Source of the DNA: a virus
Virus genome (UHGV): UHGV-0172517
Length of the DNA: 29,893 nt
Reading direction: 5' to 3' (one strand)
In this document: one piece after another, positions 1-29,893 of the stretch
How positions within the stretch are numbered: the first letter of the stretch is position 1
Layout: each line of letters begins with the position of its first letter
Translations under genes and position numbers: made by a program
Notes under the pieces: model-generated
The model's input: only the letters and a program-made list of their open reading frames with translations
Database searches by the model: none
Told to the model about the DNA's origin: nothing

Positions 1-155
1 AAGATCACTACGGAGTGCCCGTCAGAGTCATTCGTTGGGAGCCGGAAACACAACGAGTTATCTACCTCCGCGAAGGCTATGAGCATGAGTGCTTCAGCCC
101 GCTCGAACAGTTTCGTCGTAAATTCAGGGAAATAGAGGTCGGTCATGAGCACTAA
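1..155 (+). CDS. 3' end of an upstream CDS (partial, start outside window); function unknown
   Basis: Frame 3 reads through to a TAA at about 153-155 with a plausible globular C-terminal peptide (…[44 protein letters not shown]) and overlaps the next start by ~11 nt, a coupling-type overlap. Frame 1 is an alternative ending near 135. Confidence 0.3.
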
Positions 156-1086
156 ATTAACCGGCTATGTATGGGATGGTTGCGCTGCGTCAGGCATGAA
201 ATTATCCAGCGTGGCAATTATGGCCCGCCTGGCTGATTTCAGTAATGACGAAGGTGTGTGCTGGCCATCAATTGAAACCATTGCCCGTCAGATTGGCGCG
301 GGGATGAGTACCGTCAGAACGGCTATCGCACGGCTGGAAGCAGAAGGCTGGTTAACGCGTAAGGCGCGTCGCCAAGGTAACCGCAATGCGTCGAATGTTT
401 ATCAGCTTAACGTTGCGAAGCTTCAGGCAGCGGCATTTTCTCAACTGTCAGATTCTGACCCGTCAAAATCTGACGCATCAAAATCTGACCCGTCAAAATT
501 TGATGCGTCGAAATCTGGCAAAAAAGCGGTTTTTCACCCGTCAGAATCTGGCGGGGATCCGTCAGTAAAATCAAAACATGATCCGTCAGATAAAAAAACT
601 TCTCGTCCGGACGCTTCGCAACCGGACACGCAGACGGCTGAACAGGAGTTTTTAACTCGCCATCCTGATGCGGTTGTATTCAGCCCTAAAAAGCGCCAGT
701 GGGGAACGCAGGATGATTTGACCTGCGCACAGTGGCTCTGGAAAAAAATCATCGCCCTGTACGAGCAAGCCGCCGAATGTGACGGCGAGGTGGTTCGTCC
801 CAAAGAACCGAACTGGACAGCCTGGGCAAACGAAATTCGCCTGATGTGTGTGCAGGATGGTCGTACTCATAAACAAATCTGCGAGATGTACAGCCGCGTC
901 AGCCGCGATCCGTTCTGGTGCCGTAACGTGCTCAGCCCGTCGAAGCTGCGGGAAAAATGGGATGAGCTTTCCCTGCGCTTATCGCCGTCCGTAAGCACGT
1001 ACACCGAAAAACGCGAAGACCCGTACTTCAAATCCAGTTACGACAACGTGGACTACAGCCAGATCCCGGCAGGATTCAGGGGGTGA
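145..1086 (+). CDS. O: Lambda O-like replication initiator (distinct N-terminal DNA-binding domain, repeat linker, O-type C-terminal domain)
   Basis: 313 aa ORF with SD-like GAGG upstream. C-terminal segment WANEIRLMCVQDGRTHKQICEMYSRVSRDPFWCRNVLSPSKLREKWDEL closely resembles the lambda O C-terminal domain as I recall it (WANDIRLMRERDGRNHRDMCVLFRWACQDNFWSGNVLSPAKLRDKWTQL). The central SDPSKSDASKSDPSKFDAS linker is encoded by iteron-like DNA repeats. Confidence 0.8.
   Translation: MSTKLTGYVWDGCAASGMKLSSVAIMARLADFSNDEGVCWPSIETIARQIGAGMSTVRTAIARLEAEGWLTRKARRQGNRNASNVYQLNVAKLQAAAFSQLSDSDPSKSDASKSDPSKFDASKSGKKAVFHPSESGGDPSVKSKHDPSDKKTSRPDASQPDTQTAEQEFLTRHPDAVVFSPKKRQWGTQDDLTCAQWLWKKIIALYEQAAECDGEVVRPKEPNWTAWANEIRLMCVQDGRTHKQICEMYSRVSRDPFWCRNVLSPSKLREKWDELSLRLSPSVSTYTEKREDPYFKSSYDNVDYSQIPAGFRG
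447..600. repeat. Candidate replication origin: iteron array inside the O-like gene followed by an A/T-rich tract
   Basis: Seen directly: ~15-bp direct repeats tctgacccgtcaaaa / tctgacgcatcaaaa / tctgacccgtcaaaa / tttgatgcgtcgaaa, each with internal dyad TGAC..GTCA, then aaaaaagcggttttt and further CCGTCAG repeats with A-runs. Architecture parallels ori-lambda, which lies within gene O. Confidence 0.6.
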
Positions 1087-1088
1087 TC

Positions 1089-1577
1089 ATGAGTCTGTTA
1101 AATGACGTTCAGAAATTCATTGAAGCCCATCCGGGGTGTACTTCCGGAGACATTGCGGATGCTTTTGCAGGTTACTCACGGCAGCGCGTTCTGCAGTCAG
1201 CAAGCAAGTTACGTCAGAGTGGGCGTGTGGCTCACCGTTGTGAAGGAGATACACGCAGACATTTCCCGCGCCTGACTGAGAGAGCGCAGGAACCGGAACC
1301 ACAACCAGTTCGTGAAACCAGACCTGTGCGCAATTTCTATGTCGGCACTAACGATCCCCGGGTGATTTTGTGCCTGACCCGCCAGGCGGAAGAACTGGAG
1401 TCCAGGGGCTTATACCGTCGTGCTGCAACGGTGTGGATGGCGGCATTCCGTGAAAGCCACTCCCAGCCAGAACGAAACAATTTTCTGGCGCGTCGTGAGC
1501 AGTGTTTACGGAAAAGCAGCAAGCGCGCTGTATCGGGTGATGAGTGGTATCTGTCAGGGAATTACGTGGGGGCTTAA
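1089..1577 (+). CDS. Putative regulator: Ren-like winged-helix N-terminus with PerC-family-like C-terminal motif
   Basis: ORF track gives 1083..1577 from GTG; ATG at 1089 with AGGGGG upstream is the more likely start. C-terminal LESRGLYRRAATVWMAAF…RREQCL matches the PerC/Pch signature (LE.GLWRRAA..W … CL) as I recall it; N-terminus patterns like lambda Ren. Occupies the position after O where lambda has P and ren. Confidence 0.5.
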   Translation: MSLLNDVQKFIEAHPGCTSGDIADAFAGYSRQRVLQSASKLRQSGRVAHRCEGDTRRHFPRLTERAQEPEPQPVRETRPVRNFYVGTNDPRVILCLTRQAEELESRGLYRRAATVWMAAFRESHSQPERNNFLARREQCLRKSSKRAVSGDEWYLSGNYVGA

Positions 1578-2230
1578 TGAGTAATAAATATTGCCAGACG
1601 CTGGTGGAACTGCGGAACAAACCAGCCCATGAACTGAAGGAAGTGGGTGATCAGTGGCGCACGCCGGACAACATTTTCTGGGGAATTAACACCCTGTTTG
1701 GCCCGTTTGTTCTGGATCTGTTCACTGACGGTGATAACGCCAAATGTGCTGCGTATTACACGGCGGAAGACAACGCGCTGGCGCATGACTGGTCAGAACG
1801 TCTTGCGGAGCTTAAAGGGGCTGCCTTTGGTAATCCCCCATACAGCCGCGCCAGTCAGCATGAGGGGCAATACATCACCGGCATGCGTTACATCATGAAA
1901 CATGCCAGTGCCATGCGTGATAAGGGTGGGCGCTATGTTTTCCTGATCAAAGCTGCCACCAGCGAAGTGTGGTGGCCGGAAGATGCAGATCATATTGCTT
2001 TTATTCGCGGGCGTATTGGTTTTGAACTGCCTGCCTGGTTTATCCCGAAGGATGAGAAGCAGGTGCCGACAGGCGCTTTCTTCGCTGGTGCTATTGCTGT
2101 TTTCGACAAGACCTGGAAGGGACCGGCAATTAGCTACATCGGGCGCGATGAACTTGAGGCATGTGGTGAGGCGTTTCTGGCGCAGGTTCGCCAGCAGGCG
2201 GAAAAACTGGTCAGGGAGATGGCGGCATGA
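1577..2230 (+). CDS. Phage N6-adenine DNA methyltransferase (Dam-like, orphan)
   Basis: NPPY catalytic motif (AAFGNPPYSR) typical of N6-adenine MTases. ATG at 1577 overlaps the upstream stop (TAATG); the ORF track's upstream Met at 1544 is probably not the start. Confidence 0.85.
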   Translation: MSNKYCQTLVELRNKPAHELKEVGDQWRTPDNIFWGINTLFGPFVLDLFTDGDNAKCAAYYTAEDNALAHDWSERLAELKGAAFGNPPYSRASQHEGQYITGMRYIMKHASAMRDKGGRYVFLIKAATSEVWWPEDADHIAFIRGRIGFELPAWFIPKDEKQVPTGAFFAGAIAVFDKTWKGPAISYIGRDELEACGEAFLAQVRQQAEKLVREMAA

Positions 2231-2553
2231 CGACGTTAACTCAATGCCAGCAGCAGGTGCTGGATATGCTGATTTCTTATCAGAAAGAACGTGGCTTCCC
2301 GCCAACCAATCAGGAGGTGGCAACCATGCTGGGATACCGTTCGGTGAATGCAGCGGTGGAGCATCTTCGCGCACTGGAGAAAAAAGGCGTCATCACGATA
2401 AAGCGTGGCGTGGCCCGGGGGATAACGCTTCATACCGCGGTGAAGGACGACGACAGCGAGGCGGTCGGGATTATCCGCGCACTGCTTGCCGGTGAGGAAA
2501 ACGCAAGGCTGCGTGCAACCCACTGGTTACATGAGAGGGACCTGAAAGTATGA
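2227..2553 (+). CDS. LexA-like winged-helix DNA-binding protein (LexA N-terminal domain only, no S24 peptidase domain)
   Basis: 108 aa; QQVLDMLISYQKERGFPPTNQEVATMLGYRSVNAAVEHLRALEKKGVITI resembles the LexA N-terminal DNA-binding domain ([50 protein letters not shown], from memory). ATGA start/stop overlap with both neighbours. Confidence 0.75.
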   Translation: MTTLTQCQQQVLDMLISYQKERGFPPTNQEVATMLGYRSVNAAVEHLRALEKKGVITIKRGVARGITLHTAVKDDDSEAVGIIRALLAGEENARLRATHWLHERDLKV

Positions 2554-2939
2554 AGCTGATCCTGCCTTTTCCGCCCAGCGTGAACACGTACTGGAGACAC
2601 CCCAACAAAGGGGCGTTTGCTGGTAAGAGCCTGATAAGCGCGGCGGGGCGAAAATTCCAGAGCGCGGCGTGCGCAGCAATAGTTGAGCAGTTACGTCGTC
2701 TGCCGAAACCAACGTCGGCACCTGCTTCAGTGGAGATCGTGTTATTTCCTCCGGATAACCGGATCCGCGATCTGGACAACTATAACAAGGCGCTGTTTGA
2801 CGCCCTGACCCACGCGGGTGTGTGGGAAGACGACAGTCAGGTGAAAAGAATGCTGGTGGAGTGGGGACCGGTTATCCCGGAAGGGAAGGTCGAGATCACT
2901 ATCAGTAAGTACGAGAAAACGGCGGGTGCAGCCGCCTGA
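2550..2939 (+). CDS. rusA: RusA-family Holliday junction resolvase
   Basis: 129 aa; N-terminal LPFPPSVNTYWRH and the DLDNYNKALFDALT acidic motif are typical of RusA; size matches (~120-130 aa). Start overlaps upstream stop. Confidence 0.85.
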   Translation: MKLILPFPPSVNTYWRHPNKGAFAGKSLISAAGRKFQSAACAAIVEQLRRLPKPTSAPASVEIVLFPPDNRIRDLDNYNKALFDALTHAGVWEDDSQVKRMLVEWGPVIPEGKVEITISKYEKTAGAAA

Positions 2940-2958
2940 TCAAGAGGAGAAACGAAGT

Positions 2959-3768
2959 ATGAATAATCTGATGGTCATTGATGGTATTGAAGTTCGTCGT
3001 GATGCTTATGGGCGTTACAGCCTGAACGATCTGCATCGCGCAGCAGTAGCATCTGGTGCAAATGCCAGAACCAAGGAGCCGGGGAAGTTTCTTTCCAGCC
3101 AACAAACTGTTGAGCTTGTTCATGAATTGACCAACACCCAGAATTTGGGTGTTGACCCGGTGAGTGTGATTCATGGGGGAAATGAACGGGGAACTTATGT
3201 CTGCAAGGAACTGGTGTATGCCTATGCAATGTGGATCAGCCCGTCATTCCATCTGAAGGTGATCCGTACTTTCGATATGGTAACCAGCGCACCGGAAAAA
3301 TTATCCGGACAGGCTGCTGACAAGATGCAGGCTGGTGTGATTCTGCTGGACTTTATGCGCCGGGAGTTAAACCTGTCTAACTCATCTGTGCTTGGGGCCT
3401 GTCAGAAACTCCAGGAGGCTGTTGGCTTACCGAATCTGGCACCGCGCTATGCCATTGATGCTCCTGCTGATGCACACGATGGCTCAAGTCGCCCGACACT
3501 GTCACTGAGTGCACTGCTGAAACAGTATGGTATCCGCCTGACGGCTAATCAGGCATATCACCAGATGGTGAAGCTGGGGATCGTCGAGCAGCGCGAACGA
3601 TACAGCCGTACCGCGATTAACAACATCAAAAAATTCTGGTCGCTGACAGCGAAAGGCTGCATGTTCGGCAAGAACATCACCAGTCCCGCAAATCCGCGCG
3701 AGACGCAGCCGCATTTCTTCGAATCCCGATTCCCTGAGCTGTTAAAGCTGCTCGATACCGTTCATTGA
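2959..3768 (+). CDS. KilA-N domain protein (Roi/antirepressor-like)
   Basis: ATG at 2959 preceded by AAGAGGAGA SD; the ORF track's upstream Met at 2926 is unlikely. N-terminal ~100 aa (MVIDGIEVRRDAYGRYSLNDLHRAA…GGNERGTYVCKELVYAYAMWISPSFHLKVIRTFD) fits a KilA-N DNA-binding domain. Confidence 0.8.
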   Translation: MNNLMVIDGIEVRRDAYGRYSLNDLHRAAVASGANARTKEPGKFLSSQQTVELVHELTNTQNLGVDPVSVIHGGNERGTYVCKELVYAYAMWISPSFHLKVIRTFDMVTSAPEKLSGQAADKMQAGVILLDFMRRELNLSNSSVLGACQKLQEAVGLPNLAPRYAIDAPADAHDGSSRPTLSLSALLKQYGIRLTANQAYHQMVKLGIVEQRERYSRTAINNIKKFWSLTAKGCMFGKNITSPANPRETQPHFFESRFPELLKLLDTVH

Positions 3769-3769
3769 G

Positions 3770-4765
3770 GTGACCGTGAGAGCACTACTGACCCCTGAAA
3801 TTGCCCCGCGTATGGGGATCGTATTGTTCAGACCAGGTTCAGAGCTGATGCCCCTGTTTATGCAGGGGCGTGTCCTGCTGGAGCCTGAGCCGGAACGTTA
3901 TTCATCTTTCGCCAGTGGTGCCGTTCCGGCGGCATCACAACCGCTGGCGGATGATCCTGCCGTTCGGGCCGTGTTCCGCAATGAGGCAGTGATCCGTCGT
4001 GCTGGTGGAGTGGAATGTCTTGAAAGCTGGTTACTTCGTGAAAAAGGCTGCCAGTGGCCTCATTCCGACTGGCACAGCGAGAACATGACCACAATGCGAC
4101 ACGCTCCGGGTGCAATCCGTCTGTGCTGGCACTGCGATAACCAGCTGCGCGATCAGTTCACGGAACGGCTGGAATCAATGGCAACGGATAACTGTGCCCG
4201 CTGGGTGTTATCTGTTGTGCGCCGTGATCTCGGTTTTGATGATAGTCACGTTGTGACAATGCCGGAACTGTGCTGGTGGCTGGTTCGTAATGACCTGGCT
4301 GATGCCTTACCGGAAAGTGCAGCCCGTAAGGCACTGAGATTACCGAAGCCTGTTGTGCCGTCTGTCACCCGGGAGAGTGACCTTGTTCCTTCGGTTCCTG
4401 CCACCAGCATTATCCAGGATAAAGCGAAAAAGGTGCTGGCGCTGAAAGTGGATCCAGAGTCGCCGGAGTCTTTTATGTTACGCCCAAAACGTCGCCGCTG
4501 GGTTAATGAAAAGTACACGCGCTGGGTTAAGACACAGCCGTGTGCATGTTGTGGAAAGCCTGCTGATGATCCCCATCACCTGATAGGCCACGGTCAGGGT
4601 GGAATGGGTACAAAAGCGCATGACCTCTTTGTGTTGCCTTTGTGCAGAAAGCATCACGACGAGCTGCATGCGGATACCGTGGCATTTGAAGAGATGTATG
4701 GTTCCCAGCTGGAGCTGATATTTCGTTTTATCGATCGTGCGCTGGCAATAGGCGTACTGGCGTAA
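3770..4765 (+). CDS. DUF968 (YdfU-like) protein with C-terminal HNH-like Cys/His motif
   Basis: 331 aa ORF; C-terminus CACCGKPADDPHHLIGHGQGGMGTKAHDLFVLPLCRKHHDELH carries an HNH-like metal-binding pattern; resembles the Qin prophage YdfU family, which precedes Q. Start codon (GTG 3770 versus internal ATGs) is uncertain. Confidence 0.7.
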   Translation: MTVRALLTPEIAPRMGIVLFRPGSELMPLFMQGRVLLEPEPERYSSFASGAVPAASQPLADDPAVRAVFRNEAVIRRAGGVECLESWLLREKGCQWPHSDWHSENMTTMRHAPGAIRLCWHCDNQLRDQFTERLESMATDNCARWVLSVVRRDLGFDDSHVVTMPELCWWLVRNDLADALPESAARKALRLPKPVVPSVTRESDLVPSVPATSIIQDKAKKVLALKVDPESPESFMLRPKRRRWVNEKYTRWVKTQPCACCGKPADDPHHLIGHGQGGMGTKAHDLFVLPLCRKHHDELHADTVAFEEMYGSQLELIFRFIDRALAIGVLA

Positions 4766-4778
4766 GTGGAGAACGAGC

Positions 4779-5531
4779 ATGAACCTTGAAGCCTTACCAA
4801 AATATTACTCCCCAAAATCTCCAAAATTGAGCGATGACGCACCGGCGACAGGCTCAGGTGGTTTAACGATTACGGATGTGATGGCTGCGCAGGGGATGGT
4901 GCAGTCGAAAGCACCGCTTGGGTTTGCCTTATTCCTGGCAAAAGTTGGTGTTCAGGATCCTCAATTTGCGATTGAAGGTCTGCTCAATTACGCGATGGCA
5001 CTGGATAACCCGACATTGAACAAATTGAGTGAAGAAACCCGGTTACAGATCATCCCTTACCTTGTGAATTTTGCCTTTGCTGATTATTCCAGGTCTGCGG
5101 CAAGTAAGGCTCGCTGTGAGCATTGTGCTGGTACTGGATTTCATAATGTATTGCGCGAAGTGGTGAAACACTCCAGAAGCGGGGAATCTGTTATCAAGGA
5201 AGAGTGGGTGAAGGAACTATGTCAGCATTGTCATGGTAAGGGAGAAGTCAGCACAGCGTGCAGAGGGTGTAAGGGTAAAGGTATTGTCCTGGATGAAAAA
5301 AGGACCCGGCTTCATGGCACGCCTGTTTATAAGATTTGTGGGCGTTGCAATGGAAATCGGTTTAGCCGTTTACCAACCACACTGGCGCGGCATCATGTCC
5401 AGAAGCTGGTACCAGACCTGACGGATTATCAGTGGTACAAAGGATATGCAGATGTCATTGATAAACTGGTGACAAAGTGCTGGCAGGAAGAAGCATATGC
5501 TGAGGCGCAATTAAGAAAAGTGACGAGATAA
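4779..5531 (+). CDS. Q: Late-gene antiterminator Q (lambda Q family, QuuQ-like, with extra Zn-binding CxxC motifs)
   Basis: 250 aa; GGAGA SD 7 nt upstream. N-terminus YSPKSPKLSDD…TDVMAAQGM resembles lambda Q (HSPKSPMMSD…TDVMAAMGM, from memory); multiple CxxC pairs. Sits immediately upstream of the lysis cassette. Confidence 0.8.
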   Translation: MNLEALPKYYSPKSPKLSDDAPATGSGGLTITDVMAAQGMVQSKAPLGFALFLAKVGVQDPQFAIEGLLNYAMALDNPTLNKLSEETRLQIIPYLVNFAFADYSRSAASKARCEHCAGTGFHNVLREVVKHSRSGESVIKEEWVKELCQHCHGKGEVSTACRGCKGKGIVLDEKRTRLHGTPVYKICGRCNGNRFSRLPTTLARHHVQKLVPDLTDYQWYKGYADVIDKLVTKCWQEEAYAEAQLRKVTR

Positions 5532-5559
5532 ATGATTTTCGCCGAAGATGGCGACATGA

Positions 5560-5600
5560 TTCTTGCATTTTTCAAAAAATTTGGTTAGGATTCTCCTAAC
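5560..5600 (+). promoter_or_regulatory. Candidate late promoter (PR'-like) and qut region
   Basis: TTGCAT (-35), 17-bp spacer, TAGGAT (-10) about 30 nt downstream of the Q stop, overlapping a small dyad ttaggattctcctaa. Position mirrors lambda PR'. Confidence 0.35.
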
Positions 5601-5635
5601 GATGGGCTTTGTGTGTCTACCGTTGATAATCTTCA

Positions 5636-5662
5636 AGAAACCGCCACCGAGCGGTTTTTTAT
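5636..5662 (+). terminator. Hairpin plus T-run (tR'-like candidate)
   Basis: gaaaccgc-caccgag-cggtttttt: a 7-bp stem followed by six T residues, ~40-60 nt downstream of the candidate late promoter. Confidence 0.4.
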
Positions 5663-5819
5663 TGATGTCAATTGTGTTTTTAAGGCTCTCCTTCCTTAAA
5701 GTGTGTTGTACAAAAAACTGGCAGCCAGCTACGCTCATTTTGAAAAAGTGACACCCTTCAATGTTTCTTTTGAATGGAATTGCTACCCATAAATCTCTAT
5801 CAAAAACAGGAGAGCATAT

Positions 5820-6062
5820 ATGGTGGATCGTTGTTCTGTTTGTGAGCAGTCATTAAGTTATTCACGAGAAGTTGAACAAGATGGCGTTGAATATAAATCT
5901 TGCCCAAAATGTTCTGCTGATGCCGGAGTGCACGTTTTTTATAAAACAATAGACTTTGGTTATAGGGATATGGGAGACGGAAGGCATATCGTTCAGTCAT
6001 GGTGTCCGGCTTGTCGTTCTGGTGAAAAACCTTCTATACCACCAGCATTTAAATGTTGTTAA
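5820..6062 (+). CDS. Small Cys-rich putative zinc-ribbon protein (moron; function unknown)
   Basis: 80 aa ORF with strong SD AGGAGAG 5 nt before the ATG; CxxC pairs at residues 5/8, 28/31, 62/65 and a terminal CC; AT-rich relative to flanks; followed by its own terminator. Confidence 0.55.
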   Translation: MVDRCSVCEQSLSYSREVEQDGVEYKSCPKCSADAGVHVFYKTIDFGYRDMGDGRHIVQSWCPACRSGEKPSIPPAFKCC

Positions 6063-6079
6063 CTCAATGAATTATAAAA

Positions 6080-6108
6080 AGAGGCTGCCTGTGGGCGGCC
6101 TTTTTTGT
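6080..6108 (+). terminator. Rho-independent terminator downstream of the small Cys-rich ORF
   Basis: aggctgcc-tgtg-ggcggcct, an 8-bp stem with one G-U pair, followed by tttttt. Confidence 0.6.
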
Positions 6109-6193
6109 GCACTACGCAACTTTTGCGACTCAGCGCTATAACCAGCTTCTTTCCCTTCACTCGTTGCACTTCCGATAACCGGAGGTGGGAATT

Positions 6194-6535
6194 ATGAAAA
6201 TGCATAACGATCCTCATTCCTGGTCTGACTTACTTGAATTGTTACAGAGCTGGTGGCGTGGAGACACACCGCTGGGCGCAGTAATTATGTCGATCGTTAT
6301 GGCTGGCTTGCGCATTGCCTATTTTGGCGGTGGTGGTGGCTGGAAGCGAAAAACGCTCGAGATTTTGCTCTGCGGCGCTCTGACGCTGACTTTTGCATCC
6401 GCTCTTGAGTATGTCGGATGGCCTAAATCGCTTTCTGTTGCCATTGGTGGTGGTGTTGGGTTGATCGGTGTCGATGCTATTCGTGGGGCTGCAATGAGAG
6501 TAATCGGTAACAAGTTCGGTGGCTCTAAGGAGTAA
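6194..6535 (+). CDS. Class I (lambda S-type, three-TMD) holin with Met-Lys-Met dual-start motif
   Basis: ORF track starts at GTG 6185; ATG at 6194 (GGAGG SD ~9 nt upstream) then Lys and a second ATG at 6200. Three hydrophobic segments and a charged C-terminus; topology and the MKM motif parallel lambda S107/S105. Immediately upstream of R. Confidence 0.8.
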   Translation: MKMHNDPHSWSDLLELLQSWWRGDTPLGAVIMSIVMAGLRIAYFGGGGGWKRKTLEILLCGALTLTFASALEYVGWPKSLSVAIGGGVGLIGVDAIRGAAMRVIGNKFGGSKE

Positions 6536-6538
6536 TTT

Positions 6539-7015
6539 ATGCAGGTACTAAATTCCCAGCGTAAAGCTTTCCTCGATATGTTGGCGTGGTCAGAAGGAAC
6601 GGATAACGGGCGACAGCCAACCCGCAATCACGGCTACGACGTTATTGTAGGTGGTGAGTTATTCACGGATTACTCCGATCACCCTCGCAAACTTGTCACG
6701 CTAAACCCCAAACTCAAATCAACAGCAGCCGGACGTTACCAGCTTCTTTCCCGTTGGTGGGATGCCTATCGTAAGCAGCTTGGCCTGAAAGACTTCTCTC
6801 CAAAAAGCCAGGACGCTGTTGCACTGCAGCAGATTAAGGAGCGTGGCGCTTTACCGATGATTGATCGCGGTGACATCCGTCAGGCAATCGACCGTTGCAG
6901 CAATATCTGGGCTTCACTGCCGGGCGCTGGTTATGGCCAGTTCGAGCATAAGGCTGACAGCCTGATTGCAAAATTCAAAGAGGCTGGCGGAACGGTCAGA
7001 GAGATTGAGGTATGA
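6539..7015 (+). CDS. R: Endolysin R (lytic transglycosylase)
   Basis: 158 aa; sequence …[57 protein letters not shown]… matches lambda R almost residue for residue as I recall it; AAGGAG SD. Confidence 0.95.
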
Positions 7016-7479
7016 GCAGAGTCACCGCGATTATTTATGCTCTGGTTATCTGCATCATCGTCTGCCTGTCGTGGGCGGTCAATCATTACCGTGATAACGC
7101 CATCGCCTACAAAGAACAGCGTGATAAAAAAGTCAGTGAGCTGAAGCAGGCGACCGCCACCATTACTGACATGCAGATGCGTCAGCGTGATGTTGCTGCG
7201 CTCGATGCAAAATACACGAAGGAGTTAGCTGATGCGAAAGCTGAAAATGATGCTCTTCGGCGCAAGCTTGATAATGGTGGTCGGGTGCTCGTCAAAGGAA
7301 AATGCTCTGTGCCATCCTCAGCCGAAACCTCCAGCGCCTCCGGCATGGGCAATGATGCCACCGTCGAACTCTCTCCAGTTGCTGGACGAAACGTTCTCGG
7401 TATCCGGGACGGAATCATCAGAGACCAGACAGCACTGAGAACGCTTCAGGAATATATCAGGACGCAATGCCTTCGATGA
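7012..7479 (+). CDS. Rz: Spanin inner-membrane subunit Rz (i-spanin)
   Basis: 155 aa; N-terminal [30 protein letters not shown]… and …[30 protein letters not shown] match lambda Rz; the C-terminal third diverges from lambda. ATGA overlap with R. Confidence 0.9.
7232..7438 (+). CDS. Rz1: Spanin outer-membrane lipoprotein subunit Rz1 (o-spanin), embedded in the +1 frame of Rz
   Basis: 68 aa ORF wholly inside Rz; AAGGAG SD 7 nt upstream; [21 protein letters not shown]… carries a lipobox (VVGC) and a Pro-rich mature region ([11 protein letters not shown]), like lambda Rz1. Confidence 0.85.
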
Positions 7480-7651
7480 TAGCGATAATTTTACTCATCA
7501 TCCTTCACATTTGGCTCTGTAGACAGGGTGGTGATCACTTCTGGAGTGAATCCAGATTAAATATCTCATTGCTGATGCTTGATATTGAGCATCTTGCGCG
7601 CGGTAAGGGGCTGCGTTGAGATAAGAGCCAGTCATTACAAATACCAGGATT

Positions 7652-7678
7652 TAGCCTCGTATTCGCGGGGCTTTTTAT
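7652..7678 (+). terminator. Candidate rho-independent terminator downstream of the lysis cassette
   Basis: gcctcg-tattcg-cggggc hairpin with one G-U pair, followed by ttttt. Confidence 0.4.
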
Positions 7679-7685
7679 TGTCATT

Positions 7686-7714
7686 ACAAAAGCCACTCCC
7701 TACAGAGTGGCTTT
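7686..7714 (-). terminator. Candidate rho-independent terminator for the minus-strand moron genes
   Basis: Perfect 9-bp inverted repeat aagccactc / gagtggctt with a 6-nt loop; on the minus strand it is followed by TTTTGT. Confidence 0.45.
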
Positions 7715-7970
7715 GATAATGGTTTATACCCTACACGGGATAACTTAACTGATATCCCTTTTAAAGGATAAAGGTATTCAAGCCTGACACATCATGCGCT
7801 GTATCGTCGCCGTATTCCCGTATTAACAGAGACCGTAGCCCGACGGGGAACTCCTTCTGCGCGAGTGTGCGGGAATAATCAAAAACGATGCACACCGGGG
7901 TTACCGGGTACACATATTTCATCATGCCAGCGAGTCCGGTTCTGGCACGGAAGAAACCGGACGTTATGAT

Positions 7971-8381
7971 TTAGTGCGGAAATATTTGTGTAGTGTTCTG
8001 AATGTTCTCAGTAAAGAGTAATGAATTATCAAAGGTATAGTAATACCTTTTGTTTTCGTGGATATTTGTAATCCATCTGAAAACCCCTGCTGTAGCAAGA
8101 TTTTTCCTGTATTCGTAAAATGATAACTCTCCTGATTTGAATCCTTTTAAGGTGGCTTCTATAAGGCATTTATTTTTTGAAAATCTTACATTTACAACCT
8201 TACCCTGTCCTTTTATTAAAACCGTATTATCGTTTTCAAGAACAAGATGAATATTCTCTGTAGCTAAATAGTAAATGTAATGTGAGACATTGTGACGTTT
8301 TAGTTCAGAATAAAACCAGTGATAGTTTAAATTATTTCGCACTTTATCGAATATTTGTTTAAAAATGGCAACCTGAGCCAT
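7971..8381 (-). CDS. DUF1398 / YbcV-like moron protein (function unknown)
   Basis: ORF track 7971..8396; the second ATG at 8381 has a better SD (GGAAGG) than the first. AT-rich gene on the opposite strand to all phage genes; position between Rz and terminase matches ybcV in DLP12-type prophages. Confidence 0.6.
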
Positions 8382-8437
8382 TGTGGTACCTTCCATGTGA
8401 TATGAGGGGCGTAGTCTGCACGATTATCTAAATTGCT

Positions 8438-8671
8438 TCAATCTGGTCTGATCTGTTTTCTGAGCAATTCAGTAATGTCACTCTTTTCTTTGTTTGCTTC
8501 AGGAGAAACTCTTTTTTCTGAGCACAGTCTCCGGCGGCAGGCTTCAATGACCCAGGCTGAGAAATTCCCGGACCCTTTTTGATCAAGAGCGATGTTAATT
8601 TGTTCAATCATTTGGTTAGGAAAGCGGATGTTGCGGATTGTTGTTCTGCGGGTTCTGTTCTTCGTTGACAT
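8438..8671 (-). CDS. Ribbon-helix-helix-like small protein (YlcI / DUF3950-like)
   Basis: 77 aa; RNIRFPNQMIEQINIALDQKG…NFSAWVIEACRRRL fits a beta-strand/helix/helix RHH DNA-binding fold; AT-rich; located just upstream (on the minus strand) of the YbcV-like gene and adjacent to cos. Confidence 0.6.
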   Translation of the reverse strand: MSTKNRTRRTTIRNIRFPNQMIEQINIALDQKGSGNFSAWVIEACRRRLCSEKRVSPEANKEKSDITELLRKQIRPD

Positions 8672-8844
8672 GAGGTTGTCCCGTATTTAGTGTCGCTGAT
8701 TTGTATTGTCTGAAGTTGTTTTTACGTTAAGTTGATGCAGATCAATTAATATGATACCTGCGTCATAATTGATTATTTGACGTGGTTTGATGGCGTAGAT
8801 GCACGTTGTGACATGCAGATGATAATTATTATCATTTTGCGGGT

Positions 8845-9055
8845 CCTTTCCGGCGATCCGACAGGTTACGGGGCGGCGACCTCGCGGGTTTTCGCTATTT
8901 ATGAAAAATTTCCGGTTTAAGGCGTTTCCGTTCTTCTTCGTCATAACTTAATGTTTTTATTTAAAATACCCTCTGAAAAGAAAGGAAACGACAGGTGCTG
9001 AAAGCGAGCTTTTTGGCCTCTGTCGTTTCCTTTCTCTGTTTTTGTCCGTGGAATG
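8845..9055. other. Phage cos site: cosQ/cosN (GGGCGGCGACCT cohesive-end sequence at ~8870-8881) and the cosB terminase-binding region
   Basis: Seen: …cgacaggttacg|gggcggcgacct|cgcgggttttcgctatttatgaaaaatttccggtttaaggcg… matches the joined lambda right and left ends, ~190 nt upstream of nu1. Confidence 0.85.
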
Positions 9056-9059
9056 AACA

Positions 9060-9579
9060 ATGGAAGTCAACAAAAAGCAGCTGGCTGACATTTTCGGTGC
9101 GAGTATCCGTACCATTCAGAACTGGCAGGAACAGGGAATGCCCGTTCTGCGAGGCGGTGGCAAGGGTAATGAGGTGCTTTATGACTCTGCCGCCGTCATA
9201 AAATGGTATGCCGAAAGGGATGCTGAAATTGAGAACGAAAAGCTGCGCCGGGAGGTTGAAGAACTGCGGCAGGCCAGCGAGGCAGATCTCCAGCCAGGAA
9301 CTATTGAGTACGAACGCCATCGACTTACGCGTGCGCAGGCCGACGCACAGGAACTGAAGAATGCCAGAGACTCCGCTGAAGTGGTGGAAACCGCATTCTG
9401 TACTTTCGTGTTGTCGCGGATCGCAGGTGAAATTGCCAGTATTCTCGACGGGCTCCCCCTGTCGGTGCAGCGGCGTTTTCCGGAACTGGAAAACCGACAT
9501 GTTGATTTCCTGAAACGGGATATTATCAAAGCCATGAACAAAGCAGCCGCGCTGGATGAACTGATACCGGGGTTGCTGA

Positions 9580-9605
<26 letters not shown>
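9060..9605 (+). CDS. nu1: Terminase small subunit Nu1
   Basis: 181 aa, same length as lambda Nu1; MEVNKKQLADIFGASIRTIQNWQEQGMPVLRGGGKGNEV… matches lambda Nu1. Confidence 0.97.
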
Positions 9606-13286
<3,681 letters not shown>

Positions 13287-13306
<20 letters not shown>

Positions 13307-14606
13307 TCTCCCGCATATTGCCAGCATGGCTTTTAATGAGCCGCTGATGCTTGAACCCGCCTATGCGCGGGTTTTCTTTTGTGCGCTTGCAGGCCAGTTT
13401 GGGATCAGCCGCCTGACGGATGCAGTATCCGGCGACAGCCTGACTGCCGGAGAGGCACCCGCGGCGCTGGCGTTATCCGGTGATGATGACGGACCACGAC
13501 AGGCCCGCAGTTATCAGGTCATGAACGGCATCGCCGTGCTGCCGGTGTCCGGTACGCTGGTCAGCCGGACGCGGGCGCTGCAGCCGTATTCGGGAATGAC
13601 CGGTTACAACGGCATTATCGCCCGTCTGCAACAGGCTGCCAGCGATCCGATGGTGGACGGCATTCTGCTGGATATGGACACACCGGGCGGGATGGTGGCG
13701 GGAGCATTTGACTGTGCTGACATCATCGCCCGTGTGCGAGACATAAAACCGGTATGGGCGCTGGCCAACGACATGAACTGCAGTGCAGGTCAGCTGCTTG
13801 CCAGCGCCGCCTCCCGGCGTCTGGTCACGCAGACCGCCCGGACAGGCTCCATCGGCGTCATGATGGCTCACAGTAATTACGGTGCTGCGCTGGAGAAACA
13901 GGGCGTGGAAATCACGCTGATTTACAGCGGCAGCCATAAGGTGGATGGCAACCCCTACAGCCATCTACCGGATGATGTCCGGGAAACACTGCAGTCCCGG
14001 ATGGATGCAACCCGCCGGATGTTTGCACAGAAGGTGTCGGCATATACCGGCCTGTCCGTGCAGGCTGTGCTGGATACCGAGGCTGCAGTGTACAGCGGTC
14101 AGGAGGCCATTGATGCCGGACTGGCTGATGAACTTGTTAACAGCACCGATGCGATCACCGTCATGCGTGATGCACTGGATGCACGTAAATCCCGTCTCTC
14201 AGGAGGGCGAATGACCAAAGAGACTCAATCAACAACTGTTTCAGCCACTGCTTCGCAGGCTGACGTTACTGACGTGGTGCCAGCGACGGAGGGCGAGAAC
14301 GCCAGCGCGGCGCAGCCGGACGTGAACGCGCAGATCACCGCAGCGGTTGCGGCAGAAAACAGCCGCATTATGGGGATCCTCAACTGTGAGGAGGCTCACG
14401 GACGCGAAGAACAGGCACGCGTGCTGGCAGAAACCCCCGGTATGACCGTGAAAACGGCCCGCCGCATTCTGGCCGCAGCACCACAGAGTGCACAGGCGCG
14501 CAGTGACACTGCGCTGGATCGTCTGATGCAGGGGGCACCGGCACCGCTGGCTGCAGGTAACCCGGCATCTGATGCCGTTAACGATTTGCTGAACACACCA
14601 GTGTAA
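13287..14606 (+). CDS. C: Head protease / minor capsid protein C (ClpP/S49-like)
   Basis: GTG start at 13287 preceded by GAGGAGGAGAAG; 439 aa as in lambda C; overlaps the B 3' end by 20 nt. The ORF track's upstream Met at 13152 is not the start. Confidence 0.93.
14001..14606 (+). CDS. nu3: Scaffolding protein Nu3 (in-frame internal start within C)
   Basis: Internal ATG at 14001 (MDATRRMFAQ…) in the C frame with shared stop, corresponding to lambda nu3. Confidence 0.8.
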   Translation: MDATRRMFAQKVSAYTGLSVQAVLDTEAAVYSGQEAIDAGLADELVNSTDAITVMRDALDARKSRLSGGRMTKETQSTTVSATASQADVTDVVPATEGENASAAQPDVNAQITAAVAAENSRIMGILNCEEAHGREEQARVLAETPGMTVKTARRILAAAPQSAQARSDTALDRLMQGAPAPLAAGNPASDAVNDLLNTPV

Positions 14607-14615
14607 GGGATGTTT

Positions 14616-14948
14616 ATGACGAGCAAAGAAACCTTTACCCATTACCAGCCGCAGGGCAACAGTGACCCGGCTCATACCGCAACCGCGCCCGGCGGATTGA
14701 GTGCGAAAGCGCCTGCAATGACCCCGCTGATGCTGGACACCTCCAGCCGTAAGCTGGTTGCGTGGGATGGCACCACCGACGGTGCTGCCGTTGGCATTCT
14801 TGCGGTTGCTGCTGACCAGACCAGCACCACGCTGACGTTCTACAAGTCCGGCACGTTCCGTTATGAGGATGTGCTCTGGCCGGAGGCTGCCAGCGACGAG
14901 ACGAAAAAACGGACCGCGTTTGCCGGAACGGCAATCAGCATCGTTTAA
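14616..14948 (+). CDS. D: Head decoration protein D
   Basis: 110 aa from the Met at 14616; [27 protein letters not shown]… matches lambda gpD. Confidence 0.96.
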
Positions 14949-14967
14949 CTTTACCCTTCATCACTAA

Positions 14968-14992
14968 AGGCCGCCTGTGCGGCTTTTTTTAC
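14968..14992 (+). terminator. Hairpin plus T7 run between D and E (terminator-like / mRNA structure)
   Basis: ggccgc-ctgt-gcggct followed by ttttttt, immediately after the D stop and before the E SD. Confidence 0.45.
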
Positions 14993-15003
14993 GGGATTTT
15001 TTT

Positions 15004-16029
15004 ATGTCGATGTACACAACCGCCCAGCTGCTGGCGGCAAATGAGCAGAAATTTAAGTTTGATCCGCTGTTTCTGCGTCTCTTTTTCCGTGAGAGCTATC
15101 CCTTCACTACGGAGAAAGTCTATCTCTCACAAATTCCGGGACTGGTAAACATGGCGCTGTACGTTTCGCCGATTGTTTCCGGTGAGGTTATCCGTTCCCG
15201 TGGCGGCTCCACCTCTGAATTTACGCCGGGATATGTCAAACCCAAGCATGAAGTGAATCCGCAGATGACCCTGCGTCGCCTGCCGGATGAAGATCCGCAG
15301 AATCTGGCGGACCCGGCTTACCGCCGCCGTCGCATCATCATGCAGAACATGCGTGACGAAGAGCTGGCCATTGCTCAGGTCGAAGAGATGCAGGCAGTTT
15401 CTGCCGTGCTTAAGGGCAAATATACCATGACCGGTGAAGCCTTCGATCCGGTTGAGGTGGATATGGGCCGCAGTGAGGCGAATAACATCACGCAGTCCGG
15501 CGGCACGGAGTGGAGCAAGCGTGACAAGTCCACGTATGACCCGACCGACGATATCGAAGCCTACGCGCTGAACGCCAGCGGTGTGGTGAATATCATCGTG
15601 TTTGATCCGAAAGGCTGGGCGCTGTTCCGTTCCTTCAAAGCCGTCAAGGAGAAGCTGGATACCCGTCGCGGCTCTCATTCCGAGCTGGAGACAGCGGTAA
15701 AAGACCTGGGCAAAGCGGTGTCCTATAAGGGAATGTATGGCGATGTGGCCATCGTCGTGTATTCCGGACAGTACGTGGAAAACGGCGTCAAAAAGAACTT
15801 CCTGCCGGACAACACGATGGTGCTGGGGAACACTCAGGCTCGCGGTCTGCGCACCTATGGCTGCATTCAGGATGCGGACGCACAGCGCGAAGGCATTAAC
15901 GCCTCTGCCCGTTACCCGAAAAACTGGGTGACTACCGGCGATCCGGCGCGTGAGTTCACCATGATTCAGTCAGCACCGCTGATGCTGCTGGCTGATCCTG
16001 ATGAGTTCGTGTCCGTTCAACTGGCGTAA
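15004..16029 (+). CDS. E: Major capsid protein E
   Basis: 341 aa from ATG 15004 (MSMYTTAQLLAANEQKFKFDPLF…), matching lambda gpE in sequence and length. Confidence 0.97.
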   Translation: MSMYTTAQLLAANEQKFKFDPLFLRLFFRESYPFTTEKVYLSQIPGLVNMALYVSPIVSGEVIRSRGGSTSEFTPGYVKPKHEVNPQMTLRRLPDEDPQNLADPAYRRRRIIMQNMRDEELAIAQVEEMQAVSAVLKGKYTMTGEAFDPVEVDMGRSEANNITQSGGTEWSKRDKSTYDPTDDIEAYALNASGVVNIIVFDPKGWALFRSFKAVKEKLDTRRGSHSELETAVKDLGKAVSYKGMYGDVAIVVYSGQYVENGVKKNFLPDNTMVLGNTQARGLRTYGCIQDADAQREGINASARYPKNWVTTGDPAREFTMIQSAPLMLLADPDEFVSVQLA

Positions 16030-16031
16030 TC

Positions 16032-16049
16032 ATGGCCCTTCGGGGCCAT
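16032..16049 (+). other. Perfect stem-loop with UUCG tetraloop just after the E stop
   Basis: atggccc-ttcg-gggccat: a 7-bp perfect stem. It contains the spurious upstream ATG (16032) that the ORF track used for FI. Confidence 0.5.
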
Positions 16050-16070
16050 TGTTTCTCTGTGGAGGAGTCC

Positions 16071-16469
16071 ATGACGAAAGATGAACTGATTGCCCGTCTC
16101 CGCTCGCTGGGTGAACAACTGAACCGTGATGTCAGCCTGACGGGGACGAAAGAAGAACTGGCGCTCCGTGTGGCAGAGCTGAAAGAGGAGCTTGATGACA
16201 CGGATGAAACTGCCGGTCAGGACACCCCTCTCAGCCGGGAAAATGTGCTGACCGGACATGAAAATGAGGTGGGATCAGCGCAGCCGGATACCGTGATTCT
16301 GGATACGTCTGAACTGGTCACGGTCGTGGCACTGGTGAAGCTGCATACTGATGCACTTCACGCCACGCGGGATGAACCTGTGGCATTTGTGCTGCCGGGA
16401 ACGGCGTTTCGTGTCTCTGCCGGTGTGGCAGCCGAAATGACAGAGCGCGGCCTGGCCAGAATGCAATAA
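16071..16469 (+). CDS. FI: DNA packaging protein FI
   Basis: 132 aa from ATG 16071 with GGAGGAG SD; MTKDELIARLRSLGEQLNRDVSLTGTKEEL… matches lambda gpFI. Confidence 0.95.
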   Translation: MTKDELIARLRSLGEQLNRDVSLTGTKEELALRVAELKEELDDTDETAGQDTPLSRENVLTGHENEVGSAQPDTVILDTSELVTVVALVKLHTDALHATRDEPVAFVLPGTAFRVSAGVAAEMTERGLARMQ

Positions 16470-16480
16470 CGGGAGGCGCT

Positions 16481-16834
16481 GTGGCTGATTTCGATAACCT
16501 GTTCGATGCTGCCATTGCCCGCGCCGATGAAACGATACGCGGGTACATGGGAACGTCAGCCACCATTACATCCGGTGAGCAGTCAGGTGCGGTGATACGT
16601 GGTGTTTTTGATGACCCTGAAAATATCAGCTATGCCGGACAGGGCGTGCGCGTTGAAGGCTCCAGCCCGTCCCTGTTTGTCCGGACTGATGAGGTGCGGC
16701 AGCTGCGGCGTGGAGACACGCTGACCATCGGTGAGGAAAATTTCTGGGTAGATCGGGTTTCGCCGGATGATGGCGGAAGCTGTCATCTCTGGCTTGGACG
16801 GGGCGTACCGCCTGCCGTTAACCGTCGCCGCTGA
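16481..16834 (+). CDS. FII: Head-tail connector protein FII
   Basis: 117 aa; GTG start with GGGAGG SD; matches lambda gpFII. Confidence 0.95.
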   Translation: MADFDNLFDAAIARADETIRGYMGTSATITSGEQSGAVIRGVFDDPENISYAGQGVRVEGSSPSLFVRTDEVRQLRRGDTLTIGEENFWVDRVSPDDGGSCHLWLGRGVPPAVNRRR

Positions 16835-16845
16835 AAGGGGGATGT

Positions 16846-17424
16846 ATGGCCATAAAAGGTCTTGAGCAGGCCGTTGAAAACCTCAGCCGTATCAGCAGAA
16901 CGGCGGTGCCCGGTGCCGCCGCAATGGCCATTAACCGAGTTGCTTCATCCGCGATATCGCAGTCGGCGTCACAGGTTGCCCGTGAGACAAAGGTACGCCG
17001 GAAACTGGTAAAGGAAAGGGCCAGGCTGAAAAGGGCCACGGTCAAAAATCCGCAGGCCAGAATCAAGGTTAACCGGGGGGATTTGCCCGTAATCAAGCTG
17101 GGTAATGCGCGGGTTGTCCTTTCGCGCCGCAGGCGTCGTAAAAAGGGGCAGCGTTCATCCCTGAAAGGTGGCGGCAGCGTGCTTGTGGTGGGAAACCGTC
17201 GTATTCCCGGCGCGTTTATTCAGCAACTGAAAAATGGCCGGTGGCATGTCATGCAGCGTGTGGCCGGGAAAAACCGTTACCCCATTGATGTGGTGAAAAT
17301 TCCGATGGCGGTGCCGCTGACCACGGCGTTTAAACAGAATATTGAGCGGATACGGCGTGAACGTCTTCCGAAAGAGCTGGGCTATGCGCTGCAGCATCAA
17401 CTGAGAATGGTAATAAAGCGATGA
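16846..17424 (+). CDS. Z: Tail completion protein Z
   Basis: 192 aa; same length and position as lambda gpZ. Confidence 0.95.
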   Translation: MAIKGLEQAVENLSRISRTAVPGAAAMAINRVASSAISQSASQVARETKVRRKLVKERARLKRATVKNPQARIKVNRGDLPVIKLGNARVVLSRRRRRKKGQRSSLKGGGSVLVVGNRRIPGAFIQQLKNGRWHVMQRVAGKNRYPIDVVKIPMAVPLTTAFKQNIERIRRERLPKELGYALQHQLRMVIKR

Positions 17425-17816
17425 AACATACTGAACTCCGCGCAGCCGTACTGGATGCACTGGAGAAGCATGACACCGGGGCGACGTTTTTTGATGGTCG
17501 CCCCGCTGTTTTTGATGAGGCGGATTTTCCGGCAGTTGCCGTTTATCTCACCGGCGCTGAATACACGGGCGAAGAGCTGGACAGCGATACCTGGCAGGCG
17601 GAGCTGCATATCGAAGTTTTCCTGCCTGCTCAGGTGCCGGATTCAGAGCTGGATGCGTGGATGGAGTCCCGGATTTATCCGGTGATGAGCGATATCCCGG
17701 CACTGTCAGATTTGATCACCAGTATGGTGGCCAGTGGCTATGACTACCGGCGCGACGATGATGCGGGCCTGTGGAGTTCAGCCGATCTGACTTATGTCAT
17801 TACCTATGAAATGTGA
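17421..17816 (+). CDS. U: Tail terminator protein U
   Basis: 131 aa; ATGA overlap with Z; matches lambda gpU. Confidence 0.95.
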
Positions 17817-17823
17817 GGACGAT

Positions 17824-18564
17824 ATGCCAACACCAAATCCTCTGGCACCGGTGAAAGGGGCCGGGACCACCCTGTGGGTTTATAACGGGAGCGGCGACCC
17901 TTATGCAAACCCGCTTTCAGACAATGACTGGTCGCGTCTGGCAAAGGTTAAAGACCTGACGCCCGGCGAACTGACCGCTGAGTCCTATGACGACAGTTAT
18001 CTCGATGATGAAGATGCGGACTGGACCGCGACCGGACAGGGGCAGAAATCCGCCGGAGATACCAGCTTCACGCTGGCGTGGATGCCCGGAGAGCAGGGGC
18101 AGCAGGCGCTGCTGGCGTGGTTTAATGAAGGTGATACCCGTGCCTATAAAATCCGCTTCCCGAACGGCACGGTCGATGTGTTCCGCGGCTGGGTCAGCAG
18201 TATCGGTAAGGCGGTGACGGCGAAGGAAGTGATCACCCGCACGGTGAAAGTCACCAATGTGGGACGTCCGTCGATGGCAGAAGATCGCAGCACGGTAACA
18301 GCGGTAACCGGTATGACCGTGACGCCAGCCAGCGCTTCCGTAGTGAAAGGGAAGAGCACCACGCTGACCGTGGCATTCCAGCCGGAAGGCGCAACCGACA
18401 AGAGCTTCCGTGCGGTGTCAGCGGATAAAACAAAAGCCACCGTGTCGGTCAGTGGTATGACCATCACCGTGAATGGCGTTGCTGCAGGCAAGGTCAACAT
18501 TCCGATTGTATCCGGTAATGGTGAGTTTGCTGCGGTTGCAGAAATCACCGTCACCGCCAGTTAA
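17824..18564 (+). CDS. V: Major tail tube protein V (with C-terminal Ig-like domain)
   Basis: 246 aa from the Met at 17824 ([20 protein letters not shown]…); same length as lambda gpV. Confidence 0.95.
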
Positions 18565-18579
18565 TCCGGAGAGTCAGAG

Positions 18580-19002
18580 ATGTTCCTGAAAACCGAATCA
18601 TTTGAACATAACGGTGTGACCGTCACGCTTTCTGAACTGTCAGCCCTGCAGCGTATTGAGCATCTCGCCCTGATGAAACGGCAGGCAGAACAGGCGGAGT
18701 CAGACAGCAACCGGAAGTTTACTGTGGAAGACGCCATCAGAACCGGCGCGTTTCTGGTGGCGATGTCCCTGTGGCATAACCATCCGCAGAAGACAAAGCA
18801 GCCTTCCATGAATGAAGCCGTTAAACAGATTGAGCAGGAAGTGCTTACCACCTGGCCCACAGAGGCAATTTCTCATGCTGAAAACGTGGTGTACCGGCTG
18901 TCTGGTATGTATGAGTTTGTGGTGAATAATGCCCCTGAACAGGCAGAGGACGCCGGGCCCGCAGAACCTGTTTCTGCGGGAAAGTGTTCGACGGTGAGCT
19001 GA
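18580..19002 (+). CDS. G: Tail assembly chaperone G
   Basis: 140 aa; matches lambda gpG; ends …AGPAEPVSAGKCSTVS just after the slippery site. Confidence 0.95.
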   Translation: MFLKTESFEHNGVTVTLSELSALQRIEHLALMKRQAEQAESDSNRKFTVEDAIRTGAFLVAMSLWHNHPQKTKQPSMNEAVKQIEQEVLTTWPTEAISHAENVVYRLSGMYEFVVNNAPEQAEDAGPAEPVSAGKCSTVS

Positions 19003-19418
19003 GTTTTGCCCTGAAACTGGCGCGTGAGATGGGGCGACCCGACTGGCGTGCCATGCTTGCCGGGATGTCATCCACGGAGTATGCCGACTGGCACCGCTTT
19101 TACAGTACCCATTATTTTCATGATGTTCTGCTGGATATGCACTTTTCCGGGCTGACGTACACCGTGCTCAGCCTGTTTTTCAGCGATCCGGATATGCATC
19201 CGCTGGATTTCAGTCTGCTGAACCGGCGCGAGGCTGACGAAGAGCCTGAAGATGATGTGCTGATGCAGAAAGCGGCAGGGCTTGCCGGAGGTGTCCGCTT
19301 TGGCCCGGACGGGAATGAAGTTATCCCTACTTCCCCGGATGTGGCGGACATGACGGAGGATGACGCAATGCTGATGACAGTATCAGAAGGGATCGCAGGA
19401 GGAGTCCGGTATGGCTGA
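18580..19418 (+). CDS. T: Tail assembly chaperone G-T fusion produced by -1 frameshift
   Basis: The T-frame ORF (track 18984..19418) has no independent SD and overlaps the G 3' end; combined length matches lambda gpG-T. Confidence 0.85.
18978..18984 (+). promoter_or_regulatory. -1 programmed ribosomal frameshift slippery heptamer GGGAAAG (G to G-T fusion)
   Basis: GGGAAAG present 6 codons before the G stop; the -1 frame continues as an open frame (VFDGELSFALKLAREMG…) to 19418, as in lambda G/T. Confidence 0.85.
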
Positions 19419-21972
19419 ACCGGTAGGCGATCTGGTCGTTGATTTGAGTCTGGATGCGGCCAGATTTGACGAGCAGATGGCCAGAGTCAGGCGTCATTTT
19501 TCCGGTACGGAAAGTGATGCGAAAAAAACAGCGGCAGTCGTTGAACAGTCGCTGAGCCGACAGGCGCTGGCTGCACAGAAAGCGGGGATTTCCGTCGGGC
19601 AGTATAAAGCTGCCATGCGTATGCTGCCTGCGCAGTTCACTGACGTGGCCACGCAGCTTGCAGGCGGGCAAAGTCCGTGGCTGATCCTGCTGCAACAGGG
19701 GGGGCAGGTGAAGGACTCCTTCGGCGGGATGATCCCCATGTTCAGGGGGCTTGCCGGTGCGATCCCCCTGCCGATGGTGGGGGCCACCTCGCTGGCGGTG
19801 GCGACCGGTGCGCTGGCGTATGCCTGGTATCAGGGCAACTCAACCCTGTCCGATTTCAACAAAACGCTGGTCCTTTCCGGTCATCAGTCGGGTCTGACGG
19901 CAGATCGTATGCTGGTCCTGTCCAGAGCCGGGCAGGCGGCAGGGCTGACGTTTAACCAGACCAGCGAGTCACTCAGCGCACTGGTTAAGGCGGGGGTAAG
20001 CGGTGAGGCTCAGATTGCGTCCATCAGCCAGAGTGTGGCGCGTTTCTCCTCTGCATCCGGCGTGGAGGTGGACAAGGTCGCTGAAGCCTTCGGGAAGCTG
20101 ACCACAGACCCGACGTCGGGGCTGACGGCGATGGCACGCCAGTTCCATAACGTGACGGCGGAGCAGATTGCGTATGTTGCTCAGTTGCAGCGTTCCGGCG
20201 ATGAAGCCGGGGCATTGCAGGCGGCGAACGAGGCCGCAACGAAAGGGTTTGATGACCAGACCCGCCGCCTGAAAGAGAACATGGGCACGCTGGAGACCTG
20301 GGCAGACAGGACTGCGCGGGCATTCAAATCCATGTGGGATGCGGTGCTGGATATTGGTCGTCCTGATACCGCGCAGGAGATGCTGATTAAGGCAGAGGCT
20401 GCGTTTAAGAAAGCAGACGACATCTGGAATCTGCGCAAGGATGATTATTTTGTTAACGATGAAGCGCGGGCGCGTTACTGGGATGATCGTGAAAAGGCCC
20501 GTCTTGCGCTTGAAGCCGCCCGAAAGAAGGCTGAGCAGCAGACTCAACAGGACAAAAATGCGCAGCAGCAGAGCGATACCGAAGCGTCACGGCTGAAATA
20601 TACCGAAGAGGCGCAGAAGGCTTACGAACGGCTGCAGACGCCGCTGGAGAAATATACCGCCCGTCAGGAAGAACTGAACAAGGCACTGAAAGACGGGAAA
20701 ATCCTGCAGGCAGATTACAACACGCTGATGGCGGCGGCGAAAAAGGATTATGAAGCGACGCTGAAAAAGCCGAAACAGTCCGGCGTGAAAGTGTCTGCGG
20801 GCGATCGTCAGGAAGACAGTGCTCATGCTGCCCTGCTGACGCTTCAGGCAGAACTCCGGACGCTGGAGAAGCATGCCGGAGCGAATGAGAAAATCAGCCA
20901 GCAGCGCCGGGATTTGTGGAAGGCAGAAAGTCAGTTCGCGGTACTGGAGGAGGCGGCACAACGTCGCCAGCTGTCCGCACAGGAGAAATCCCTGCTGGCG
21001 CATAAAGATGAGACGCTGGAGTACAAACGCCAGCTGGCTGCACTTGGCGACAAGGTTACGTATCAGGAGCGCCTGAACGCGCTGGCGCAGCAGGCGGATA
21101 AATTCGCACAGCAGCAACGGGCAAAACGGGCCGCCATTGATGCGAAAAGCCGGGGGCTGACTGACCGGCAGGCAGAACGGGAAGCCACGGAACAGCGCCT
21201 GAAGGAACAGTATGGCGATAATCCGCTGGCGCTGAATAACGTCATGTCAGAGCAGAAAAAGACCTGGGCGGCTGAAGACCAGCTTCGCGGGAGCTGGATG
21301 GCAGGCCTGAAGTCCGGCTGGAGTGAGTGGGAAGAGAGCGCCACGGACAGTATGTCGCAGGTAAAAAGTGCAGCCACGCAGACCTTTGATGGTATTGCAC
21401 AGAATATGGCGGCGATGCTGACCGGCAGTGAGCAGAACTGGCGCAGCTTCACCCGTTCCGTGCTGTCCATGATGACAGAAATTCTGCTTAAGCAGGCAAT
21501 GGTGGGGATTGTCGGGAGTATCGGCAGCGCCATTGGCGGGGCTGTTGGTGGCGGCGCATCCGCGTCAGGCGGTACAGCCATTCAGGCCGCTGCGGCGAAA
21601 TTCCATTTTGCAACCGGAGGATTTACGGGAACCGGCGGCAAATATGAGCCAGCGGGGATTGTTCACCGTGGTGAGTTTGTCTTCACGAAGGAGGCAACCA
21701 GCCGGATTGGCGTGGGGAATCTTTACCGGCTGATGCGCGGCTATGCCACCGGCGGTTATGTCGGTACACCGGGCAGCATGGCAGACAGCCGGTCGCAGGC
21801 GTCCGGGACGTTTGAGCAGAATAACCATGTGGTGATTAACAACGACGGCACGAACGGGCAGATAGGTCCGGCTGCTCTGAAGGCGGTGTATGACATGGCC
21901 CGCAAGGGTGCCCGTGATGAAATTCAGACACAGATGCGTGATGGTGGTCTGTTCTCCGGAGGTGGACGATGA
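19411..21972 (+). CDS. H: Tail tape measure protein H
   Basis: 853 aa, same length as lambda gpH; long coiled-coil-rich sequence with a Gly-rich C-terminal region. Confidence 0.96.
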   Translation: MAEPVGDLVVDLSLDAARFDEQMARVRRHFSGTESDAKKTAAVVEQSLSRQALAAQKAGISVGQYKAAMRMLPAQFTDVATQLAGGQSPWLILLQQGGQVKDSFGGMIPMFRGLAGAIPLPMVGATSLAVATGALAYAWYQGNSTLSDFNKTLVLSGHQSGLTADRMLVLSRAGQAAGLTFNQTSESLSALVKAGVSGEAQIASISQSVARFSSASGVEVDKVAEAFGKLTTDPTSGLTAMARQFHNVTAEQIAYVAQLQRSGDEAGALQAANEAATKGFDDQTRRLKENMGTLETWADRTARAFKSMWDAVLDIGRPDTAQEMLIKAEAAFKKADDIWNLRKDDYFVNDEARARYWDDREKARLALEAARKKAEQQTQQDKNAQQQSDTEASRLKYTEEAQKAYERLQTPLEKYTARQEELNKALKDGKILQADYNTLMAAAKKDYEATLKKPKQSGVKVSAGDRQEDSAHAALLTLQAELRTLEKHAGANEKISQQRRDLWKAESQFAVLEEAAQRRQLSAQEKSLLAHKDETLEYKRQLAALGDKVTYQERLNALAQQADKFAQQQRAKRAAIDAKSRGLTDRQAEREATEQRLKEQYGDNPLALNNVMSEQKKTWAAEDQLRGSWMAGLKSGWSEWEESATDSMSQVKSAATQTFDGIAQNMAAMLTGSEQNWRSFTRSVLSMMTEILLKQAMVGIVGSIGSAIGGAVGGGASASGGTAIQAAAAKFHFATGGFTGTGGKYEPAGIVHRGEFVFTKEATSRIGVGNLYRLMRGYATGGYVGTPGSMADSRSQASGTFEQNNHVVINNDGTNGQIGPAALKAVYDMARKGARDEIQTQMRDGGLFSGGGR

Positions 21973-22298
21973 AAACCTTCCGCTGGAAAGTGAAACCCGG
22001 TATGGATGTGGCTTCGGCCCCTTCTGTAAGAAAGGTGCGCTTTGGTGATGGCTGTTCCCAGCGAGCGCCTGCCGGGCTGAATGCCAACCTGAAAACGTAC
22101 AGCGTGACGCTTTCTGTCCCCCGTGAGGAGGCCACGGTACTGGAGTCGTTTCTGGAAGAGCACGGGGGCTGGAAAGCCTTTCTGTGGACGCCGCCTTATG
22201 AGTGGCGGCAGATAAAGGTGACCTGCGCAAAATGGTCGTCGCGGGTCAGTATGCTGCGTGTTGAGTTCAGCGCAGAGTTTGAACAGGTGGTGAACTGA
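21969..22298 (+). CDS. M: Minor tail protein M
   Basis: 109 aa; ATGA overlap with H; matches lambda gpM. Confidence 0.95.
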   Translation: MKTFRWKVKPGMDVASAPSVRKVRFGDGCSQRAPAGLNANLKTYSVTLSVPREEATVLESFLEEHGGWKAFLWTPPYEWRQIKVTCAKWSSRVSMLRVEFSAEFEQVVN

Positions 22299-22996
22299 TG
22301 CAGGATATCCGGCAGGAAACACTGAATGAATGCACCCGTGCGGAGCAGTCGGCCAGCGTGGTGCTCTGGGAAATCGACCTGACAGAGGTCGGTGGAGAAC
22401 GTTATTTTTTCTGTAATGAGCAGAACGAAAAAGGTGAGCCGGTCACCTGGCAGGGGCGACAGTATCAGCCGTATCCCATTCAGGGGAGCGGTTTTGAACT
22501 GAATGGCAAAGGCACCAGTACGCGCCCCACGCTGACGGTTTCTAACCTGTACGGTATGGTCACCGGGATGGCGGAAGATATGCAGAGTCTGGTCGGCGGA
22601 ACGGTGGTCCGGCGTAAGGTTTACGCCCGTTTTCTGGATGCGGTGAACTTCGTCAACGGAAACAGTTATGCCGATCCGGAGCAGGAGGTGATCAGCCGCT
22701 GGCGCATTGAGCAGTGCAGCGAACTGAGCGCGGTGAGTGCCTCCTTTGTACTGTCCACGCCGACGGAAACGGATGGCGCTGTTTTTCCGGGACGTATCAT
22801 GCTGGCCAACACCTGCACCTGGACCTATCGCGGTGACGAGTGCGGTTATAGCGGTCCGGCGGTCGCGGATGAATATGACCAGCCAACGTCCGATATCACG
22901 AAGGATAAATGCAGCAAATGCCTGAATGGCTGTAAGTTTCGCAATAACGTCGGCAACTTTGGCGGCTTCCTTTCCATTAACAAACTTTCGCAGTAA
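22298..22996 (+). CDS. L: Minor tail protein L
   Basis: 232 aa; matches lambda gpL, including the C-terminal Cys cluster (CTWTYRGDECGY…CSKCLNGC). Confidence 0.95.
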   Translation: MQDIRQETLNECTRAEQSASVVLWEIDLTEVGGERYFFCNEQNEKGEPVTWQGRQYQPYPIQGSGFELNGKGTSTRPTLTVSNLYGMVTGMAEDMQSLVGGTVVRRKVYARFLDAVNFVNGNSYADPEQEVISRWRIEQCSELSAVSASFVLSTPTETDGAVFPGRIMLANTCTWTYRGDECGYSGPAVADEYDQPTSDITKDKCSKCLNGCKFRNNVGNFGGFLSINKLSQ

Positions 22997-23001
22997 ATCC
23001 C

Positions 23002-23745
23002 ATGACAGAGACAGAATCAGCGATTCTGGCGCACGCCCGGCGATGTGCGCCAGCGGAGTCGTGCGGCTTCGTGGTAAGCACGCCGGAGGGGGAAAGATAT
23101 TTCCCCTGCGTGAATATCTCCGGTGAGCCGGAGGCGTATTTCCGTATGTCGCCGGAAGACTGGCTGCAGGCAGAAATGCAGGGTGAGATTGTGGCGCTGG
23201 TCCACAGCCACCCCGGTGGTCTGCCCTGGCTGAGTGAGGCTGACCGGCGGCTGCAGGTGCAGAGTGATTTGCCGTGGTGGCTGGTCTGCCGGGGGACGAT
23301 TCATAAGTTCCGCTGTGTGCCGCATCTCACCGGGCGGCGCTTTGAGCACGGTGTGACGGACTGTTACACACTGTTCCGGGATGCTTATCATCTGGCGGGG
23401 ATTGAGATGCCGGACTTTCATCGTGAGGATGACTGGTGGCGTAACGGCCAGAATCTCTATCTGGATAATCTGGAGGCGACGGGGCTGTATCAGGTGCCGT
23501 TGTCAGCGGCACAGCCGGGCGATGTGCTGCTGTGCTGTTTTGGTTCATCGGTGCCGAATCATGCCGCCATTTACTGTGGTGACGGCGAGCTGCTGCACCA
23601 TATTCCTGAACAACTGAGCAAACGAGAGAGGTATACCGACAAATGGCAGCGACGCACACACTCCCTCTGGCGTCACCGGGCATGGCGCGCATCTGCCTTT
23701 ACGGGGATTTGCAACGATTTGGCCGCCGCATCGACCTTCGTGTGA
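23002..23745 (+). CDS. K: Tail tip assembly protein K (MPN/JAMM-like plus NlpC/P60-like)
   Basis: 247 aa continuous ORF; JAMM-type motif HSHPGGLPWLSEAD in the N-terminal part; the C-terminal part matches lambda gpK. Confidence 0.9.
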   Translation: MTETESAILAHARRCAPAESCGFVVSTPEGERYFPCVNISGEPEAYFRMSPEDWLQAEMQGEIVALVHSHPGGLPWLSEADRRLQVQSDLPWWLVCRGTIHKFRCVPHLTGRRFEHGVTDCYTLFRDAYHLAGIEMPDFHREDDWWRNGQNLYLDNLEATGLYQVPLSAAQPGDVLLCCFGSSVPNHAAIYCGDGELLHHIPEQLSKRERYTDKWQRRTHSLWRHRAWRASAFTGICNDLAAASTFV

Positions 23746-24314
23746 AAACGGGGGCTGAAGCCATCCGCGCACTGGCCACACAGCTCCCGGCGTTTCGTCA
23801 GAAACTGAGCGACGGCTGGTATCAGGTACGGATTGCCGGGCGGGACGTCAGCACGTCCGGGTTAACGGCGCAGTTACATGAGACTCTGCCTGATGGCGCT
23901 GTGATTCATATTGTTCCCAGAGTCGCCGGGGCCAAGTCAGGTGGCGTATTCCAGATTGTCCTGGGAGCAGCCGCCATTGCCGGATCATTCTTTACTGCCG
24001 GAGCCACCCTTGCAGCATGGGGGGCAGCCATTGGGGCCGGTGGTATGACCGGCATCCTGTTTTCTCTCGGTGCCAGTATGGTGCTCGGTGGTGTGGCGCA
24101 GATGCTGGCACCGAAAGCCAGAACTCCCCGTACACAGACAACGGATAACGGCAAACAGAACACCTATTTCTCGTCACTGGATAACATGGTTGCCCAGGGC
24201 AATGTTCTGCCGGTTCTGTACGGTGAAATGCGCGTGGGGTCACGCGTGGTTTCTCAGGAGATCAGCACGGCAGACGAAGGGGATGGTGGTCAGGTTGTGG
24301 TGATTGGTCGCTGA
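23643..24314 (+). CDS. I: Tail tip assembly protein I
   Basis: 223 aa; overlaps the K 3' end by ~100 nt in another frame as in lambda; ubiquitin-like N-terminus and Gly/Ala-rich hydrophobic middle. Confidence 0.93.
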   Translation: MAATHTLPLASPGMARICLYGDLQRFGRRIDLRVKTGAEAIRALATQLPAFRQKLSDGWYQVRIAGRDVSTSGLTAQLHETLPDGAVIHIVPRVAGAKSGGVFQIVLGAAAIAGSFFTAGATLAAWGAAIGAGGMTGILFSLGASMVLGGVAQMLAPKARTPRTQTTDNGKQNTYFSSLDNMVAQGNVLPVLYGEMRVGSRVVSQEISTADEGDGGQVVVIGR

Positions 24315-24332
24315 TGCAAAATGTTTTATGTG

Positions 24333-24353
24333 AAACCGCCTGCGGGCGGTTTT
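24333..24353 (+). other. Hairpin between I and J (terminator-like, weak T-run)
   Basis: aaaccgcc-tgcg-ggcggttt: a perfect 8-bp stem followed by TGTCGTTT, ~20 nt upstream of the J start. Confidence 0.4.
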
Positions 24354-24374
24354 GTCGTTTATGGAGCGTGAGGA

Positions 24375-27300
24375 ATGGGTAAAGGCAGCAGTAAGGGGCA
24401 TACCCCGCGCGAAGCGAAGGACAACCTGAAGTCCACGCAGCTGCTGAGTGTGATCGATGCCATCAGCGAAGGGCCGGTTGAAGGTCCGGTGGACGGATTA
24501 AAAAGCGTGCTGCTGAACAGTACGCCGGTGCTGGACAGTGAGGGGAATACCAATATCTCCGGCGTCACGGTGGTGTTCCGGACCGGTGAGCAGGAGCAGT
24601 CACCGCCGGAGGGATTTGAATCCTCCGGCTCCGAGACGGTGCTGGGTACGGAAGTGAAATATGACACGCCGATCACCCGGACCATCACGTCGGCAAACAT
24701 CGACCGTCTGCGCTTTACCTTCGGTGTACAGGCACTGGTGGAAACCACCTCAAAGGGGGACCGGAATCCGTCGGAAGTCCGCCTGCTGGTTCAGATACAG
24801 CGTAATGGTGGCTGGGTGACGGAAAAAGACATCACCATTAAGGGCAAAACCACCTCGCAGTATCTGGCCTCGGTGGTGGTGGATAACCTGCCGCCGCGCC
24901 CGTTCAATATCCGGATGCGCAGGATGACGCCGGACAGCACCACAGACCAGCTGCAGAACAAAACGCTCTGGTCGTCATACACCGAAATTATCGATGTGAA
25001 ACAGTGCTACCCGAACACGGCACTGGTCGGCGTACAGGTGGATTCGGAGCAGTTCGGCAGCCAGCAGGTGAGCCGTAATTATCATCTGCGCGGGCGTATT
25101 CTGCAGGTGCCGTCGAACTATAACCCGCAGACTCGGCAATACAGCGGTATCTGGGACGGAACGTTTAAGCCAGCATACAGCAATAACATGGCCTGGTGTC
25201 TGTGGGATATGCTGACCCATCCACGCTACGGCATGGGGAAACGTCTTGGTGCGGCGGATGTGGACAAATGGGCGCTGTATGTCATCGGCCAGTACTGCGA
25301 CCAGTCAGTGCCGGACGGCTTTGGCGGCACGGAGCCGCGCATCACCTGTAATGCGTACCTGACCACACAGCGCAAGGCGTGGGATGTGCTCAGTGATTTC
25401 TGCTCGGCGATGCGCTGTATGCCGGTATGGAACGGGCAGACGCTGACGTTCGTGCAGGACCGACCGTCGGATAAGGTGTGGACCTATAACCGCAGTAATG
25501 TGGTGATGCCGGATGATGGCGCGCCGTTCCGCTACAGCTTCAGCGCCCTGAAAGACCGCCATAATGCCGTTGAGGTGAACTGGATTGACCCGGACAACGG
25601 CTGGGAGACGGCGACAGAGCTTGTTGAAGATACGCAGGCCATTGCCCGTTACGGTCGTAATGTCACGAAGATGGATGCCTTTGGCTGTACCAGCCGGGGG
25701 CAGGCACACCGCGCCGGGCTGTGGCTGATTAAAACGGAACTGCTGGAGACGCAGACCGTGGATTTCAGCGTGGGTGCTGAAGGGCTTCGCCATGTACCGG
25801 GCGATGTCATTGAAATCTGCGATGATGACTATGTCGGTATCAGCACCGGTGGTCGCGTGCTGGCGGTGAACAGCCAGACCCGGACGCTGACGCTCGACCG
25901 TGAAATCACGCTGCCATCCTCCGGTACCACGCTGATAAGCCTTGTTGACGGTCAGGGTAATCCGGTCAGCGTGGAGGTCCAGTCCGTCACCGACGGCGTG
26001 AAGGTGAAAGTGAGCCGTGTTCCTGACGGCGTTGCTGAATACAGCGTGTGGGGGCTGAAGCTGCCGACGCTGCGCCAGCGCCTGTTCCGCTGTGTGAGTA
26101 TCCGTGAGAACGACGACGGCACGTATGCCATCACCGCCGTGCAGCATGTGCCGGAAAAAGAGGCCATCGTGGATAACGGGGCGCACTTTGACGGCGACCA
26201 GAGCGGCACGGTGAATGGTGTCACGCCGCCAGCGGTGCAGCACCTGACCGCCGAAGTCACCGCAGACAGCGGGGAATATCAGGTGCTGGCGCGCTGGGAC
26301 ACACCGAAGGTGGTGAAGGGCGTGAGCTTCCTGCTCCGTCTGACCGTAACAGCGGACGACGGCAGTGAGCGGCTGGTCAGCACGGCCCGGACGACGGAAA
26401 CCACATACCGCTTCACACAACTGGCGTTGGGGAACTACAGGCTGACAGTCCGGGCGGTAAATGCGTGGGGACAGCAGGGCGATCCGGCATCGGTATCGTT
26501 CCGGATTGCCGCACCGGCAGCGCCGTCTCGGATTGAGCTGACACCGGGCTATTTTCAGATAACCGCCACGCCGCATCTTGCGGTTTATGACCCGACGGTA
26601 CAGTTTGAGTTCTGGTTCTCGGAAAAACGGATTGCGGATATCAGGCAGGTTGAAACCAGCGCGCGTTATCTTGGTACGGCACTGTACTGGATAGCCGCCA
26701 GTATCAATATCAAACCGGGCCATGATTATTACTTTTATATCCGCAGTGTGAATACTGTTGGCAAATCGGCATTCGTGGAGGCTGTTGGCCAGCCGAGTGA
26801 TGATGCATCCGGCTATCTGGATTTTTTCAAAGGAGAGATAGGGAAAACCCATCTGGCTCAGGAGTTGTGGACGCAGATTGATAACGGTCAGCTTGCGCCT
26901 GACCTGGCTGAAATCAGGACGTCCATTACGGATGTCAGCAATGAAATCACGCAGACTGTCAATAAGAAACTGGAAGACCAGAGTGCGGCGATCCAGCAGA
27001 TACAGAAGGTTCAGGTTGATACAAATAATAACCTGAACAGCATGTGGGCTGTGAAGCTGCAGCAGATGCAGGACGGACGCCTTTATATCGCGGGTATTGG
27101 TGCCGGTATTGAGAACACCCCTGACGGCATGCAGAGTCAGGTGCTGCTGGCGGCGGACAGGATTGCGATGGTTAATCCTGCGAATGGCAACACAAAGCCG
27201 ATGTTTGTTGGTCAGGGCGATCAGATATTCATGAACGAAGTGTTCCTGAAATATCTGACGGCTCCCACCATTACCAGCGGCGGTAATCCTCCGGCATTTT

Positions 27301-27854
27301 CCCTGACACCGGACGGGCGGCTGACGGCGAAAAATGCCGATATCAGCGGTAACGTGAATGCGAACTCCGGGACGCTCAACAACGTCACGATTAACGAGAA
27401 CTGCCGGGTTCTGGGAAAACTGTCCGCGAACCAGATTGAAGGCGATCTCGTTAAAACGGTGGGCAAAGCTTTCCCCCGGGACTCCCGTGCACCGGAGCGG
27501 TGGCCATCAGGAACCATTACCGTCAGGGTTTATGACGATCAGCCGTTTGACCGGCAAATTGTTATCCCGGCGGTGGCATTCAGTGGCGCTAAACATGAGC
27601 AAGATCATACTGATATCTACTCCTCATGCCGTCTGATAGTGCGGAAAAACGGTGCTGAAATTTATAACCGTACCGCGCTGGATAATACGCTGATTTACAG
27701 TGGCGTTATTGATATGCCTGCCGGTCACGGTCACATGACGCTGGAGTTTTCGGTGTCAGCATGGCTGGTAAATGACTGGTATCCCACAGCAAGTATCAGC
27801 GATTTGCTGGTTGTGGTGATGAAGAAAGCCACCGCAGGCATCAGTATCAGCTGA
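24375..27854 (+). CDS. J: Central tail fibre / host specificity protein J with a divergent C-terminal receptor-binding region
   Basis: 1159 aa (lambda J is 1132 aa); the N-terminal ~800 aa match lambda J as recalled ([24 protein letters not shown]…); the C-terminal ~340 aa are homologous but clearly diverged. Confidence 0.93.
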
Positions 27855-27873
27855 ATTTTATAACCCCAATACG

Positions 27874-27897
27874 GGCGTCAGAAATGACGCCTTTTTT
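27874..27897 (+). terminator. Rho-independent terminator after J
   Basis: ggcgtca-gaaa-tgacgcc: a perfect 7-bp stem with GAAA loop, followed by tttttt. Confidence 0.75.
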
Positions 27898-27921
27898 ATT
27901 GCAGAAAAGCGAGAGGTAATT

Positions 27922-28521
27922 ATGCGTAAATTATGTGCTGTTATTCTGTCCGCAGTAGTCTGGCTGGTTGCCGCTGGTACGCCAGCGAGCGCAGCAGAGC
28001 ATCAGTCCACACTAAGCGCCGGGTATCTTCAGACCTATACTGATATGCCAGGCAGTGATGACCTGAAGGGCATTAACGTGAAATACCGTTATGAATTTAC
28101 GGACACGCTGGGGCTGGTGACGTCATTCAGTTATGCCAATGCCAAAGATGAGCAAAAAACGCATTACAGCGATACCCGCTGGCATGAAGATTCCGTGCGT
28201 AACCGCTGGTTCAGCATGATGGCGGGGCCATCTGTACGCGTGAATGAATGGTTCAGTGCTTATGCGATGGCAGGTGTGGCTTACAGCCGTGTTTCGACGT
28301 TCTCCGGGGATTATCTCCGCGTAACTGACAACAAGGGGAAAACGCACGATGTGCTGACCGGAAGTGATGACGATCGCCACAGCAACACGTCTCTGGCGTG
28401 GGGAGCTGGCGTGCAGTTTAACCCGACCGAATCCGTGGCCATTGATATTGCTTATGAAGGCTCCGGCAGTGGCGACTGGCGCACTGACGGTTTCATCGTG
28501 GGTGTCGGTTATAAATTCTGA
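27922..28521 (+). CDS. lom: Lom-like outer membrane beta-barrel protein (Ail/Lom/PagC/OmpX family)
   Basis: 199 aa; N-terminal signal peptide (MRKLCAVILSAVVWLVAAGTPASAAE); conserved GINVKYRYE and C-terminal DIAYEGSGSGDWRTDGFIVGVGYKF shared with lambda Lom; the rest is diverged. GAGAGG SD. Confidence 0.9.
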   Translation: MRKLCAVILSAVVWLVAAGTPASAAEHQSTLSAGYLQTYTDMPGSDDLKGINVKYRYEFTDTLGLVTSFSYANAKDEQKTHYSDTRWHEDSVRNRWFSMMAGPSVRVNEWFSAYAMAGVAYSRVSTFSGDYLRVTDNKGKTHDVLTGSDDDRHSNTSLAWGAGVQFNPTESVAIDIAYEGSGSGDWRTDGFIVGVGYKF

Positions 28522-28547
28522 TTAGCCAGGTAACACAGTGTTATGAC

Positions 28548-28575
28548 AGCCCGCCGGTTCAGGCGGGCTTTTTTG
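28548..28575 (+). terminator. Rho-independent terminator after lom
   Basis: agcccgcc-ggttca-ggcgggct: a perfect 8-bp stem followed by tttttt. Confidence 0.75.
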
Positions 28576-28585
28576 TGGAGTGGAT

Positions 28586-29893
28586 ATGGCAGCAGTAAAA
28601 ATCTCAGGTGTGCTGAAAGATGGTGCGGGAAAACCAATACAGAACTGCACTATTCAACTGAAGGCAAAGCGTAACAGCACCACGGTACTGGTGAACACGG
28701 TGGCCTCTGAAAATCCGGATGAAGCCGGGCGTTACAGCATGGATGTTGAGTATGGCCAGTACAGCGTCACCCTGCTGGTTGAAGGTTTTCCGCCTTCACA
28801 TGCCGGGACCATTACCGTCTATGAAGGCTCCAGACCAGGTACGCTGAATGATTTTCTCGGTGCCATGACGGAAGATGATGTCATGCCGGAGGCATTGCGT
28901 CGTTTTGAGGCAATGGTGGAAGAAGTGGCACGCAACGCCGAAGCCGCCTCTCAGAGCGCAGCGGCGGCAAAGAAATCCGAAACTGCAGCGGCATCATCAA
29001 AGAACGCGGCGAAAACCTCAGAAACGAATGCAGCTAACAGCGCACAGGCGGCAGCGTCCTCGCAGACTGCATCGGCAAACTCCGCGACAGCAGCCAAAAA
29101 ATCAGAAACCAACGCGAAAAACAGCGAGACAGCCGCAAAGACGAGCGAAACCAACGCAAAGTCCAGCCAGACGGCAGCGAAAACCAGCGAAACGAATGCC
29201 AAAGCCAGCGAAACTGCGGCAAAAAACAGTCAGGATGCAGCGGCCCAAAGCGAGAGTGCCGCAGCTGGTTCTGCAAGTGCGGCAGCTAATAGCCAAAAAG
29301 CTGCAAAAACCAGTGAAACTAACGCAAAGACGAGTGAAACAAAAGCAGCAGCCAGCGAGATAGAAGCAACGTCAGCCGCAACAAGAGCAGAGAATGCAGC
29401 CCGGATTGCAGAAGATGCCGCTGATCCTGCTTCAGTCCCTCCGCTTCCTGATATCTGGCTACCCTTGAATGATTCTCTGGAAGCGATAACAGGGTATGCC
29501 CCGGGCTATAAAACAATAACCATCGGCAGTGATGAAATAACAATGCCTGTTAATGGCATATGCCAATTTAGCCGCGCTTCATCAGCAACGTATATTGATA
29601 AGTCCGGGCATATTACCGTGGCAGGGAATAACGTTCCTCGTTTTGAAAAATATGGTTTGCTGATAGAGAATCAGCGAACAAACATGTTCGTAAATAGTTT
29701 TAATCCTGATGCGTGGAATAAAAGCGGTGGTATATCTGTAACATCATCAACAGATGAATTTGAGTTTAAATATGGACGTTTCACAGTAGGAAGCGACATA
29801 GCAGGAACGACAACAGGGAGAAATATATGCACAGTTGCTGGTAATAAAGGCATAGATGTGACTGGCGATGATCAGTACAGTAAAGGTCCGTAT
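28586..29893 (+). CDS. stf: Side tail fibre protein Stf-like (5' portion; runs off the window end)
   Basis: Hand-translated open frame of 436 codons with no stop to the window end, so absent from the ORF track. N-terminus MAAVKISGVLKDGAGKPIQNCTIQLKAKRNSTTVLVNTV…GRYSMDVEYGQYSV matches lambda Stf; then an Ala/Ser/Thr-rich repeat region and an AT-rich distal part. Confidence 0.8.
   Translation, partial: MAAVKISGVLKDGAGKPIQNCTIQLKAKRNSTTVLVNTVASENPDEAGRYSMDVEYGQYSVTLLVEGFPPSHAGTITVYEGSRPGTLNDFLGAMTEDDVMPEALRRFEAMVEEVARNAEAASQSAAAAKKSETAAASSKNAAKTSETNAANSAQAAASSQTASANSATAAKKSETNAKNSETAAKTSETNAKSSQTAAKTSETNAKASETAAKNSQDAAAQSESAAAGSASAAANSQKAAKTSETNAKTSETKAAASEIEATSAATRAENAARIAEDAADPASVPPLPDIWLPLNDSLEAITGYAPGYKTITIGSDEITMPVNGICQFSRASSATYIDKSGHITVAGNNVPRFEKYGLLIENQRTNMFVNSFNPDAWNKSGGISVTSSTDEFEFKYGRFTVGSDIAGTTTGRNICTVAGNKGIDVTGDDQYSKGPY
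28960..29345 (+). repeat. Imperfect tandem ~24-nt coding repeats (AKTSETNA-type octapeptides) within stf
   Basis: Recurring gcgaaaacctcagaaacgaatgca / gcgaaaaccagcgaaacgaatgcc / gcaaagacgagcgaaaccaacgca / gcaaaaaccagtgaaactaacgca units. Confidence 0.6.

Follow-up and report, generated by a model that had tools for sequence, protein, structure and literature searches.

The replication module at positions 145–1577 of the window, by which we mean the whole 29,893-nucleotide stretch of viral DNA under analysis, carries an O-like initiator gene that is not followed by a helicase loader gene. With a rough probability of 60%, we consider it to be an intact module of the SfII/CPS-53 type that uses the DnaB-DnaC complex of the host, probably docked via a DnaT-like tail at the C-terminus of the initiator. 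The lack of a loader gene turned out to be an ordinary, widespread architecture and not a deletion. In E. coli, loading of DnaB requires either DnaC or P. Since there is no phage loader and phages with this architecture are viable, the module very likely depends on host DnaC. The first-pass annotation of this DNA had offered three explanations for the missing gene: a deletion that left a defective prophage, a loader gene upstream of the window, or use of the host loader. It is the last of these that is best supported, though indirectly, by exclusion and by the DnaT-like tail.

Both genes of the module lie where they had been placed before, the initiator gene at 145–1086 and its follower at 1083/1089–1577, both on the plus strand. 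Immediately 5′ of the initiator gene is the 3′ part of a DUF4222 gene (15–155, plus strand; Pfam PF13973), which is cut by the window edge. The 313-aa initiator, assigned on the basis of the ORF call, Pfam HTH_36, PHROG 391 and BLASTP against lambda O, consists, in this order, of an N-terminal winged helix, an iteron-encoded linker, a lambda-O-like core and a DnaT-like tail. PHROG 391 ('replication initiation O-like') covers the protein end to end (E 7e-135). The winged-helix DNA-binding domain comprises residues 23–70 (211–354, plus strand; HTH_36, PF13730, E 4e-11), and GntR-like and other winged-helix models of Pfam match the N-terminus as well; Phage_rep_O (PF04492) has no Pfam match in the initiator. 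The core, which is helical, spans approximately residues 172–280 (658–984, plus strand), and the C-terminal tail residues 281–313 (985–1083, plus strand). The tail is disordered in the structure model (pLDDT <60), as is expected of a linear motif. An alignment of initiator residues 131–277 with residues 139–270 of lambda O (BLASTP; 35% identity, 149 columns, E 2e-25) bears out the earlier statement that a lambda O-type C-terminal domain is kept, and phmmer also finds lambda O (E 1.7e-23). The lambda O N-terminus gave no BLASTP alignment with the initiator; the homology is confined to the C-terminal half. It ends about 25 residues short of the C-terminus, where the extreme tail is DnaT-like instead. 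A profile of the core domain had no match among PDB sequences, and the C-terminal 148 aa of the initiator, used as query for homologs, retrieved short fragments only.

As in lambda, where ori is located inside gene O, a putative origin lies within the initiator gene. It is an iteron array (445–594, no strand assigned) made up of repeat families D1–D3 with palindromic cores (GTCAnnnnnTGAC). The array is enriched over shuffled sequences, with nine matches to the iteron pattern within 445–594 versus 2.7 expected in the whole window. Five 15-bp iterons stand in tandem at 445–517, more copies follow at 538–554 and 556–594, and a stretch that is A-rich by composition (32% GC) is found beside them at 560–599. 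The array codes for the repetitive linker of the initiator, SDPSKSDASKSDPSKFDASKS. There is no consensus DnaA box in the window, where sites with one mismatch occur far from the origin and at chance level; the ymfL gene of relatives has two such one-mismatch sites, again at chance level.

The absence of a loader from the window is real and confirmed. All genes from the initiator to Q are otherwise assigned (Dam, LexA DNA-binding domain, RusA, KilA-N, DUF968/HNH and Q), and the late region holds lysis, head and tail genes of the lambda kind. Of 43 ORFs scanned with Pfam and PHROG, which represent all likely genes of the window, none matched the lambda P (PF06992), DnaC/IstB (PF01695) or DnaB-like (PF03796) families. 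When lambda P, E. coli DnaC, DnaT and the DnaB-like helicase gp12 of P22 were used as phmmer queries against all 389 six-frame stop-to-stop ORFs of at least 40 aa, no match better than E 0.1 was obtained. The earlier reading that no loader lies between O and Q thus holds. Nor did phmmer detect a P, DnaC or DnaB-like gene in 84 related loci, among them the entire SfII genome, and the annotation of the complete SfII genome contains no helicase, primase or loader. For near-identical relatives this genome also refutes a loader upstream of the window, as do the upstream genes of a 99% identical E. coli prophage (ECONIH1), which are int, xis, yfdT, yfdR, cI, cro, ymfL and DUF4222, the last annotated as a 59-aa CDS.

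Positions 1–3000 of the window share 97.9–98.7% DNA identity with sequenced phages (SfII, vB_EcoS-569R4, Kati, PhiR29 and others), and SfIV matches the first 3 kb at 98.2%, without the methylase segment. Of 5426 complete E. coli genomes, 1080 contain at least 80% of this region, which extends from the initiator to RusA. The identical loader-less architecture occurs in about 600 viral contigs; 80 loci from a related-locus scan of viral contigs were near-identical, with no diversity. Prophages of E. coli and Shigella carry the module in their thousands, among them relatives of Stx2 phages, and these prophages should not be counted as replication-defective. Their initiators are mislabelled as 'replication protein O' or 'primosomal protein I'. 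Phages of the SfV/mEp460/Stx2a type have a 272-aa initiator with a different body and a shared end, REDPYFK[SA]SYDNVDYSQIPAGFRG, followed by the same PerC-Dam-LexA-RusA cassette as in the window.

The clue to the loader partner seems to reside in the extreme C-terminus of the initiators. Eighty loci with a lambda-O-like core, one genome per species, yielded 60 distinct pairs of initiator and next gene. All 29 initiators with a Trp-acidic tail (WN[ST]xEAWExx[LI]; DWIYGVDL in lambda) are followed by P, none by DnaC and none by neither loader. Behind GFRG-type tails there is DnaC in one case and neither loader in 14, behind QDYxxGVxxDGxF tails DnaC in seven cases and neither in one, and P follows none of these two classes. 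The remaining tails precede P twice, DnaC never and neither loader six times. Tail class and next gene are associated over the 60 pairs with a chi2 of 94, a value that ignores phylogeny. Viral P genes were preceded by a WN[ST]xExWExxL tail in 15 of 15 cases, one of these tails being attached to an unrelated body. For phage dnaC, we fetched 80 viral loci with a prophage DnaC that is 49% identical to host DnaC, and 79 of them had an upstream ORF. Each of these 79 viral ORFs ends in RD[IVP]NxISxPDxx[IV]PxGFRG, a count that ignores phylogeny; all 79 loci belong to one DnaC clade with 74–100% identity. The dnaC-linked GFRG tails sit on at least five body types: the lambda-O-like core (with two N-terminal types), lambda-O-N/P22-gp18, DnaT-CTD-like, mEp460-type and unrecognised.

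Three initiators whose next gene is P (L093, L096 and L098) have the N-domain and linker of the window protein and also its core, as far as '...KLREKWDELSLKLS'; they depart from it only over the last ~25 residues. Of 2667 cluster representatives of the core domain, the best 150 comprised 101 full-length proteins, 13 of which had GFRG-like ends. All five distant GFRG-tail initiators that we looked up, with 38–55% identity in the core, lie in loader-less modules of the form (YdaS-YdaT-)initiator-DUF1627/MarR-like. The [IV]PxGFRG tail never precedes P but only phage dnaC or no loader (14 genomic plus five distant loci). Across these loci, the lambda-O-like core does not track the loader partner, whereas the last ~25 residues do. 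The first-pass annotation took the retained O-type domain to be the part that recruits P. Because the core is common to P-linked, DnaC-linked and loader-less initiators, which differ in the last ~25 residues, this assignment needs to be revised.

The window protein ends in ...DYSQIPAGFRG. Its last nine residues, SQIPAGFRG (nt 1057–1083), agree with the end of E. coli DnaT, SQIPPGFRG, at eight of nine positions. The likeness is limited to this nonapeptide, and the RDxNxISxPD segment of the DnaC-linked tails is missing in the window protein; other loader-less initiators end in RCVNHISEPDTEIPPGFRG, with 14 of 20 residues identical to DnaT. IP.GFRG reaches a conservation of at least 98% across 107 DnaT orthologs; the upstream part of the tail, RDxNxISxPD, is conserved too. 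In E. coli, dnaT is located immediately upstream of dnaC. Pfam and phmmer detected neither the N-terminal oligomerisation domain of DnaT nor its C-terminal ssDNA-binding domain (PF17948) in the window protein. Since the match is limited to the tail, the initiator is not a DnaT. It has been labelled 'O protein' and, by RAST and PHROG, 'primosomal protein (I)'; the latter label overstates its similarity to DnaT.

From the pattern of tails and next genes we regard the tail as a candidate docking element, at somewhat less than even odds. It is important to note that the same stretch also has a role at the DNA level. At the junction with the next gene (AGGGGG-TGA-TC-ATG; 1078–1091, plus strand), read from the sequence and from a comparison of junctions and codon usage, the final two initiator codons also serve as the Shine-Dalgarno sequence of that gene. 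A spacing of 2 nt between the stop codon and the following ATG is shared by the window, dnaT-dnaC and the dnaC-bearing locus L095, and the last 30 nt of the window initiator gene are identical to those of dnaT at 24 positions. Since the end of the tail adjoins the loader gene and forms its ribosome-binding site, part of the covariation could be due to linkage or translational coupling. Taken further, the motif would be a mere by-product of a conserved DNA junction, i.e. of a ribosome-binding site plus recombination joint, and the core or another surface would recruit DnaB(-DnaC), as the initiators of iteron plasmids do. The near-invariance of the terminal codons TTC-AGG-GGG (AGG in 19 and GGG in 17 of 20 distinct versions) and the mosaic joints just upstream of the tail are in line with this explanation. 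We nevertheless hold it to be unlikely, as the codons for I/V, P and G in IPxGF show synonymous variation and the amino acids stay the same. Moreover, in L102, where the next gene starts 40 nt downstream and has its own ribosome-binding site, the tail is still 14/20 identical to DnaT, and the motif persists at 38–55% core identity, with RDxNxISxPD conserved too. The tail could also dock to PriA (or PriB/PriC), so that the initiator would open the origin and the PriA-PriB-DnaT restart primosome of the host would then load DnaB. Such a role would suit a tail that matches DnaT, a preprimosome subunit. The C-terminal domain of DnaT touches PriA via a conserved hydrophobic interface (PMC13377028), DnaT residues 154–179 are outside the crystal fragment of that model and are not discussed in recent structural papers, and the PriA-PriB-DnaT route is used by phiX174, Mu and ColE1 (PMC5778457). 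Yet it is the adjoining loader gene, and no pri gene, with which the tail covaries; the parallel behaviour of P-type and DnaC-type tails agrees with docking of a loader, and an initiator that binds the origin needs no PriA for its localisation. Altogether, PriA docking is a rather unlikely function of the tail.

A further alternative is that the actual loader or adaptor is a phage protein without recognisable homology, namely YfdN, DUF4222 or YmfL. The gene behind the initiator, a YfdN-like gene and probable regulator (1089–1577, plus strand; 162 aa from the ATG, 164 aa from the GTG at 1083), had been called Ren/PerC-like. The PerC part of this label stands (PF06069, residues 98–151, 39 bits versus a cut-off of 22.6); the Ren part does not, as no local alignment with lambda Ren was obtained at E<=100. 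A comparison with lambda P revealed no similarity. The AF2 model of YfdN confidently shows a winged helix (1–60), a disordered linker and a three-helix PerC domain (90–149). In favour of a cryptic loader one may cite that yfdN directly follows the initiator in 82 of 84 close-family loci, and that non-homologous phage-derived loaders are being discovered (PMC11087808). The next genes behind other GFRG-tail initiators are varied (PerC-like, DUF977, DUF1627, MT-A70, Dam, ParB-like). In loader-bearing modules the same small winged-helix genes are found directly behind dnaC (54 loci) or behind P; YfdN is therefore placed after the loader slot and does not fill it. On account of its fold and this position behind real loaders we rejected the idea that the 162-aa protein is a divergent or disguised loader; it is probably a regulator. 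We consider the cryptic-loader alternative as a whole to be improbable. Most improbable of all is that the prophage in the window became replication-defective through loss of its loader, as had been proposed. No loader gene is present in the window, and defective relatives do exist, namely CPS-53-type loci whose initiator is truncated to 122 aa (L089, L090). But the window initiator is full length, its iterons are intact, and host DnaC is available. The very common module also occurs, with the same architecture, in plaque-forming phages in addition to the ~600 viral contigs: for SfII and SfIV, induction, plaque formation and propagation have been described (PMC3772137, PMC3851460). An evolutionary loss of a phage dnaC gene, on the other hand, is plausible from a comparison of two loci. 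The initiator-DUF1627 locus L111 is colinear with the initiator-dnaC-DUF1627 locus L180, with homologous flanks, except for the ~740-bp dnaC. Such a loss would leave replication intact because the host supplies DnaC.

According to the preferred reading, in which host DnaB-DnaC serves the phage, the module would form a lambda-style 'O-some' for which the phage encodes no loader. The N-terminal winged helix of the initiator would bind the 15-bp iterons inside its own gene, and the initiator would then recruit the host DnaB-DnaC complex directly, making P unnecessary. Contact would most likely be established via the disordered C-terminal tail ending in [IV]PxGFRG, with the lambda-O-like core as a shared scaffold that is possibly DnaD/G39P-like. 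The tail would represent the loader 'address', Trp-acidic for P and GFRG for enterobacterial DnaC, and the PerC-like YfdN gene would be a regulator that normally follows the loader slot.

A broader proposal, which we put forward tentatively and with more doubt than confidence, is that [IV]PxGFRG could be the missing contact with DnaB6-DnaC6 both for the PriA-PriB-DnaT preprimosome and for phage O-somes. The last ~15–25 residues of O-like initiators would then be a swappable loader address, exchanged by recombination with or without the loader gene. QDY..DGxF would be the address for a betaproteobacterial DnaC-like loader, and loader-less phages would be DnaT mimics. The way in which the E. coli preprimosome brings in DnaB-DnaC is stated to be unknown in papers from 2024–2026 (PMC11087952, PMC13377028). 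According to the literature there is no documented DnaT-DnaC interaction, and the most recent structural studies favour the N-terminal domain of DnaT for DnaB/DnaC recruitment (PMC5778457, PMC11087952, PMC13377028). Comparison of the phages singles out a specific short DnaT peptide and offers a testable hypothesis for the recruitment of DnaC.

Compared with known systems, the window module shares with lambda O/P the iteron origin in the initiator gene, the flexible linker encoded by the iterons, the homologous C-terminal core and the location after cro/cII in the early-right operon. It is unlike lambda in that it has HTH_36 instead of Phage_rep_O, no P, and an [IV]PxGFRG tail replacing the Trp-acidic one. 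In view of the different N-domain, the lack of P and the different tail, the window initiator does not fully belong to the lambda O family. Modules composed of initiator and DnaC in enterobacterial prophages (for example L095 and L168–L247) have in common with the window the GFRG-type tail, often the lambda-O-like core, and the junction with 2 nt between stop and ATG; a winged-helix gene, of the DUF1627 type or another, comes behind. In contrast to the window, they possess their own dnaC, 49% identical to that of the host, and their tails contain RDxNxISxPD. With E. coli dnaT-dnaC the window shares the C-terminal nonapeptide (8/9) and the junction that doubles as a ribosome-binding site, but DnaT is recruited by PriA/PriB to forks and not to iterons. 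The iteron plasmid initiators pSC101 RepA, R6K pi and RK2 TrfA are winged-helix proteins that employ host DnaB-DnaC without a loader of their own. The origins of iteron plasmids usually include DnaA boxes, whereas none is present in or near the window origin.

DopC represents an O-like N-terminus fused to the C-terminal motif of DnaT and is encoded beside a loader (PMC5509034). Unlike the window initiator, it pairs with a P-like loader and lacks iterons. HTH_36 proteins, some with YdaT upstream, are also known from the Stx-phage replication regions Eru5, 6, 8, 11 and 13 (PMC8951638); Eru1–3 are different modules and were ruled out as the module type of the window. The Eru papers classify the replication regions of Stx phages and do not address the missing loader or the tail. 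No paper on the absence of a loader from this initiator family, or on the covariation of tail and loader, came up in a search that covered the older phage-replication literature incompletely. Finally, a mosaic joint with phages of the SfV/mEp460/Stx2 type is located at about position 1011, inside the tail-coding part, where the DNA homology of 40 other phage records begins. The phage comparison also offers a possible reason for the sites at which lambdoid replication modules recombine.

A comparison of the junctions between the initiator gene and the gene that follows it revealed a common sequence. The stretch GGATTCAGRGGGTRA-NN-ATG is found at the dnaT-dnaC junction of the host (L006) as well as at the junctions of phage initiators with their next genes, such as positions 1078-1091 of the window and 6430-6445 of L095. 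AGG, a rare arginine codon, is present at the junction in 19 of 20 distinct versions. From the shared sequence and this codon usage, it becomes clear that the same bases encode the C-terminal R-G and the downstream ribosome-binding site.

Several viral contigs (L222, L228-L230 and similar) encode 333-aa proteins directly upstream of a phage dnaC. The C-terminal part of these proteins, comprising the DnaT C-terminal domain and tail, matches E. coli DnaT (E 4e-21). The phage module of 333-aa protein and dnaC appears either to have given rise to the host dnaT-dnaC operon or to have been copied from it. Still other tails occur in the O-like initiators of Massilia/Duganella prophages, which are followed by proteins of 206-246 aa (L126, 6381-7121; L144, 6362-6982). 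These matched neither P nor DnaC, and one of them carries DUF6475; as candidate loaders, they would add to the non-homologous types. A truly defective form of the window-type replication module is represented by the CPS-53/KpLE1-type remnants in E. coli chromosomes (L089, L090), where the initiator is cut to its last 122 aa (yfdO) and yfdN is intact. Identical lambda O-P sequences were also retrieved from assemblies of Shewanella, Pseudomonas, Neobacillus, Bradyrhizobium, Kitasatospora and others (genome contigs L133-L141, L146, L164 and others). Mostly located on short, low-coverage contigs, they are almost certainly lambda DNA contaminating those assemblies.

The window shares its replication module with phage SfII, whereas SfII has a contractile-tail gene set and the window a lambda-type late region (9060-28521; Nu1, A, B, C, D, E, FI, FII, Z, U, V, G, T, H, M, L, K, I, J, Lom). 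The module passes from one virion type to another, unrelated one. The 250-aa Q of the window (4779-5531, + strand; PF03589 and PF00684) contains a DnaJ-type CxxCxGxG zinc-finger region, whereas short, unrelated Q genes occupy the same position in SfII and ECONIH1, which places a mosaic switch just after DUF968.

In the nin-like region of the window, a conserved gene (2227-2553, + strand) encodes a 108-aa protein with the LexA DNA-binding domain alone (PF01726, E 3e-19), the S24 cleavage domain being absent. This protein could be a non-cleavable LexA mimic modulating the host SOS regulon. The interval between Q and holin, the site of stx and other morons in Stx phages, harbours an 80-aa Cys-rich ORF (5820-6062, + strand; CxxC...CxxC...CxxC, C-terminal KCC) with no match to a Pfam family. 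Between the lysis cassette and Nu1, a DUF1398 gene (7971-8396, - strand) lies opposite to its neighbours in AT-rich surroundings and looks like a moron.

Follow-up and report, generated by a model that had tools for sequence, protein, structure and literature searches.

Positions 448–603 of the virus genome UHGV-0172517 probably constitute the replication origin of a lambdoid prophage of the SfII/SfIV/CPS-53 type, embedded in the linker-coding part of its own initiator gene. This reading, to which a probability of about 0.8 is attached, is built on comparative sequence analysis of the window, a term that here denotes the whole stretch of 29,893 nucleotides under study. The features of the element and of the gene that contains it are collected in Table 1.

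Table 1. Features of the proposed origin and of its initiator gene (positions in the window).
Feature	Position	Strand	Basis or remark
O-like replication initiator gene, 313 aa, 942 nt	145–1086	+	ORF; 98% DNA identity to SfII, SfIV; phrog_391
N-terminal winged-helix DNA-binding domain, coding (Pfam HTH_36, aa 23–70)	211–354	+	Pfam E=4e-11
Five 15-bp tandem units, proposed iterons 1–5	448–519		Cores 448–459, 463–474, 478–489, 493–504, 508–519
A6/T5 tract spacer AAAAAAGCGGTTTTTCA	520–536		Between tandem array and isolated unit
Isolated full unit CCGTCAGAATCTGGC, proposed iteron 6	537–552		Motif matches and codon fixation
GATCCGTCAG box 1: left half of iteron plus Dam (GATC) site	556–565		Exact match
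GATCCGTCAG box 2, 24 bp past box 1	580–589		Exact match
A+T-rich region with the lowest duplex stability of the gene, proposed DNA-unwinding element	561–603		Nearest-neighbour dG
C-terminal domain, coding, homologue of the lambda O C-domain	601–1083	+	BLASTP alignment already from aa 131 (nt 535)
C-terminal tail DNVDYSQIPAGFRG	1042–1083	+	Tail type found only in modules without a helicase-loader gene after the initiator

Over its first 1.6 kb, the window shares 98% DNA identity with the early-right region of several phages derived from E. coli prophages and of the Shigella phages SfII and SfIV. In SfII, the genes of this region are arranged in the order cI, cro, cII, a small DUF4222 gene, the gene of an 'O protein family protein', a PerC-family gene, dam, a LexA-DBD gene, rusA, a KilA-N gene and Q. 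The initiator matches phrog_391, described as 'replication initiation O-like', over its full length (E=7e-135), and phrog_277, which bears the same description, was also matched. Database records name the product 'O protein family' or 'primosomal protein' in SfII and SfIV, and 'helix-turn-helix domain-containing protein' in PGAP annotation.

The protein is composed of two parts of different affinity. Its whole N-domain extends over approximately aa 1–95 (nt 145–429) and contains HTH_36, the sole replication-relevant Pfam family above cut-off, along with weaker winged-helix matches to GntR, MarR, DnaD_N and RP-C; a PDB sequence search returned only MarR-type winged helices at E~0.007. The initiator gave no Phage_rep_O match in Pfam at E<=0.01, and its N-terminus gave no BLASTP alignment to lambda O. 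Residues 131–277, on the other side of the linker, align with the C-terminal domain of lambda O at 35% identity over 149 aa (E=2e-25, BLASTP), placing the start of the lambda-O-like domain at about aa 131–153; a search of this C-domain against Pfam and NCBIfam found no family. As judged from these alignments, the homology to lambda O is confined to the C-terminal half, and the N-terminal domain is a different winged helix. The gene had been called O-like in an earlier note made from the letters of the window, a description that holds for the phrog_391 assignment and the C-domain and fails for the N-terminal half. The N-terminal winged-helix domain is presumed to be the iteron reader and the lambda-O-type C-terminal domain the helicase-recruitment part. 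Between them, the repeats encode aa 102–150, and the translation includes SDSDPSKSDASKSDPSKFDASKS, in agreement with the earlier proposal that the same DNA specifies a low-complexity linker.

The repeats themselves form a compact array. Tandem Repeats Finder reported 454–517 as 4.3 copies of period 15 with 81% matches, and also with a period of 30 and 88% matches, and a repeat search returned five to six in-register copies at 15-bp spacing plus one more, 33 bp farther. The 12-mer TCAAAATCTGAC, with at most two mismatches, begins at 448, 463, 478, 493, 508 and 541. Six dyad 12-mers of the form TCARAWTCTGRC lie in 448–552, five of them head-to-tail at 15 bp and one isolated. When one mismatch is allowed, this degenerate motif has 11 matches in the 29.9-kb window, nine of which fall within 447–552, and no second repeat cluster occurs elsewhere in the window; 0.95 matches are expected from shuffled sequences, and none of 100 shuffles reached 11. 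Most sites match on both strands, which indicates dyad symmetry, with (G)TCA-5 nt-TGAC in each unit. In the tandem part, a variable triplet separates consecutive cores, and the units encode S-D-x-S-K repeats. The earlier note had spoken of four to five repeats of about 15 bp with an internal dyad; the tandem array and the dyad are borne out, and the count becomes five units in tandem, a sixth, full one standing alone, and two half boxes. The three CCGTCAG repeats that it had described farther downstream are present at 538, 559 and 583, spaced by 21 and 24 bp, and CCGTCA(G) also occurs at 460 and 490.

The position of the A+T-rich element had to be revised. It had been placed between the two groups of repeats (517–536, GGCAAAAAAGCGGTTTTTCAC), but only the A6/T5 tract is found there, and 40-mers in that interval contain 50–57% A+T. 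The true stability minimum is 561–603, a stretch of 68–72% A+T that lies at the 99th percentile for low stability among all 40-mers of the window and overlaps the last two CCGTCAG boxes. The 40-mers starting at 561–566 have a nearest-neighbour dG of −46 to −47 kcal/mol and 70–72% A+T, and are the least stable within 100–1100. The A6/T5 tract may serve as a bend or a spacer, and its AAAAA-N5-6-GTTTT pattern is retained in relatives.

Conservation was followed in 80 prophage loci from one-genome-per-species Enterobacterales assemblies, with N-domain identities of 58–100%, together with phage records; codons were counted at conserved amino-acid columns in 69 non-redundant Enterobacterales loci from many genera. 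Almost all loci share the SDxSK units followed by the peptide F[DH]P[SP]ESGGDPSV[NK]SKxDPSDKK. Among relatives, the 12-mer occurs in 3–8 copies at the same position and with the same 15-bp spacing, and the isolated unit and the boxes are nearly invariant. The fraction held by the top codon averages 0.53 over 57 columns of the N-domain and reaches 0.93–1.00 in the series TTT GAC CCG TCA GAA TCT .. GAT CCG TCA GTA AAT TCA AAA CAA GAT CCA TCA GAT AAA AAA, counts that come from related loci and therefore do not represent independent events. The codons of the isolated unit (TTT GAC CCG TCA GAA TCT) are fixed at 0.82–1.00 and those of box 1 (GAT CCG TCA GTA) at 1.00, 0.93, 1.00 and 1.00; the GGN spacer codon between the two is free, with a top-codon fraction of 0.46. 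Third positions are identical to the window at a frequency of 0.46 in the N-domain versus 0.76 in the block, and the block is the more conserved of the two in 66 of 68 loci. Codon choice follows the same pattern. Serine is encoded by TCA or TCT in 81% of cases within the tandem array versus 26% in the remainder of the gene, and lysine by AAA in 97% versus 63%. In two loci, one from an Stx2a phage (L007) and one from Citrobacter (L077), one nucleotide is missing from the A/T tract and one has been added after the isolated unit, so that the CACCCGTCAGAATCTGAC DNA is preserved in another reading frame and the peptide changes from FHPSESG to FTRQNLT. These observations point to constraint on the repeat block as a cis-acting DNA element, beyond the needs of the peptide, and the SDxSK repeats would be largely a by-product of DNA sites read in frame.

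The repeats are also inherited together with the domain that presumably reads them. The N-domain and its repeats are retained in 77 of 81 full-length loci, where they are joined to at least three unrelated types of C-terminal domain: the lambda-O-like type of the window and of locus L004, the Phg_2220_C type of phiNP, Eeyore and many others, and a third type in L007. The reverse combination is found in mEp460_4F5, where the same C-domain (~99% identity) is combined with another N-domain and with four repeats of another sequence, CATCGGGTCAAAATG, at 23–24 bp, which are followed by their own A+T-rich run; the switch point relative to the window lies at ~600. Five other HTH_36 O-like genes (mEp460, ST64B, Min27, Klebsiella RAH1 and Vibrio D67) each possess 3–5 dyad repeats of their own, beginning 264–332 nt into the gene. 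In a Rac-like variant (L093), a diverged N-domain is accompanied by 15-bp units with altered centres, TCAAnnnTTGAC, and both GATCCGTCAG boxes are kept. This pattern supports the view that the N-domain and its sites form a specificity module whose parts appear to be inherited and exchanged together. The earlier note had proposed that the repeats differ from lambda iterons and that a lack of conservation with the N-domain across homologous phages would speak against an origin; that comparison was made, repeats and N-domain both proved to differ from lambda and to co-vary, and the origin reading withstood it.

Several other explanations of the block can be set against these data. The repeats could be a slippage-prone, low-complexity coding repeat for a flexible S/D/K-rich linker, the DNA itself being functionless; linkers of this kind are common between domains, and the number of SDxSK units does vary between relatives. 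This is very unlikely, as synonymous sites are nearly fixed in the block and saturated in the N-domain, the favoured serine and lysine codons are far commoner in the array than in the remainder of the gene, L007 and L077 keep the DNA motif in a different frame with a different peptide, the units are dyad-symmetric on both strands, and the repeats found at this place beside unrelated N-domains are themselves unrelated. An equally slim chance is given to a mosaic junction spread recently among lambdoid phages by homologous recombination, with conservation in the absence of purifying selection. Such a history would suit the location of the block, exactly at the C-domain joins and at the mEp460_4F5 module switch, but a recent sweep would conserve all positions alike, whereas conservation here is site-specific: the free GGN codon, flanked by neighbours at 0.93–1.00, argues against mere recent spread of a junction sequence. 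The block is moreover kept in genera that have saturated third positions in the N-domain (0.46 identity), and the tandem dyads and the different repeats beside other N-domains would be left unexplained. Least probable of all is constraint from mRNA structure or from an overlapping gene in another frame. Although the predicted fold of the 440–610 RNA is far more stable than those of shuffled controls (z=-4.98) and includes a long hairpin at 446–520, this hairpin arises automatically from the palindromic array, and the variable triplets are mismatched in it. An Rfam search of 1–1700 gave only a sub-threshold microRNA match (30.7 versus 97 bits), itself due to the palindromic array. Alternative-frame ORFs of 55–60 aa cover the array in the window, but an overlapping gene was rejected: across the element, stop codons interrupt four of the five other frames in every one of the 69 loci, and the fifth is interrupted in 36 of 69. 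The codons of N81 and N84, which as AAT supply the alternative-frame ATGs of the window at 386 and 395, are not fixed (top codon 0.51 and 0.54), and RNA structure and an overlapping gene alike leave both the A+T-rich block and the co-variation with the DNA-binding domain unaccounted for.

The sole rival that is still credible, though improbable, accepts the repeats as initiator-binding sites and denies that they are the origin proper. They would instead control the level of the initiator or the copy number, as an autoregulatory operator or as an array for titration or handcuffing, on the model of the control iterons of the P1 and F plasmids, and initiation would take place at the isolated unit, at the boxes or elsewhere. 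The 15-bp packing, which differs from the 20–24 bp of lambda iterons and of related HTH_36 O-like genes, speaks for such a role, as does the contrast between a tandem copy number that ranges from 2 to 8 among relatives and an isolated unit and boxes that hardly change. The Rac-like variant, in which the tandem units have diverged and the boxes remain, points in the same direction. Against it, the tandem array borders directly on the stability minimum, at the place that the iterons occupy in lambda, and the window, with nine of its 11 motif matches here, holds no second cluster. A sigma-70 promoter scan of 1–1700 found no match, so that there is no promoter-like site to regulate in this interval and an embedded promoter or operator lacks support.

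Given the anatomy, homology, DNA-level constraint and modular co-inheritance that can be read from the sequences, the proposed origin would bind its initiator, unwind, recruit the helicase and start replication by analogy with lambda (PMC3349717; PMC7466680). The N-terminal winged-helix domain would bind the (G)TCA-N5-TGAC dyads, probably as dimers, at the five abutting sites and at the isolated one. The 15-bp spacing corresponds to ~1.4 helical turns, so that adjacent dimers would be bound to almost opposite sides of the double helix. The resulting nucleoprotein complex would destabilise the adjacent 72% A+T stretch at 561–603, which carries the two GATCCGTCAG half boxes, and the lambda-O-type C-terminal domain would recruit the replicative helicase of the host. 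Since the initiator is not followed by a P-like or DnaC-like gene, direct recruitment of host DnaB together with host DnaC is presumed, with the conserved ..IPxGFRG tail as a possible contact. For the same reason, the helicase step after unwinding is conjecture.

In the window, the position directly after the initiator is occupied by a PerC/YfdN-like gene and then by a Dam methyltransferase gene, and a P-type or DnaC-like gene is absent from it. The initiator gene is often accompanied downstream by a DNA methyltransferase gene. Among the 81 loci, a loader gene comes next in none of the 49 whose initiator ends in the '..GFR..' (..IPxGFRG) tail, and in eight of the 32 with other tails, where it is DnaC-like (six) or lambda-P (two). 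P homologues (PF06992) come after the initiator in only two relatives, both with other tails. This distribution fits a division into an origin-specificity module and a loader-interaction module, and it suggests that GFRG-tailed initiators may engage host DnaB or DnaC directly. Lambdoid modules that contain O without P, a DnaC-like protein or a helicase ('O-only') were reported in 34 of 314 Enterobacterales lambdoid phages by Casjens and co-workers in a 2025 survey, according to which none has been studied experimentally and the way in which loader-less lambdoid phages start replication is not understood (PMC12315714).

A more specific and decidedly tentative reading, rather unlikely as a whole, makes the element the origin of this loader-less class and has it depart from lambda in two respects jointly. 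In the use of dyads and boxes, initiator dimers would polymerise on the abutting 15-bp dyads, and the two invariant GATCCGTCAG boxes inside the unwinding element would represent a second, methylation-sensitive class of sites, recognised either by SeqA or, as single-stranded DNA, by the initiator, and linked to the DNA methyltransferase gene. In helicase capture, the ..IPxGFRG tail would replace protein P and seize host DnaB or DnaC directly.

As a type, such an element is familiar from textbooks: iterons with an A+T-rich region in a lambdoid initiator gene, with a specificity that is swapped by module exchange. A description of this particular origin, with its variant traits of 15-bp packing, conserved GATC boxes and no helicase-loader gene, was not found in the literature searched. 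The search yielded no report of binding, unwinding or replication for the element or its close relatives; queries with the motif or the peptide returned unrelated primer matches only, the genome papers of SfIV and SfI describe no origin, and database records contain no rep_origin feature for the element. Weigel and Seitz reportedly catalogued phage replication modules in 2006 (FEMS Microbiol Rev), and their review may list such iterons. A link to the active oriJ of the Rac prophage was considered and dropped, since the mentions of oriJ that were found did not tie it to an HTH_36 O-like gene. A plasmid search for a replicon relying on the module alone returned a 37.7-kb circular 'plasmid' (NZ_CP081716.1) that is simply a whole phage genome and gives at most a weak hint of autonomous replication.

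The initiator gene is widespread. It is found, with coverage of >=80%, in 1576 of 5426 complete E. coli genomes (29%), and also in the serotype-converting Shigella phages SfII and SfIV, and in prophages throughout Enterobacterales. E. coli genomes label it only as 'helix-turn-helix domain-containing protein'. Once origin and specificity module are known, annotators can mark rep_origin features, and the module helps to predict replication incompatibility or cross-activation between co-resident prophages. The element also offers a defined substrate for studying how replication starts in lambdoid phages that lack a helicase loader, and the comparative data illustrate cleanly how an embedded DNA element shapes a protein-coding sequence.

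Iteron origins of theta plasmids (pSC101, R6K, RK2, P1, F) likewise join direct repeats and a winged-helix Rep protein to an adjoining A+T-rich unwinding element, and no phage P protein takes part when they recruit the host helicase. The iterons of plasmids usually lie between genes, measure 17–22 bp, are spaced at ~22 bp and are accompanied by DnaA boxes. In the window, by contrast, the rep gene itself contains the sites, at 15-bp spacing, and a search on both strands for the DnaA box TTATNCACA with at most one mismatch found none in 1–1200. The window also fits the description of O-only modules such as that of phage LLS, in which an O homologue occurs without a P, DnaC-like or helicase gene; the origin of such modules is not described in the 2025 survey (PMC12315714). 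Another likeness is offered by the HTH_36 O-like genes of SfV, ST64B, mEp460, Min27, Klebsiella RAH1, Vibrio D67 and mEp460_4F5, which share the protein architecture, have winged-helix N-domains 36–45% identical to that of the window, and carry 3–5 dyad repeats from 264–332 nt into the gene onwards. They differ in that each has a repeat sequence of its own at 21–24 bp spacing, and several, such as those of Min27 and RAH1, have a P-like partner gene. In mEp460, ST64B, RAH1 and D67, the repeats are followed by (A)GAACCAGTCA boxes rather than by GATCCGTCAG boxes.

The best-known system of the kind is ori-lambda, where gene O contains four 18-bp iterons (39034–39118) and a 38-bp A+T-rich region (PMC3349717; PMC7466680). 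The element in the window departs from it in several ways: the N-domain is HTH_36 and not Phage_rep_O, the repeats are not related in sequence to those of lambda, neighbouring units abut with a 15-bp period whereas lambda iterons are spaced at 20, 24 and 23 bp, or about two helical turns, two conserved GATC half boxes lie inside the A+T-rich part, and no P gene comes next. The overall arrangement nevertheless appears to be that of ori-lambda, as had been suspected from the letters alone. Like ori-lambda, the proposed origin sits midway in an initiator gene, where the linker between the two domains is encoded, and both consist of dyad-symmetric direct repeats followed by an A+T-rich region, with constraint on the DNA itself in the present case. 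The repeats occupy similar offsets, 303–455 of 942 nt in the window and 348–433 of 900 nt in the lambda annotation, and the C-terminal domains that follow them are homologous.

The initiator gene carried by the Escherichia virus mEp460_4F5 is a natural hybrid. Its C-terminal domain is approximately 99% identical to that of the window, whereas its N-domain and repeats are unrelated to those of the window, and the switch between the two parts corresponds to window position ~600.

The C-terminal end of the initiator also varies, and the helicase-loader partner correlates with the type of tail among the prophage and phage relatives (loci L003-L087). A loader gene follows none of the 49 initiators that end in an '..IPxGFRG' tail, and 8 of the 32 with other tails (six DnaC-like and two lambda-P). 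This pattern suggests that the '..IPxGFRG' tail is in direct contact with host DnaB or DnaC. In a cryptic prophage of the Rac-like or CP-933 type (L093), with ParE/PaaA2, YdaS and YdaT upstream, the gene after a diverged copy of the window's initiator is DnaC-like (IstB_IS21); this copy shares the lambda-O-like C-domain of the window.

Very often, the gene directly 3' of the initiator gene in loci L003-L087 encodes a DNA methyltransferase of the Dam (PF05869), D12, C5 or MT-A70 type; in many cases its start and the initiator stop codon overlap in the sequence ATGA. The A+T-rich block of the proposed origin contains two GATC (Dam) sites, at both of which GAT-CCN is invariant or nearly so across 69 loci. 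A link between origin control and methylation is possible.

The entire tandem array forms one long imperfect palindrome because its single units are palindromic, and its two arms are 74% complementary. Folded as RNA, the array gives a z-score of -4.98; at the DNA level, cruciform extrusion is possible, as is a hairpin in the single-stranded state. In the whole window, 44 copies of the hexamer CCGTCA are found, both strands counted, where dinucleotide shuffles predict 16.7 +/- 3.4. Additional plus-strand copies, at 19, 285 and 311, are located 5' of the N-domain coding region and within it. Outside the origin, this excess may reflect codon bias. Elsewhere, a tail-fibre-like ORF extending past the window end contains 21- and 42-bp tandem repeats; these encode repeats of the AAKTSETNAK type and are ordinary coding repeats.

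Coordinates of features in the window and in the compared loci
Feature	Location
Tandem array; palindrome arms	window 446-520; 446-480 and 486-520
GATC (Dam) sites	window 556-559 and 580-583
Initiator C-terminal tail DNVDYSQIPAGFRG	window 1042-1083
Dam gene, second downstream of the initiator gene	window 1544-2230
21- and 42-bp tandem repeats	window 29086-29347
mEp460_4F5 hybrid initiator gene	L002 3157-4137
Diverged initiator copy and DnaC-like gene	L093 2501-4201
(A)GAACCAGTCA copies in the four phage O-like genes listed below	L088:1810-1849, L090:1810-1849, L091:1808-1848, L092:1768-1795

Of 5426 complete E. coli genomes, 1576 have the initiator gene at a coverage of at least 80%, and the PGAP annotation calls it simply 'helix-turn-helix domain-containing protein'. 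The 37.7-kb circular record NZ_CP081716.1, deposited as a plasmid, is a whole phage genome with the initiator-origin module.

The phages mEp460, ST64B, Klebsiella phage RAH1 and Vibrio phage D67 have O-like genes whose iterons are different. In all four, the iterons are closely followed by two to three copies of (A)GAACCAGTCA. These copies occupy the position of the GATCCGTCAG boxes of the window and are similar to them in sequence. They appear to represent a second, conserved class of origin element.

A likeness to lambda is found beside the A+T-rich region. In lambda, TTCGTCAGAGAATTCTGGCGAATCCTCTGACC lies directly to the right of the lambda A+T-rich region (L095 642-691, equivalent to lambda 39141-39190) and is similar to CCGTCAGAATCTGGCGGGGATCC of the window (compared region 537-593). 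The palindrome arms of this lambda sequence, GTCAGAG and CTCTGAC, are similar to the arms of the window iterons. Aligned locally with lambda, window 564-593 matches at 24 of 30 positions, a score reached by 8 of 1000 shuffles. Part of the origin may be of common ancestry in the window and lambda.

Follow-up and report, generated by a model that had tools for sequence, protein, structure and literature searches.

Among the known systems closest to the gene studied here is that of PchA, a PerC-family regulator that binds DNA at many loci, activates LEE1 only where silencing by H-NS, StpA and Hha is present, and lowers H-NS occupancy both in vivo and in vitro (PMC4764244). The divergent proteins PchD and PchE barely activate ler (PMC5931665) and, therefore, membership in the PerC family is no guarantee of activator function. 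In Escherichia coli K-12, the gene yfdN has been termed "the K12 unique PerC homologue" and was deleted to provide a clean background in ler::lacZ assays (PMC5931665). yfdN is also mentioned in screens, in which its overexpression caused glycogen excess and in which it was recovered as a member of a five-gene filamentation-inducing fragment and in a urine-induced fragment, as well as in a predicted interaction network.

Here, we analyzed a yfdN-type gene in the 29,893-nucleotide viral genome UHGV-0172517 (referred to as the window, i.e. the whole stretch of DNA). Sequence comparisons make it near certain that the window gene is an allele of the lambdoid-prophage gene yfdN: YfdN of K-12 (b2357) is 97% identical to the window protein over the full length with 5 substitutions, the gene for gp44 of phage mEp460, which is noted as similar to SfV orf40, is 98.8% identical at the DNA level, and the PHROG family phrog_1324 covers the whole protein (E=4e-78). 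The open reading frame that a previous sequence-only reading had placed at 1089-1577 was recovered exactly, with an ATG at 1089, a TAA at 1575-1577 and 162 codons between the two ends. The gene and its immediate surroundings are laid out as follows:

145-1086, plus strand: upstream gene for an O-like replication initiator (HTH_36; phrog_391)
1078-1083, plus strand: Shine-Dalgarno-like AGGGGG (visible in the sequence itself), 5 nt 5' of the ATG at 1089 and overlapping the final codons of the gene before it
1089-1577, plus strand: yfdN-type gene, 162 aa plus stop codon, PerC family transcriptional regulator
1577-2230, plus strand: downstream gene for a Dam-type N6-adenine methyltransferase (Pfam PF05869, E=1e-45)

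The RefSeq version of the protein has 164 aa and begins at a GTG at 1083; we favor the ATG at 1089 because all distant YfdN homologues start with MSL at the N-terminus. The upstream gene ends with a TGA at 1084-1086, which leaves a gap of 2 nt to this ATG, and yfdN is translationally coupled to the O-like initiator gene. At the other end, the TAA of yfdN and the ATG of the methyltransferase gene overlap by 1 nt.

The gene is already known and, being named, annotated and widespread in E. coli, ordinary. A search of 5426 complete E. coli genomes recovered it in 2674, with the annotation "yfdN: PerC family transcriptional regulator", and RefSeq names the window protein "PerC family transcriptional regulator". 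In addition, 49 phage records match the DNA of the gene at 90-99% identity, including those of mEp460, Stx2a- and Stx2c-converting phages, Shigella phages and the PhiR series. In K-12, yfdN is flanked by the replication-gene remnant yfdO upstream and the truncated methyltransferase gene yfdM downstream. The expectation that a "fusion of this kind" would be unusual did not hold up: the protein is the fixed form of a named family (YfdN, phrog_1324) carried by approximately half of the E. coli genomes.

In the window, the O-like initiator gene is followed by yfdN, the Dam-type gene, a gene for a LexA-like DNA-binding protein, and the RusA, KilA-N, DUF968/HNH and Q genes; the lysis, terminase, tail and lom genes follow after Q. 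Positions 1-3000 are free of promoter-like sites and of terminator-like sites on the plus strand, and the G+C content of yfdN (0.53-0.55) is that of the neighboring genes. The gene had also been read as a regulatory moron. We reject this reading on the operon anatomy and conclude that yfdN is a core gene of the early operon, located in the ren slot, because it lacks a promoter and a terminator of its own, has the same G+C content as its flanks, and is coupled to both neighbors by its start (2-nt gap) and its stop (1-nt overlap).

We compared the position of yfdN in 85 related loci, comprising 80 viral contigs that are all 98-100% identical, and hence non-independent, and further loci including those of distant homologues. 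The gene upstream encodes an O-like initiator in 83 of these 85 loci and the stop-to-ATG gap is 2 nt in 82, while the downstream gene varies (Dam in 56, the LexA-like gene in 27). As for the four distant homologues, one shares an overlap with the end of a gene of the lambda-P family, a second follows the gene for a 353-aa O-like initiator, a third follows a gene for an HTH_36 plus Phg_2220_C initiator, and the fourth, in locus L007, is located directly upstream of Q and after a type I restriction-modification cassette. Thus, the position directly after the replication genes is found in the window and in three of the four contexts of distant homologues, the exception being the homologue adjoining Q. 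In L007, this cassette occupies positions 1394-4551, consists of N6_Mtase plus Methylase_S and is an insertion into the nin region. Homology of the window to mEp460 begins at position 1011, within the 3' end of the initiator gene, and therefore yfdN travels with the part encoding the initiator C-terminus. Searches with Pfam and PHROG profiles from the O-like initiator gene to Q (145-5531) identified no gene for a lambda-P, DnaC or DnaB-type helicase loader or helicase, and the window contains no ren gene.

Other features of the window were recorded alongside. Within the O-like initiator gene, a 15-bp tandem repeat, TCTGACCCGTCAAAA, is present in 4.3 copies at 454-517 and codes for the peptide repeat SDPSKSDASKSD; by analogy to lambda O, the initiator gene probably harbors the iterons of the origin in these repeats. 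The nin-region gene at 2227-2553, the second one after yfdN, encodes a 108-aa protein that consists of a LexA DNA-binding domain alone (PF01726, E=3e-19) and lacks the S24 peptidase domain. A DUF1398 gene on the minus strand (7971-8396) is located between the lysis cassette and the terminase genes, and the minus-strand open reading frames at 8687-8944 and 8961-9500 have no match in Pfam; together, the DUF1398 gene and the minus-strand open reading frames in 8687-9500 may constitute a moron or cargo region. Searches with the PADLOC defence models gave nothing meaningful.

Combining profile searches, alignments and structure models, we assign the following regions to the protein and regard these domain assignments as near certain:

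1089-1274, plus strand: N-terminal winged helix-turn-helix domain (aa 1-62) with H1 at aa 3-13, H2 at 19-25, the recognition helix H3 at 31-44 and a beta-hairpin wing at 47-60
1275-1343, plus strand: flexible linker (aa 63-85) rich in Pro and Glu, of variable length and sequence
1344-1535, plus strand: PerC-like three-helix domain (aa 86-149) with helices at aa 90-105, 109-122 and 126-149; PF06069; AF2 pLDDT 88-94
1536-1574, plus strand: C-terminal tail (aa 150-162), in which the following motif is conserved: L-[SAP]-G-[NHR]-[YF]-[VAI]-G

The PerC assignment is clear. Residues 98-151 of YfdN match positions 5-58 of the 90 positions in the Pfam PerC profile PF06069 (E=1e-9), scoring 39 bits where the gathering cut-off is 22.6 bits. 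Among the PHROG families annotated as "transcriptional activator", phrog_1324 matches the full-length protein and phrog_2608 and phrog_10396 match the C-terminal part alone. A tblastn search with the C-terminal domain identified approximately 160 plasmid-borne "PerC family" genes, the products of which are roughly 32-44% identical to it. In an alignment of two annotated plasmid PerC proteins with the four distant YfdN homologues, the motif AEELExRGL(W/Y)RRAAxxW...R..CL aligns column for column, and alignment columns A15, L18, G22, R26, A27, A28 and C54 are invariant. The PerC signature reported from the C-terminus is, therefore, confirmed, and the proposal of a two-domain small regulator with a C-terminal half in the PerC/Pch family is supported. 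The profile of full-length YfdN matches nothing among the PDB sequences, from which we conclude that there is no solved structure for the PerC family. We also considered and rejected the possibility that the gene corresponds to pchD or pchE of O157 Sakai; those genes are located in a tellurite-resistance island and a P4-like prophage, and are described as smaller Pch variants.

No Pfam family covers aa 1-99 of YfdN. Structure prediction confidently models aa 1-60 as a winged helix of the MarR/ArsR type: the AF2 model of this region has the order H1, beta-strand, H2, H3 and beta-hairpin with pLDDT values of 85-92, and in Foldseek searches SmtB, ArsR, MepR, CzrA and HlyU superpose on it over approximately 60 residues with an rmsd of 1.9-2.9 Å. 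Similarly, a profile of the N-terminal domain matches MarR, IclR and ArsR proteins in PDB at E ~1e-3 (3bpv, 1mkm, 6j05, 1lj9). The recognition helix H3 together with the wing is strongly basic (pI 11.8). Searching 1.84 billion representative proteins with the N-domain profile gave 54 matches only; besides proteins of the YfdN type and fragments of them, these comprise a small number of winged helices that stand alone or in tandem. One protein, P0285 (196 aa), has two tandem YfdN-type winged helices without a PerC domain; this layout resembles the two-repeat arrangement implied by phrog_1687, in which Ren corresponds to the first half and YfdN to the second.

The linker (aa 63-84) is modeled with pLDDT values below 50, and has indels and low conservation in the alignments. 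The tail is also predicted to be disordered (pLDDT <50); however, L155, G157 and G161 are invariant and Y159 nearly so down to 35% identity. Because the tail is conserved yet predicted to be disordered, and is absent from plasmid PerC proteins, these data suggest that it is a candidate short linear interaction (docking) motif. The four distant homologues (35-46% identity) all retain the winged helix, a variable linker, the PerC-like domain and the tail. Judged from these alignments, the two-domain architecture is old and fixed rather than a recent fusion because both domains and the invariant tail persist down to 35% identity.

Starting from the identity of the gene, its family membership, domain anatomy and operon position, as established above, we suggest that YfdN most likely functions as a DNA-binding regulator, expressed from the early operon, whose PerC-like module relieves silencing of the H-NS type, a model that draws on the analogy to PchA and to which we give about an even chance. 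In this model, (i) yfdN, which belongs to the delayed-early rightward operon of a lambdoid prophage of the SfV/mEp460/CPS-53 type and is translated right after the replication initiator, would be expressed together with the replication proteins upon induction or infection, (ii) the basic winged helix (aa 1-62) would place YfdN on DNA, (iii) the PerC module (aa 86-149) would loosen H-NS/StpA/Hha nucleoprotein complexes as PerC/Pch proteins do, such that silenced, i.e. AT-rich and horizontally acquired, phage or host promoters could fire, and (iv) the tail (aa 150-162) would dock a partner. The DNA binding, the anti-silencing activity and the targets of YfdN are, in this scheme, what we infer.

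The N-terminus had been likened to lambda Ren, and this likeness leads to a different reading in which YfdN is a Ren-type anti-exclusion factor in the ren slot that, like Ren, shields the phage against abortive infection by Rex-like systems that resident prophages carry, with the winged helix as the Ren-equivalent part. The shared position as the first gene after the replication genes, the overlap between one distant homologue and the end of a gene of the lambda-P family, and the absence of ren from the window are in agreement with this reading, whereas the homologue located just before Q is not. In the profile comparisons, aa 3-59 of YfdN match positions 13-70 of the PHROG Ren-like family phrog_142 (E=0.02, 16 bits) in register with Ren's own match; two hhalign runs with the N-terminal domain and a Ren family profile both paired aa 5-50 of YfdN with 5-49 of Ren, with a probability of 15% using a shallow profile and of 72% (P=3e-5) using a more diverse one; and Ren and the N-terminal domain have the weak PHROG neighbors 1687, 633 and 19053 in common, although the two match different halves of phrog_1687. 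Similarly, an HMM of the N-terminal domain scores positive for 120 of 120 Ren-family proteins (best 19.4 bits, most 8-12 bits), but with the N-domain profile, MarR, IclR, ArsR and SlyA proteins of known structure reach 18-23 bits, which is equal to or above the best Ren score. BLASTP gave no alignment between YfdN and lambda Ren, and the exhaustive N-domain profile search of the 1.84 billion proteins returned no Ren protein at E<=0.001. Foldseek searches of the YfdN model against BFVD and PDB returned generic winged-helix matches without Ren among the top 50, and the AlphaFold model of Ren (mean pLDDT 48.5) is too poor for a structural comparison. Moreover, the C-terminal 40 residues of Ren are without a counterpart in YfdN, which has the linker and the PerC domain in place of Ren aa 58-96. 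In total, both Ren and YfdN carry small MarR-like winged helices and a specific relationship between the two is possible. Of the proposed Ren-like N-terminus, the fold class and the gene slot hold while a claim to specific Ren homology is not supported, given that generic MarR/ArsR proteins score equally well or better. The outcome named beforehand as refuting the earlier reading, profile searches without PerC or Ren matches, did not occur, since PerC was recovered clearly. Taken together, the earlier observation is confirmed in part and its interpretation supported in part. We consider an anti-exclusion function unlikely.

Alternatively, YfdN could be a replication accessory protein in the P slot that works together with the O-like initiator, e.g. 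by means of a tail that recruits host DnaB/DnaC. The close spacing to an initiator gene (a 2-nt gap in 82 of the 85 loci and an O-like gene upstream in 83), the region between the O-like gene and Q in which we found no helicase-loader family, the co-transfer with the initiator C-terminus and the conserved disordered tail that looks like a docking motif all fit such a function. The 80 viral loci are 98-100% identical, however, and do not count as independent evidence; one distant homologue follows a lambda-P-family gene, so that a loader is already there, another adjoins Q beyond a type I restriction-modification cassette, and transcription control is the only role known for the PerC family. 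We view a function in replication as very unlikely. A further alternative concerns the C-terminal domain, which could act as an ANR-like anti-regulator that binds and inactivates a transcription factor or nucleoid protein without promoter activation by YfdN itself. ANR proteins (Aar/ANR) bind AraC-type regulators and H-NS. The NCBIfam model ANR_neg_reg (NF033650) matches aa 96-142 of YfdN with E=7.5e-5, but with 22.5 bits falls short of the curated cut-off (32), in contrast to the PerC match, which exceeds its own. Foldseek also found a close match to a 60-aa phage "ANR family transcriptional regulator" (TM 0.92, rmsd 0.6 Å, 57 columns), the output being silent on which part of YfdN is aligned, and the model-based link to ANR drawn from it is, accordingly, tentative. 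According to an unpublished observation cited in PMC4764244, H-NS and PchA failed to co-precipitate, which argues against such a mechanism for a PerC-type protein. We consider this reading improbable, to a similar degree as the anti-exclusion function. Finally, elements of these readings can be combined: YfdN could be a modular relative of Ren in which the Ren C-terminus has been swapped for a PerC module, with a role in counter-defence/anti-exclusion or, in phages without a P-type helicase loader, as the otherwise missing partner of the O-like initiator. We regard this combination as rather improbable. If it were true, the invariant disordered tail (L-x-G-x-Y-x-G) would be a docking motif for a host protein, and induction of yfdN could cross-activate H-NS-silenced virulence loci of the host, which is conceivable because the gene is present in approximately half of the E. 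coli genomes, including in Stx2-converting phages.

As a discovery, the gene matters little: yfdN is named, annotated as a member of the PerC family and very widespread, and will not surprise a specialist. The value of the analysis is descriptive and lies in the confident modeling of the N-terminal 60 residues, which are without a Pfam family, as a winged helix, in the two-domain architecture and the C-terminal tail motif that are conserved across the YfdN family, and in assigning yfdN, at the ren position, to the core genes of the early operon and not to the morons. Returning to the model of YfdN as a DNA-binding regulator with a PerC-like anti-silencing module, the presence of yfdN on Stx2a- and Stx2c-converting phages together with its membership in a family that controls the LEE makes its regulatory targets of interest.

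The domains and the context of YfdN can be compared to several known systems. K-12 YfdN in the cryptic CPS-53/KpLE1 prophage has the same neighbors as the window copy, i.e. a yfdO-type replication gene and a yfdM-type methyltransferase gene; CPS-53 is decayed, whereas the window prophage, which has Q, lysis, terminase, tail and lom genes, is lambdoid and apparently complete. Lambda Ren (phrog_142) resembles YfdN in having a small N-terminal MarR-like winged helix with weak in-register profile similarity, and ren and yfdN share their slot behind the replication genes. However, the similarity between the two proteins is not above the generic winged-helix background and is not significant in pairwise comparison, and the C-terminal half of Ren (aa 58-96) is replaced by the PerC domain in YfdN. 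The DNA-binding domains of MarR, ArsR, SmtB and IclR have the H1-S1-H2-H3-S2-wing-S3 topology that is also predicted for the N-terminal domain of YfdN. Compared to these regulators, the YfdN domain is minimal with 60 residues and without their dimerization helices or ligand and metal sites, and it forms a very narrow sequence family (54 representatives in the 1.84 billion proteins). The ANR (AraC negative regulator, Aar-like) family shares with the C-terminal domain of YfdN a short three-helix module with a close predicted structure; ANR proteins are stand-alone proteins of approximately 60 aa, and YfdN falls below the ANR family cut-off.

PerC, encoded by the pEAF plasmid of EPEC, and PchA/B/C, encoded by EHEC prophages, share with YfdN the helix-hairpin signature AEELExRGLWRRAAxxW...R..CL as well as the carriage on horizontally transferred elements. 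PerC and Pch are single-domain proteins of approximately 90-105 aa, whereas YfdN has in addition the N-terminal winged helix, the linker and a distinct conserved tail, and identity inside the shared domain is only 25-37%. Likewise, the genomic settings differ in that pch genes are located near effector loci and yfdN is located in the early operon. LEE1 activation is an established feature of PerC and PchA-C, and YfdN is placed with these proteins by sequence.

Follow-up and report, generated by a model that had tools for sequence, protein, structure and literature searches.

The window analysed here, a 29,893-nt stretch of viral DNA, carries part of the rightward delayed-early (nin-like) operon of an E. 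coli lambdoid prophage of the SfV/mEp460/cdtI/Stx2c type, in which a small LexA-derived protein, here named LexS, and a RusA-family resolvase belong to a conserved backbone, while the Dam-family methyltransferase encoded just upstream of them occupies an exchangeable DNA-modification slot (Table 1). The initial annotation had read the three genes as a trio of Dam-type methyltransferase, LexA-like protein and RusA, and its interpretation was partly supported overall: all three open reading frames lie exactly where it had placed them, with clear profile matches. The account that we put forward, in which this operon segment encodes an orphan methyltransferase, RusA and LexS as a RecA*-proof SOS-type repressor, is held tentatively, at a little under an even chance. 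The gains are a corrected description of the LexS domains and evidence that the methyltransferase is exchangeable cargo.

Table 1. Features of the operon segment, with their positions in the window.
Feature	Position (nt)	Strand	Support and remarks
YfdN/PerC-like gene	1083..1577	+	PF06069 PerC, E=1e-9; phrog_1324; yfdN in E. coli annotations
N6-adenine DNA methyltransferase, Dam family PF05869	1577..2230	+	217 aa; NPPY at residues 86-89
LexS (name given here), LexA-derived, without S24	2227..2553	+	108 aa; PF01726; phrog_362 full length
LexS winged helix-turn-helix, aa 1-68	2227..2430	+	AF2, Foldseek 3jso, LexA alignment
LexS recognition helix, aa 40-52	2344-2382	+	SVNAAVEHLRALE
LexS C-terminal two-helix hairpin, aa 75-103	2449..2535	+	AF2 and conservation; putative dimerisation/interaction module
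RusA-family Holliday-junction resolvase	2550..2939	+	129 aa; PF05866, E=6e-15

The segment lies after the replication genes and ahead of the Q antiterminator gene, with KilA-N, DUF968 and Q following RusA, and the block shares approximately 98% DNA identity and the same gene order with mEp460, SfII, Stx2c and related phages; it also occurs in Stx2-, cdt- and serotype-converting phages. Of 5426 complete E. coli genomes, 2673 matched the block (coverage of at least 80% in 1661), and the full trio was present in about a third of the complete E. coli genomes examined. The block is thus an ordinary and very common one that has been repeatedly sequenced and annotated before. In public records the middle gene goes by ‘LexA repressor’, ‘SOS-response repressor and protease LexA’ or ‘transcriptional repressor’, names given without experiment in every case, and the protease label on LexS records is wrong; the literature yielded no characterised LexA-domain protein of an enterobacterial phage, LexS included.

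The methyltransferase scored 156 bits with PF05869 (cut-off 28.1, E=1e-45) and 255.6 bits with TIGR01712 (cut-off 97.05), and its translation contains the catalytic (D/N)PPY motif in the form NPPY. Characterised relatives of such an enzyme target GATC. In the window, GATC was mildly under-represented (92 observed vs 114-142 expected). The enzyme had been described as an orphan, and this holds, its neighbours being the PerC-like gene and LexS with no adjacent nuclease gene; M.EcoVT2Dam of prophage VT2-Sa (cited in PMC6602927) is likewise a prophage-borne adenine methyltransferase without a restriction partner. PADLOC defence models returned only methyltransferase models (MTase_II/oMTase) for the Dam protein and nothing meaningful for LexS or RusA, and no tRNA or Rfam family was found across the window. 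RusA scored 56.4 bits with PF05866 (cut-off 22.8), and the RDLDN and DD motifs, which match the catalytic aspartates, are kept in the alignment to E. coli RusA of the DLP12 prophage (1q8r). The two proteins therefore share a family and its conserved catalytic acidic motifs, but the K-12-specific model NF007305 reached only 71.5 bits against a cut-off of 200, marking the window protein as a family member and not that orthologue. The methyltransferase would methylate replicating phage DNA, allowing it to escape restriction, and RusA would resolve branched replication or recombination intermediates before packaging.

The genes were said to be joined by ATGA and TAATG overlaps. Reading the sequence confirmed ATGA at both internal junctions, at 2227-2230 (methyltransferase stop, LexS start) and 2550-2553 (LexS stop, RusA start), whereas the TAATG at 1575-1579 had been misplaced, as it joins the PerC-like gene to the methyltransferase and lies outside the trio. 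The replication gene in turn overlaps the PerC-like gene by a GTGA at 1083-1086 and, because these upstream genes overlap as well, the chain covers at least four to five genes. Shine-Dalgarno-like purine-rich stretches of the GGAG, GGGA and GGGGG types lie 5-13 nt 5' of the three starts. No plus-strand promoter-like site was seen within or just upstream of the trio, nor a terminator-like site upstream of position 4194, which places the block inside one transcription unit. Overlaps of 1 or 4 nt occur at 8 of the 26 same-strand junctions in the window, lysis and tail genes among them, and stop/start overlaps are the usual packing of this operon. That the three genes form an obligate co-expressed module, with translational coupling serving a joint function, is consistent with the two ATGA overlaps being retained together in 57 of the 80 near-identical and 21 of the 55 group C loci, but we judge it improbable given how generic such overlaps are, the extension of the chain into the PerC-like and replication genes, and the exchange or loss of the methyltransferase described below.

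Comparison of related loci separated the constant from the variable genes. A first alignment-based scan of viral contigs returned near-identical loci only, and the diversity reported here comes from separate scans with distant homologues. The replication gene, PerC-like gene, LexS, RusA, DUF968 and Q are syntenic in these loci, and RusA lies directly downstream of LexS in 209 of the 236, which places both LexS and RusA in the conserved backbone. The slot upstream of LexS holds a methyltransferase of PF05869, PF01555, PF00145, PF05063 or PF02086, or nothing: the gene is missing in 20 of the 80 near-identical loci and in several group D loci, where LexS adjoins the PerC-like or replication gene. 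Since this slot can be swapped or empty while RusA mostly follows LexS, the trio is not an obligate unit, and the coupled functional unit originally envisaged was not borne out.

Two further explanations of LexS start from its neighbours. One ties it to the adjacent DNA-modification cargo, either as a C-protein-like controller of the methyltransferase or as a suppressor of the SOS response provoked by foreign methylation. The positions flanking LexS would suit this, as the gene just 5' encodes a DNA methyltransferase drawn from five Pfam families, some loci have a TGT/DpdA-like gene just 3', and no other identified kind of cargo occurs there beyond a few small genes without known function; the loci lacking a methyltransferase, the unrelated specificities of the slot enzymes and the location of LexS 3' of the methyltransferase in the same operon, an unusual layout for a C protein, make it very improbable. 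The other explanation casts LexS as a DNA-binding helper of RusA, accessory or architectural, during recombination or the processing of junctions, and has a precedent in λ NinH (PMC7166090). RusA is immediately 3' of LexS in most loci, mostly with a 4-nt overlap and even where LexS identity falls to 44%, and a LexA-domain protein of 158 aa whose C-terminus differs is likewise coupled to RusA. Synteny of the whole backbone, however, means that adjacency may simply be inherited, and extra genes separate LexS from RusA in 16 of 55 group C and 5 of 11 group E loci. Moreover, RusA of E. coli DLP12 and phage 82 functions without a LexS-type partner, and the probability that we assign to such a partnership is accordingly slight.

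The derivation of LexS from LexA was upheld. PF01726 (LexA_DNA_bind) matched over profile positions 1-65 of 65 (E=3e-19), phmmer matched E. coli LexA structures at E~1e-15, and the best Foldseek match was 3jso (rmsd 1.0 Å over 68 residues, 50% identity), matches to non-LexA winged-helix proteins being far weaker; a better alignment to some other winged-helix family, which the initial annotation had named as grounds for refutation, thus did not arise. The AF2 secondary structure of the winged helix comprises helices at residues 6-22, 28-35 and 40-52 and strands at 56-58 and 66-68. TIGR00498 reached 70.6 bits, short of its cut-off of 110.95, and aligned over profile positions 1-91 only; LexS stops at residue 108, and the C-terminal S24 peptidase/dimerisation domain with its Ser-Lys dyad is absent.

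The initial annotation was therefore right that LexS has the LexA DNA-binding domain and no autocleavage domain, but its statement that no dimerisation domain is present overlooked a conserved C-terminal two-helix hairpin. In the AF2 model the helices span residues 75-87 and 93-103 (block pLDDT of about 87) after a linker at 71-75 with pLDDT below 50, and residues L86, L87, A93, A97 and L101 are conserved in homologues down to 38% identity. Because this amphipathic hairpin is kept in homologues down to about 40% identity, the putative element probably mediates dimerisation. Other LexA-domain proteins without S24 carry a different C-terminal domain instead, or two tandem domains. HMMER paired the LexS segment ‘LLAGE’ with ‘VAAGE’, the cleavage site of LexA; the idea that LexS is a substrate mimic or decoy was considered and rejected because the Gly varies (LLANEE, VERE and SGGD are among the variants) and a helix is predicted there. 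The conserved Ala84-Gly85 cleavage site is accordingly not found in LexS, the Gly being Asn in Citrobacter-type homologues and the motif missing from other groups.

LexA contacts DNA through Ser39, Asn41, Ala42, Glu44 and Glu45 (PMC3091678). Four of these five residues are kept in LexS (Ser39, Asn41, Ala42 and Glu45), and the wing residues R64-G65-I66 are invariant across the family. Glu44 is never kept, giving way to V, A, T or F in all LexS groups, and positions 40, 42-43, 45 and 46 differ between groups (E45 replaced by D, G or S, and H46 by M), so that the recognition helix varies by phage lineage at 40 and 42-46. These enterobacterial hosts all use one and the same SOS box. Given this constancy, variation in the recognition helix points to lineage-specific targets. 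LexS also diverges fastest: between the same phages, identity is 44-50% for LexS, 64-75% for RusA and 77-81% for Dam. Judged from these alignments, helix variation and faster divergence both appear to count against an SOS-box reading.

The binding sites themselves gave a divided picture. The suggestion that LexS could occupy SOS boxes called for CTGT-N8-ACAG palindromes, and the search of the window found nothing above chance (11 sites with at most one mismatch vs 10 expected; one exact site vs 0.37 expected), a result that counts against the SOS-box reading. The sole exact site, at 21463, is inside the tape-measure gene and fits chance. Among complete relatives, exact sites number 5 in mEp460 (0.6 expected) and 4 in cdtI and include tandem boxes 5' of a dinI-like gene as well as TACTGTAAAAATAAACAGTG, a candidate at the 5' end of a late methylase gene.

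LexS may instead be a transcription factor specific to the phage, its specificity having moved away from the SOS box, acting as an activator or repressor at one or a few phage promoters, as gp6 of GIL01 does in binding GaCACAnnTGTGaC and activating P3 (PMC6182141). The lineage variation of the recognition helix and the faster evolution of LexS than of its enzyme neighbours, as is often the case for regulatory proteins, are in keeping with such a factor. However, no candidate site emerged, the 4 kb on either side of LexS being almost wholly coding and without a promoter-like site; the Q antiterminator already serves late transcription in these phages; and identity to E. coli LexA is high, with most contact residues retained. 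On balance, a drifted factor is possible but doubtful.

An uncleavable SOS-box binder nevertheless remains a plausible reading of the LexS sequence, and repression by a LexA N-terminal domain is itself plausible because the N-terminal LexA fragment still binds and represses at SOS boxes to some extent and has to be cleared by ClpXP (PMC10584840). In the mechanism that we propose, LexS would be produced only after induction or infection, dimerise via the C-terminal helical hairpin and bind CTGT-type palindromes, including both host SOS-box-like sites and the dinI-like and late methylase regions of the phage. As it has neither cleavage site nor protease domain, the repressor would be proof against inactivation by RecA*, and could thereby dampen or re-set LexA-controlled transcription in lytic growth. 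An extension of this mechanism, which we consider rather unlikely, makes LexS a widespread, RecA-proof phage stand-in for LexA, with the post-induction dimer re-occupying SOS boxes and shutting the host SOS regulon and rivals. The rivals muted during phage replication would be other prophages, colicins and SOS-triggered toxins; LexS may in addition set the timing of SOS-box genes in the phage itself (dinI-like, late methylase), and its constant place beside exchangeable modification genes could reflect muting of the damage signalling provoked by foreign modification. If LexS does bind SOS boxes uncleavably, it would amount to a common brake that viruses place on the SOS response, which would matter for competition among prophages, for the induction of Shiga-toxin phages and for mutagenesis brought on by antibiotics; otherwise LexS would be one more early phage regulator.

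Among known systems, the N-terminal domain of E. coli LexA (1lea, 3jso) has in common with LexS the winged helix-turn-helix fold and the wing motif RGI, whereas in LexS a helical hairpin of 35-40 aa stands where LexA has its linker and C-terminal domain. Of the characterised proteins, GIL01 gp6 and λ NinH come nearest to LexS. The former, from a Bacillus tectivirus, is the only characterised phage truncated LexA homologue, and it recognises a non-LexA palindrome and activates the late promoter P3 (PMC6182141); by analogy, this precedent would count against an SOS-box reading of LexS. Both are phage-encoded LexA domains without a protease domain, expressed with the early genes, but gp6 ends straight after the wing where LexS adds the hairpin, and the LexS setting is a lambdoid nin-like operon with a Q antiterminator. 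No Bacillus or tectivirus kin of LexS was found by tblastn of 50,697 phage records at E<=1e-5, where matches came from enterobacterial phages only. λ NinH, encoded beside the Rap resolvase gene, binds DNA and mimics Fis, a nucleoid protein of the host (PMC7166090). It is not homologous to LexS, having a Fis-like helix-turn-helix rather than a LexA winged helix, and it has been shown to dimerise and bend DNA, whereas dimerisation of LexS is only predicted. Nevertheless, the two are alike in being small nin-region proteins that imitate the DNA-binding portion of a global regulator of the host, each with a junction resolvase gene next to its own.

The three ORFs lie precisely at the coordinates given in the initial annotation. 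Two of the products are unremarkable representatives of known families. The Dam-family methyltransferase, with NPPY at residues 86–89, scored 255.6 bits against the NCBIfam model TIGR01712 'phage N-6-adenine-methyltransferase' (cut-off 97), and RusA keeps the acidic catalytic motifs of its E. coli namesake. RefSeq re-annotations and phrog_33262 label the methyltransferase 'phosphoadenosine phosphosulfate reductase', a misleading name that probably derives from fused proteins, since the protein covers only positions 283–492 of the 495-position phrog_33262 profile. The region is a well-known, already annotated module and the initial observation of it is correct. Megablast showed the block to be 97–98% identical in mEp460, SfII, Stx2c- and Stx2a-converting phages and many induced E. 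coli prophages, and tblastn with LexS (the 108-aa middle protein) added SfV, SfIV and cdtI at 96–97% protein identity. Of 5426 complete E. coli genomes, 2673 matched the block, and in 1661 of these the coverage was at least 80%. The gene order is constant (replication gene, YfdN/PerC-like, Dam, LexA-domain protein, RusA, KilA-N protein, DUF968/HNH protein, Q antiterminator), and the immunity region is absent from the window because the window starts within the replication gene. The middle gene, 'orf42: unknown' in SfV, was later labelled 'LexA DNA binding domain protein', 'LexA repressor', 'SOS-response repressor and protease LexA' or 'transcriptional repressor'.

Coordinates of features in the window and in related phage loci (L-numbers; L149, mEp460; L241, SfV; L242, cdtI)
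Feature	Location	Size	Match or remark
Replication gene	145-1086
15-bp repeats, TCTGACCCGTCAAAA x4.3	454-517		inside replication gene
YfdN/PerC-like gene	1083-1577
TAATG	1575-1579
Methyltransferase	1577-2230	217 aa	PF05869 'Dam', 156 bits
ATGA	2227-2230; 2550-2553
LexS	2227-2553	108 aa	PF01726 LexA_DNA_bind, whole profile, E=3e-19
RusA	2550-2939	129 aa	PF05866
Cysteine-rich ORF	5820-6062	80 aa	several CxxC pairs; ~40% GC stretch
DUF1398 gene	7971-8396		- strand, opposite orientation; 31.5% GC island
Upstream methyltransferase slot, relatives	L129:2329-3420; L117:2001-3308; L084:1983-4004; L150:3091-3780; L231:3108-4001
TGT/DpdA-like gene	L121:4327-5082	251 aa	phrog_887 'queuine tRNA-ribosyltransferase', E=7e-96
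LexA-domain protein with other C-terminus	L084:4001-4477 (also L085-L091)	158 aa	PF01726, E=2e-19
Tandem exact CTGT-N8-ACAG boxes	L149:23257-23300; L242:26722-26765		upstream of dinI-like gene
TACTGTAAAAATAAACAGTG box	L149:41023-41038; L241:34172-34187; L242:44085-44100		10 nt inside methylase gene

ATGA/TAATG overlaps had been attributed to the trio; ATGA does occur at both of its junctions, but TAATG joins the upstream YfdN/PerC-like gene to the methyltransferase start. The longest PerC-like ORF is itself overlapped by the replication gene, so that the chain of overlaps extends beyond the trio. In the window as a whole, 8 of the 26 same-strand junctions overlap by 1 or 4 nt, lysis and tail genes included; translational coupling of the trio is plausible but generic. 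The + strand showed no promoter-like site across positions 1–6300 and no terminator-like site upstream of 4194, and the genes therefore lie within a single long rightward transcription unit. The repeats in the replication gene encode a repetitive 'DPSKSDASKSD' stretch; they are iteron-like and probably mark the phage origin. Elsewhere in the window, the DUF1398 gene between the lysis genes and terminase looks like a moron insertion, and the cysteine-rich ORF (no Pfam match) sits between Q and holin, where relatives carry other cargo.

Among 236 LexS loci on viral contigs (five groups, whose LexS is from 99% down to 44% identical to that of the window), RusA lies directly downstream of LexS in 209, mostly with the identical 4-nt overlap, and the two genes are part of the syntenic backbone. 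A role for LexS as a RusA accessory protein, for which λ NinH is a precedent (PMC7166090), is less likely. Directly upstream, a methyltransferase gene abuts the LexS start codon; it comes from one of five unrelated families in Pfam (PF05869 Dam, PF01555 N6_N4, PF00145 C5, PF05063 MT-A70, with a 75-aa gene after it, and PF02086 D12). Other phages have nothing in this slot: the methyltransferase is absent from 20 of 80 near-identical loci and from several loci of homologue group D, LexS then directly following a PerC-like or replication gene. The slot is thus fixed while its DNA-modification cargo, here the methyltransferase, can be exchanged, and the three genes do not form an obligate unit. 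In some loci the TGT/DpdA-like gene, another DNA-modification gene, is inserted between LexS and RusA; the L121 protein has no Pfam match. That LexS is functionally linked to such cargo is also a less likely reading. Median identity between the same phages was 44–50% for LexS, 64–75% for RusA, 77–81% for Dam and 58–65% for DUF968, and the PerC-like protein was more divergent than LexS (25–30%).

PDB-sequence matches of LexS (phmmer) were to LexA proteins only (E~1e-15). The AlphaFold2 model (mean pLDDT 80) has helices at 6–22, 28–35 and 40–52, a β-wing at 56–68, a low-confidence linker (71–75) and helices at 75–87 and 93–103 (pLDDT ~87). The claimed kinship, which a closer match to some other winged-helix family would have refuted, held: Foldseek against the PDB ranked the E. 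coli LexA–DNA complex 3jso first (rmsd 1.0 Å over 68 residues, 50% identity), with non-LexA winged-helix proteins orders of magnitude weaker. Judged by its profile matches, LexS is distinct from LexA, scoring under the TIGR00498 cut-off and lacking the S24 domain. Its description as a LexA DNA-binding domain only is right as to that absence but overlooks a conserved C-terminal two-helix hairpin. Full-length relatives of 38–53% identity, found by searching 1.8 billion representatives exhaustively, retain this pattern (conserved L86, L87, A93, A97 and L101). The LexS family, which corresponds to phrog_362, is thus defined in part by the hairpin, and we infer that LexS may dimerise through it. 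An 'LLAGE' match to the LexA cleavage site was rejected, as it is not conserved among homologues. Other S24-less LexA-domain proteins include the 158-aa protein, whose gene is linked to RusA by an ATGA overlap and whose C-terminal ~90 aa differ from LexS (phrog_29443/24920), and P0130, P0131, P0153, P0156, P0159 and P0162 (140–220 aa), with two tandem LexA DNA-binding domains; these architectures fit a lone LexA domain requiring a means to pair two copies.

Beyond the gene identities, operon position, LexA-type fold, missing protease domain and conserved hairpin, which are established for the LexS region, its action as an SOS-box-binding repressor is a tentative proposal. LexS would be made only once the early operon is derepressed, would dimerise, and would bind CTGT-type palindromes as a repressor resistant to inactivation by RecA*. 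The LexA N-terminal fragment retains some SOS-box binding and repression, and its removal by ClpXP is needed (PMC10584840). E. coli LexA contacts DNA through Ser39, Asn41, Ala42, Glu44 and Glu45 (PMC3091678), for which LexS has S39, N41, A42, V44 and E45; the wing RGI is unvarying throughout the family, Glu44 is replaced throughout and the recognition helix differs among lineages. The last two features count against a simple SOS-box mimic, as does the precedent of GIL01 gp6, the sole characterised phage truncated LexA, whose palindrome is another one and which acts as activator of a late promoter (PMC6182141). We therefore consider the SOS-box version somewhat less likely than not, and a phage-specific regulator of the gp6 type slightly less probable still.

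As for SOS-box occupancy, the window itself offered no excess of sites: CTGT-N8-ACAG with at most one mismatch occurred 11 times against 10 expected, the sole exact site lying within the tape-measure gene. Complete relatives are enriched in exact sites, with 5 in mEp460 (0.6 expected; reached in 0 of 200 shuffles), 4 in cdtI and 2 in SfV. Two tandem exact boxes precede a dinI-like gene in mEp460 and cdtI, so that such phages have an SOS-controlled RecA modulator as well as a LexA-domain protein; one exact site lies within a rha-like gene, and another, the near-consensus box TACTGTAAAAATAAACAGTG of mEp460, SfV and cdtI, is in a late-region DNA methylase gene (~350 aa) between Q and holin. None of these three genes is within the window. 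The relatives' boxes are candidate targets of host LexA and possibly of LexS, with nothing to separate the two.

Within the trio, LexS is the one protein that merits experiment: it is a very common, uncharacterised enterobacterial truncated LexA homologue, on which no paper was found in the literature searched. Phage-encoded truncated LexA homologues are an already known kind through GIL01 gp6, and LexS belongs among them, differing in its extra helical hairpin.

Follow-up and report, generated by a model that had tools for sequence, protein, structure and literature searches.

At the lambda late promoter pR', the first six transcribed positions (AACGAT, +1 to +6) form a -10-like element that is bound again by sigma70 and brings about a promoter-proximal pause, and the GGG that follows at +7 to +9 is a discriminator-like element that strengthens this pause (PMC4005639; PMC5001585). 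The pause falls at +16/+17, and U is preferred at the RNA 3' end (PMC5001585). The Q-binding element of lambdoid pR' promoters lies between the -35 and -10 hexamers (PMC4914094; PMC9388147). Lambda Q contacts a 13-bp site through a helix-turn-helix (positions 1-4) and a zinc-ribbon arm (positions 11-13), and a -35-like site beside the lambda pause element docks sigma region 4 during Q loading (PMC9388147). The Q-lambda proteins form the family PF03589, which is separate from the Q21 (PF06530) and Q82 (PF06323) families (PMC9388147; PMC7171158). Among the RNAs that run from pR' to tR', StxS of Stx1/Stx2a phages is an Hfq-binding RNA of 258 nt with known targets, which RNase E shortens to 74 nt; no role has been assigned to lambda 6S RNA.

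Here we analyse the DNA downstream of the Q gene in UHGV virus genome UHGV-0172517, a stretch of 29,893 nucleotides that we call the window. We conclude that 5563-5663 is very probably the late-gene control cassette (pR'-qut-tR') of a lambdoid E. coli prophage with a Q protein of the Q-lambda family. A preliminary description had proposed a lambda-family Q and PR'-qut layout for this DNA, and the proposal is upheld by a PF03589 Q, a position-by-position match to lambda pR', conservation among relatives and a ~65-nt RNA in E. coli K-12.

Results

Genomic setting and the Q gene

A lambdoid E. coli prophage makes up the window, and positions 5532-6200 are 100% identical in several E. coli chromosomes; strain MINF_9A (NZ_LR890334) is one 100% identical carrier of the prophage. 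The RefSeq gene order runs from a KilA-N protein, a DUF968 protein and an antitermination protein to a hypothetical 80-aa protein and a lambda-family holin, followed by GH24 lysozyme and a lysis protein and, past the lysis genes, by HNH endonuclease and small terminase. In the window, neither Q nor the late genes are disrupted (Table 1). PF03589 is the only Pfam family that its Q matches, to the exclusion of both PF06530 (Q21) and PF06323 (Q82), and a phmmer comparison with lambda Q (PDB 7ubm) gives E = 8.5e-38. The Pfam match and the alignment also reveal an insert of ~40 aa in the zinc 'arm', which carries two extra CxxCxGxG motifs.

The interval downstream of Q had been described as AT-rich and devoid of a credible ORF, and both statements hold. 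GC content is 39-41% in 5532-5819 against ~50% in the flanking genes, and in the identical E. coli chromosomes the RefSeq/PGAP annotation is free of genes from the end of Q to the next ORF. Two mechanical ORFs, of 62 aa on the plus strand and 75 aa on the minus strand, cross the boundary between recombination modules and nothing supports either of them. At the cassette site, no feature lies under the match among the 8 listed of 198 matching RefSeq records. In Rfam, no family matches 5532-5819; all matches are sub-threshold and to the region of the second terminator.

Table 1 Coordinates of the Q gene, the late-gene control cassette and the downstream features in the window
Feature	Position	Strand	Evidence or remark
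Q antiterminator gene, 250 aa	4779..5531	+	Pfam PF03589, E = 9.5e-54; TAA stop 5529-5531
pR' -35 hexamer TTGCAT	5563-5568	+	31 nt past Q stop; ungapped alignment with lambda TTGACT
17-bp spacer TTTTCAAAAAATTTGGT, position of putative Q-binding element	5569-5585	+	11/17 identical to lambda spacer TATTGAATAAAATTGGG
DNA dyad GTTAGGA-TTC-TCCTAAC	5584..5600		Overlaps -10 to +3; perfect 7-bp inverted repeat
pR' -10 hexamer TAGGAT	5586-5591	+	Distance to AACGAT as for lambda TAAATT
Predicted start site (+1 = A5598), pause element AACGAT (+1..+6) and GGG (+7..+9)	5598-5606	+	Homology to lambda
Possible 5'-terminal RNA hairpin of late transcript, +1..+27	5598..5624	+	Predicted MFE fold
Predicted sigma70-dependent pause position, +16/+17	5613..5614	+	By analogy with lambda
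Intrinsic terminator tR'	5635..5663	+	10-bp stem 5635-5660; U-tract (T6-A-TT) 5655-5663
80-aa Cys-rich ORF	5820-6062	+	phrog_7682, unknown function; RefSeq hypothetical
Second terminator, 3' of 80-aa ORF	6077-6106	+	-19.6 kcal/mol, z = -5.3
Late lysis genes holin, endolysin and Rz spanin	6194..7479	+	Pfam PF05106 (holin); PHROG endolysin, Rz-like spanin

A probable late promoter in register with lambda pR'

The TTGCAT-17 bp-TAGGAT element that the preliminary description placed ~30 nt after the Q stop is found as stated (Table 1). Taken alone, its two hexamers are not beyond chance, with 3/6 and 4/6 agreement with the sigma70 consensus (7/12 in total). A generic promoter scan with a threshold of 9/12 did not call the TTGCAT/TAGGAT pair, and it found no plus-strand promoter-like site in 4500-7000; its single promoter-like match is on the minus strand (5619->5590), where 1 was found against 2.9 expected by chance.

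Placed side by side without gaps, lambda reads TTGACT TATTGAATAAAATTGGG TAAATT TGACTC AACGATGGG and the window reads TTGCAT TTTTCAAAAAATTTGGT TAGGAT TCTCCT AACGATGGG. The lambda pR' geometry is therefore matched in the -35, the 17-bp spacer, the -10, the 6-nt gap and an identical AACGATGGG; this last element, which corresponds to lambda pR' +1..+9 and lies 6 nt past the -10, occurs once in the window. It is the decisive feature of the match and is absent from the preliminary description. Within the spacer, the blocks TTCAAAAAA (5571-5579) and TGG (5582-5584) stand at the positions of lambda TTGAATAAA and TGG. The composite pattern TTG-N20-TANNNT-N6-AACGAT has a single occurrence in the 29.9-kb window, where shuffled sequences give an expectation of 0.01.

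Conservation across Q relatives

We compared 17 loci from species-representative genomes, with Q identities from 99% down to 40% (Escherichia, Shigella, Mangrovibacter, Kosakonia, Phytobacter, Atlantibacter, Scandinavium, Buttiauxella and Entomohabitans), and 160 loci from viral contigs, many of which were duplicated between two scans. The second viral scan, based on a Q alignment, yielded near-identical loci that had already been collected and hardly widened the diversity, which came from the genome-contig scan.

The layout recurs downstream of Q relatives of 40-100% identity in about nine genera and in viral contigs. All loci with readable sequence past Q, except one (L015), carry the cassette or a variant with a one-base change in the pause element. 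In 51 distinct sequences spanning -36..+30, AACGATGGG, TTCAAAAAA and TGG are at least 90% conserved, and the -35 usually begins TTGCA (37/51 distinct relatives). The -10 reads TAGGAT, TAAGAT, TAAAAT, TAGAAT, TAATAT, TAGTAT, TAGCAT or TAAATT, with A2 and T6 constant; across the 51 sequences its variation is thus confined to TAnnAT or TAAATT.

T occupies +17 in all 31 distinct relatives compared, and by analogy with lambda this would fit a pause with U at the RNA 3' end. The G at +8 and the G at +18 likewise fit what we take to be the pause consensus, G(-10)/Y(-1)/G(+1).

The terminator tR' and its covariation

A hairpin followed by a T-run had been reported ~40-60 nt downstream of the promoter, and our analysis agrees with this. 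The stem (5635-5660) begins 44-47 nt past the -10 and has a CCGC/GCGG core at 5641-5644/5651-5654, which encloses a loop at 5645-5650. Its RNA fold reaches -11.7 kcal/mol with z = -5.1, equalled by 0/200 shuffles, and the predicted terminated RNA from A5598 measures ~63-66 nt. This stem is the weakest in the family, with just 4 G-C pairs and an A-U/G-U extension; phages SfV and Ayreon carry the annotation of a putative rho-independent terminator at the homologous site. A generic terminator scan called neither of the two plus-strand terminators (tR' and 6077-6106). Judging from its stated rules, we infer that the scan missed them by letting the stem grow into the T-run, which leaves the tail short of T.

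A terminator stands at the same place (+33..+67) in 169/176 loci, duplicates included, which represent 38 distinct sequences. Across loci, its core starts at +33..+48 (median +43) and ends at +47..+67 (median +58). Terminators were aligned with constant flanks before pairs were counted, as MAFFT shifted the register between the forms with a 4-nt and a 6-nt loop. The resulting alignment is centred on the hairpin and comprises 28 distinct terminators; 90.9% of its cells are paired and double changes are found at 7/9 pairs. Covariation scores 0.378, compared with 0.187 for shuffles, of which 0/500 reach the observed value. Pairing collapses once the partner is slid by one or more columns, with 56-62% left at a shift of one. 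An alignment built around the predicted hairpin leans towards structure; the effect is large nonetheless. The anatomy of the cassette, its homology to lambda pR', and its conservation and covariation across relatives are all direct observations of this comparison.

A K-12 small RNA from the homologous cassette

The cryptic prophage Qin of E. coli K-12 carries ydfT (quuQ), whose 250-aa product is 94% identical to the Q of the window. The Qin cassette downstream of ydfT reads TTTGCATTTTTCAAAAAATATGGATAAAATTTTTTCAACGATGGGC...CCCGCTGATGAGCGGGTTTT, and from this sequence +1 is predicted at 1,642,422 on the minus strand of U00096.3, which corresponds to 1,640,446 in U00096.2 (offset 1976, checked with dicA). 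Shinhara et al. 2011 list a small RNA, ECS025, at 1640387<-1640446 ('IGR, Prophage (Qin/Kim)'), with the sequence AACGAUGGGCUUUGUAUACCCGACGUUAAGAAAAAGUAGAAAACCCGCUGAUGAGCGGGU, which begins AACGAUGGGC and ends GCGGGU. On the reported northern blot it measures ~65 nt in exponential and stationary phase, with a 2-3-fold rise upon cold shock. The dRNA-seq data of Romero et al. 2014 contain a class I TSS (TAP-enriched, leading edge of transcription) at RVS 1640444-1640447, and ECS025 is listed there between cspF and ydfT.

The 5' end of ECS025 (1640446) is the A of AACGAU that was predicted as +1, with the class I TSS within 1 nt, and its 3' end is the terminator, at a published length of 60-65 nt. 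Since the K-12 RNA starts at this A and ends at the terminator, the promoter and its terminated transcript are experimentally shown in a close homologue. Transcript mapping, which the preliminary description had named as a check, is in this way supplied by published Qin data, which put the 5' end of a sister element at the predicted +1. In their entries for ECS025, Shinhara et al. 2011 and Romero et al. 2014 describe a prophage sRNA and do not identify it as a pR' transcript; the portion of the Cappable-seq supplement used here has no entry at the K-12 coordinate.

ECS025 and the window cassette share an orthologous position, a nearly identical -35 and spacer, the first 15 transcribed bases, and a predicted two-hairpin RNA with the terminator at equal distance. 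The trait of the ECS025 family is a ~60-65-nt RNA starting AACGAUGGGCUUUGU, which the window fits by sequence and position only. They differ in the -10, which is TAAAAT in K-12 Qin and TAGGAT in the window, and in the terminator, CCCGCU-GAUG-AGCGGG in Qin compared with CCGC-CACCGA-GCGG in the window. The 3' arm of the 5' hairpin and the linker are also unlike those of the window, and Qin continues into the cspF/cspB region where the window has the 80-aa ORF.

These data bear on whether the hairpin and T-run merely end the early-right (Q) operon, with TTGCAT/TAGGAT a chance match and the late promoter elsewhere, at the 80-aa ORF or the holin. Such an account draws on hexamers that are poor against the consensus and were left uncalled by the generic scan, and on the fact that a terminator past the last early gene is unremarkable. 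However, the K-12 RNA starts at the A of AACGAU, with no read-in from Q; the spacing is exactly that of lambda pR'; AACGATGGG has a single occurrence in the window; across genera, conservation extends to all four of -35, spacer, -10 and pause element; and the same scan found no plus-strand promoter-like site in 4500-7000. We consider this account very improbable.

The K-12 transcript also raises the question of whether the cassette is mainly a stand-alone sRNA gene of the ECS025 family, whose ~65-nt RNA would act in trans like StxS, with control by Q secondary or lost. The K-12 homologue is stably detected on a northern blot and rises 2-3-fold on cold shock according to the published report, Stx phages make a short pR'-tR' RNA that functions as an Hfq-dependent sRNA, and in its predicted fold the RNA has an architecture common among sRNAs, with a 5' hairpin followed by an A/U-rich unpaired stretch and then by a terminator that ends in a run of U. 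Nevertheless, the pause and loading region accounts for the conserved part, +1..+27, whereas the single-stranded +28..+40, the would-be seed, varies freely between close relatives. In the parts of the published work used here, 13 deletion mutants of sRNA regions are given as being without a growth phenotype, the primer list of Additional File 8 includes ECS025, and ECS025 is not among the RNAs reported as reduced in an hfq mutant. Q and the late genes of the window are intact, and a role of the RNA in trans would be compatible with our main explanation, as an added function of the same transcript. A stand-alone sRNA gene is thus distinctly unlikely. We regard as unlikely, too, a role of the ~65-nt pR'-tR' RNA as a lysogen-expressed, StxS-like riboregulator, in which the variable linker +28..+40 would set lineage-specific targets.

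The dyad and other small hairpins

The preliminary description had also noted a small dyad overlapping the promoter, in connection with qut. The dyad is present at 5584-5600, and the generic scan reports it as well, as a minus-strand hairpin; as a qut element, however, it did not stand, being restricted to one subclade. At least 6/7 pairs are kept in only 10/27 distinct relatives, all of them in the TAGGAT subclade, other genera included, and in the other 17 relatives, including the active K-12 cassette and lambda, the dyad is degraded to 2-5/7 pairs. Not being conserved across the family, it was rejected as a qut or operator element. On the sequence comparison, the key qut element is the predicted pause element AACGATGGG together with the spacer at the position of the putative Q-binding element, rather than the dyad.

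It could still be argued that the dyad is the operator of a regulator, or a minus-strand terminator, and as such the true site of control in place of Q or in addition to it, as a perfect 7-bp inverted repeat is centred on the -10/+1 region and keeps 6-7/7 pairs in the TAGGAT subclade, also in other genera. Besides its degradation in most relatives, its arms are already constrained as the -10 hexamer and the start and pause element, and to its right there is no convergent gene on the minus strand for which a terminator would be required. This reading is extremely improbable, and we retain the pR'-qut-tR' cassette under the control of Q.

Two further small hairpins were considered. The 5'-terminal RNA hairpin (+1..+27) is predicted in most relatives, in lambda in another register, with 95% of cells paired over 31 relatives. 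However, it varies on one side at a time and covaries no better than shuffles do, and we therefore do not claim it as a functional structure. The second, a hairpin at 5539-5554 past the Q stop, is also found in lambda, but in relatives its pairs are lost with no compensatory change, and beyond the Escherichia clade the hairpin is missing; it was rejected as part of the cassette.

Boundaries of the module

Megablast similarity to SfV, Ayreon, mEp460 and many Stx2c phages covers 5400-5664, that is, from inside Q exactly to the end of the terminator, which indicates that Q, promoter and terminator travel as one module. In a natural recombinant (L080), a promoter of the window type is joined to the lambda 6S region exactly past AACGATGGG. 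On the other side, ~5699-6199 (the 80-aa ORF, its leader and its terminator) is also found behind an unrelated gene in E. coli E7476. Because the similarity stops at 5664 and ~5699-6199 recurs behind an unrelated gene, we delimit the working cassette to 5563-5663. The interval 5532-5819 of the preliminary description does contain the cassette, but its right-hand part, 5664-5819, belongs to the next module and consists of a linker and the leader of the next gene. A separate promoter for the 80-aa ORF was sought in 5664-5819 and rejected; inspection was unconvincing and the scan gave no plus-strand promoter-like site.

Proposed mechanism

By analogy with lambda, we infer the pause position, the binding of Q and Q-dependent readthrough as follows. 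Host sigma70 RNA polymerase would initiate at A5598 from TTGCAT-17-TAGGAT. Sigma70 would then bind again, to the -10-like AACGAT(GGG) at +1..+9, and polymerase would pause near +16/+17. Without Q, polymerase would escape and terminate at 5635-5663, with release of an RNA of ~63-66 nt. With Q present, the protein would bind the spacer as its Q-binding element and load onto the paused complex, probably with help from NusA, making it resistant to terminators. The Q-modified polymerase would be expected to pass tR' and the stronger terminator at 6077-6106 and to transcribe the genes for holin, endolysin, Rz and packaging.

Discussion

The cassette is an ordinary new example of a textbook system, whose K-12 counterpart has already been seen as an RNA, and it leaves the understanding of Q antitermination unchanged. 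What our analysis adds is the exact late promoter, predicted start site (5598) and tR' of a prophage type for which none of the 8 RefSeq records listed annotates them here, and a likely origin for the orphan K-12 small RNA ECS025, as the pR' transcript of Qin. In addition, the 51 promoter and 38 terminator variants amount to a natural mutagenesis series for the Q-binding and pause elements of the Q-lambda type, and the set includes a subgroup of Q proteins with an enlarged zinc arm.

The system resembles lambda in its PF03589 Q, in the order and spacing of its elements and in an intrinsic terminator that precedes the lysis genes. It differs in the length of the terminated RNA, predicted at ~65 nt compared with 193-194 nt in lambda (termination at +193, PMC4914094). 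The -35 TTGCAT is weaker than lambda TTGACT, and the spacer core is TTCAAAAAA instead of TTGAATAAA. One base upstream of the pause element, where lambda has a -35-like sequence that we take to be TTGACT, the window has TTCTCC (3/6) and its relatives have TTnnCn; TTGACT beside the pause element is a lambda-specific trait and does not define the family.

The Q protein itself also departs from that of lambda, as a second CxxCxGxG pair is inserted in the 'arm', which in lambda contacts the Q-binding element and sigma region 4. With an arm enlarged in this way, contacts with the Q-binding element may differ from those of lambda, and, in this subgroup of 250-aa Q proteins, loading of the two-zinc, DnaJ-like arm onto the paused polymerase may follow a geometry unlike that of lambda Q even though the qut site is lambda-like.

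Phages 21 and 82 have Q proteins of unrelated families (PF06530, PF06323). The phage 82 pause is at +25, and the predicted pause element of the window, at +1..+6 as in lambda, sets it apart from that phage. With its predicted short RNA, the cassette can be placed beside StxS and phages 21, 82, phi80 and P22, whose antitermination-controlled late promoters give short constitutive RNAs in lysogens.

Junctions at the pause element and in the terminator

In the viral contig L080, the first 175 nt past the Q stop show the promoter of this type of Q fused to the lambda 6S RNA region, and this contig is a natural recombinant. The join falls exactly after the shared AACGATGGG, so the pause element serves as the point where Q-specific modules recombine with those that follow; a second junction lies within the terminator in L070, another of the loci compared. 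The pause element also carries single-base variants in the viral contigs L057/L127 and L077/L139, with the remaining cassette identical: the variant AACAATGGG is nearer to the -10 consensus and GACGATGGG alters +1.

Downstream modules

The 80-aa ORF contains three CxxC pairs and a C-terminal KCC, has a good ribosome-binding site and matches phrog_7682, with no match in Pfam. Its terminator is strong (-19.6 kcal/mol). A generic terminator scan missed both convincing plus-strand terminators, this one and tR', and returned nine weak candidates, presumably since an A-U/G-U extension of the stem consumes the T-run that is sought afterwards.

The module with this ORF recurs in E. coli E7476 (locus L182), behind an unrelated 187-aa gene. 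The layout 5' of the shared module is different there: the 187-aa protein, which has no Pfam match, is followed by a terminator-like hairpin (GCTGCCGTCAGGCAGCTTTTT) and then by TTGACA-N18-TAAATC, a sequence arrangement that may represent a further late-control cassette, so far unrecognised. In two distant relatives, L018 and L019, whose Q is about 40–44% identical, tRNA genes stand immediately 3' of tR'. Stx phages reportedly share this arrangement, with tRNA genes directly after tR'.

Features of the late control region and of the loci compared
Feature	Positions	Location or composition
CxxCxG motifs of Q (four)	5115-5351	C113/C116, C148/C151, C160/C163, C187/C190 (residues ~113-190)
6-bp hairpin TCGCCG-AAGA-TGGCGA	5539-5554	directly 3' of Q stop
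Possible 5'-terminal hairpin	5598-5624	nt 1-27 of predicted late transcript
Terminator tR'	5635-5663	
Module with 80-aa ORF	about 5699-6199	
Cys-rich 80-aa ORF and own terminator	5820-6106	between tR' and holin
Terminator of 80-aa ORF	6077-6106	
Alternative layout in E. coli E7476	L182 1340-1500	5' of shared module
tRNA genes	L018 2467-2720	Met-CAT, Arg-TCT
tRNA gene	L019 2450-2526	Arg-TCT alone

Hairpins flanking the promoter and the zinc arm of Q

The predicted late transcript is able to fold into a hairpin that begins at +1. This hairpin is formable in most relatives and its pairing is retained in 95% of the cells of their alignment, with no significant covariation across them. It could stabilise the mRNA; alternatively, it could be a mere reflection of DNA-level constraints on the pause region. 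In lambda a comparable 5' hairpin can form in another register (+2..+25).

Variants of the hairpin after the Q stop disrupt its pairs in relatives and are not compensated, and the hairpin was not found in relatives beyond the Escherichia clade. Lambda also has a hairpin after Q (TTGCCA-CGGA-TGGCAA), which sits 10 nt further from the lambda -35.

The Pfam model DnaJ_CXXCXGXG scores 30.9 bits on Q, below its cut-off of 32.7, and the set of motifs looks like a DnaJ-type two-zinc module. The insert is still longer in the more distant relatives L018-L020. Although both proteins belong to the same lambda family, lambda Q has two CxxCxG motifs as opposed to the four of the window Q, and the corresponding arm of lambda Q makes contact both with the Q-binding element and with sigma region 4.

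Follow-up and report, generated by a model that had tools for sequence, protein, structure and literature searches.

A moron-type cassette in the Q-to-lysis slot of an E. coli prophage encodes an uncharacterised protein family

The interval between the antiterminator gene Q and the lysis genes of an E. coli prophage holds a moron-type cassette that encodes an uncharacterised protein family. The cassette lies in UHGV virus genome UHGV-0172517, analysed here as one stretch of 29,893 nucleotides (the window), and it consists of a ribosome-binding site, an ORF for an 80-aa protein and an intrinsic terminator, which travel as a compact unit directly behind PR'. Two features take the gene beyond the routine "hypothetical protein": its fixed placement in the PR' leader, as a protein-coding counterpart of the 6S and StxS RNAs in many phages, and the recurrence of its domain in restriction, TIR and PUA-HNH systems.

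The Q-to-lysis leader is the site of the Shiga toxin genes, and its short PR' transcript is now known as a regulatory RNA. A protein gene in this leader, if our reading is true, would be a second use that prophages make of an always-on promoter, with a product that is present in every lysogen and boosted at induction. The predicted zinc domain is itself uncharacterised, with no Pfam family and no structural relative found, and it recurs in DpnII-type operons, next to TIR genes and in putative modification-dependent nucleases, of which gut Firmicutes have many. Finding its binding target would annotate thousands of "hypothetical" genes, and could bring to light an accessory function not yet known from restriction systems, or a new prophage conflict factor.

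A compact cassette exchanged between prophages

The gene runs from an ATG at 5820 to position 6062 on the + strand, and an AGGAG Shine-Dalgarno sequence (5808-5812, + strand) lies 7 nt 5' of the start codon, with GGAG invariant across the aligned leaders of relatives. The cassette terminator (6076-6107, + strand) is a hairpin of 13 pairs followed by TTTTTT, with a folding energy of -19.6 to -23.6 kcal/mol; a consensus terminator scan missed it in the window, yet listed the homologous hairpins in relatives. The strong Shine-Dalgarno sequence and the dedicated terminator reported in the original prediction are thus both in place. Upstream lies Q (4779-5531, + strand; PF03589, E = 9.5e-54), which belongs to the same family as lambda Q and is named "antitermination protein" in RefSeq. 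Downstream are a lambda-family holin gene (6194-6535, + strand, RefSeq coordinates; TIGR01594, E = 1.2e-39; PF05106), which begins with ATGAAAATG at 6194 and has a Met-Lys-Met dual start, and then the genes for an endolysin (6539-7015) and Rz (7012-7479). The ORF was also said to be more AT-rich than the flanking phage genes, and it is: its GC content is 40.3%, that of the Q, holin, endolysin and Rz genes lies at 47-52%, and the whole window has 54%. The sequence is that of an E. coli prophage, and window positions 5540-6200 are 100% identical to at least five strain chromosomes among the matches listed. It holds no Rfam family and no tRNA.

Is an ORF of this size a gene? In 5.5 kb we count 72 ORFs of 30 aa or more, so a length of 80 aa is by itself within chance. 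The protein, which is RefSeq WP_089438607.1 ("hypothetical protein"), aligns along its whole length with the profile of PHROG 7682 ("unknown function"; E = 2.5e-59, residues 1-80 on profile positions 1-80 of 80). It has 20 clusters of homologues of 78-80 aa at 55-97% identity, and an exhaustive phmmer search of 1.8 billion representatives (50% identity level) returned 113 relatives at E < 1e-3, mostly of 55-100 aa. In codon-aligned homologue pairs, synonymous sites are at or near saturation (pS 0.6-0.85) versus a pN of 0.15-0.38. The dN/dS ratio is 0.08-0.18 for the three unsaturated prophage pairs that include the window gene and 0.35-0.44 for the two Photorhabdus pairs; the median is 0.155 over all 34 unsaturated pairs, most comparisons being saturated at synonymous sites. 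The full-length PHROG match, the homologue clusters and the saturated pS with low pN put the ORF beyond chance, and it is a genuine gene under strong purifying selection. The original prediction had allowed for an ORF that is not conserved or that diverges in a noncoding manner; what we find is conservation and coding-type substitution. A chance ORF or decaying remnant without function is effectively refuted, for although the gene is annotated as hypothetical only, and is left unannotated by PGAP in 5 of 20 listed E. coli records, its full length is conserved across Enterobacterales with saturated synonymous and low nonsynonymous divergence, its Shine-Dalgarno sequence and terminator are conserved, and its wider family counts 113 representatives.

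The gene has been known from prophages and IMG/VR contigs only, and tblastn found no copy in 50,697 GenBank phage records. We found no literature on the accession, the PHROG number or the associated DUFs. No source gives the protein a name, which agrees with the original description of an unrecognised protein. A strong match to a known protein, which would have spoken against that description, was absent from Pfam, NCBIfam, PADLOC and the PDB.

The query region, which includes the window PR', matches 134 E. coli genomes; 23 of these carry the ORF and 111 do not. In the genomes that lack it, homology to the window breaks at 5671, just past a promoter-proximal hairpin, or at 5624. Strain FHI_NMBU_10 departs at 5671 and continues into a gene for a different protein, of 59 aa with a Cys4 pattern, that has its own terminator; enterotoxigenic (ETEC) strain H10407 and Salmonella phage 118970_sal3 depart at 5624 and continue into a gene for an 85-aa coiled-coil protein. 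Prophages with the same Q and the same PR' thus carry other small ORFs in this place, in line with the earlier proposal of an acquired cassette. The proposal that the gene sits where Shiga toxin phages carry stx also holds, since the equivalent slot behind the same PR' element contains stx1AB in Stx1a phages. When compared with the definition of a moron (PMC2629481), the gene is present, absent or replaced among close phages, has its own terminator and differs in GC from its surroundings (40% versus 47-52%); a promoter of its own was not detected by a consensus scan of 5300-6700.

Anchoring to PR' and mode of expression

The sequence at 5563-5606 (+ strand) resembles the lambda late promoter. 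It has a -35 element TTGCAT (5563-5568), a 17-nt spacer, a -10 element TAGGAT (5586-5591), a 6-nt gap and then AACGATGGG (5598-5606), and lambda PR' has TTGACT, a 17-nt spacer, TAAATT, a 6-nt gap and AACGATGGG. Direct alignment shows the downstream nonamer to be identical in lambda and the window, and we take it to be the lambda pause-inducing element. From this arrangement we infer that 5563-5606 functions as a lambda-like PR'. The region is conserved in the 134 E. coli genomes. It is followed by a hairpin with a T-run (5638-5660, + strand; -11.9 kcal/mol by RNAfold), a candidate tR' at about +40 to +65 from the inferred start site. This hairpin is common to prophages that carry a different cassette and whose homology stops at 5671, and its stem is weakened in some relatives.

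PR' is also the sole conserved promoter-like element upstream of the ORF in an alignment of the leaders of relatives. A consensus scan of the + strand from 5300 to 6700, which a weak promoter could escape, found no sigma-70-like site, and an additional promoter between tR' and the ORF was seen neither by scan nor by eye. We also considered a conserved 5' leader hairpin that sequesters the Shine-Dalgarno sequence, and rejected it, as RNAalifold on 19 leaders gave no consensus structure and no covariation.

The wider family makes the link to PR' clearer. We examined about 80 prophage loci (L002-L019 and L022, plus 60 IMG/VR contigs), from hosts that include Enterobacter, Kosakonia, Atlantibacter, Proteus, Xenorhabdus, Sodalis, Yersinia and Citrobacter. 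The locus scans used narrower alignments, the broad ones being too diverse. At every one of these loci, the gene is on the late strand, with Q and PR' upstream and the lysis genes downstream. The accompanying Q genes are of several subtypes and fall into two Pfam families (PF03589, PF06530); the holins and endolysins are of at least five types. The survey of other prophages that the original prediction called for therefore bears out the slot. One correction concerns the reference point of this slot, which the prediction had given as lying between Q/PR' and the holin. The distance from Q to the ORF varies from 768 to 3583 nt and that from the ORF to the holin from 85 to 2677 nt, whereas the distance from the PR' motif to the ATG is constant at 122-151 nt, so the gene is anchored to PR' and not to the holin.

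In phages with a PF06530-type Q, the element at 122-151 nt 5' of the ATG is a conserved motif of about 45 nt, TAACGCGTACGCAAAAACTATCGTAAnCTGTTAAGAGTGG. The same motif precedes stx1A in Stx1a phages and the S gene of phage SfII, and in both it is separated from Q by minus-strand cargo. A start site placed 6-7 nt past the TAATGT hexamer in the Stx1a phage gives 258 nt to the T-run of the second hairpin, and the spacing from PR' to tR' mapped in a Stx phage by dRNA-seq and Term-seq is 258 nt (PMC7547250). This agreement identifies the motif as PR'. Relatives of our gene also have minus-strand cargo on the other side of PR', namely RelA_SpoT and NA37 genes as well as PDC-S42-like genes. We rejected a functional partnership with this cargo: it is on the opposite strand and varies independently of the gene, so these defence candidates simply lie nearby. 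Coupling to a prophage methyltransferase was likewise set aside, since the methyltransferases belong to three different families and are found in some of the carrier prophages, not all.

The 3' end of the cassette is as regular as its 5' end. Nearly all relatives have a hairpin with a T-run 14-25 nt past the stop codon, in which the stems differ in sequence and the pairing is kept by compensatory changes, and at 56 of the 60 IMG/VR loci a simple scan placed a terminator no more than 75 nt past the stop. Between PR' and the ORF, we found no terminator-like element in L002 and L005, in any of the 26 Stx-type-Q loci with the motif (26/26) or in the leader alignment. At the Stx-type-Q loci, the cassette terminator is thus the first terminator 3' of PR'. 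In SfII and the Stx phages, by contrast, the stretch behind PR' contains a hairpin.

These arrangements suggest two modes of expression. PR' is constitutively active in lysogens (PMC7547250). In the window, polymerase from PR' would meet the short hairpin at 5638-5660, then the ORF and then the stronger terminator at 6076-6107, and substantial expression should need Q-modified polymerase, with at most some leak-through in the lysogen. The tR'-like hairpin ahead of the ORF and the failure to find a separate promoter make Q-dependent bulk expression plausible for the window ORF. The degree of confidence is limited in both directions, because a similar promoter-proximal hairpin in Stx phages is evidently read through, the RNA 3' end being mapped 258 nt downstream (PMC7547250). 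In the larger, Stx-type-Q branch, the first hairpin is absent and the ORF would fall inside the constitutive transcript from PR' to the first terminator. With no terminator between PR' and the ORF, and with PR' constitutive (PMC7547250), the protein is probably made in lysogens from a Q-independent leader; Q would later read through the cassette terminator, which would act as tR', into the lysis genes. The original prediction of expression upon late antitermination only is therefore plausible for the window, given the hairpin at 5638-5660, and probably wrong for most of the family, given the 26 of 26 loci without an intervening terminator.

Predicted zinc sites and relatives in conflict systems

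The 80-aa protein has cysteines at positions 5, 8, 28, 31, 62, 65, 79 and 80, that is, three CxxC pairs and a terminal CC. Five residues (C5, C8, C28, C31, H38) do not vary within the close family; C62, C65 and C79 are almost invariant, and C80 shows no conservation. Across 83 diverse members, C28, P29, C31, C62 and R66 are invariant, and F46, G47, Q59, S60 and C65 are more than 90% conserved; of 126 sequences, nearly all keep the core CCCC pattern. The N-terminal CxxC is missing from shorter relatives, which are without H38 and the C-terminal Cys as well. When these three features were scored together in 116 sequences, all were present in 71, all were absent in 26 and 19 were mixed. Since these ligands are gained or lost as a set, we read them as one site. 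The conservation pattern thus points to two predicted zinc sites, a Cys4 ribbon (C28/C31/C62/C65) throughout the family and an accessory Cys3His clasp (C5/C8/H38/C79), which would tie both ends of the protein to the ribbon. The earlier description as a Cys-rich, zinc-ribbon-like ORF stands with respect to the three CxxC pairs and changes with respect to the ligands: the conserved set is Cys4 plus Cys3His, and only C79 of the terminal CC is conserved.

AlphaFold2 modelled the protein at a pLDDT of 83, and the homologous domain inside a fusion protein was modelled at 95-97. The model that had been suggested as a check for a zinc ribbon was thus obtained at good confidence for the protein itself, but it found no fold match in the PDB or BFVD, and no solved zinc ribbon matched structurally. 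Because of this, the putative "zinc ribbon" assignment rests on motif and model. The protein is small (9 kDa), cytoplasmic and near neutral (pI 6.05), without a transmembrane segment.

No model in Pfam, NCBIfam or PADLOC reaches its threshold for the 80-aa protein. At E <= 0.1, Pfam-A and NCBIfam list only PF13453, PF25206, TIGR02605 and NF003505, all below threshold, and the Ogr/Delta, Com, Lar, DksA/TraR and MqsA-type families are not among them. Neither the window protein nor its Clostridial relatives match any PADLOC-DB 2.0 family at E <= 0.01. We rejected the FmdB-family ribbon TIGR02605 (E = 7.8e-4; 19.5 bits versus a curated cut-off of 31.3) and the TFIIB-type ribbon PF13453 (E = 0.017; 14.9 bits versus a cut-off of 22). 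Their resemblance to our protein is weak and at the level of the motif, over the first CxxC...CxxC region, and they pair C5/C8 with C28/C31, unlike the pairing suggested by conservation in the family.

The distant relatives are found in other surroundings. In Clostridia, Bacteroidales and Lentisphaerae, the domain (ZnR) directly follows a D12-class (Dam-like) methyltransferase (M), or follows M and a 430-aa protein (DUF6996/6997/7226) that matches the PADLOC type II restriction enzyme model PDLC03513 (E = 3.8e-132). At 29 of 44 metagenomic loci, the domain is fused to HNH or has as its neighbour a D12 methyltransferase, a type II restriction enzyme (R) or both. The gene orders include M-R-ZnR (often with a second, N6_N4 methyltransferase), ZnR-M-R, ZnR-TIR-M-R and M-[ZnR-X-HNH]-M2. 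Pairs of ZnR and TIR genes occur in Clostridium amazonitimonense and in metagenomes, with a TIR protein that matches the defence candidate PDC-S66, and on one phage contig a short form of the domain lies just 5' of a ParB-methyltransferase gene.

The ZnR-X-HNH fusion (at least 70 clusters, about 360 aa) has the domain as the N-terminus of putative PUA-like-HNH nucleases, which exist both with and without the zinc module. One such fusion, P0211 from Enterocloster clostridioformis, is present on hundreds of contigs, and an Enterocloster mobilisable island encodes a D12 methyltransferase, TIR, DpnII (PF04556), a 178-aa protein, ZnR-X-HNH, an N6_N4 methyltransferase and TIR. The domain is also found fused to HTH_3 and to Tudor-like DUF3553 or RapA-type domains. 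Some relatives have uninformative contexts, downstream of malQ, parB, groEL or mscL, or in a Photorhabdus islet. The subfamily linked to restriction-modification is diverged, at 33-50% identity and with a different loop between the two knuckles, and its function may not transfer to the phage branch.

Candidate functions and known counterparts

It is tempting to carry a function over from these neighbourhoods to the phage protein. The reading we favour, tentatively and at slightly below an even chance, is a DNA-associated zinc module that would act in phage-host or phage-phage conflict. The conserved gene, its ligand pattern, the layout of its cassette and its neighbourhoods are seen directly, and zinc binding, the mode of expression, DNA binding and the conflict role are all predicted. 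The phage protein would then most likely bind DNA or a DNA-processing enzyme, and would protect the lysogen or counter restriction. We give this reading the most weight because DNA and restriction-type conflict are the common denominator of the fusions and neighbourhoods. Against the DNA-binding part, the pI is atypical of a DNA binder. Against the conflict part, several relatives are in contexts that say nothing of conflict, and the restriction-linked subfamily is the diverged one.

An anti-restriction or anti-defence role is unlikely. Here the free domain would mimic or titrate the N-terminal module of host nucleases, or bind their DNA sites, and so protect phage DNA. The domain is indeed a detachable N-terminal module of PUA-like-HNH nucleases, which come in versions with and without it, and in the TIR pairs it is the small upstream gene, a layout like that of an antitoxin and its toxin. 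Small zinc-binding phage proteins at leader positions are often host-takeover factors, which also speaks for such a role. The fused nucleases of known organism, however, belong to Firmicutes and Lentisphaerae, with none in the Enterobacterales loci examined. An inhibitor that is made late or in the lysogen would be useless to an incoming genome unless packaged, and an inhibitor of its own enzyme would be odd within M-R-ZnR operons, unless it served as a timer.

A small nucleic-acid-binding regulator, controller-, Ogr- or Com-like, would instead adjust how the late operon or host genes are transcribed or translated, possibly via RNA polymerase. We regard this too as doubtful, although several observations lean toward it: the place of the domain in DpnII-like operons is variable (before M-R or after R), as for controller genes; there are fusions to HTH_3 and to Tudor-like DUF3553/RapA-type domains; the sub-threshold FmdB-type and TFIIB-type similarities are of this kind; the spacing from PR' is tight and constant; and the Stx PR' leader offers a trans-acting precedent in the small RNA StxS (PMC7547250). 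On the other side, the gene is missing from 111 of the 134 E. coli prophages that share this Q and PR', and is therefore not needed for Q action. Neither operator-like repeats nor an RNA structure were found to be conserved in the leader, the protein is near neutral rather than basic, and Ogr/Delta, Com, Lar and DksA/TraR are absent from the Pfam and NCBIfam scans.

Quite unlikely, in our estimate, is that the protein is a two-zinc DNA-binding module tied to GATC (Dam/DpnII-type) methylation, which prophages captured as a protein-coding PR'-tR' leader. In Firmicutes and other phyla, the module would be an accessory or sensor subunit of DpnII-like systems, TIR effectors and PUA-like-HNH nucleases; Dam-positive Enterobacterales lysogens would continuously make a reader of methylation state, as a counterpart of StxS, and would use it to shut out foreign DNA or tell it from their own, or to control the prophage. 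This idea derives from the links to DpnII and D12 methyltransferases, and from the presence of the free-standing form in Enterobacterales, Aeromonadales and Alteromonadales. All three are lineages with Dam. Relatives also occur in Pseudoxanthomonas, Dehalococcoidia and high-GC organisms, which have no obvious fit to GATC methylation.

A lysis-timing accessory, such as a modulator of holin or endolysin, is very improbable: the gene is immediately 5' of the holin in the window, but across the family the holin is 85-2677 nt away with other genes between, the gene co-occurs with at least five unrelated holin/endolysin types, the protein has no transmembrane segment and relatives are also found outside phages.

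The gene and its product can also be compared with known systems. The fused relatives share the architecture of modification-dependent restriction enzymes of the PUA-superfamily-HNH type (e.g., EVE-HNH VcaM4I), and the window protein differs in that both the reader and the nuclease domain are missing; PMC6765204 makes no mention of the zinc module. As with controller (C) proteins, relatives adjoin M and R genes, but a Pfam scan shows no HTH in the 80-aa protein, and any resemblance to controller proteins would hypothetically be one of function only. Ogr (P2), Delta (P4), Com (Mu) and Lar are proteins of 60-80 aa with CxxC...CxxC motifs that are borne by temperate phages. Our protein is like them in size, motifs and temperate-phage carriage, and differs in Cys spacing and in its extra predicted Cys3His site.

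The stx1AB and stx2AB morons are similar in location and in mobility. They occupy the same slot, the PR' element of the Stx-type-Q members of the gene family also precedes stx1A, and both kinds of cassette are exchangeable between otherwise similar prophages, have a lower GC than their flanks and end in their own terminator. The window cassette differs in that no promoter of its own was detected, in that its product is a cytoplasmic 9-kDa predicted zinc protein and no toxin, and in that the gene family keeps a fixed distance from PR'. With respect to the PR'-tR' leaders that yield lambda 6S RNA and StxS, the window stands apart in having a short hairpin terminator ahead of the ORF. In the Stx-type-Q relatives, the gene fills the very stretch that yields StxS (PMC7547250), with the difference that this leader, of about 400 nt, encodes a conserved protein rather than a noncoding RNA.

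Small genes and a possible second cassette in the late region

The slot between Q/PR' and the lysis genes, which in the window holds the gene for the predicted two-zinc protein (hereafter the zinc-protein gene), carries other small genes in prophages that share the window's Q and PR'. One of these (L051, 2696-2875) has its own terminator and encodes a protein of 59 aa that contains two Cys pairs, one CxxxxC and one CxxC; another (L052, 2643-2900) encodes an 85-aa coiled-coil protein that is also found in Salmonella phage 118970_sal3. Both proteins are functionally uncharacterised.

In close relatives, the promoter-proximal hairpin (equivalent to window 5638-5660, a candidate tR') varies in strength. 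Single-base changes weaken its stem in six loci (L062, L064, L074, L081, L083 and L085), and the predicted free energy of the surrounding 65-nt fold shifts from -20.6 kcal/mol to between -11.6 and -16.3 kcal/mol in these relatives. The weakened stems could allow more read-through into the zinc-protein gene.

Further downstream, between Rz and the terminase region, a DUF1398 gene (window 7971-8396) and a DUF3950 gene (8438-8671) lie on the minus strand and have a low GC content (32-43%). This pair looks like a second cassette inserted in the late region; in L001, the best-matching E. coli prophage, its place is taken instead by genes for an HNH endonuclease and for a small terminase of the P27 type.

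Cargo and leaders in Stx-type-Q phages

In Stx-type-Q phages, Q and PR' are separated by variable minus-strand cargo, located at 2732-4809 in L002, 3232-4758 in L005, 350-2457 in L059 and 345-1959 in L060. Examples of this cargo include RelA_SpoT with NA37 (PADLOC PDC-S33-like) and a PDC-S42-like protein, and in Stx1a phages and SfII it consists of unannotated "hypothetical" genes. The region looks like a defence-gene hotspot that divides Q from its own promoter.

An alignment of the Stx-type-Q leaders shows a TTGCTA-like box 35-40 nt 5' of the ATG in all of them, with T, G, T and A invariant (columns 125-131; e.g., about 4960-4966 in L005). The distance to the ATG is too short for the box to act as a normal promoter, and it forms no conserved hairpin in these aligned leaders.

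Homologues and a PUA-like-HNH protein outside lambdoid prophages

The Photorhabdus homologue of the zinc-protein gene is chromosomal (L020-L028 and L032, about 3989-4237) and belongs to a conserved islet, flanked by a DinG-like helicase with RidA on one side and SMR transporters with zwf on the other. It adjoins an HTH gene and a HipA C-terminal fragment, and is followed 3' by a long perfect hairpin that is not a classical terminator.

A more distant relative lies in a mobilisable island of Enterocloster clostridioformis (L165, 1864-7984), all of whose genes are on one strand. The components of the island's DpnII restriction-modification system (a D12 methyltransferase, DpnII itself and an N6_N4 methyltransferase) are interspersed with genes for two TIR proteins, for an unknown protein of 178 aa and for a putative nuclease that joins a homologous zinc module to ASCH/EVE-like and HNH domains. 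For P0211, the island's HNH protein, the contig collection records 696 blocks. In a Firmicutes phage (L169-L171, 4001-4834 or 2677-3510), a PUA-like-HNH protein that lacks the zinc module lies between tail-fibre-like genes and the holin; it may be a phage-borne nuclease dependent on DNA modification.

Comparison with phage lambda

The PR'-like late promoter region of the window (5563-5606, plus strand) consists of a -35 element, a 17-nt spacer, a -10 element, 6 nt and then AACGATGGG. Lambda PR' has the same elements at the same spacing and an identical AACGATGGG, which in lambda is the pause-inducing element. The two Q proteins belong to one Pfam family but differ in length (207 aa in lambda, 250 aa in the window). 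The window holin starts with ATG-AAA-ATG (Met-Lys-Met; 6194-6205), and its two start codons are thus arranged as in the lambda S107/S105 holin/antiholin dual start.

Follow-up and report, generated by a model that had tools for sequence, protein, structure and literature searches.

The minus-strand gene pair at positions 7971-8671 of the viral genome UHGV-0172517 is a common, already annotated set of ynfO/ydfO-type prophage genes beside the packaging site, and both genes are known and annotated. The reading that best fits the locus, held at somewhat better than even odds (about 55%), is that of two separable accessory genes: an Arc-like regulator gene fixed at the right chromosome end, and a separately promoted, AT-rich cargo gene. 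Gene identity, selection, distribution, separability, and fold were computed here in support of this reading. The evidence speaks against a toxin-antitoxin module at this position, which is not supported. The locus is matched in about 90% of complete Escherichia coli genomes, usually in several copies, and is present in phage lambda. With the toxin-antitoxin reading set aside, the pair poses two separate questions: what job the strongly constrained Arc-like protein does beside the packaging genes in lambdoid and Shiga-toxin phages, and what the orphan-fold DUF1398 protein binds. The remaining interest lies in the strongly conserved N-domain of the DUF3950 protein, fixed beside the packaging genes.

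Gene layout and DNA signals between Rz and cos

The window, by which we mean the whole stretch of 29,893 nucleotides that was analysed, is a lambdoid prophage whose late operon is still complete. Its plus strand carries a Q-type antiterminator gene, the holin, endolysin, and Rz genes, then cos, Nu1, A, and the head and tail genes. Two minus-strand open reading frames lie between Rz and cos, at 8438-8671 (77 aa) and at 7971-8396 (141 aa, the longest open reading frame), and they occupy different reading frames of the window. The first-pass annotation had placed a minus-strand pair beside cos, and both reading frames are found where it put them, with 200 bp between the ynfO start codon and cosN. 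The cos site at 8841-8882 is assigned on its sequence and the established lambda layout. The features of the locus are listed below from the cos side inward, each with its basis.

8841-8882, plus strand: cosQ (8841-8847) and the 12-nt cohesive end of cosN, GGGCGGCGACCT (8871-8882); sequence and lambda cos layout
8818-8834, no strand: perfect 8-1-8 palindrome ATGATAATAATTATCAT; sequence
8672-8870, minus strand: region 5' of ynfO up to the right chromosome end, 98% conserved in lambda-type phages; comparison
8438-8671, minus strand: ynfO-type gene for a 77-aa DUF3950 (YlcI/YnfO family) protein; Pfam, NCBIfam, and RefSeq identity
8525-8671, minus strand: conserved N-domain, codons 1-49, with a basic arm, the strand motif N-I-R-F-P, and a predicted pair of helices; homologue alignment and model
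8438-8524, minus strand: variable C-terminal tail of the 77-aa type (CSEKRVSPEANKEKSDITELLRKQIRPD); homologue alignment
8441-8457, minus strand: PdhR-box-like sequence AACAGATCAGACCAGAT at the 3' end of ynfO; sequence comparison
8413-8441, minus strand: candidate DUF1398 promoter, TTGAAG (8441-8436), 17 nt, CAGACT (8418-8413); inferred from conservation
8382-8437, minus strand: 56-nt spacer between the two genes, including the ribosome-binding site GGAAGG (8389-8394); sequence
7971-8381, minus strand: DUF1398 gene, 136 aa, 31% GC, with the longest open reading frame running from 8396; Pfam and RefSeq identity
7934-7962, minus strand: hairpin starting 9 nt past the DUF1398 stop codon, with an 8-bp GC-rich stem and without a U tract; folding

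The DUF1398 gene likely starts at the ATG at 8381, since GGAAGG lies 7 nt upstream and PGAP chooses this codon in near-identical genomes. The gap between ynfO and the DUF1398 gene is therefore 56 nt (41 nt if the longer reading frame is taken), and it measures 56-58 nt in 21 of 22 distinct related pairs. The gene order given by the first-pass annotation thus stands, but its sizes, a protein of about 137 aa lying 40 bp downstream, become 136 aa and 56 nt from the likely start. Its statement that these are the only genes on the opposite strand also holds in near-identical annotated prophages, where the pair comprises the only minus-strand genes from the replication/Q region to the tail genes. 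A third minus-strand candidate, a 54-codon reading frame at 7761-7925, is interrupted by stops or frameshifts in lambda, DLP12, and another relative, and is therefore not a gene. Two apparent Rosetta-stone fusions of DUF3950 with DUF1398 are gene-calling artefacts; in P0134 a TGA stop is translated as W, and P0130 is a deletion-type variant.

The pair is AT-rich, as had been claimed: the GC content is 31% in the DUF1398 gene and 44% in ynfO, whereas the late genes have 56% and the window as a whole 54%. The earlier annotation also proposed that the genes are transcribed independently of the late operon; this is likely, because they face the opposite way and the K-12 homologues in cryptic prophages are transcribed and host-responsive (PMC7660256, PMC4077768).

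The DUF1398 gene may have its own promoter, overlapping the ynfO stop codon. The window, Qin, DLP12, lambda, and an IS-flanked copy share both hexamers of the candidate and the distance between them, whereas the sequence in between varies; the second hexamer takes the form CA(G/A)ACT. The PdhR-like box, which every layout retains as well, has the GGT form in K-12 Qin and DLP12, and GAT in one half-site in the window, a change that would predict a loss of control by PdhR. PdhR boxes are found upstream of ybcV and, in Qin, at the ynfO end; the GGT form was selected by PdhR in vitro, and ybcV mRNA is down 10-fold in a pdhR mutant (PMC7660256). Expression of ydfO is induced by ionic liquid (PMC4077768) and changes on over-production of DicC.

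A scan with the sigma-70 consensus returned no minus-strand sites, including upstream of ynfO, and the total number of sites equalled that expected by chance. The palindrome on the cos side is conserved in lambda, DLP12, Qin, and the IS-flanked copy (L161), and it overlaps a plus-strand promoter-like site at 8808-8835. No operator or palindrome common to the lambda-type and HNH-type upstream regions was found. At the other end of the pair, the 56-nt stretch 7920-7975 that holds the hairpin folds at -15.2 kcal/mol (z -1.9), and the hairpin could serve as the transcript end or as a stabiliser. A search for known RNA families at the locus found none.

The DUF3950 and DUF1398 proteins

The 77-aa protein belongs to DUF3950 (PF13132; E 5e-21, 74.7 bits against a Pfam cut-off of 25) and matches the NCBIfam model YlcI_YnfO_N (NF041551; 35.7 against a cut-off of 30). 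It is identical to RefSeq WP_000105084.1 (‘YlcI/YnfO family protein’) and 95% identical to K-12 YnfO. In the homologue alignment, the N-terminal 50 or so residues are nearly invariant, whereas the tails are unrelated; at least eight unrelated tail types occur in other phages, which places a mosaic junction near codon 50. Over codons 1-49, dN/dS is 0.03-0.15 at dS 0.4-2 in comparisons with copies of the Stx-phage/HNH type and with a Nu1-adjacent copy that lacks DUF1398 (L159). In the Stx/HNH-type copies, the DNA 5' of the start codon is unrelated and the protein is kept. Given the low dN/dS and this unrelated upstream DNA, the conservation of the N-domain reflects a genuine protein under strong constraint and does not simply follow from that of cos.

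That the DUF3950 N-domain is an Arc-like ribbon-helix-helix (RHH) is likely but unproven. The register against P22 Arc aligns TIRNIRFP with PQFNLRWP, followed by two helices, and hhalign against the Arc family profile gives P 0.0024 at a probability of 12%, a score that is reached by one in 300 column shuffles. The AF2 monomer model, with a moderate pLDDT of 67, has an extended N-terminus and then helices at 19-32 and 34-52; it lacks the strand, which is expected of a monomer modelled without its dimer partner. The best PDB matches from Foldseek are nearly all RHH proteins (Arc, NikR, ParD2, Reg576, and TCP domains), all at E > 1, and a weak PHROG match is HicB-like. No Pfam RHH family, Arc included, matches at E up to 1, and no PDB sequence profile matches. 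The first-pass description of the protein as RHH-like is thus weakly supported: the hhalign result and the RHH-dominated Foldseek list favour it, but Foldseek significance and the Pfam RHH families do not.

The 136-aa protein was correctly called as DUF1398/YbcV-like. Its Pfam match to DUF1398 (E 3e-43) lies above the curated cut-off, the fold is as in YdfO, and the sequence is 75-78% identical to YdfO and YbcV and identical to RefSeq WP_000079508.1 (‘DUF1398 domain-containing protein’). YdfO is soluble, and its NMR structure (2HH8) gives the fold: an orphan alpha/beta architecture with an internally duplicated alpha-alpha-beta3 unit. The DUF1398 sequence has no signal peptide and no membrane segment. 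The gene is under purifying selection, with dN/dS of 0.2-0.4; positive selection in the variable centre was considered and rejected, every segment having pN/pS < 1. Comparison of the protein with toxin families and folds gave no match. A reading as a HEPN RNase was also discarded: the Pfam HEPN_AbiA_CTD match scores 15.8 bits against a cut-off of 27, the fold is alpha/beta and not an all-helical bundle, and the Rx4H string RHNVSH is gone in distant family members. A search of PADLOC-DB returned no defence match beyond a chance-level Csx23 hit (E 0.025). The labels ‘head protein’ and ‘envelope protein’ that databases attach to DUF1398 homologues are misleading.

The literature on the DUF3950 and DUF1398 families reports no tested function, so the earlier remark that their function is uncharacterised still applies. 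Knock-down of lambdap78, the lambda DUF1398 gene, does not reduce lambda plating, and the gene is not needed for plaques (PMC10695390). The neighbouring lambdap79 activates the Vulcan NADase defence, and phages that escape Vulcan lose lambdap79 by recombining with Qin, which yields a layout of the window type (bioRxiv 10.64898/2026.09.04.749371). In one TraDIS study, ydfO has a low transposon insertion index (PMC5821084); the same low-insertion list also holds many AT-rich horizontally acquired genes and known antitoxins. Over-produced YdfO has been said to confer oxidative-stress protection, but that claim goes back to the mis-citation of a paper on YfdO, and published lists of ylcI mutations are uninformative, probably through mis-mapping of paralogues.

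Distribution, linkage, and alternative readings

A 1.6-kb region around the pair is matched in 4900 of 5426 complete E. coli genomes (about 90%), with a median of two places per genome; places that span at least 80% of it occur in 1028 genomes. GenBank phage records hold DUF3950 in 154 cases and DUF1398 in 43. In 122 unique IMG/VR loci with DUF3950, the gene upstream is Nu1 or HNH wherever it can be identified; in a few loci it cannot, or the flank is too short. Stx phage 2851 has DUF3950 as its sole reversed gene, 41 bp away from the HNH gene at the start of the packaging module. An apparently wide taxonomic spread (Staphylococcus, Bacillus, Kitasatospora, Flavobacterium, a ‘Campylobacter phage’, and others) was rejected as contamination with lambda control DNA, the contigs of about 3.5 kb or 48.5 kb being identical to lambda.

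Every lambdoid DUF1398 gene in the genome scan has DUF3950 upstream, and in IMG/VR the DUF1398 gene follows the 77-aa tail type only (51 of 52 evaluable loci, against none of about 60 loci with at least eight other tails). Some 30 more distant chromosomal DUF1398 loci have no DUF3950 within 6 kb; such solitary genes occur in Escherichia (the ycgX type), Kluyvera, Pseudocitrobacter, Citrobacter, and Salmonella diarizonae, and no conserved neighbour was found for them. Neighbours recognised by reading the sequences are, among others, BluR/BluF, a DUF1471-like protein, and proteins with a GGDEF or a cold-shock domain. One tail of the 77-aa type is paired with DUF1398 alleles that are 75% identical to each other. 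Because each gene has solitary copies and tails do not covary with alleles, the link between the 77-aa tail and DUF1398 is best read as physical linkage within one mosaic block whose junction lies near codon 50. The strictness of this link and the constant gap of 56-58 nt could also reflect co-transcription and a functional tie in this subgroup.

In the reading of two separable accessory genes, the ynfO-type gene would encode a small DNA-binding protein with a 49-residue Arc/Mnt-like RHH N-domain. The gene is a fixed lambdoid landmark, always reversed and directly before the first packaging gene, whether Nu1 or HNH, where the virion DNA has its right end. YnfO is most likely a dimeric transcription regulator, presumably made in the lysogen or on entry, when the late operon is off. 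The DUF1398 gene would be AT-rich cargo in the variable slot between this landmark and the lysis genes; it appears to carry its own conserved upstream signals, and its K-12 homologues respond to host regulators. Its product would be a soluble, non-enzymatic 15-kDa protein that probably binds a host or phage macromolecule in the lysogen. For this prophage, we infer DNA binding, expression in the lysogen, the internal promoter, and the binding type of action.

The first-pass annotation had likened the pair to an antitoxin-toxin or regulator-effector module. As an obligate module of either kind it is not supported: each gene is common alone, tails and partners do not covary, and the second protein has no toxin family or fold. 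A type II toxin-antitoxin system, in which YnfO would be an RHH antitoxin and autorepressor and its C-terminal tail would neutralise a DUF1398 toxin, is suggested by a small DNA-binder gene placed first with the gene for a protein of about 136 aa 56 nt downstream on the same strand, by the RHH-like N-domain and its weak HicB-like PHROG match, by the almost invariable succession of the 77-aa tail type and DUF1398, and by the presence of ydfO on the TraDIS low-insertion list alongside known antitoxins. It is nevertheless very unlikely. In many enterobacterial chromosomes DUF1398 has no DUF3950 within 6 kb of it, E. coli ycgX being one case, and DUF3950 stands alone in more than 100 phage records; identical tails accompany DUF1398 alleles of 75% identity; and the sub-threshold HEPN_AbiA match falls on an Rx4H string that the family does not conserve. 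In lambda and DLP12 an opposite-strand gene splits the two, and ybcV is still expressed (PMC7660256). Production of YdfO in quantity for NMR (2HH8) also suggests low toxicity. An operon in which YnfO autoregulates a bicistronic transcript and DUF1398 acts as a non-toxic effector, for example in superinfection exclusion or against other phages, is less improbable, though still unlikely. The common strand and constant spacing agree with it, as do the variable cargo that related phages hold in the lysis-packaging slot and the AT-richness of DUF1398, a frequent trait of acquired accessory genes; and because the lambda neighbour lambdap79 activates Vulcan (bioRxiv 10.64898/2026.09.04.749371), this part of the genome has a role in defence interplay. 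Against such an operon, regulator and effector are each conserved where the other is missing, the DUF1398 gene retains its own upstream block when parted from the regulator gene, PADLOC yields no match, and the literature reports no phenotype.

Lambda DNA enters the cell right end first. Host RNA polymerase might therefore read the pair inward from the entering virion DNA, and the genes would then have an entry role such as counter-defence; this proposal fits the placement and direction of the genes with respect to cos, which lambda-type phages conserve and for which HNH-type phages show an analogue. Its chance is nonetheless slim: the consensus scan shows no promoter, the lambdap78 knock-down has no plating effect on a laboratory host (PMC10695390), and cryptic prophages, which never inject DNA, still retain and express homologues (PMC7660256, PMC4077768). 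A broader and doubtful proposal makes the DUF3950 N-domain a universal Arc-like regulator of lambdoid and Stx phages, located at the first-entering end, read inward, and acting at entry or in the lysogen. It might silence a cos-proximal promoter, so that no terminase is made from the prophage, or switch on end-proximal counter-defence cargo, including the new-fold DUF1398. Scarcely credible is a structural virion or envelope role for DUF1398. Only labels favour it (‘head protein’ for phrog_413 and in RefSeq, and ‘putative envelope protein’ for lambdap78), whereas the gene is oriented opposite to the late operon, homologues lie in chromosomes with no phage genes nearby, and the protein is soluble, with a solved NMR structure and neither signal peptide nor membrane segment. 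The proteins that make up the lambda head are well known, and the DUF1398 protein is not known to be among them. The gene is also dispensable for lambda plaques (PMC10695390).

Comparison with known systems

The K-12 Qin genes ynfO (b4533) and ydfO (b1549) have the same arrangement as the window: a Nu1 homologue, a cos remnant, ynfO, a gap of about 57 nt, and the DUF1398 gene, with ynfO and the DUF1398 gene on one strand. The YnfO proteins are 95% identical and both have the 77-aa tail type, whereas Qin YdfO is only 75-76% identical to the DUF1398 allele of the window. Qin also differs in its PdhR-like box (GGT, against GAT in the window), and the window prophage, unlike Qin, has a complete late operon.

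Homologues of ylcI and ybcV were correctly placed at this locus in DLP12 and lambda. As in the window, both families lie there between cos and the lysis genes: DLP12 has ylcI, the opposite-strand ybcW, and ybcV, and lambda has a ylcI-like reading frame, lambdap79, and lambdap78. The lambda ylcI-like reading frame is unannotated in the classical record. The first 54 or so codons of ylcI and the DNA on the cos side are 95-96% identical to the window, and the DUF1398 proteins 76-78%. The lambda/DLP12 form equals the window form plus an insert of about 610 bp that carries ybcW/lambdap79 and replaces about 50 nt of the ynfO tail, giving a 64-aa YlcI and setting the two genes about 650 bp apart. The last 21 nt of ynfO and the next 60 or so nt remain joined to ybcV as an upstream block of about 80 nt. 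The window holds no homologue of lambdap79, and bor, which lies downstream in lambda and DLP12, is absent from it.

The ParD-ParE, RelB-RelE, and HicA-HicB systems resemble the pair in gene order, in sizes, and in an RHH-like first protein. In contrast to RHH-type toxin-antitoxin systems, the second protein here has no toxin family or fold, the genes are often alone, and tail and partner do not covary.

The lambda ‘morons’ bor and lom are, like the pair, non-essential genes among late genes, and such genes are expressed on their own in lysogens (PMC7067206). For the pair, orientation and GC content are as expected of morons; the lambda homologue of DUF1398 is non-essential (PMC10695390), and expression is shown only for the K-12 homologues (PMC7660256, PMC4077768). 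The conserved upstream block is a candidate promoter, although the consensus scan gives no minus-strand site. The bor gene encodes an outer-membrane lipoprotein with a serum-resistance phenotype, whereas YnfO and DUF1398 are not exported and have no known phenotype; in lambda, bor occupies the same slot as the pair in the same reversed orientation.

The Arc and Mnt proteins of P22 differ from YnfO in that YnfO has no significant sequence or fold match to them by standard thresholds, and in that no antirepressor gene lies downstream of ynfO. The likeness is one of build and position. All share a domain of about 50 aa in which a basic arm at the N-terminus precedes a strand motif of the form N-x-R-aromatic-P and then two helices, predicted ones in YnfO; and, as in the immI layout of the Arc and Mnt genes in P22, ynfO is a putative regulator gene embedded against the late operon of a lambdoid phage.

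DNA between the ynfO-type gene and Nu1

Two predicted features occupy the DNA that separates the minus-strand ynfO-type (DUF3950) gene from Nu1, the one lying within the other:

8687-8944, minus strand: 85-codon ORF that runs across cosN
8808-8835, plus strand: sigma-70-like site (GTGACA, 16 nt, TATCAT; 10/12, the best match in the region)

The ORF is called as a gene in some assemblies, and a match to phrog_9395 (E 5e-26) covers its C-terminal portion. It sits in DNA that is conserved for cos, it is split in two in virion DNA, and part of it is taken out by a deletion of about 50 nt in the IS-flanked copy (L161). This ORF is probably not a gene. The predicted sigma-70-like site faces cos and Nu1 and overlaps a perfect 17-bp palindrome (8818-8834), which is retained in lambda, DLP12, Qin, and the IS-flanked copy.

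Published YdfO claims and apparent host range

The sole published "phenotype" of YdfO, the DUF1398 protein of the cryptic prophage Qin, is raised oxidative-stress resistance upon over-production (PMC4077768, citing PMC3105296). This attribution is a gene-name mix-up: PMC3105296 deals with YfdK, YfdO, and YfdS, which belong to prophage CPS-53, and ydfO appears nowhere in it. Although ydfO belongs to the non-essential Qin, a prophage that has been deleted whole (PMC3105296), TraDIS alone assigns it a low transposon insertion index (PMC5821084 Table 2); its companions on that list include several antitoxins and numerous acquired genes that are AT-rich.

Homologues of both proteins are carried on contigs of about 3.5 kb or about 48.5 kb that are lambda DNA (L016-L036, L047-L050; P0014, P0029, P0093; MW057783.1), labelled as Staphylococcus, Bacillus, Kitasatospora, Flavobacterium, Pedobacter, "Campylobacter phage CJLB-4", and others. 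Contaminating lambda sequencing control looks to be the source of these homologues, and lambda DNA filed under other labels inflates the apparent host range of the DUF3950 and DUF1398 families. DUF3950-DUF1398 "fusions" in the databases and C-terminally extended DUF1398 proteins (P0134, P0130, P0122, P0139) are not real domain fusions; these forms result either from translating TGA as sense or from frameshifts in reads of the lambda control.

Comparison with lambda, DLP12, and Stx-type phages

Downstream of the DUF1398 gene, the window carries two plus-strand features at or beyond the end of Rz:

7467-7619, plus strand: 50-codon ORF overlapping the end of Rz, "hypothetical" in RefSeq
7653-7672, plus strand: terminator-like hairpin with a T run, after this ORF and within the late operon

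In lambda and DLP12 this slot holds bor, whereas bor is missing from the window. Of the lambda/DLP12 DNA separating the DUF1398 gene from bor, a homologous stretch of about 180 bp is all that the window keeps.

In HNH-type lambdoid phages (the Stx-type loci L155, L156, and L163), the DUF3950 gene and an HNH endonuclease gene are divergent, with start codons just 41 bp apart, and all three loci share a TAAAAT hexamer about 30 nt before the DUF3950 start. Lambda itself has an intact ylcI-like (DUF3950) ORF between lambdap79 and cos (J02459.1 48157-48303, minus strand; 2772-2936 in L003, the lambda copy); its annotation is absent from the classical lambda, DE3, and HK629 records.

Compared with window positions 8382-8671, the lambda and DLP12 (L006) layout contains an insert of about 610 bp with ybcW/lambdap79, which is reported to activate the Vulcan NADase defence. 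Phages with the window-type layout lack this trigger, and no homologue of lambdap79 occurs in the window.

Follow-up and report, generated by a model that had tools for sequence, protein, structure and literature searches.

The window analysed here, the whole 29,893-nt stretch of the virus genome UHGV-0172517, carries replication-region, Dam, RusA, Q, holin and Rz genes upstream of a structural module that, from Nu1 onward, is ~97.6% identical to lambda at the DNA level. The tail genes are ordered H-M-L-K-I-J and are followed by lom and stf, as in lambda, 434 and PhiR55_1, and the genes neighbouring J, from Nu1 to stf, are all present and intact. The downstream end of the module is laid out as follows.

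24375..27854, plus strand: gene J, encoding the tip attachment protein / central tail fibre, a complete ORF (1159 aa and a stop codon; from the ORF list)
27873..27899, plus strand: terminator-like hairpin (27873-27892) and T-run just after J (pattern scan)
27922..28521, plus strand: lom homologue, an Ail/Lom outer-membrane protein of 199 aa (Pfam Ail_Lom, E = 1.1e-126)
28548-28569: second hairpin, downstream of lom
28586..29893, plus strand: 5' portion of stf, the side tail fibre gene, which runs off the window end without a stop codon (Pfam phage_tail_N, E = 1.8e-67)

The lom gene occupies the position it has in lambda, 434, PhiR55_1 and VT1-Sakai; it is a neighbour of J, outside the receptor-binding apparatus. 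The stf gene is a second host-range determinant of the same module.

Several further ORFs were seen in the window. A 515-aa antisense ORF lies inside J (25305-26852, minus strand), and shorter ORFs overlap the gene at 27221-27517 (minus strand) and 27358-27636 (plus strand); all are probably by-products of the long J coding frame. Within stf, but in another frame, a 162-aa Lys/Arg/Gln-rich ORF (28875-29363, plus strand) overlaps the Ala/Ser/Thr-rich repetitive part of Stf, with its 'KTSETNAK'-like units, and is most likely an out-of-frame artefact. The Q-to-holin region (window 4779-6535) differs from that of the closest sequenced relatives, in that it encodes a 250-aa Q (Pfam Antiterm) and contains no porin gene; in PhiR29_2 (4783-7257) Q is 127 aa long, and after it, on the opposite strand, comes a gene annotated as an OmpD-like porin. 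Between holin and Rz, at the position expected for the endolysin, a 158-aa ORF (6539-7015, plus strand) gave no Pfam match at E <= 0.001.

The J frame runs uninterrupted across its 1159 codons, and all six Pfam models of lambda-type J score above their cut-offs, complete and in the expected order:

J residues 86-207: FNIII-A_GpJ
J residues 330-498: Phage-tail_3 (hub)
J residues 610-714: Ig_J
J residues 716-818: Ig_J_second
J residues 872-1000: Phage_Tail_Tip
J residues 1029-1159: Ig_GpJ_C (E = 2.4e-37)

Overall the protein is 84% identical to lambda J. By its domains, its gene position and its identity outside the specificity region, it is a lambda-type tip attachment protein J. The identity is distributed very unevenly, and the gene can be divided as follows, with names for the shaft and fibre domains taken from Ge & Wang 2024.

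24375..26789, plus strand: lambda-like part (residues 1-805), comprising the hub domains and two FNIII/Ig domains, 790/805 residues (98.1%) identical to lambda J
26790..27209, plus strand: first diverged block (residues 806-945), made up of the alpha-helical shaft and the upper beta-prism fibre; the 28 extra residues fall within nt 26880-26972
27210..27401, plus strand: conserved straight-fibre base (residues 946-1009), DNA 84-90% identical to lambda, the likely crossover zone for exchange of the receptor-binding domain
27402..27851, plus strand: receptor-binding domain (RBD; residues 1010-1159), 1A2-type, a predicted OmpC binder

The original prediction placed the departure from lambda J near residue 810 (nt 26800), after some 800 residues that match lambda, and the alignments agree with it closely: the first cluster of substitutions falls at residues 806/807/812, DNA identity to lambda begins dropping at ~nt 26783-26810, and the first 2430 nt of J retain 96.3% DNA identity to lambda. 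The predicted excess of 27 aa over lambda J (1132 aa) is likewise correct, and in the alignment it resolves into 28 extra residues within positions 836-866, minus one residue that is absent in the RBD. The remainder had been described as only loosely similar to lambda, which holds for residues 806-945 and 1010-1159 but not for the conserved block between them. Residues ~806-945 are 28-67% identical to lambda versus 96-99% to phage 21, with DNA identity to lambda of 26-50% over nt 26805-27074; residues 946-1009 are back to ~90% lambda-like; and beyond 27390 the DNA identity falls again, to about 50-55% through the gene end. By domain, the protein identities to the window J are:

residues 821-910 (alpha-helical shaft): lambda 28%, 434 29%, phage 21 99%, PhiR55_1 100%, A8 not applicable
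residues 911-967 (upper beta-prism fibre): lambda 67%, 434 67%, phage 21 96%, PhiR55_1 100%, A8 not applicable
residues 968-1009 (fibre base): lambda 90%, 434 86%, phage 21 93%, PhiR55_1 100%, A8 95%
residues 1010-1159 (RBD): lambda 42% (43% by tblastn), 434 41%, phage 21 64%, PhiR55_1 98%, A8 59%

Many phage J genes stop matching the window after J nt 3029 or 3100 (window nt 27403 or 27474). These end points fall at the 3' edge of the conserved block, immediately past it, which fits RBD exchange by homologous recombination there. The shaft block and the RBD are, as judged from these alignments, inherited independently of each other, since phage 21 has the window's shaft with another RBD, while phage 434 has lambda's shaft with yet another. 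The best explanation for the whole pattern is that J belongs to a lambda-like siphovirus and was assembled by recombination from three sequence sources, namely a lambda-like hub and FNIII part, a longer shaft of the phage 21 type, and an RBD of the 1A2 class. An origin of the 28-residue insertion as an internal duplication or repeat was ruled out, since 26700-27860 contains no direct repeats; hairpins inside J were weak and unremarkable. As one continuous helix, these 28 residues would amount to ~4 nm more (at the standard rise of 1.5 A per residue).

When aligned with lambdoid J proteins, the C-terminus is thus not highly identical to that of lambda, and the RBD belongs neither to the lambda class (lambda, HK630, O276) nor to that of phage 434. 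Its fold is common to the A8 / phage 21 class, but at 59% and 64% identity to these two the window RBD falls in a class apart from theirs. These sequence classes would also have different OmpC allele preferences, as set out below.

The RBD does match that of gpJ 1A2, which was shown experimentally to use OmpC and not to need LamB. Both 1A2 and A8 are constructs of Brodel et al. 2024 (Nature, PMC11338833), who fused the C-termini of natural E. coli prophage gpJ variants after residue 964 of lambda gpJ and obtained particles that use OmpC, not LamB. Lambda residue 964 aligns to window residue 992, and the natural 1A2 segment shares at least 94% identity with window residues 993-1159 over readable positions, a lower bound rather than an exact figure, as the 1A2 sequence comes from an OCR'd supplement with indels. 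Plain tblastn against this OCR'd DNA broke at the indels; a frameshift-tolerant dynamic-programming alignment was used, in which the window and 1A2 agree at 168 of the 178 positions that could be read between SLTPDG and the C-terminus. The published 1A2 DNA appears to have been recoded, with ~70% nucleotide versus at least 94% protein identity to the window. Apparent differences from 1A2 lie at residues 1050/1051, 1069, 1076/1077, 1086/1087, 1109, 1134 and 1157 (5-10 substitutions). The likely real ones are at 1069, 1076, 1077, 1109, 1134 and 1157; the pairs 1050/1051 and 1086/1087 adjoin OCR frame errors in the 1A2 text.

The 1A2 chimera differs from lambda only after residue 964, and so its receptor choice maps to the segment that it shares with the window. 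By alignment, the whole of this switch-conferring segment is present in the window almost unchanged. The delivery experiments of Brodel et al. 2024 (PMC11338833) show what it does in lambda particles: those bearing 1A2 gave 5% delivery at MOI 50 into wild-type MG1655, which has LamB, and 2% into a lamB/ompC double-deletion MG1655 supplied with K-12 OmpC, versus ~98% GFP+ cells at MOI 242 (source data) when the same double deletion carried plasmid-borne EDL933 OmpC. Twenty of 23 OmpC alleles were accepted by 1A2, the failures being G2, G40 and G1, for which the delivery values equal those in the K-12 MG1655 OmpC panel; K-12 OmpC is accepted by A8 but not by 1A2. From homology to 1A2 we infer that the receptor of the window J is most likely OmpC, with a probability of roughly 0.8. 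Docking would probably be allele-selective in the manner of 1A2, with most E. coli OmpC variants accepted and the K-12 variant not.

The original prediction had named either a different outer-membrane receptor or a LamB variant. The first part is supported, with OmpC as the most likely candidate on the evidence of an RBD only 42% identical to that of lambda and of the match to 1A2; the second is unsupported. A diverged RBD might in principle still act on LamB, or on the LamB allele of the natural host, with its divergence tracking LamB variation, and it would be consistent with this that the Ig_GpJ_C fold is kept as in lambda and that LamB and OmpC are both trimeric beta-barrel porins. The low RBD identity to lambda argues the other way, as does the contrast in delivery of the near-identical 1A2 between LamB+ wild-type K-12 (~5%) and a lamB deletion with a suitable OmpC (~98%), and we consider continued use of LamB extremely unlikely.

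A second possibility concerns the residues that separate the window from 1A2, a few substitutions that could have changed specificity to another outer-membrane protein, such as OmpF, PhoE, an OmpN/NmpC-type porin or a non-porin. According to the literature cited, one changed residue in lambda J can shift receptor use from LamB to OmpF, and a few substitutions can open a new porin receptor. Yet sites 1076/1077 vary between PhiR55_1 and the window too, and Stx and PPompW phages share a 97% identical RBD, so that the differences look like ordinary allele polymorphism. Furthermore, 1A2 itself tolerates most of the OmpC alleles tried, and even a class as distant as A8 still binds OmpC. A switch to another protein is therefore unlikely, and OmpC remains the preferred reading. 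A 2026 receptor-prediction preprint was set aside as a guide, as it treats Drexlerviridae GpJ and leaves out lambda's RBD. In the literature searched (PhiR55/PhiR46, 9WCA/9WCB, ECOR temperate phage panel), no receptor was reported for any natural phage of the 1A2 RBD class, and none was found for PhiR55_1.

Structural comparisons point in the same direction as the 1A2 match. The top PDB sequence matches were to A8 gpJ 713 (9wca/9wcb, E = 9.5e-126), with lambda gpJ (8xcj, E = 7.6e-106) behind. Residues 968-1159 were also modelled as a monomer with AlphaFold2 (mean pLDDT 73.7, with the Ig domain above this average), and the best fold matches of the model were again 9wca/9wcb, then lambda 8xck/8xcj. 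In the PDB, 9wcb is titled 'Open state of A8 gpJ 713 central tail fiber with OmpC G17 from E. coli EDL933', and a query with OmpC independently returned the same entry. Lambda gpJ (P03749; 8xck closed, 8xcj LamB-bound) has the family, domain order and fold of the window J but a shaft block that is 28 residues shorter, and its receptor is LamB (Ge & Wang 2024). A8 gpJ (9wca; 9wcb with EDL933 OmpC) binds OmpC through an RBD of a separate class from the window's.

By analogy with the lambda-LamB and A8-OmpC structures, J would trimerise, with its hub domains closing the tail tube and the shaft, beta-prism and RBD making up the central fibre. The distal loops of the RBD would dock on the extracellular face of the OmpC trimer rather than on LamB. 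After binding, the RBD would open, the prism twist, the shaft flip and the FNIII strings dissociate, and the tip would open; the triggering cascade is expected to be the same as in lambda.

Among the other relatives, phage 21 J shares the long shaft of the window. Its RBD (J at OL657228 1501-4983) is 81.5% identical to the OmpC-binding RBD of A8 (9wca/9wcb), which suggests that the phage 21 group, including many infant-gut 'ev' phages, may also have an A8-like OmpC-type RBD. Phage 434 J (OL657227 1506-4919) has a lambda-type shaft, and its RBD shares only 36-43% identity with those of lambda, A8, phage 21 and the window. Phage 434 is a classical OmpC user (literature cited in Ge & Wang 2024), and since its RBD is far from those of A8 and the window, OmpC use seems to be spread over at least three RBD classes that differ greatly in sequence.

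The J of PhiR55_1 (PV340571) is 97.2% identical to the window J in DNA over the whole gene; its shaft and fibre blocks are the same as the window's, three residues differ in the RBD, and the I-J-lom-stf order is shared. The 1A2 construct, in contrast, has lambda's short shaft and upper fibre where the window has the 28-residue-longer block of the phage 21 type. PhiR55_1 forms plaques and is recorded on E. coli C, and its near-identical J thus indicates that the natural combination of long shaft and 1A2-type RBD is functional. It is an ECOR-derived temperate phage of the panel of Brenes & Laub 2025 and is reported to be independent of ManYZ, a finding that concerns the tape-measure protein and not J.

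The allele is widespread. Megablast matches covering at least 80% of the 456-nt RBD segment were present in 3350 of 5426 complete E. coli genomes; 1823 records had a best match of at least 95% identity, and the usual annotation was 'phage attachment tail tip protein J'. Of 243 phage records with a homologous RBD, 53 showed 95-99% protein identity, among them Stx2a-converting phages, PPompW prophages and PhiR55_1. The other RBD classes were more distant from the window: ~64% for the ev/1H12 group (as for phage 21 by direct alignment), 58-61% for BP-4795 and Stx1a phages, 43% for the lambda class, and 39-41% for mEp460, cdtI and others. Protein database matches came nearly all from E. coli and in a few cases from E. 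albertii or Shigella; most were gene fragments. The VT1-Sakai Stx1 prophage (AP000400 1566-5038) carries this RBD allele (95.9% DNA identity), in a J that is annotated as split in two by mutation, so some genomic copies of the allele are inactive.

Such copies raise the question of whether the window J could be a decaying remnant in a defective prophage, with no current receptor function, for which the truncated J of VT1-Sakai and the many fragmentary database entries would be precedents. The window J itself has an uninterrupted frame of 1159 codons and six complete Pfam domains, its adjacent genes from Nu1 to stf are intact, and a 97% identical gene serves a plaque-forming phage. We regard decay as very unlikely, and a working J directed to OmpC as the better account.

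Perhaps the few substitutions relative to 1A2, or the pairing of the window RBD with the 28-residue-longer shaft, alter receptor behaviour within the OmpC reading, for example by allowing use of K-12 OmpC, use of OmpC together with another porin, or a changed triggering of ejection. We think this quite unlikely; if true, it would be a natural case of fine-scale receptor retuning inside one RBD class.

The window J is a common, already described allele, produced by the well-known modular evolution of lambdoid tail fibres, and it implies no new biology. Modular exchange of the J RBD is the textbook mechanism of host change in lambdoid phages, and the 1A2 class has already served to direct lambda particles in the gut to OmpC. 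The practical consequence is for annotation: a J of this allele may provisionally be labelled as having an 'OmpC-type (1A2-like) RBD' rather than as 'LamB-binding like lambda', and the class labelled in this way includes O157 Stx phages.

Follow-up and report, generated by a model that had tools for sequence, protein, structure and literature searches.

The window, by which we mean the whole stretch of 29,893 nucleotides analysed here (UHGV virus genome UHGV-0172517), carries towards its 3' end a lom gene between the tail-tip/host-specificity gene J and the side-tail-fibre gene stf. The order J-lom-stf is that of lambda, with all three genes on the plus strand. Ahead of them this strand also carries Q, the holin, the endolysin and Rz, followed by the head and tail genes, which places lom inside the late operon. 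The features are as follows.

4779-5531, plus strand: Q antiterminator gene (PF03589 Antiterm, 180 bits)
6185-6535, plus strand: holin gene (PF05106)
6539-7015, plus strand: endolysin gene
7012-7479, plus strand: Rz gene (Rz-like spanin)
24375-27854, plus strand: tail-tip/host-specificity gene J, 1159 codons, the last ~160 of which (the receptor-binding end) diverge from lambda
27873-27897, plus strand: upstream terminator-like hairpin, GGGCGTCA-GAAA-TGACGCCT, with T6 at 27892-27897, 18 nt past the J stop codon
27922-28521, plus strand: lom coding sequence from the open reading frame list, ATG start, 199 aa plus stop
27922-27993, plus strand: signal peptide part of lom, residues 1-24 (MRK...TPASA), judged from the translation by eye
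27994-28518, plus strand: predicted mature Lom barrel, residues 25-199, to which homology to OmpX assigns eight strands and four loops (L1-L4)
28548-28574, plus strand: downstream terminator-like hairpin with T6, AGCCCGCC-GGTTCA-GGCGGGCT, 26 nt past the lom stop codon
28586-29893, plus strand: stf, cut by the end of the window, with an N-terminus 83% identical to that of lambda orf-401

Coding signals and protein family of lom

The window Lom matches the Pfam family Ail_Lom (PF06316) with 420.7 bits against a gathering cut-off of 23 bits, its 199 residues spanning all 199 profile positions. A further match is PHROG 108, 'Lom outer membrane protein' (E 2e-106). The protein aligns with the structure of lambda Lom (PDB 9wso chain C, E 5e-50) and, over residues 26-199, with the solved structures of OmpX and Ail (E about 1e-18). 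An earlier note on this DNA had described a lom-like outer-membrane barrel gene of the Ail/Lom family, and the Pfam, PHROG and OmpX/Ail matches bear this out. Every test that we ran placed the gene within the Ail/Lom family and the lambdoid lom locus, the eight-strand fold being predicted by homology. Minus-strand open reading frames within lom (85 aa at 28123-28380, and others) were rejected as genes, because the family match and purifying selection both point to the plus-strand frame.

A Shine-Dalgarno sequence, GAGAGG, can be read at 27911-27916 on the plus strand, 5 nt 5' of the lom ATG, and is invariant in 24 of 24 distinct upstream sequences. The N-terminus is MRKLCAVILSAVVWLVAAGTPASA followed by AEHQ, with cleavage predicted before AEHQ. 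By eye, a basic n-region (MRK) and a hydrophobic core of 16 residues can be made out here, with A-S-A just ahead of the predicted cleavage, and the stretch aligns with the signal region of lambda Lom, which ends in TPARA; the signal peptide claimed earlier stands on these two grounds. At the other end, the protein closes with ...VGVGYKF, in which GYKF resembles a beta-signal, and F199, Y197 and G196 are invariant among 18 aligned homologues. An aromatic C-terminus is usual for outer-membrane barrels and is the beta-signal for insertion by BAM.

The AlphaFold model of Lom, which had an 18-sequence alignment as input, is of low confidence (pLDDT 53, pTM 0.39). Foldseek on this model returned Ail and OmpX first, with Yersinia pestis Ail (3QRC/3QRA) at the top, at TM-scores of only 0.4-0.5. 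Because the model is poor, the topology used here rests on sequence homology to OmpX and Ail, and it makes L3 the longest loop (residues 130-154, 25 residues). Lom would be exported by Sec with removal of its 24-residue signal peptide, and BAM would insert it in the outer membrane as an eight-stranded beta-barrel of the Ail/OmpX type with four surface loops. These loops would be the working part of the protein, binding something outside the cell.

Flanking hairpins and transcription of lom

The stem of the upstream hairpin (27873-27892) has eight pairs; T27892 closes it as a G-U pair and is also counted in the T6. The downstream stem (28548-28569) likewise has eight pairs, seven of them G-C, and runs into T6. 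In a pattern scan the two were the best of five terminator-like sites in 27000-29893, a number not above chance (3.3 +/- 1.8 in shuffles). The upstream hairpin folds at -14.4 kcal/mol (z -3.9, 0/200 shuffles), and the downstream hairpin with its flanks folds at -23.6 kcal/mol (z -2.4, 4/200 shuffles).

Comparative conservation is stronger evidence for terminators than the site count, and it is decisive. We compared 157 related loci from IMG/VR, retrieved by searching with the Lom proteins of the window and of lambda. The hairpin in the J-lom spacer is always at the same place, and its stem varies between loci in a compensated manner (GGCGTC/GACGCC, GGCGCC/GGCGCC and GGCACC/GGTGCC). Across 24 distinct sequences from Lom classes 0, 1 and 3, 97.9% of the cells are paired and three pairs show compensatory double changes, while a control with slid partners gave 39-60% paired and almost no covariation. 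Every Lom length class has terminator-like sites on both sides of lom; among 153 loci there is one upstream in 152 and one downstream in 148. Lambda also has the downstream hairpin, in which the loop differs and one G-C pair has become G-U; its upstream hairpin is weaker than that of the window. Each Lom class that we examined keeps the terminator-lom-terminator layout, which is under selection. The earlier statement that the gene lies between two clean rho-independent terminators is confirmed by the folding, the compensatory changes and the recurrence across loci.

A minority of lom loci (L047, L048, L057, L060-L065, L069, L075 and others, and L123-L126 of class 3) have an alternative 3' junction, CAACAGACGCC... 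or CGGCAGATACAGC...; in these loci about 160 nt separate lom from stf, and only TTT follows the hairpin. An Rfam scan of 27400-28900 returned only sub-threshold chance matches, a eukaryotic lncRNA among them, and the best near-match, Trp_leader, lies on the terminator with 21.7 bits against a threshold of 41.

The upstream T-run ends at 27897, about 13 nt before the Shine-Dalgarno sequence and 24 nt before the ATG. As the Shine-Dalgarno sequence starts at 27911, there is no room for a promoter past the upstream terminator, and any promoter here would overlap it. Consensus-based scans, which are insensitive and could miss a weak or activator-dependent promoter, found no sigma-70-like promoter on the plus strand in 27000-27921 at 9 of 12 matches; relaxed to 8 of 12, the scan of 27300-27925 gave one poor candidate 290 nt upstream of lom, ahead of the terminator, and none that is credible. 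Nor is the G+C content of lom distinct (53.0%; window 54.3%, J 56.7%, stf 49.6%).

Other strong terminator-like hairpins with T-runs stand on the plus strand inside the late operon, at 7653-7672 after Rz and at 13353-13374 and 16032-16049 among the head and tail genes. Their position argues for general late read-through, and they are presumably passed by Q-modified polymerase. The lom terminator must be read through too, since the GGAG ribosome-binding site of stf (28577-28580) begins 3 nt past its T-run and the stf start lies 11 nt past the terminator. During lytic growth, Q-modified RNA polymerase would thus read through both terminators that flank lom. Without antitermination, in the prophage state, the two hairpins would isolate lom from neighbouring transcription. 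Because unmodified polymerase would be stopped by them, any lysogenic expression of lom would have to come from a weak or non-consensus start.

We read the gene as the canonical lom of a lambda-like E. coli prophage, encoding an exported outer-membrane barrel with functional loops and transcribed within the late operon by Q-dependent read-through, and we put the probability of this reading at roughly 0.88. The earlier note had concluded from the two terminators that lom is an independent transcription unit. This does not follow, because no promoter was found in the 600 nt upstream, lom lies in the late operon and stf needs read-through. The promoter search that the note had proposed as a check has now been run, and it gave no usable sigma-70-like site before lom.

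Less probably, lom would be an autonomous moron that has a promoter and a terminator to itself, is expressed constitutively from the repressed prophage and serves lysogenic conversion through adhesion or serum resistance. Both terminators are real and conserved, lom is listed with the genes that lambda transcribes in lysogens (PMC1151598, PMC7067206), and the lom of phi24B is expressed to the same degree whether the culture is lysogenic or induced (PMC3342100). Antibodies to LomW, the homologue of EHEC, lower adherence and colonisation (PMC6692519). The promoter scans and the roughly 13 nt left between the upstream T-run and the Shine-Dalgarno sequence speak against a promoter of its own, the base composition does not set lom apart from the phage, and Lom does not reach the score that NCBIfam requires of the serum-resistance equivalog Rck/PagC. 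The only homologues shown to be expressed in lysogens, those of lambda and phi24B, are of allelic classes other than that of the window: lambda Lom is 45% identical to the window Lom, and phi24B Lom, 244 aa by its published coordinates, presumably belongs to a class at 33% identity. Strong expression of lom late in infection is stated, with reference to Liu et al. 2013, in PMC9836094 and in PMC12366544. The moron reading is compatible with the late-operon explanation and does not exclude it. What deserves attention is that a terminator-lom-terminator layout is conserved and selected without a visible promoter, although lom is reputed to be expressed in lysogens.

Distribution, selection and mosaic structure

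Positions 27800-28650 of the window, covering the whole of lom and both terminators, are 100% identical in DNA to a locus of E. coli LR-62-2, where the lom coding sequence is annotated in RefSeq as WP_038431964.1, 'Ail/Lom family outer membrane beta-barrel protein'. The LR-62-2 prophage adjoins appY-ompT-envY, carries the DLP12-named genes nohD, essD, rrrD and ybcK-ybcO, and sits at the DLP12 position. Phages PhiR46_1 and 2G7b have lom genes 98-99% identical to that of the window, and Lom proteins of the window type occur at 84-99% identity in phage 434, 2G7b, PhiR46_1, BP-4795 and many Stx1/Stx2 phages. Family, position and even the exact sequence of the gene are already on record in RefSeq and in sequenced phages. 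DNA homologous to lom was found in 4745 of 5426 complete E. coli genomes (median number of places per genome two, maximum 14), and clusters of Lom proteins at 94% identity hold up to 24,859 members. The window lom belongs to the allelic class commonest in E. coli (199 aa; phages 434, 2G7b, PhiR46_1 and many Stx phages). It is an ordinary prophage gene, real and intact, with homologous DNA in most E. coli genomes.

The LR-62-2 prophage is 99.4% identical to the window over 7012-29287 and has no match over 1-7011; since the match ends there, we place a mosaic joint near 7012, at the endolysin/Rz boundary. Window 1-7011 encodes a replication-type HTH protein, a PerC-like activator, a Dam-family methyltransferase, a protein with a LexA DNA-binding domain, RusA, a KilA-N protein, DUF968, Q, the holin and the endolysin. 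At 29086-29347, stf contains 21/42-nt tandem repeats (about 3.4 copies of the 42-mer) that encode an Ala/Ser/Thr-rich side-tail-fibre stretch ('..AAKTSETNAK..'). The alignment to LR-62-2 breaks and overlaps in these repeats, with window 29120-29287 matched twice, which points to a difference in repeat copy number. In LR-62-2, stf is annotated as a truncated pseudogene.

All 112 related class copies of lom are intact, none of the 48 distinct Lom proteins from the first 80 loci has an internal stop codon, and dN/dS over 84 distinct class-A nucleotide sequences is 0.17 (Nei-Gojobori). The ratio is 0.17 in loops and strands alike, with no faster evolution of the loops (diversifying selection) within class-A lom. 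The gene is under purifying selection, and its surface loops are conserved rather than diversifying within the class. It is therefore highly improbable that lom is a decaying passenger gene or pseudogene without current function, even though its neighbour stf is annotated as broken in LR-62-2, some database lom alleles have in-frame deletions of 14-16 residues that remove parts of beta4-beta5, and many entries are partial; besides the stop codon count and dN/dS, the start codon, the Shine-Dalgarno sequence, the signal peptide and the C-terminal Phe are all intact. For the window copy we reject this reading on intactness and purifying selection, and the pseudogenes in related strains that the earlier note had considered did not appear among the 112 copies.

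An 8-bp direct repeat, TGGTTCAG, occurs inside lom at 28207-28214 and 28249-28256, 42 nt apart. Three Lom alleles of 183-185 aa from E. coli and Shigella dysenteriae (P0043, P0057 and P0097) lack exactly 14 codons between two WFS motifs, or 16 between two MAG motifs. As parts of beta4-beta5 are gone, these are probably dead alleles that arose by slippage.

Overall, the window Lom is 45% identical to lambda Lom, and the identity is unevenly spread over the OmpX-based segments. It is highest in L4 and beta8 (100% each), beta2 (91%) and beta7 (85%), reaches about 64% in beta5 and beta6, and falls to 46% in beta4, 45% in beta1 and 25% in beta3. Among the loops, L1 is 33% identical, with eight extra residues in lambda at the beta1/L1 boundary, L2 is 19% and L3 is 20% identical. 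The last 27 residues are those of lambda Lom except for two. The loop regions do differ from lambda Lom, as had been claimed (19-33% identity in L1-L3), and several strands, such as beta3 and beta4, diverge as much. Of the barrel ends, which had been called conserved, the C-terminal one is (beta7, L4 and beta8, 85-100%), and beta1, at 45%, is not. Likewise, the description of the gene as divergent is right relative to lambda but not in general: on Pfam Ail_Lom, lambda Lom scores 182.4 bits against 420.7 for the window Lom. It is lambda Lom that is the atypical allele, and the window allele is the mainstream type of E. coli prophages.

At the DNA level, the similarity to lambda falls into blocks, one of which begins inside lom.

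28430-28930, plus strand: DNA block shared with lambda at 85-95% identity (sliding identity), comprising the lom 3' end, its terminator and the first ~115 codons of stf

A block at about 27374-28430, which takes in most of lom and, in J, the final ~160 codons, is only 35-65% identical to lambda (L001) and is flanked on both sides by DNA that is 83-95% identical (27194-27400 and 28430-28930). Among Lom classes 0, 1 and 2 the last 96 nt of lom are 88% identical, whereas their cores are 48-62% identical. The conserved C-terminal end of lom is a DNA-level mosaic block and does not reflect protein constraint alone, and the receptor-binding end of J together with most of lom forms a cassette-like mosaic unit across two genes. 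This unit, the compensated upstream hairpin and the lack of a visible promoter are the points of note at this locus. Two chimeric Lom proteins (P0059 and P0071) have the first ~50 residues (signal peptide, beta1 and long L1) of a 207-aa class and the remainder of the window class, which indicates recombination within lom.

Function of Lom and comparison with known systems

The one activity that has been reported for any Lom at its native level is adhesion to epithelial cells of the host. In PMC1151598, lambda Lom is cited as involved in adhesion to buccal cells, and serum resistance is ascribed to Bor and not to Lom. Antibodies to LomW reduce adherence and colonisation, but LomW is described there as uncharacterised in function (PMC6692519). 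The best NCBIfam match of the window Lom is PRK15240, 'resistance to complement killing', at 120.7 bits against the cut-off of 258 for the Rck/PagC equivalog (NF011777), and it reaches 103.6 bits against a cut-off of 176 for the OmpX equivalog (NF006917). It is neither an Rck/PagC nor an OmpX equivalog. The family had been linked earlier to adhesion and serum resistance; adhesion is indeed cited for lambda Lom, while serum resistance belongs to other members of the family or to Bor.

Overexpressed lambda Lom protects against lambda-vir and not against T7, and kin or superinfection exclusion late in infection has been proposed (PMC12366544). Lom might accordingly be a factor of benefit to the phage, abundant late and blocking adsorption by sister phages, with loops matched to its own pair of J and receptor. 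The position of lom, always directly after the receptor-binding end of J, fits this proposal, as do the single block of divergence from lambda that takes in the J end and most of lom and an association between Lom class and J-end class. We nevertheless consider it unlikely. The association has exceptions and is confounded, since the two genes are neighbours; PADLOC-DB 2.0 gave no defence family at E <= 0.01 for either the window Lom or lambda Lom, and native lysogen levels of lambda Lom do not block lambda-vir (PMC12366544).

If exclusion were at work, the type of Lom would be expected to follow the receptor-binding end of J. Their pairing was examined in 146 loci clustered at 80% identity, with the last 150 aa taken as the J end. 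This gave four Lom classes and nine J-end classes, one of which is probably an artefact, as the upstream open reading frame picked there is not J. Class-A Lom proteins, 84-98% identical to the window Lom, occur with J ends of at least five clusters: J0 (84 loci), J1 (4), J2 (14) and three singletons. Conversely, three Lom classes, with 46-76% identity among them, are found next to J1 ends. Relative to the window, one locus (L037) has a Lom 98% identical and a J end 66% identical, and another (L046) has a Lom 96% identical and a J end 40% identical. This reassortment weakens a strict match between J and Lom, and it constrains the recent idea of Lom as a self-specific blocker of adsorption.

A more elaborate proposal would make the receptor-binding end of J and the variable lom core (about 27374-28430) a co-adapted cassette between conserved recombination flanks, with Lom a late adsorption blocker specific for the matching J and the upstream terminator keeping lom silent until Q antitermination. 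We give this little credence. Our preferred reading remains that of the canonical late-operon lom, with surface loops that would bind something outside the cell.

Among known systems, the moron concept goes back to Juhala et al. 2000 and was reviewed by Cumby et al. 2012, both as cited in PMC7067206. Like morons, lom is an accessory non-structural gene between two tail genes with a terminator directly downstream. Unlike them, it has no recognisable promoter of its own and no distinct base composition, and it has a terminator upstream as well; of the three moron features that can be tested by sequence, only the downstream terminator was found.

The Salmonella serum-resistance barrels Rck and PagC share the Pfam family of Lom. 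Complement resistance cannot be transferred to Lom by homology, because 120.7 bits is far below the cut-off of 258. OmpX of E. coli and Ail of Yersinia pestis are homologous over the whole of mature Lom, with the same predicted strand order and a C-terminal GYxF. They are about 25-29% identical to Lom, whose L2 and L3 are longer (L3 by about 15 residues relative to OmpX). Lom is carried by a phage and is no part of the chromosomal core, and it falls below the NCBIfam cut-off for the OmpX equivalog.

Lambda Lom (NP_040601.1; PDB 9wso chain C) shares with the window the J-lom-stf locus, the family, the architecture, the downstream terminator and the start of stf. It differs in its 45% identity, in the eight extra residues at the beta1/L1 boundary and in its score on Pfam Ail_Lom (182 against 421 bits). 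The entry 9wso holds two chains of lambda Lom sequence and may bear on what Lom binds. Because the lambda allele is atypical and the window type is what most E. coli carry, the results obtained with lambda Lom, on adhesion and on defence against lambda-vir, should not be transferred to the window type without a test.

The closest relatives are the lom loci of LR-62-2 (WP_038431964.1), PhiR46_1 and 2G7b. LR-62-2 differs in its truncated stf and in the lack of a match to the early/Q region (window 1-7011). At lom itself, all three have the same neighbours as the window, with J upstream and stf downstream, and nothing of substance differs.
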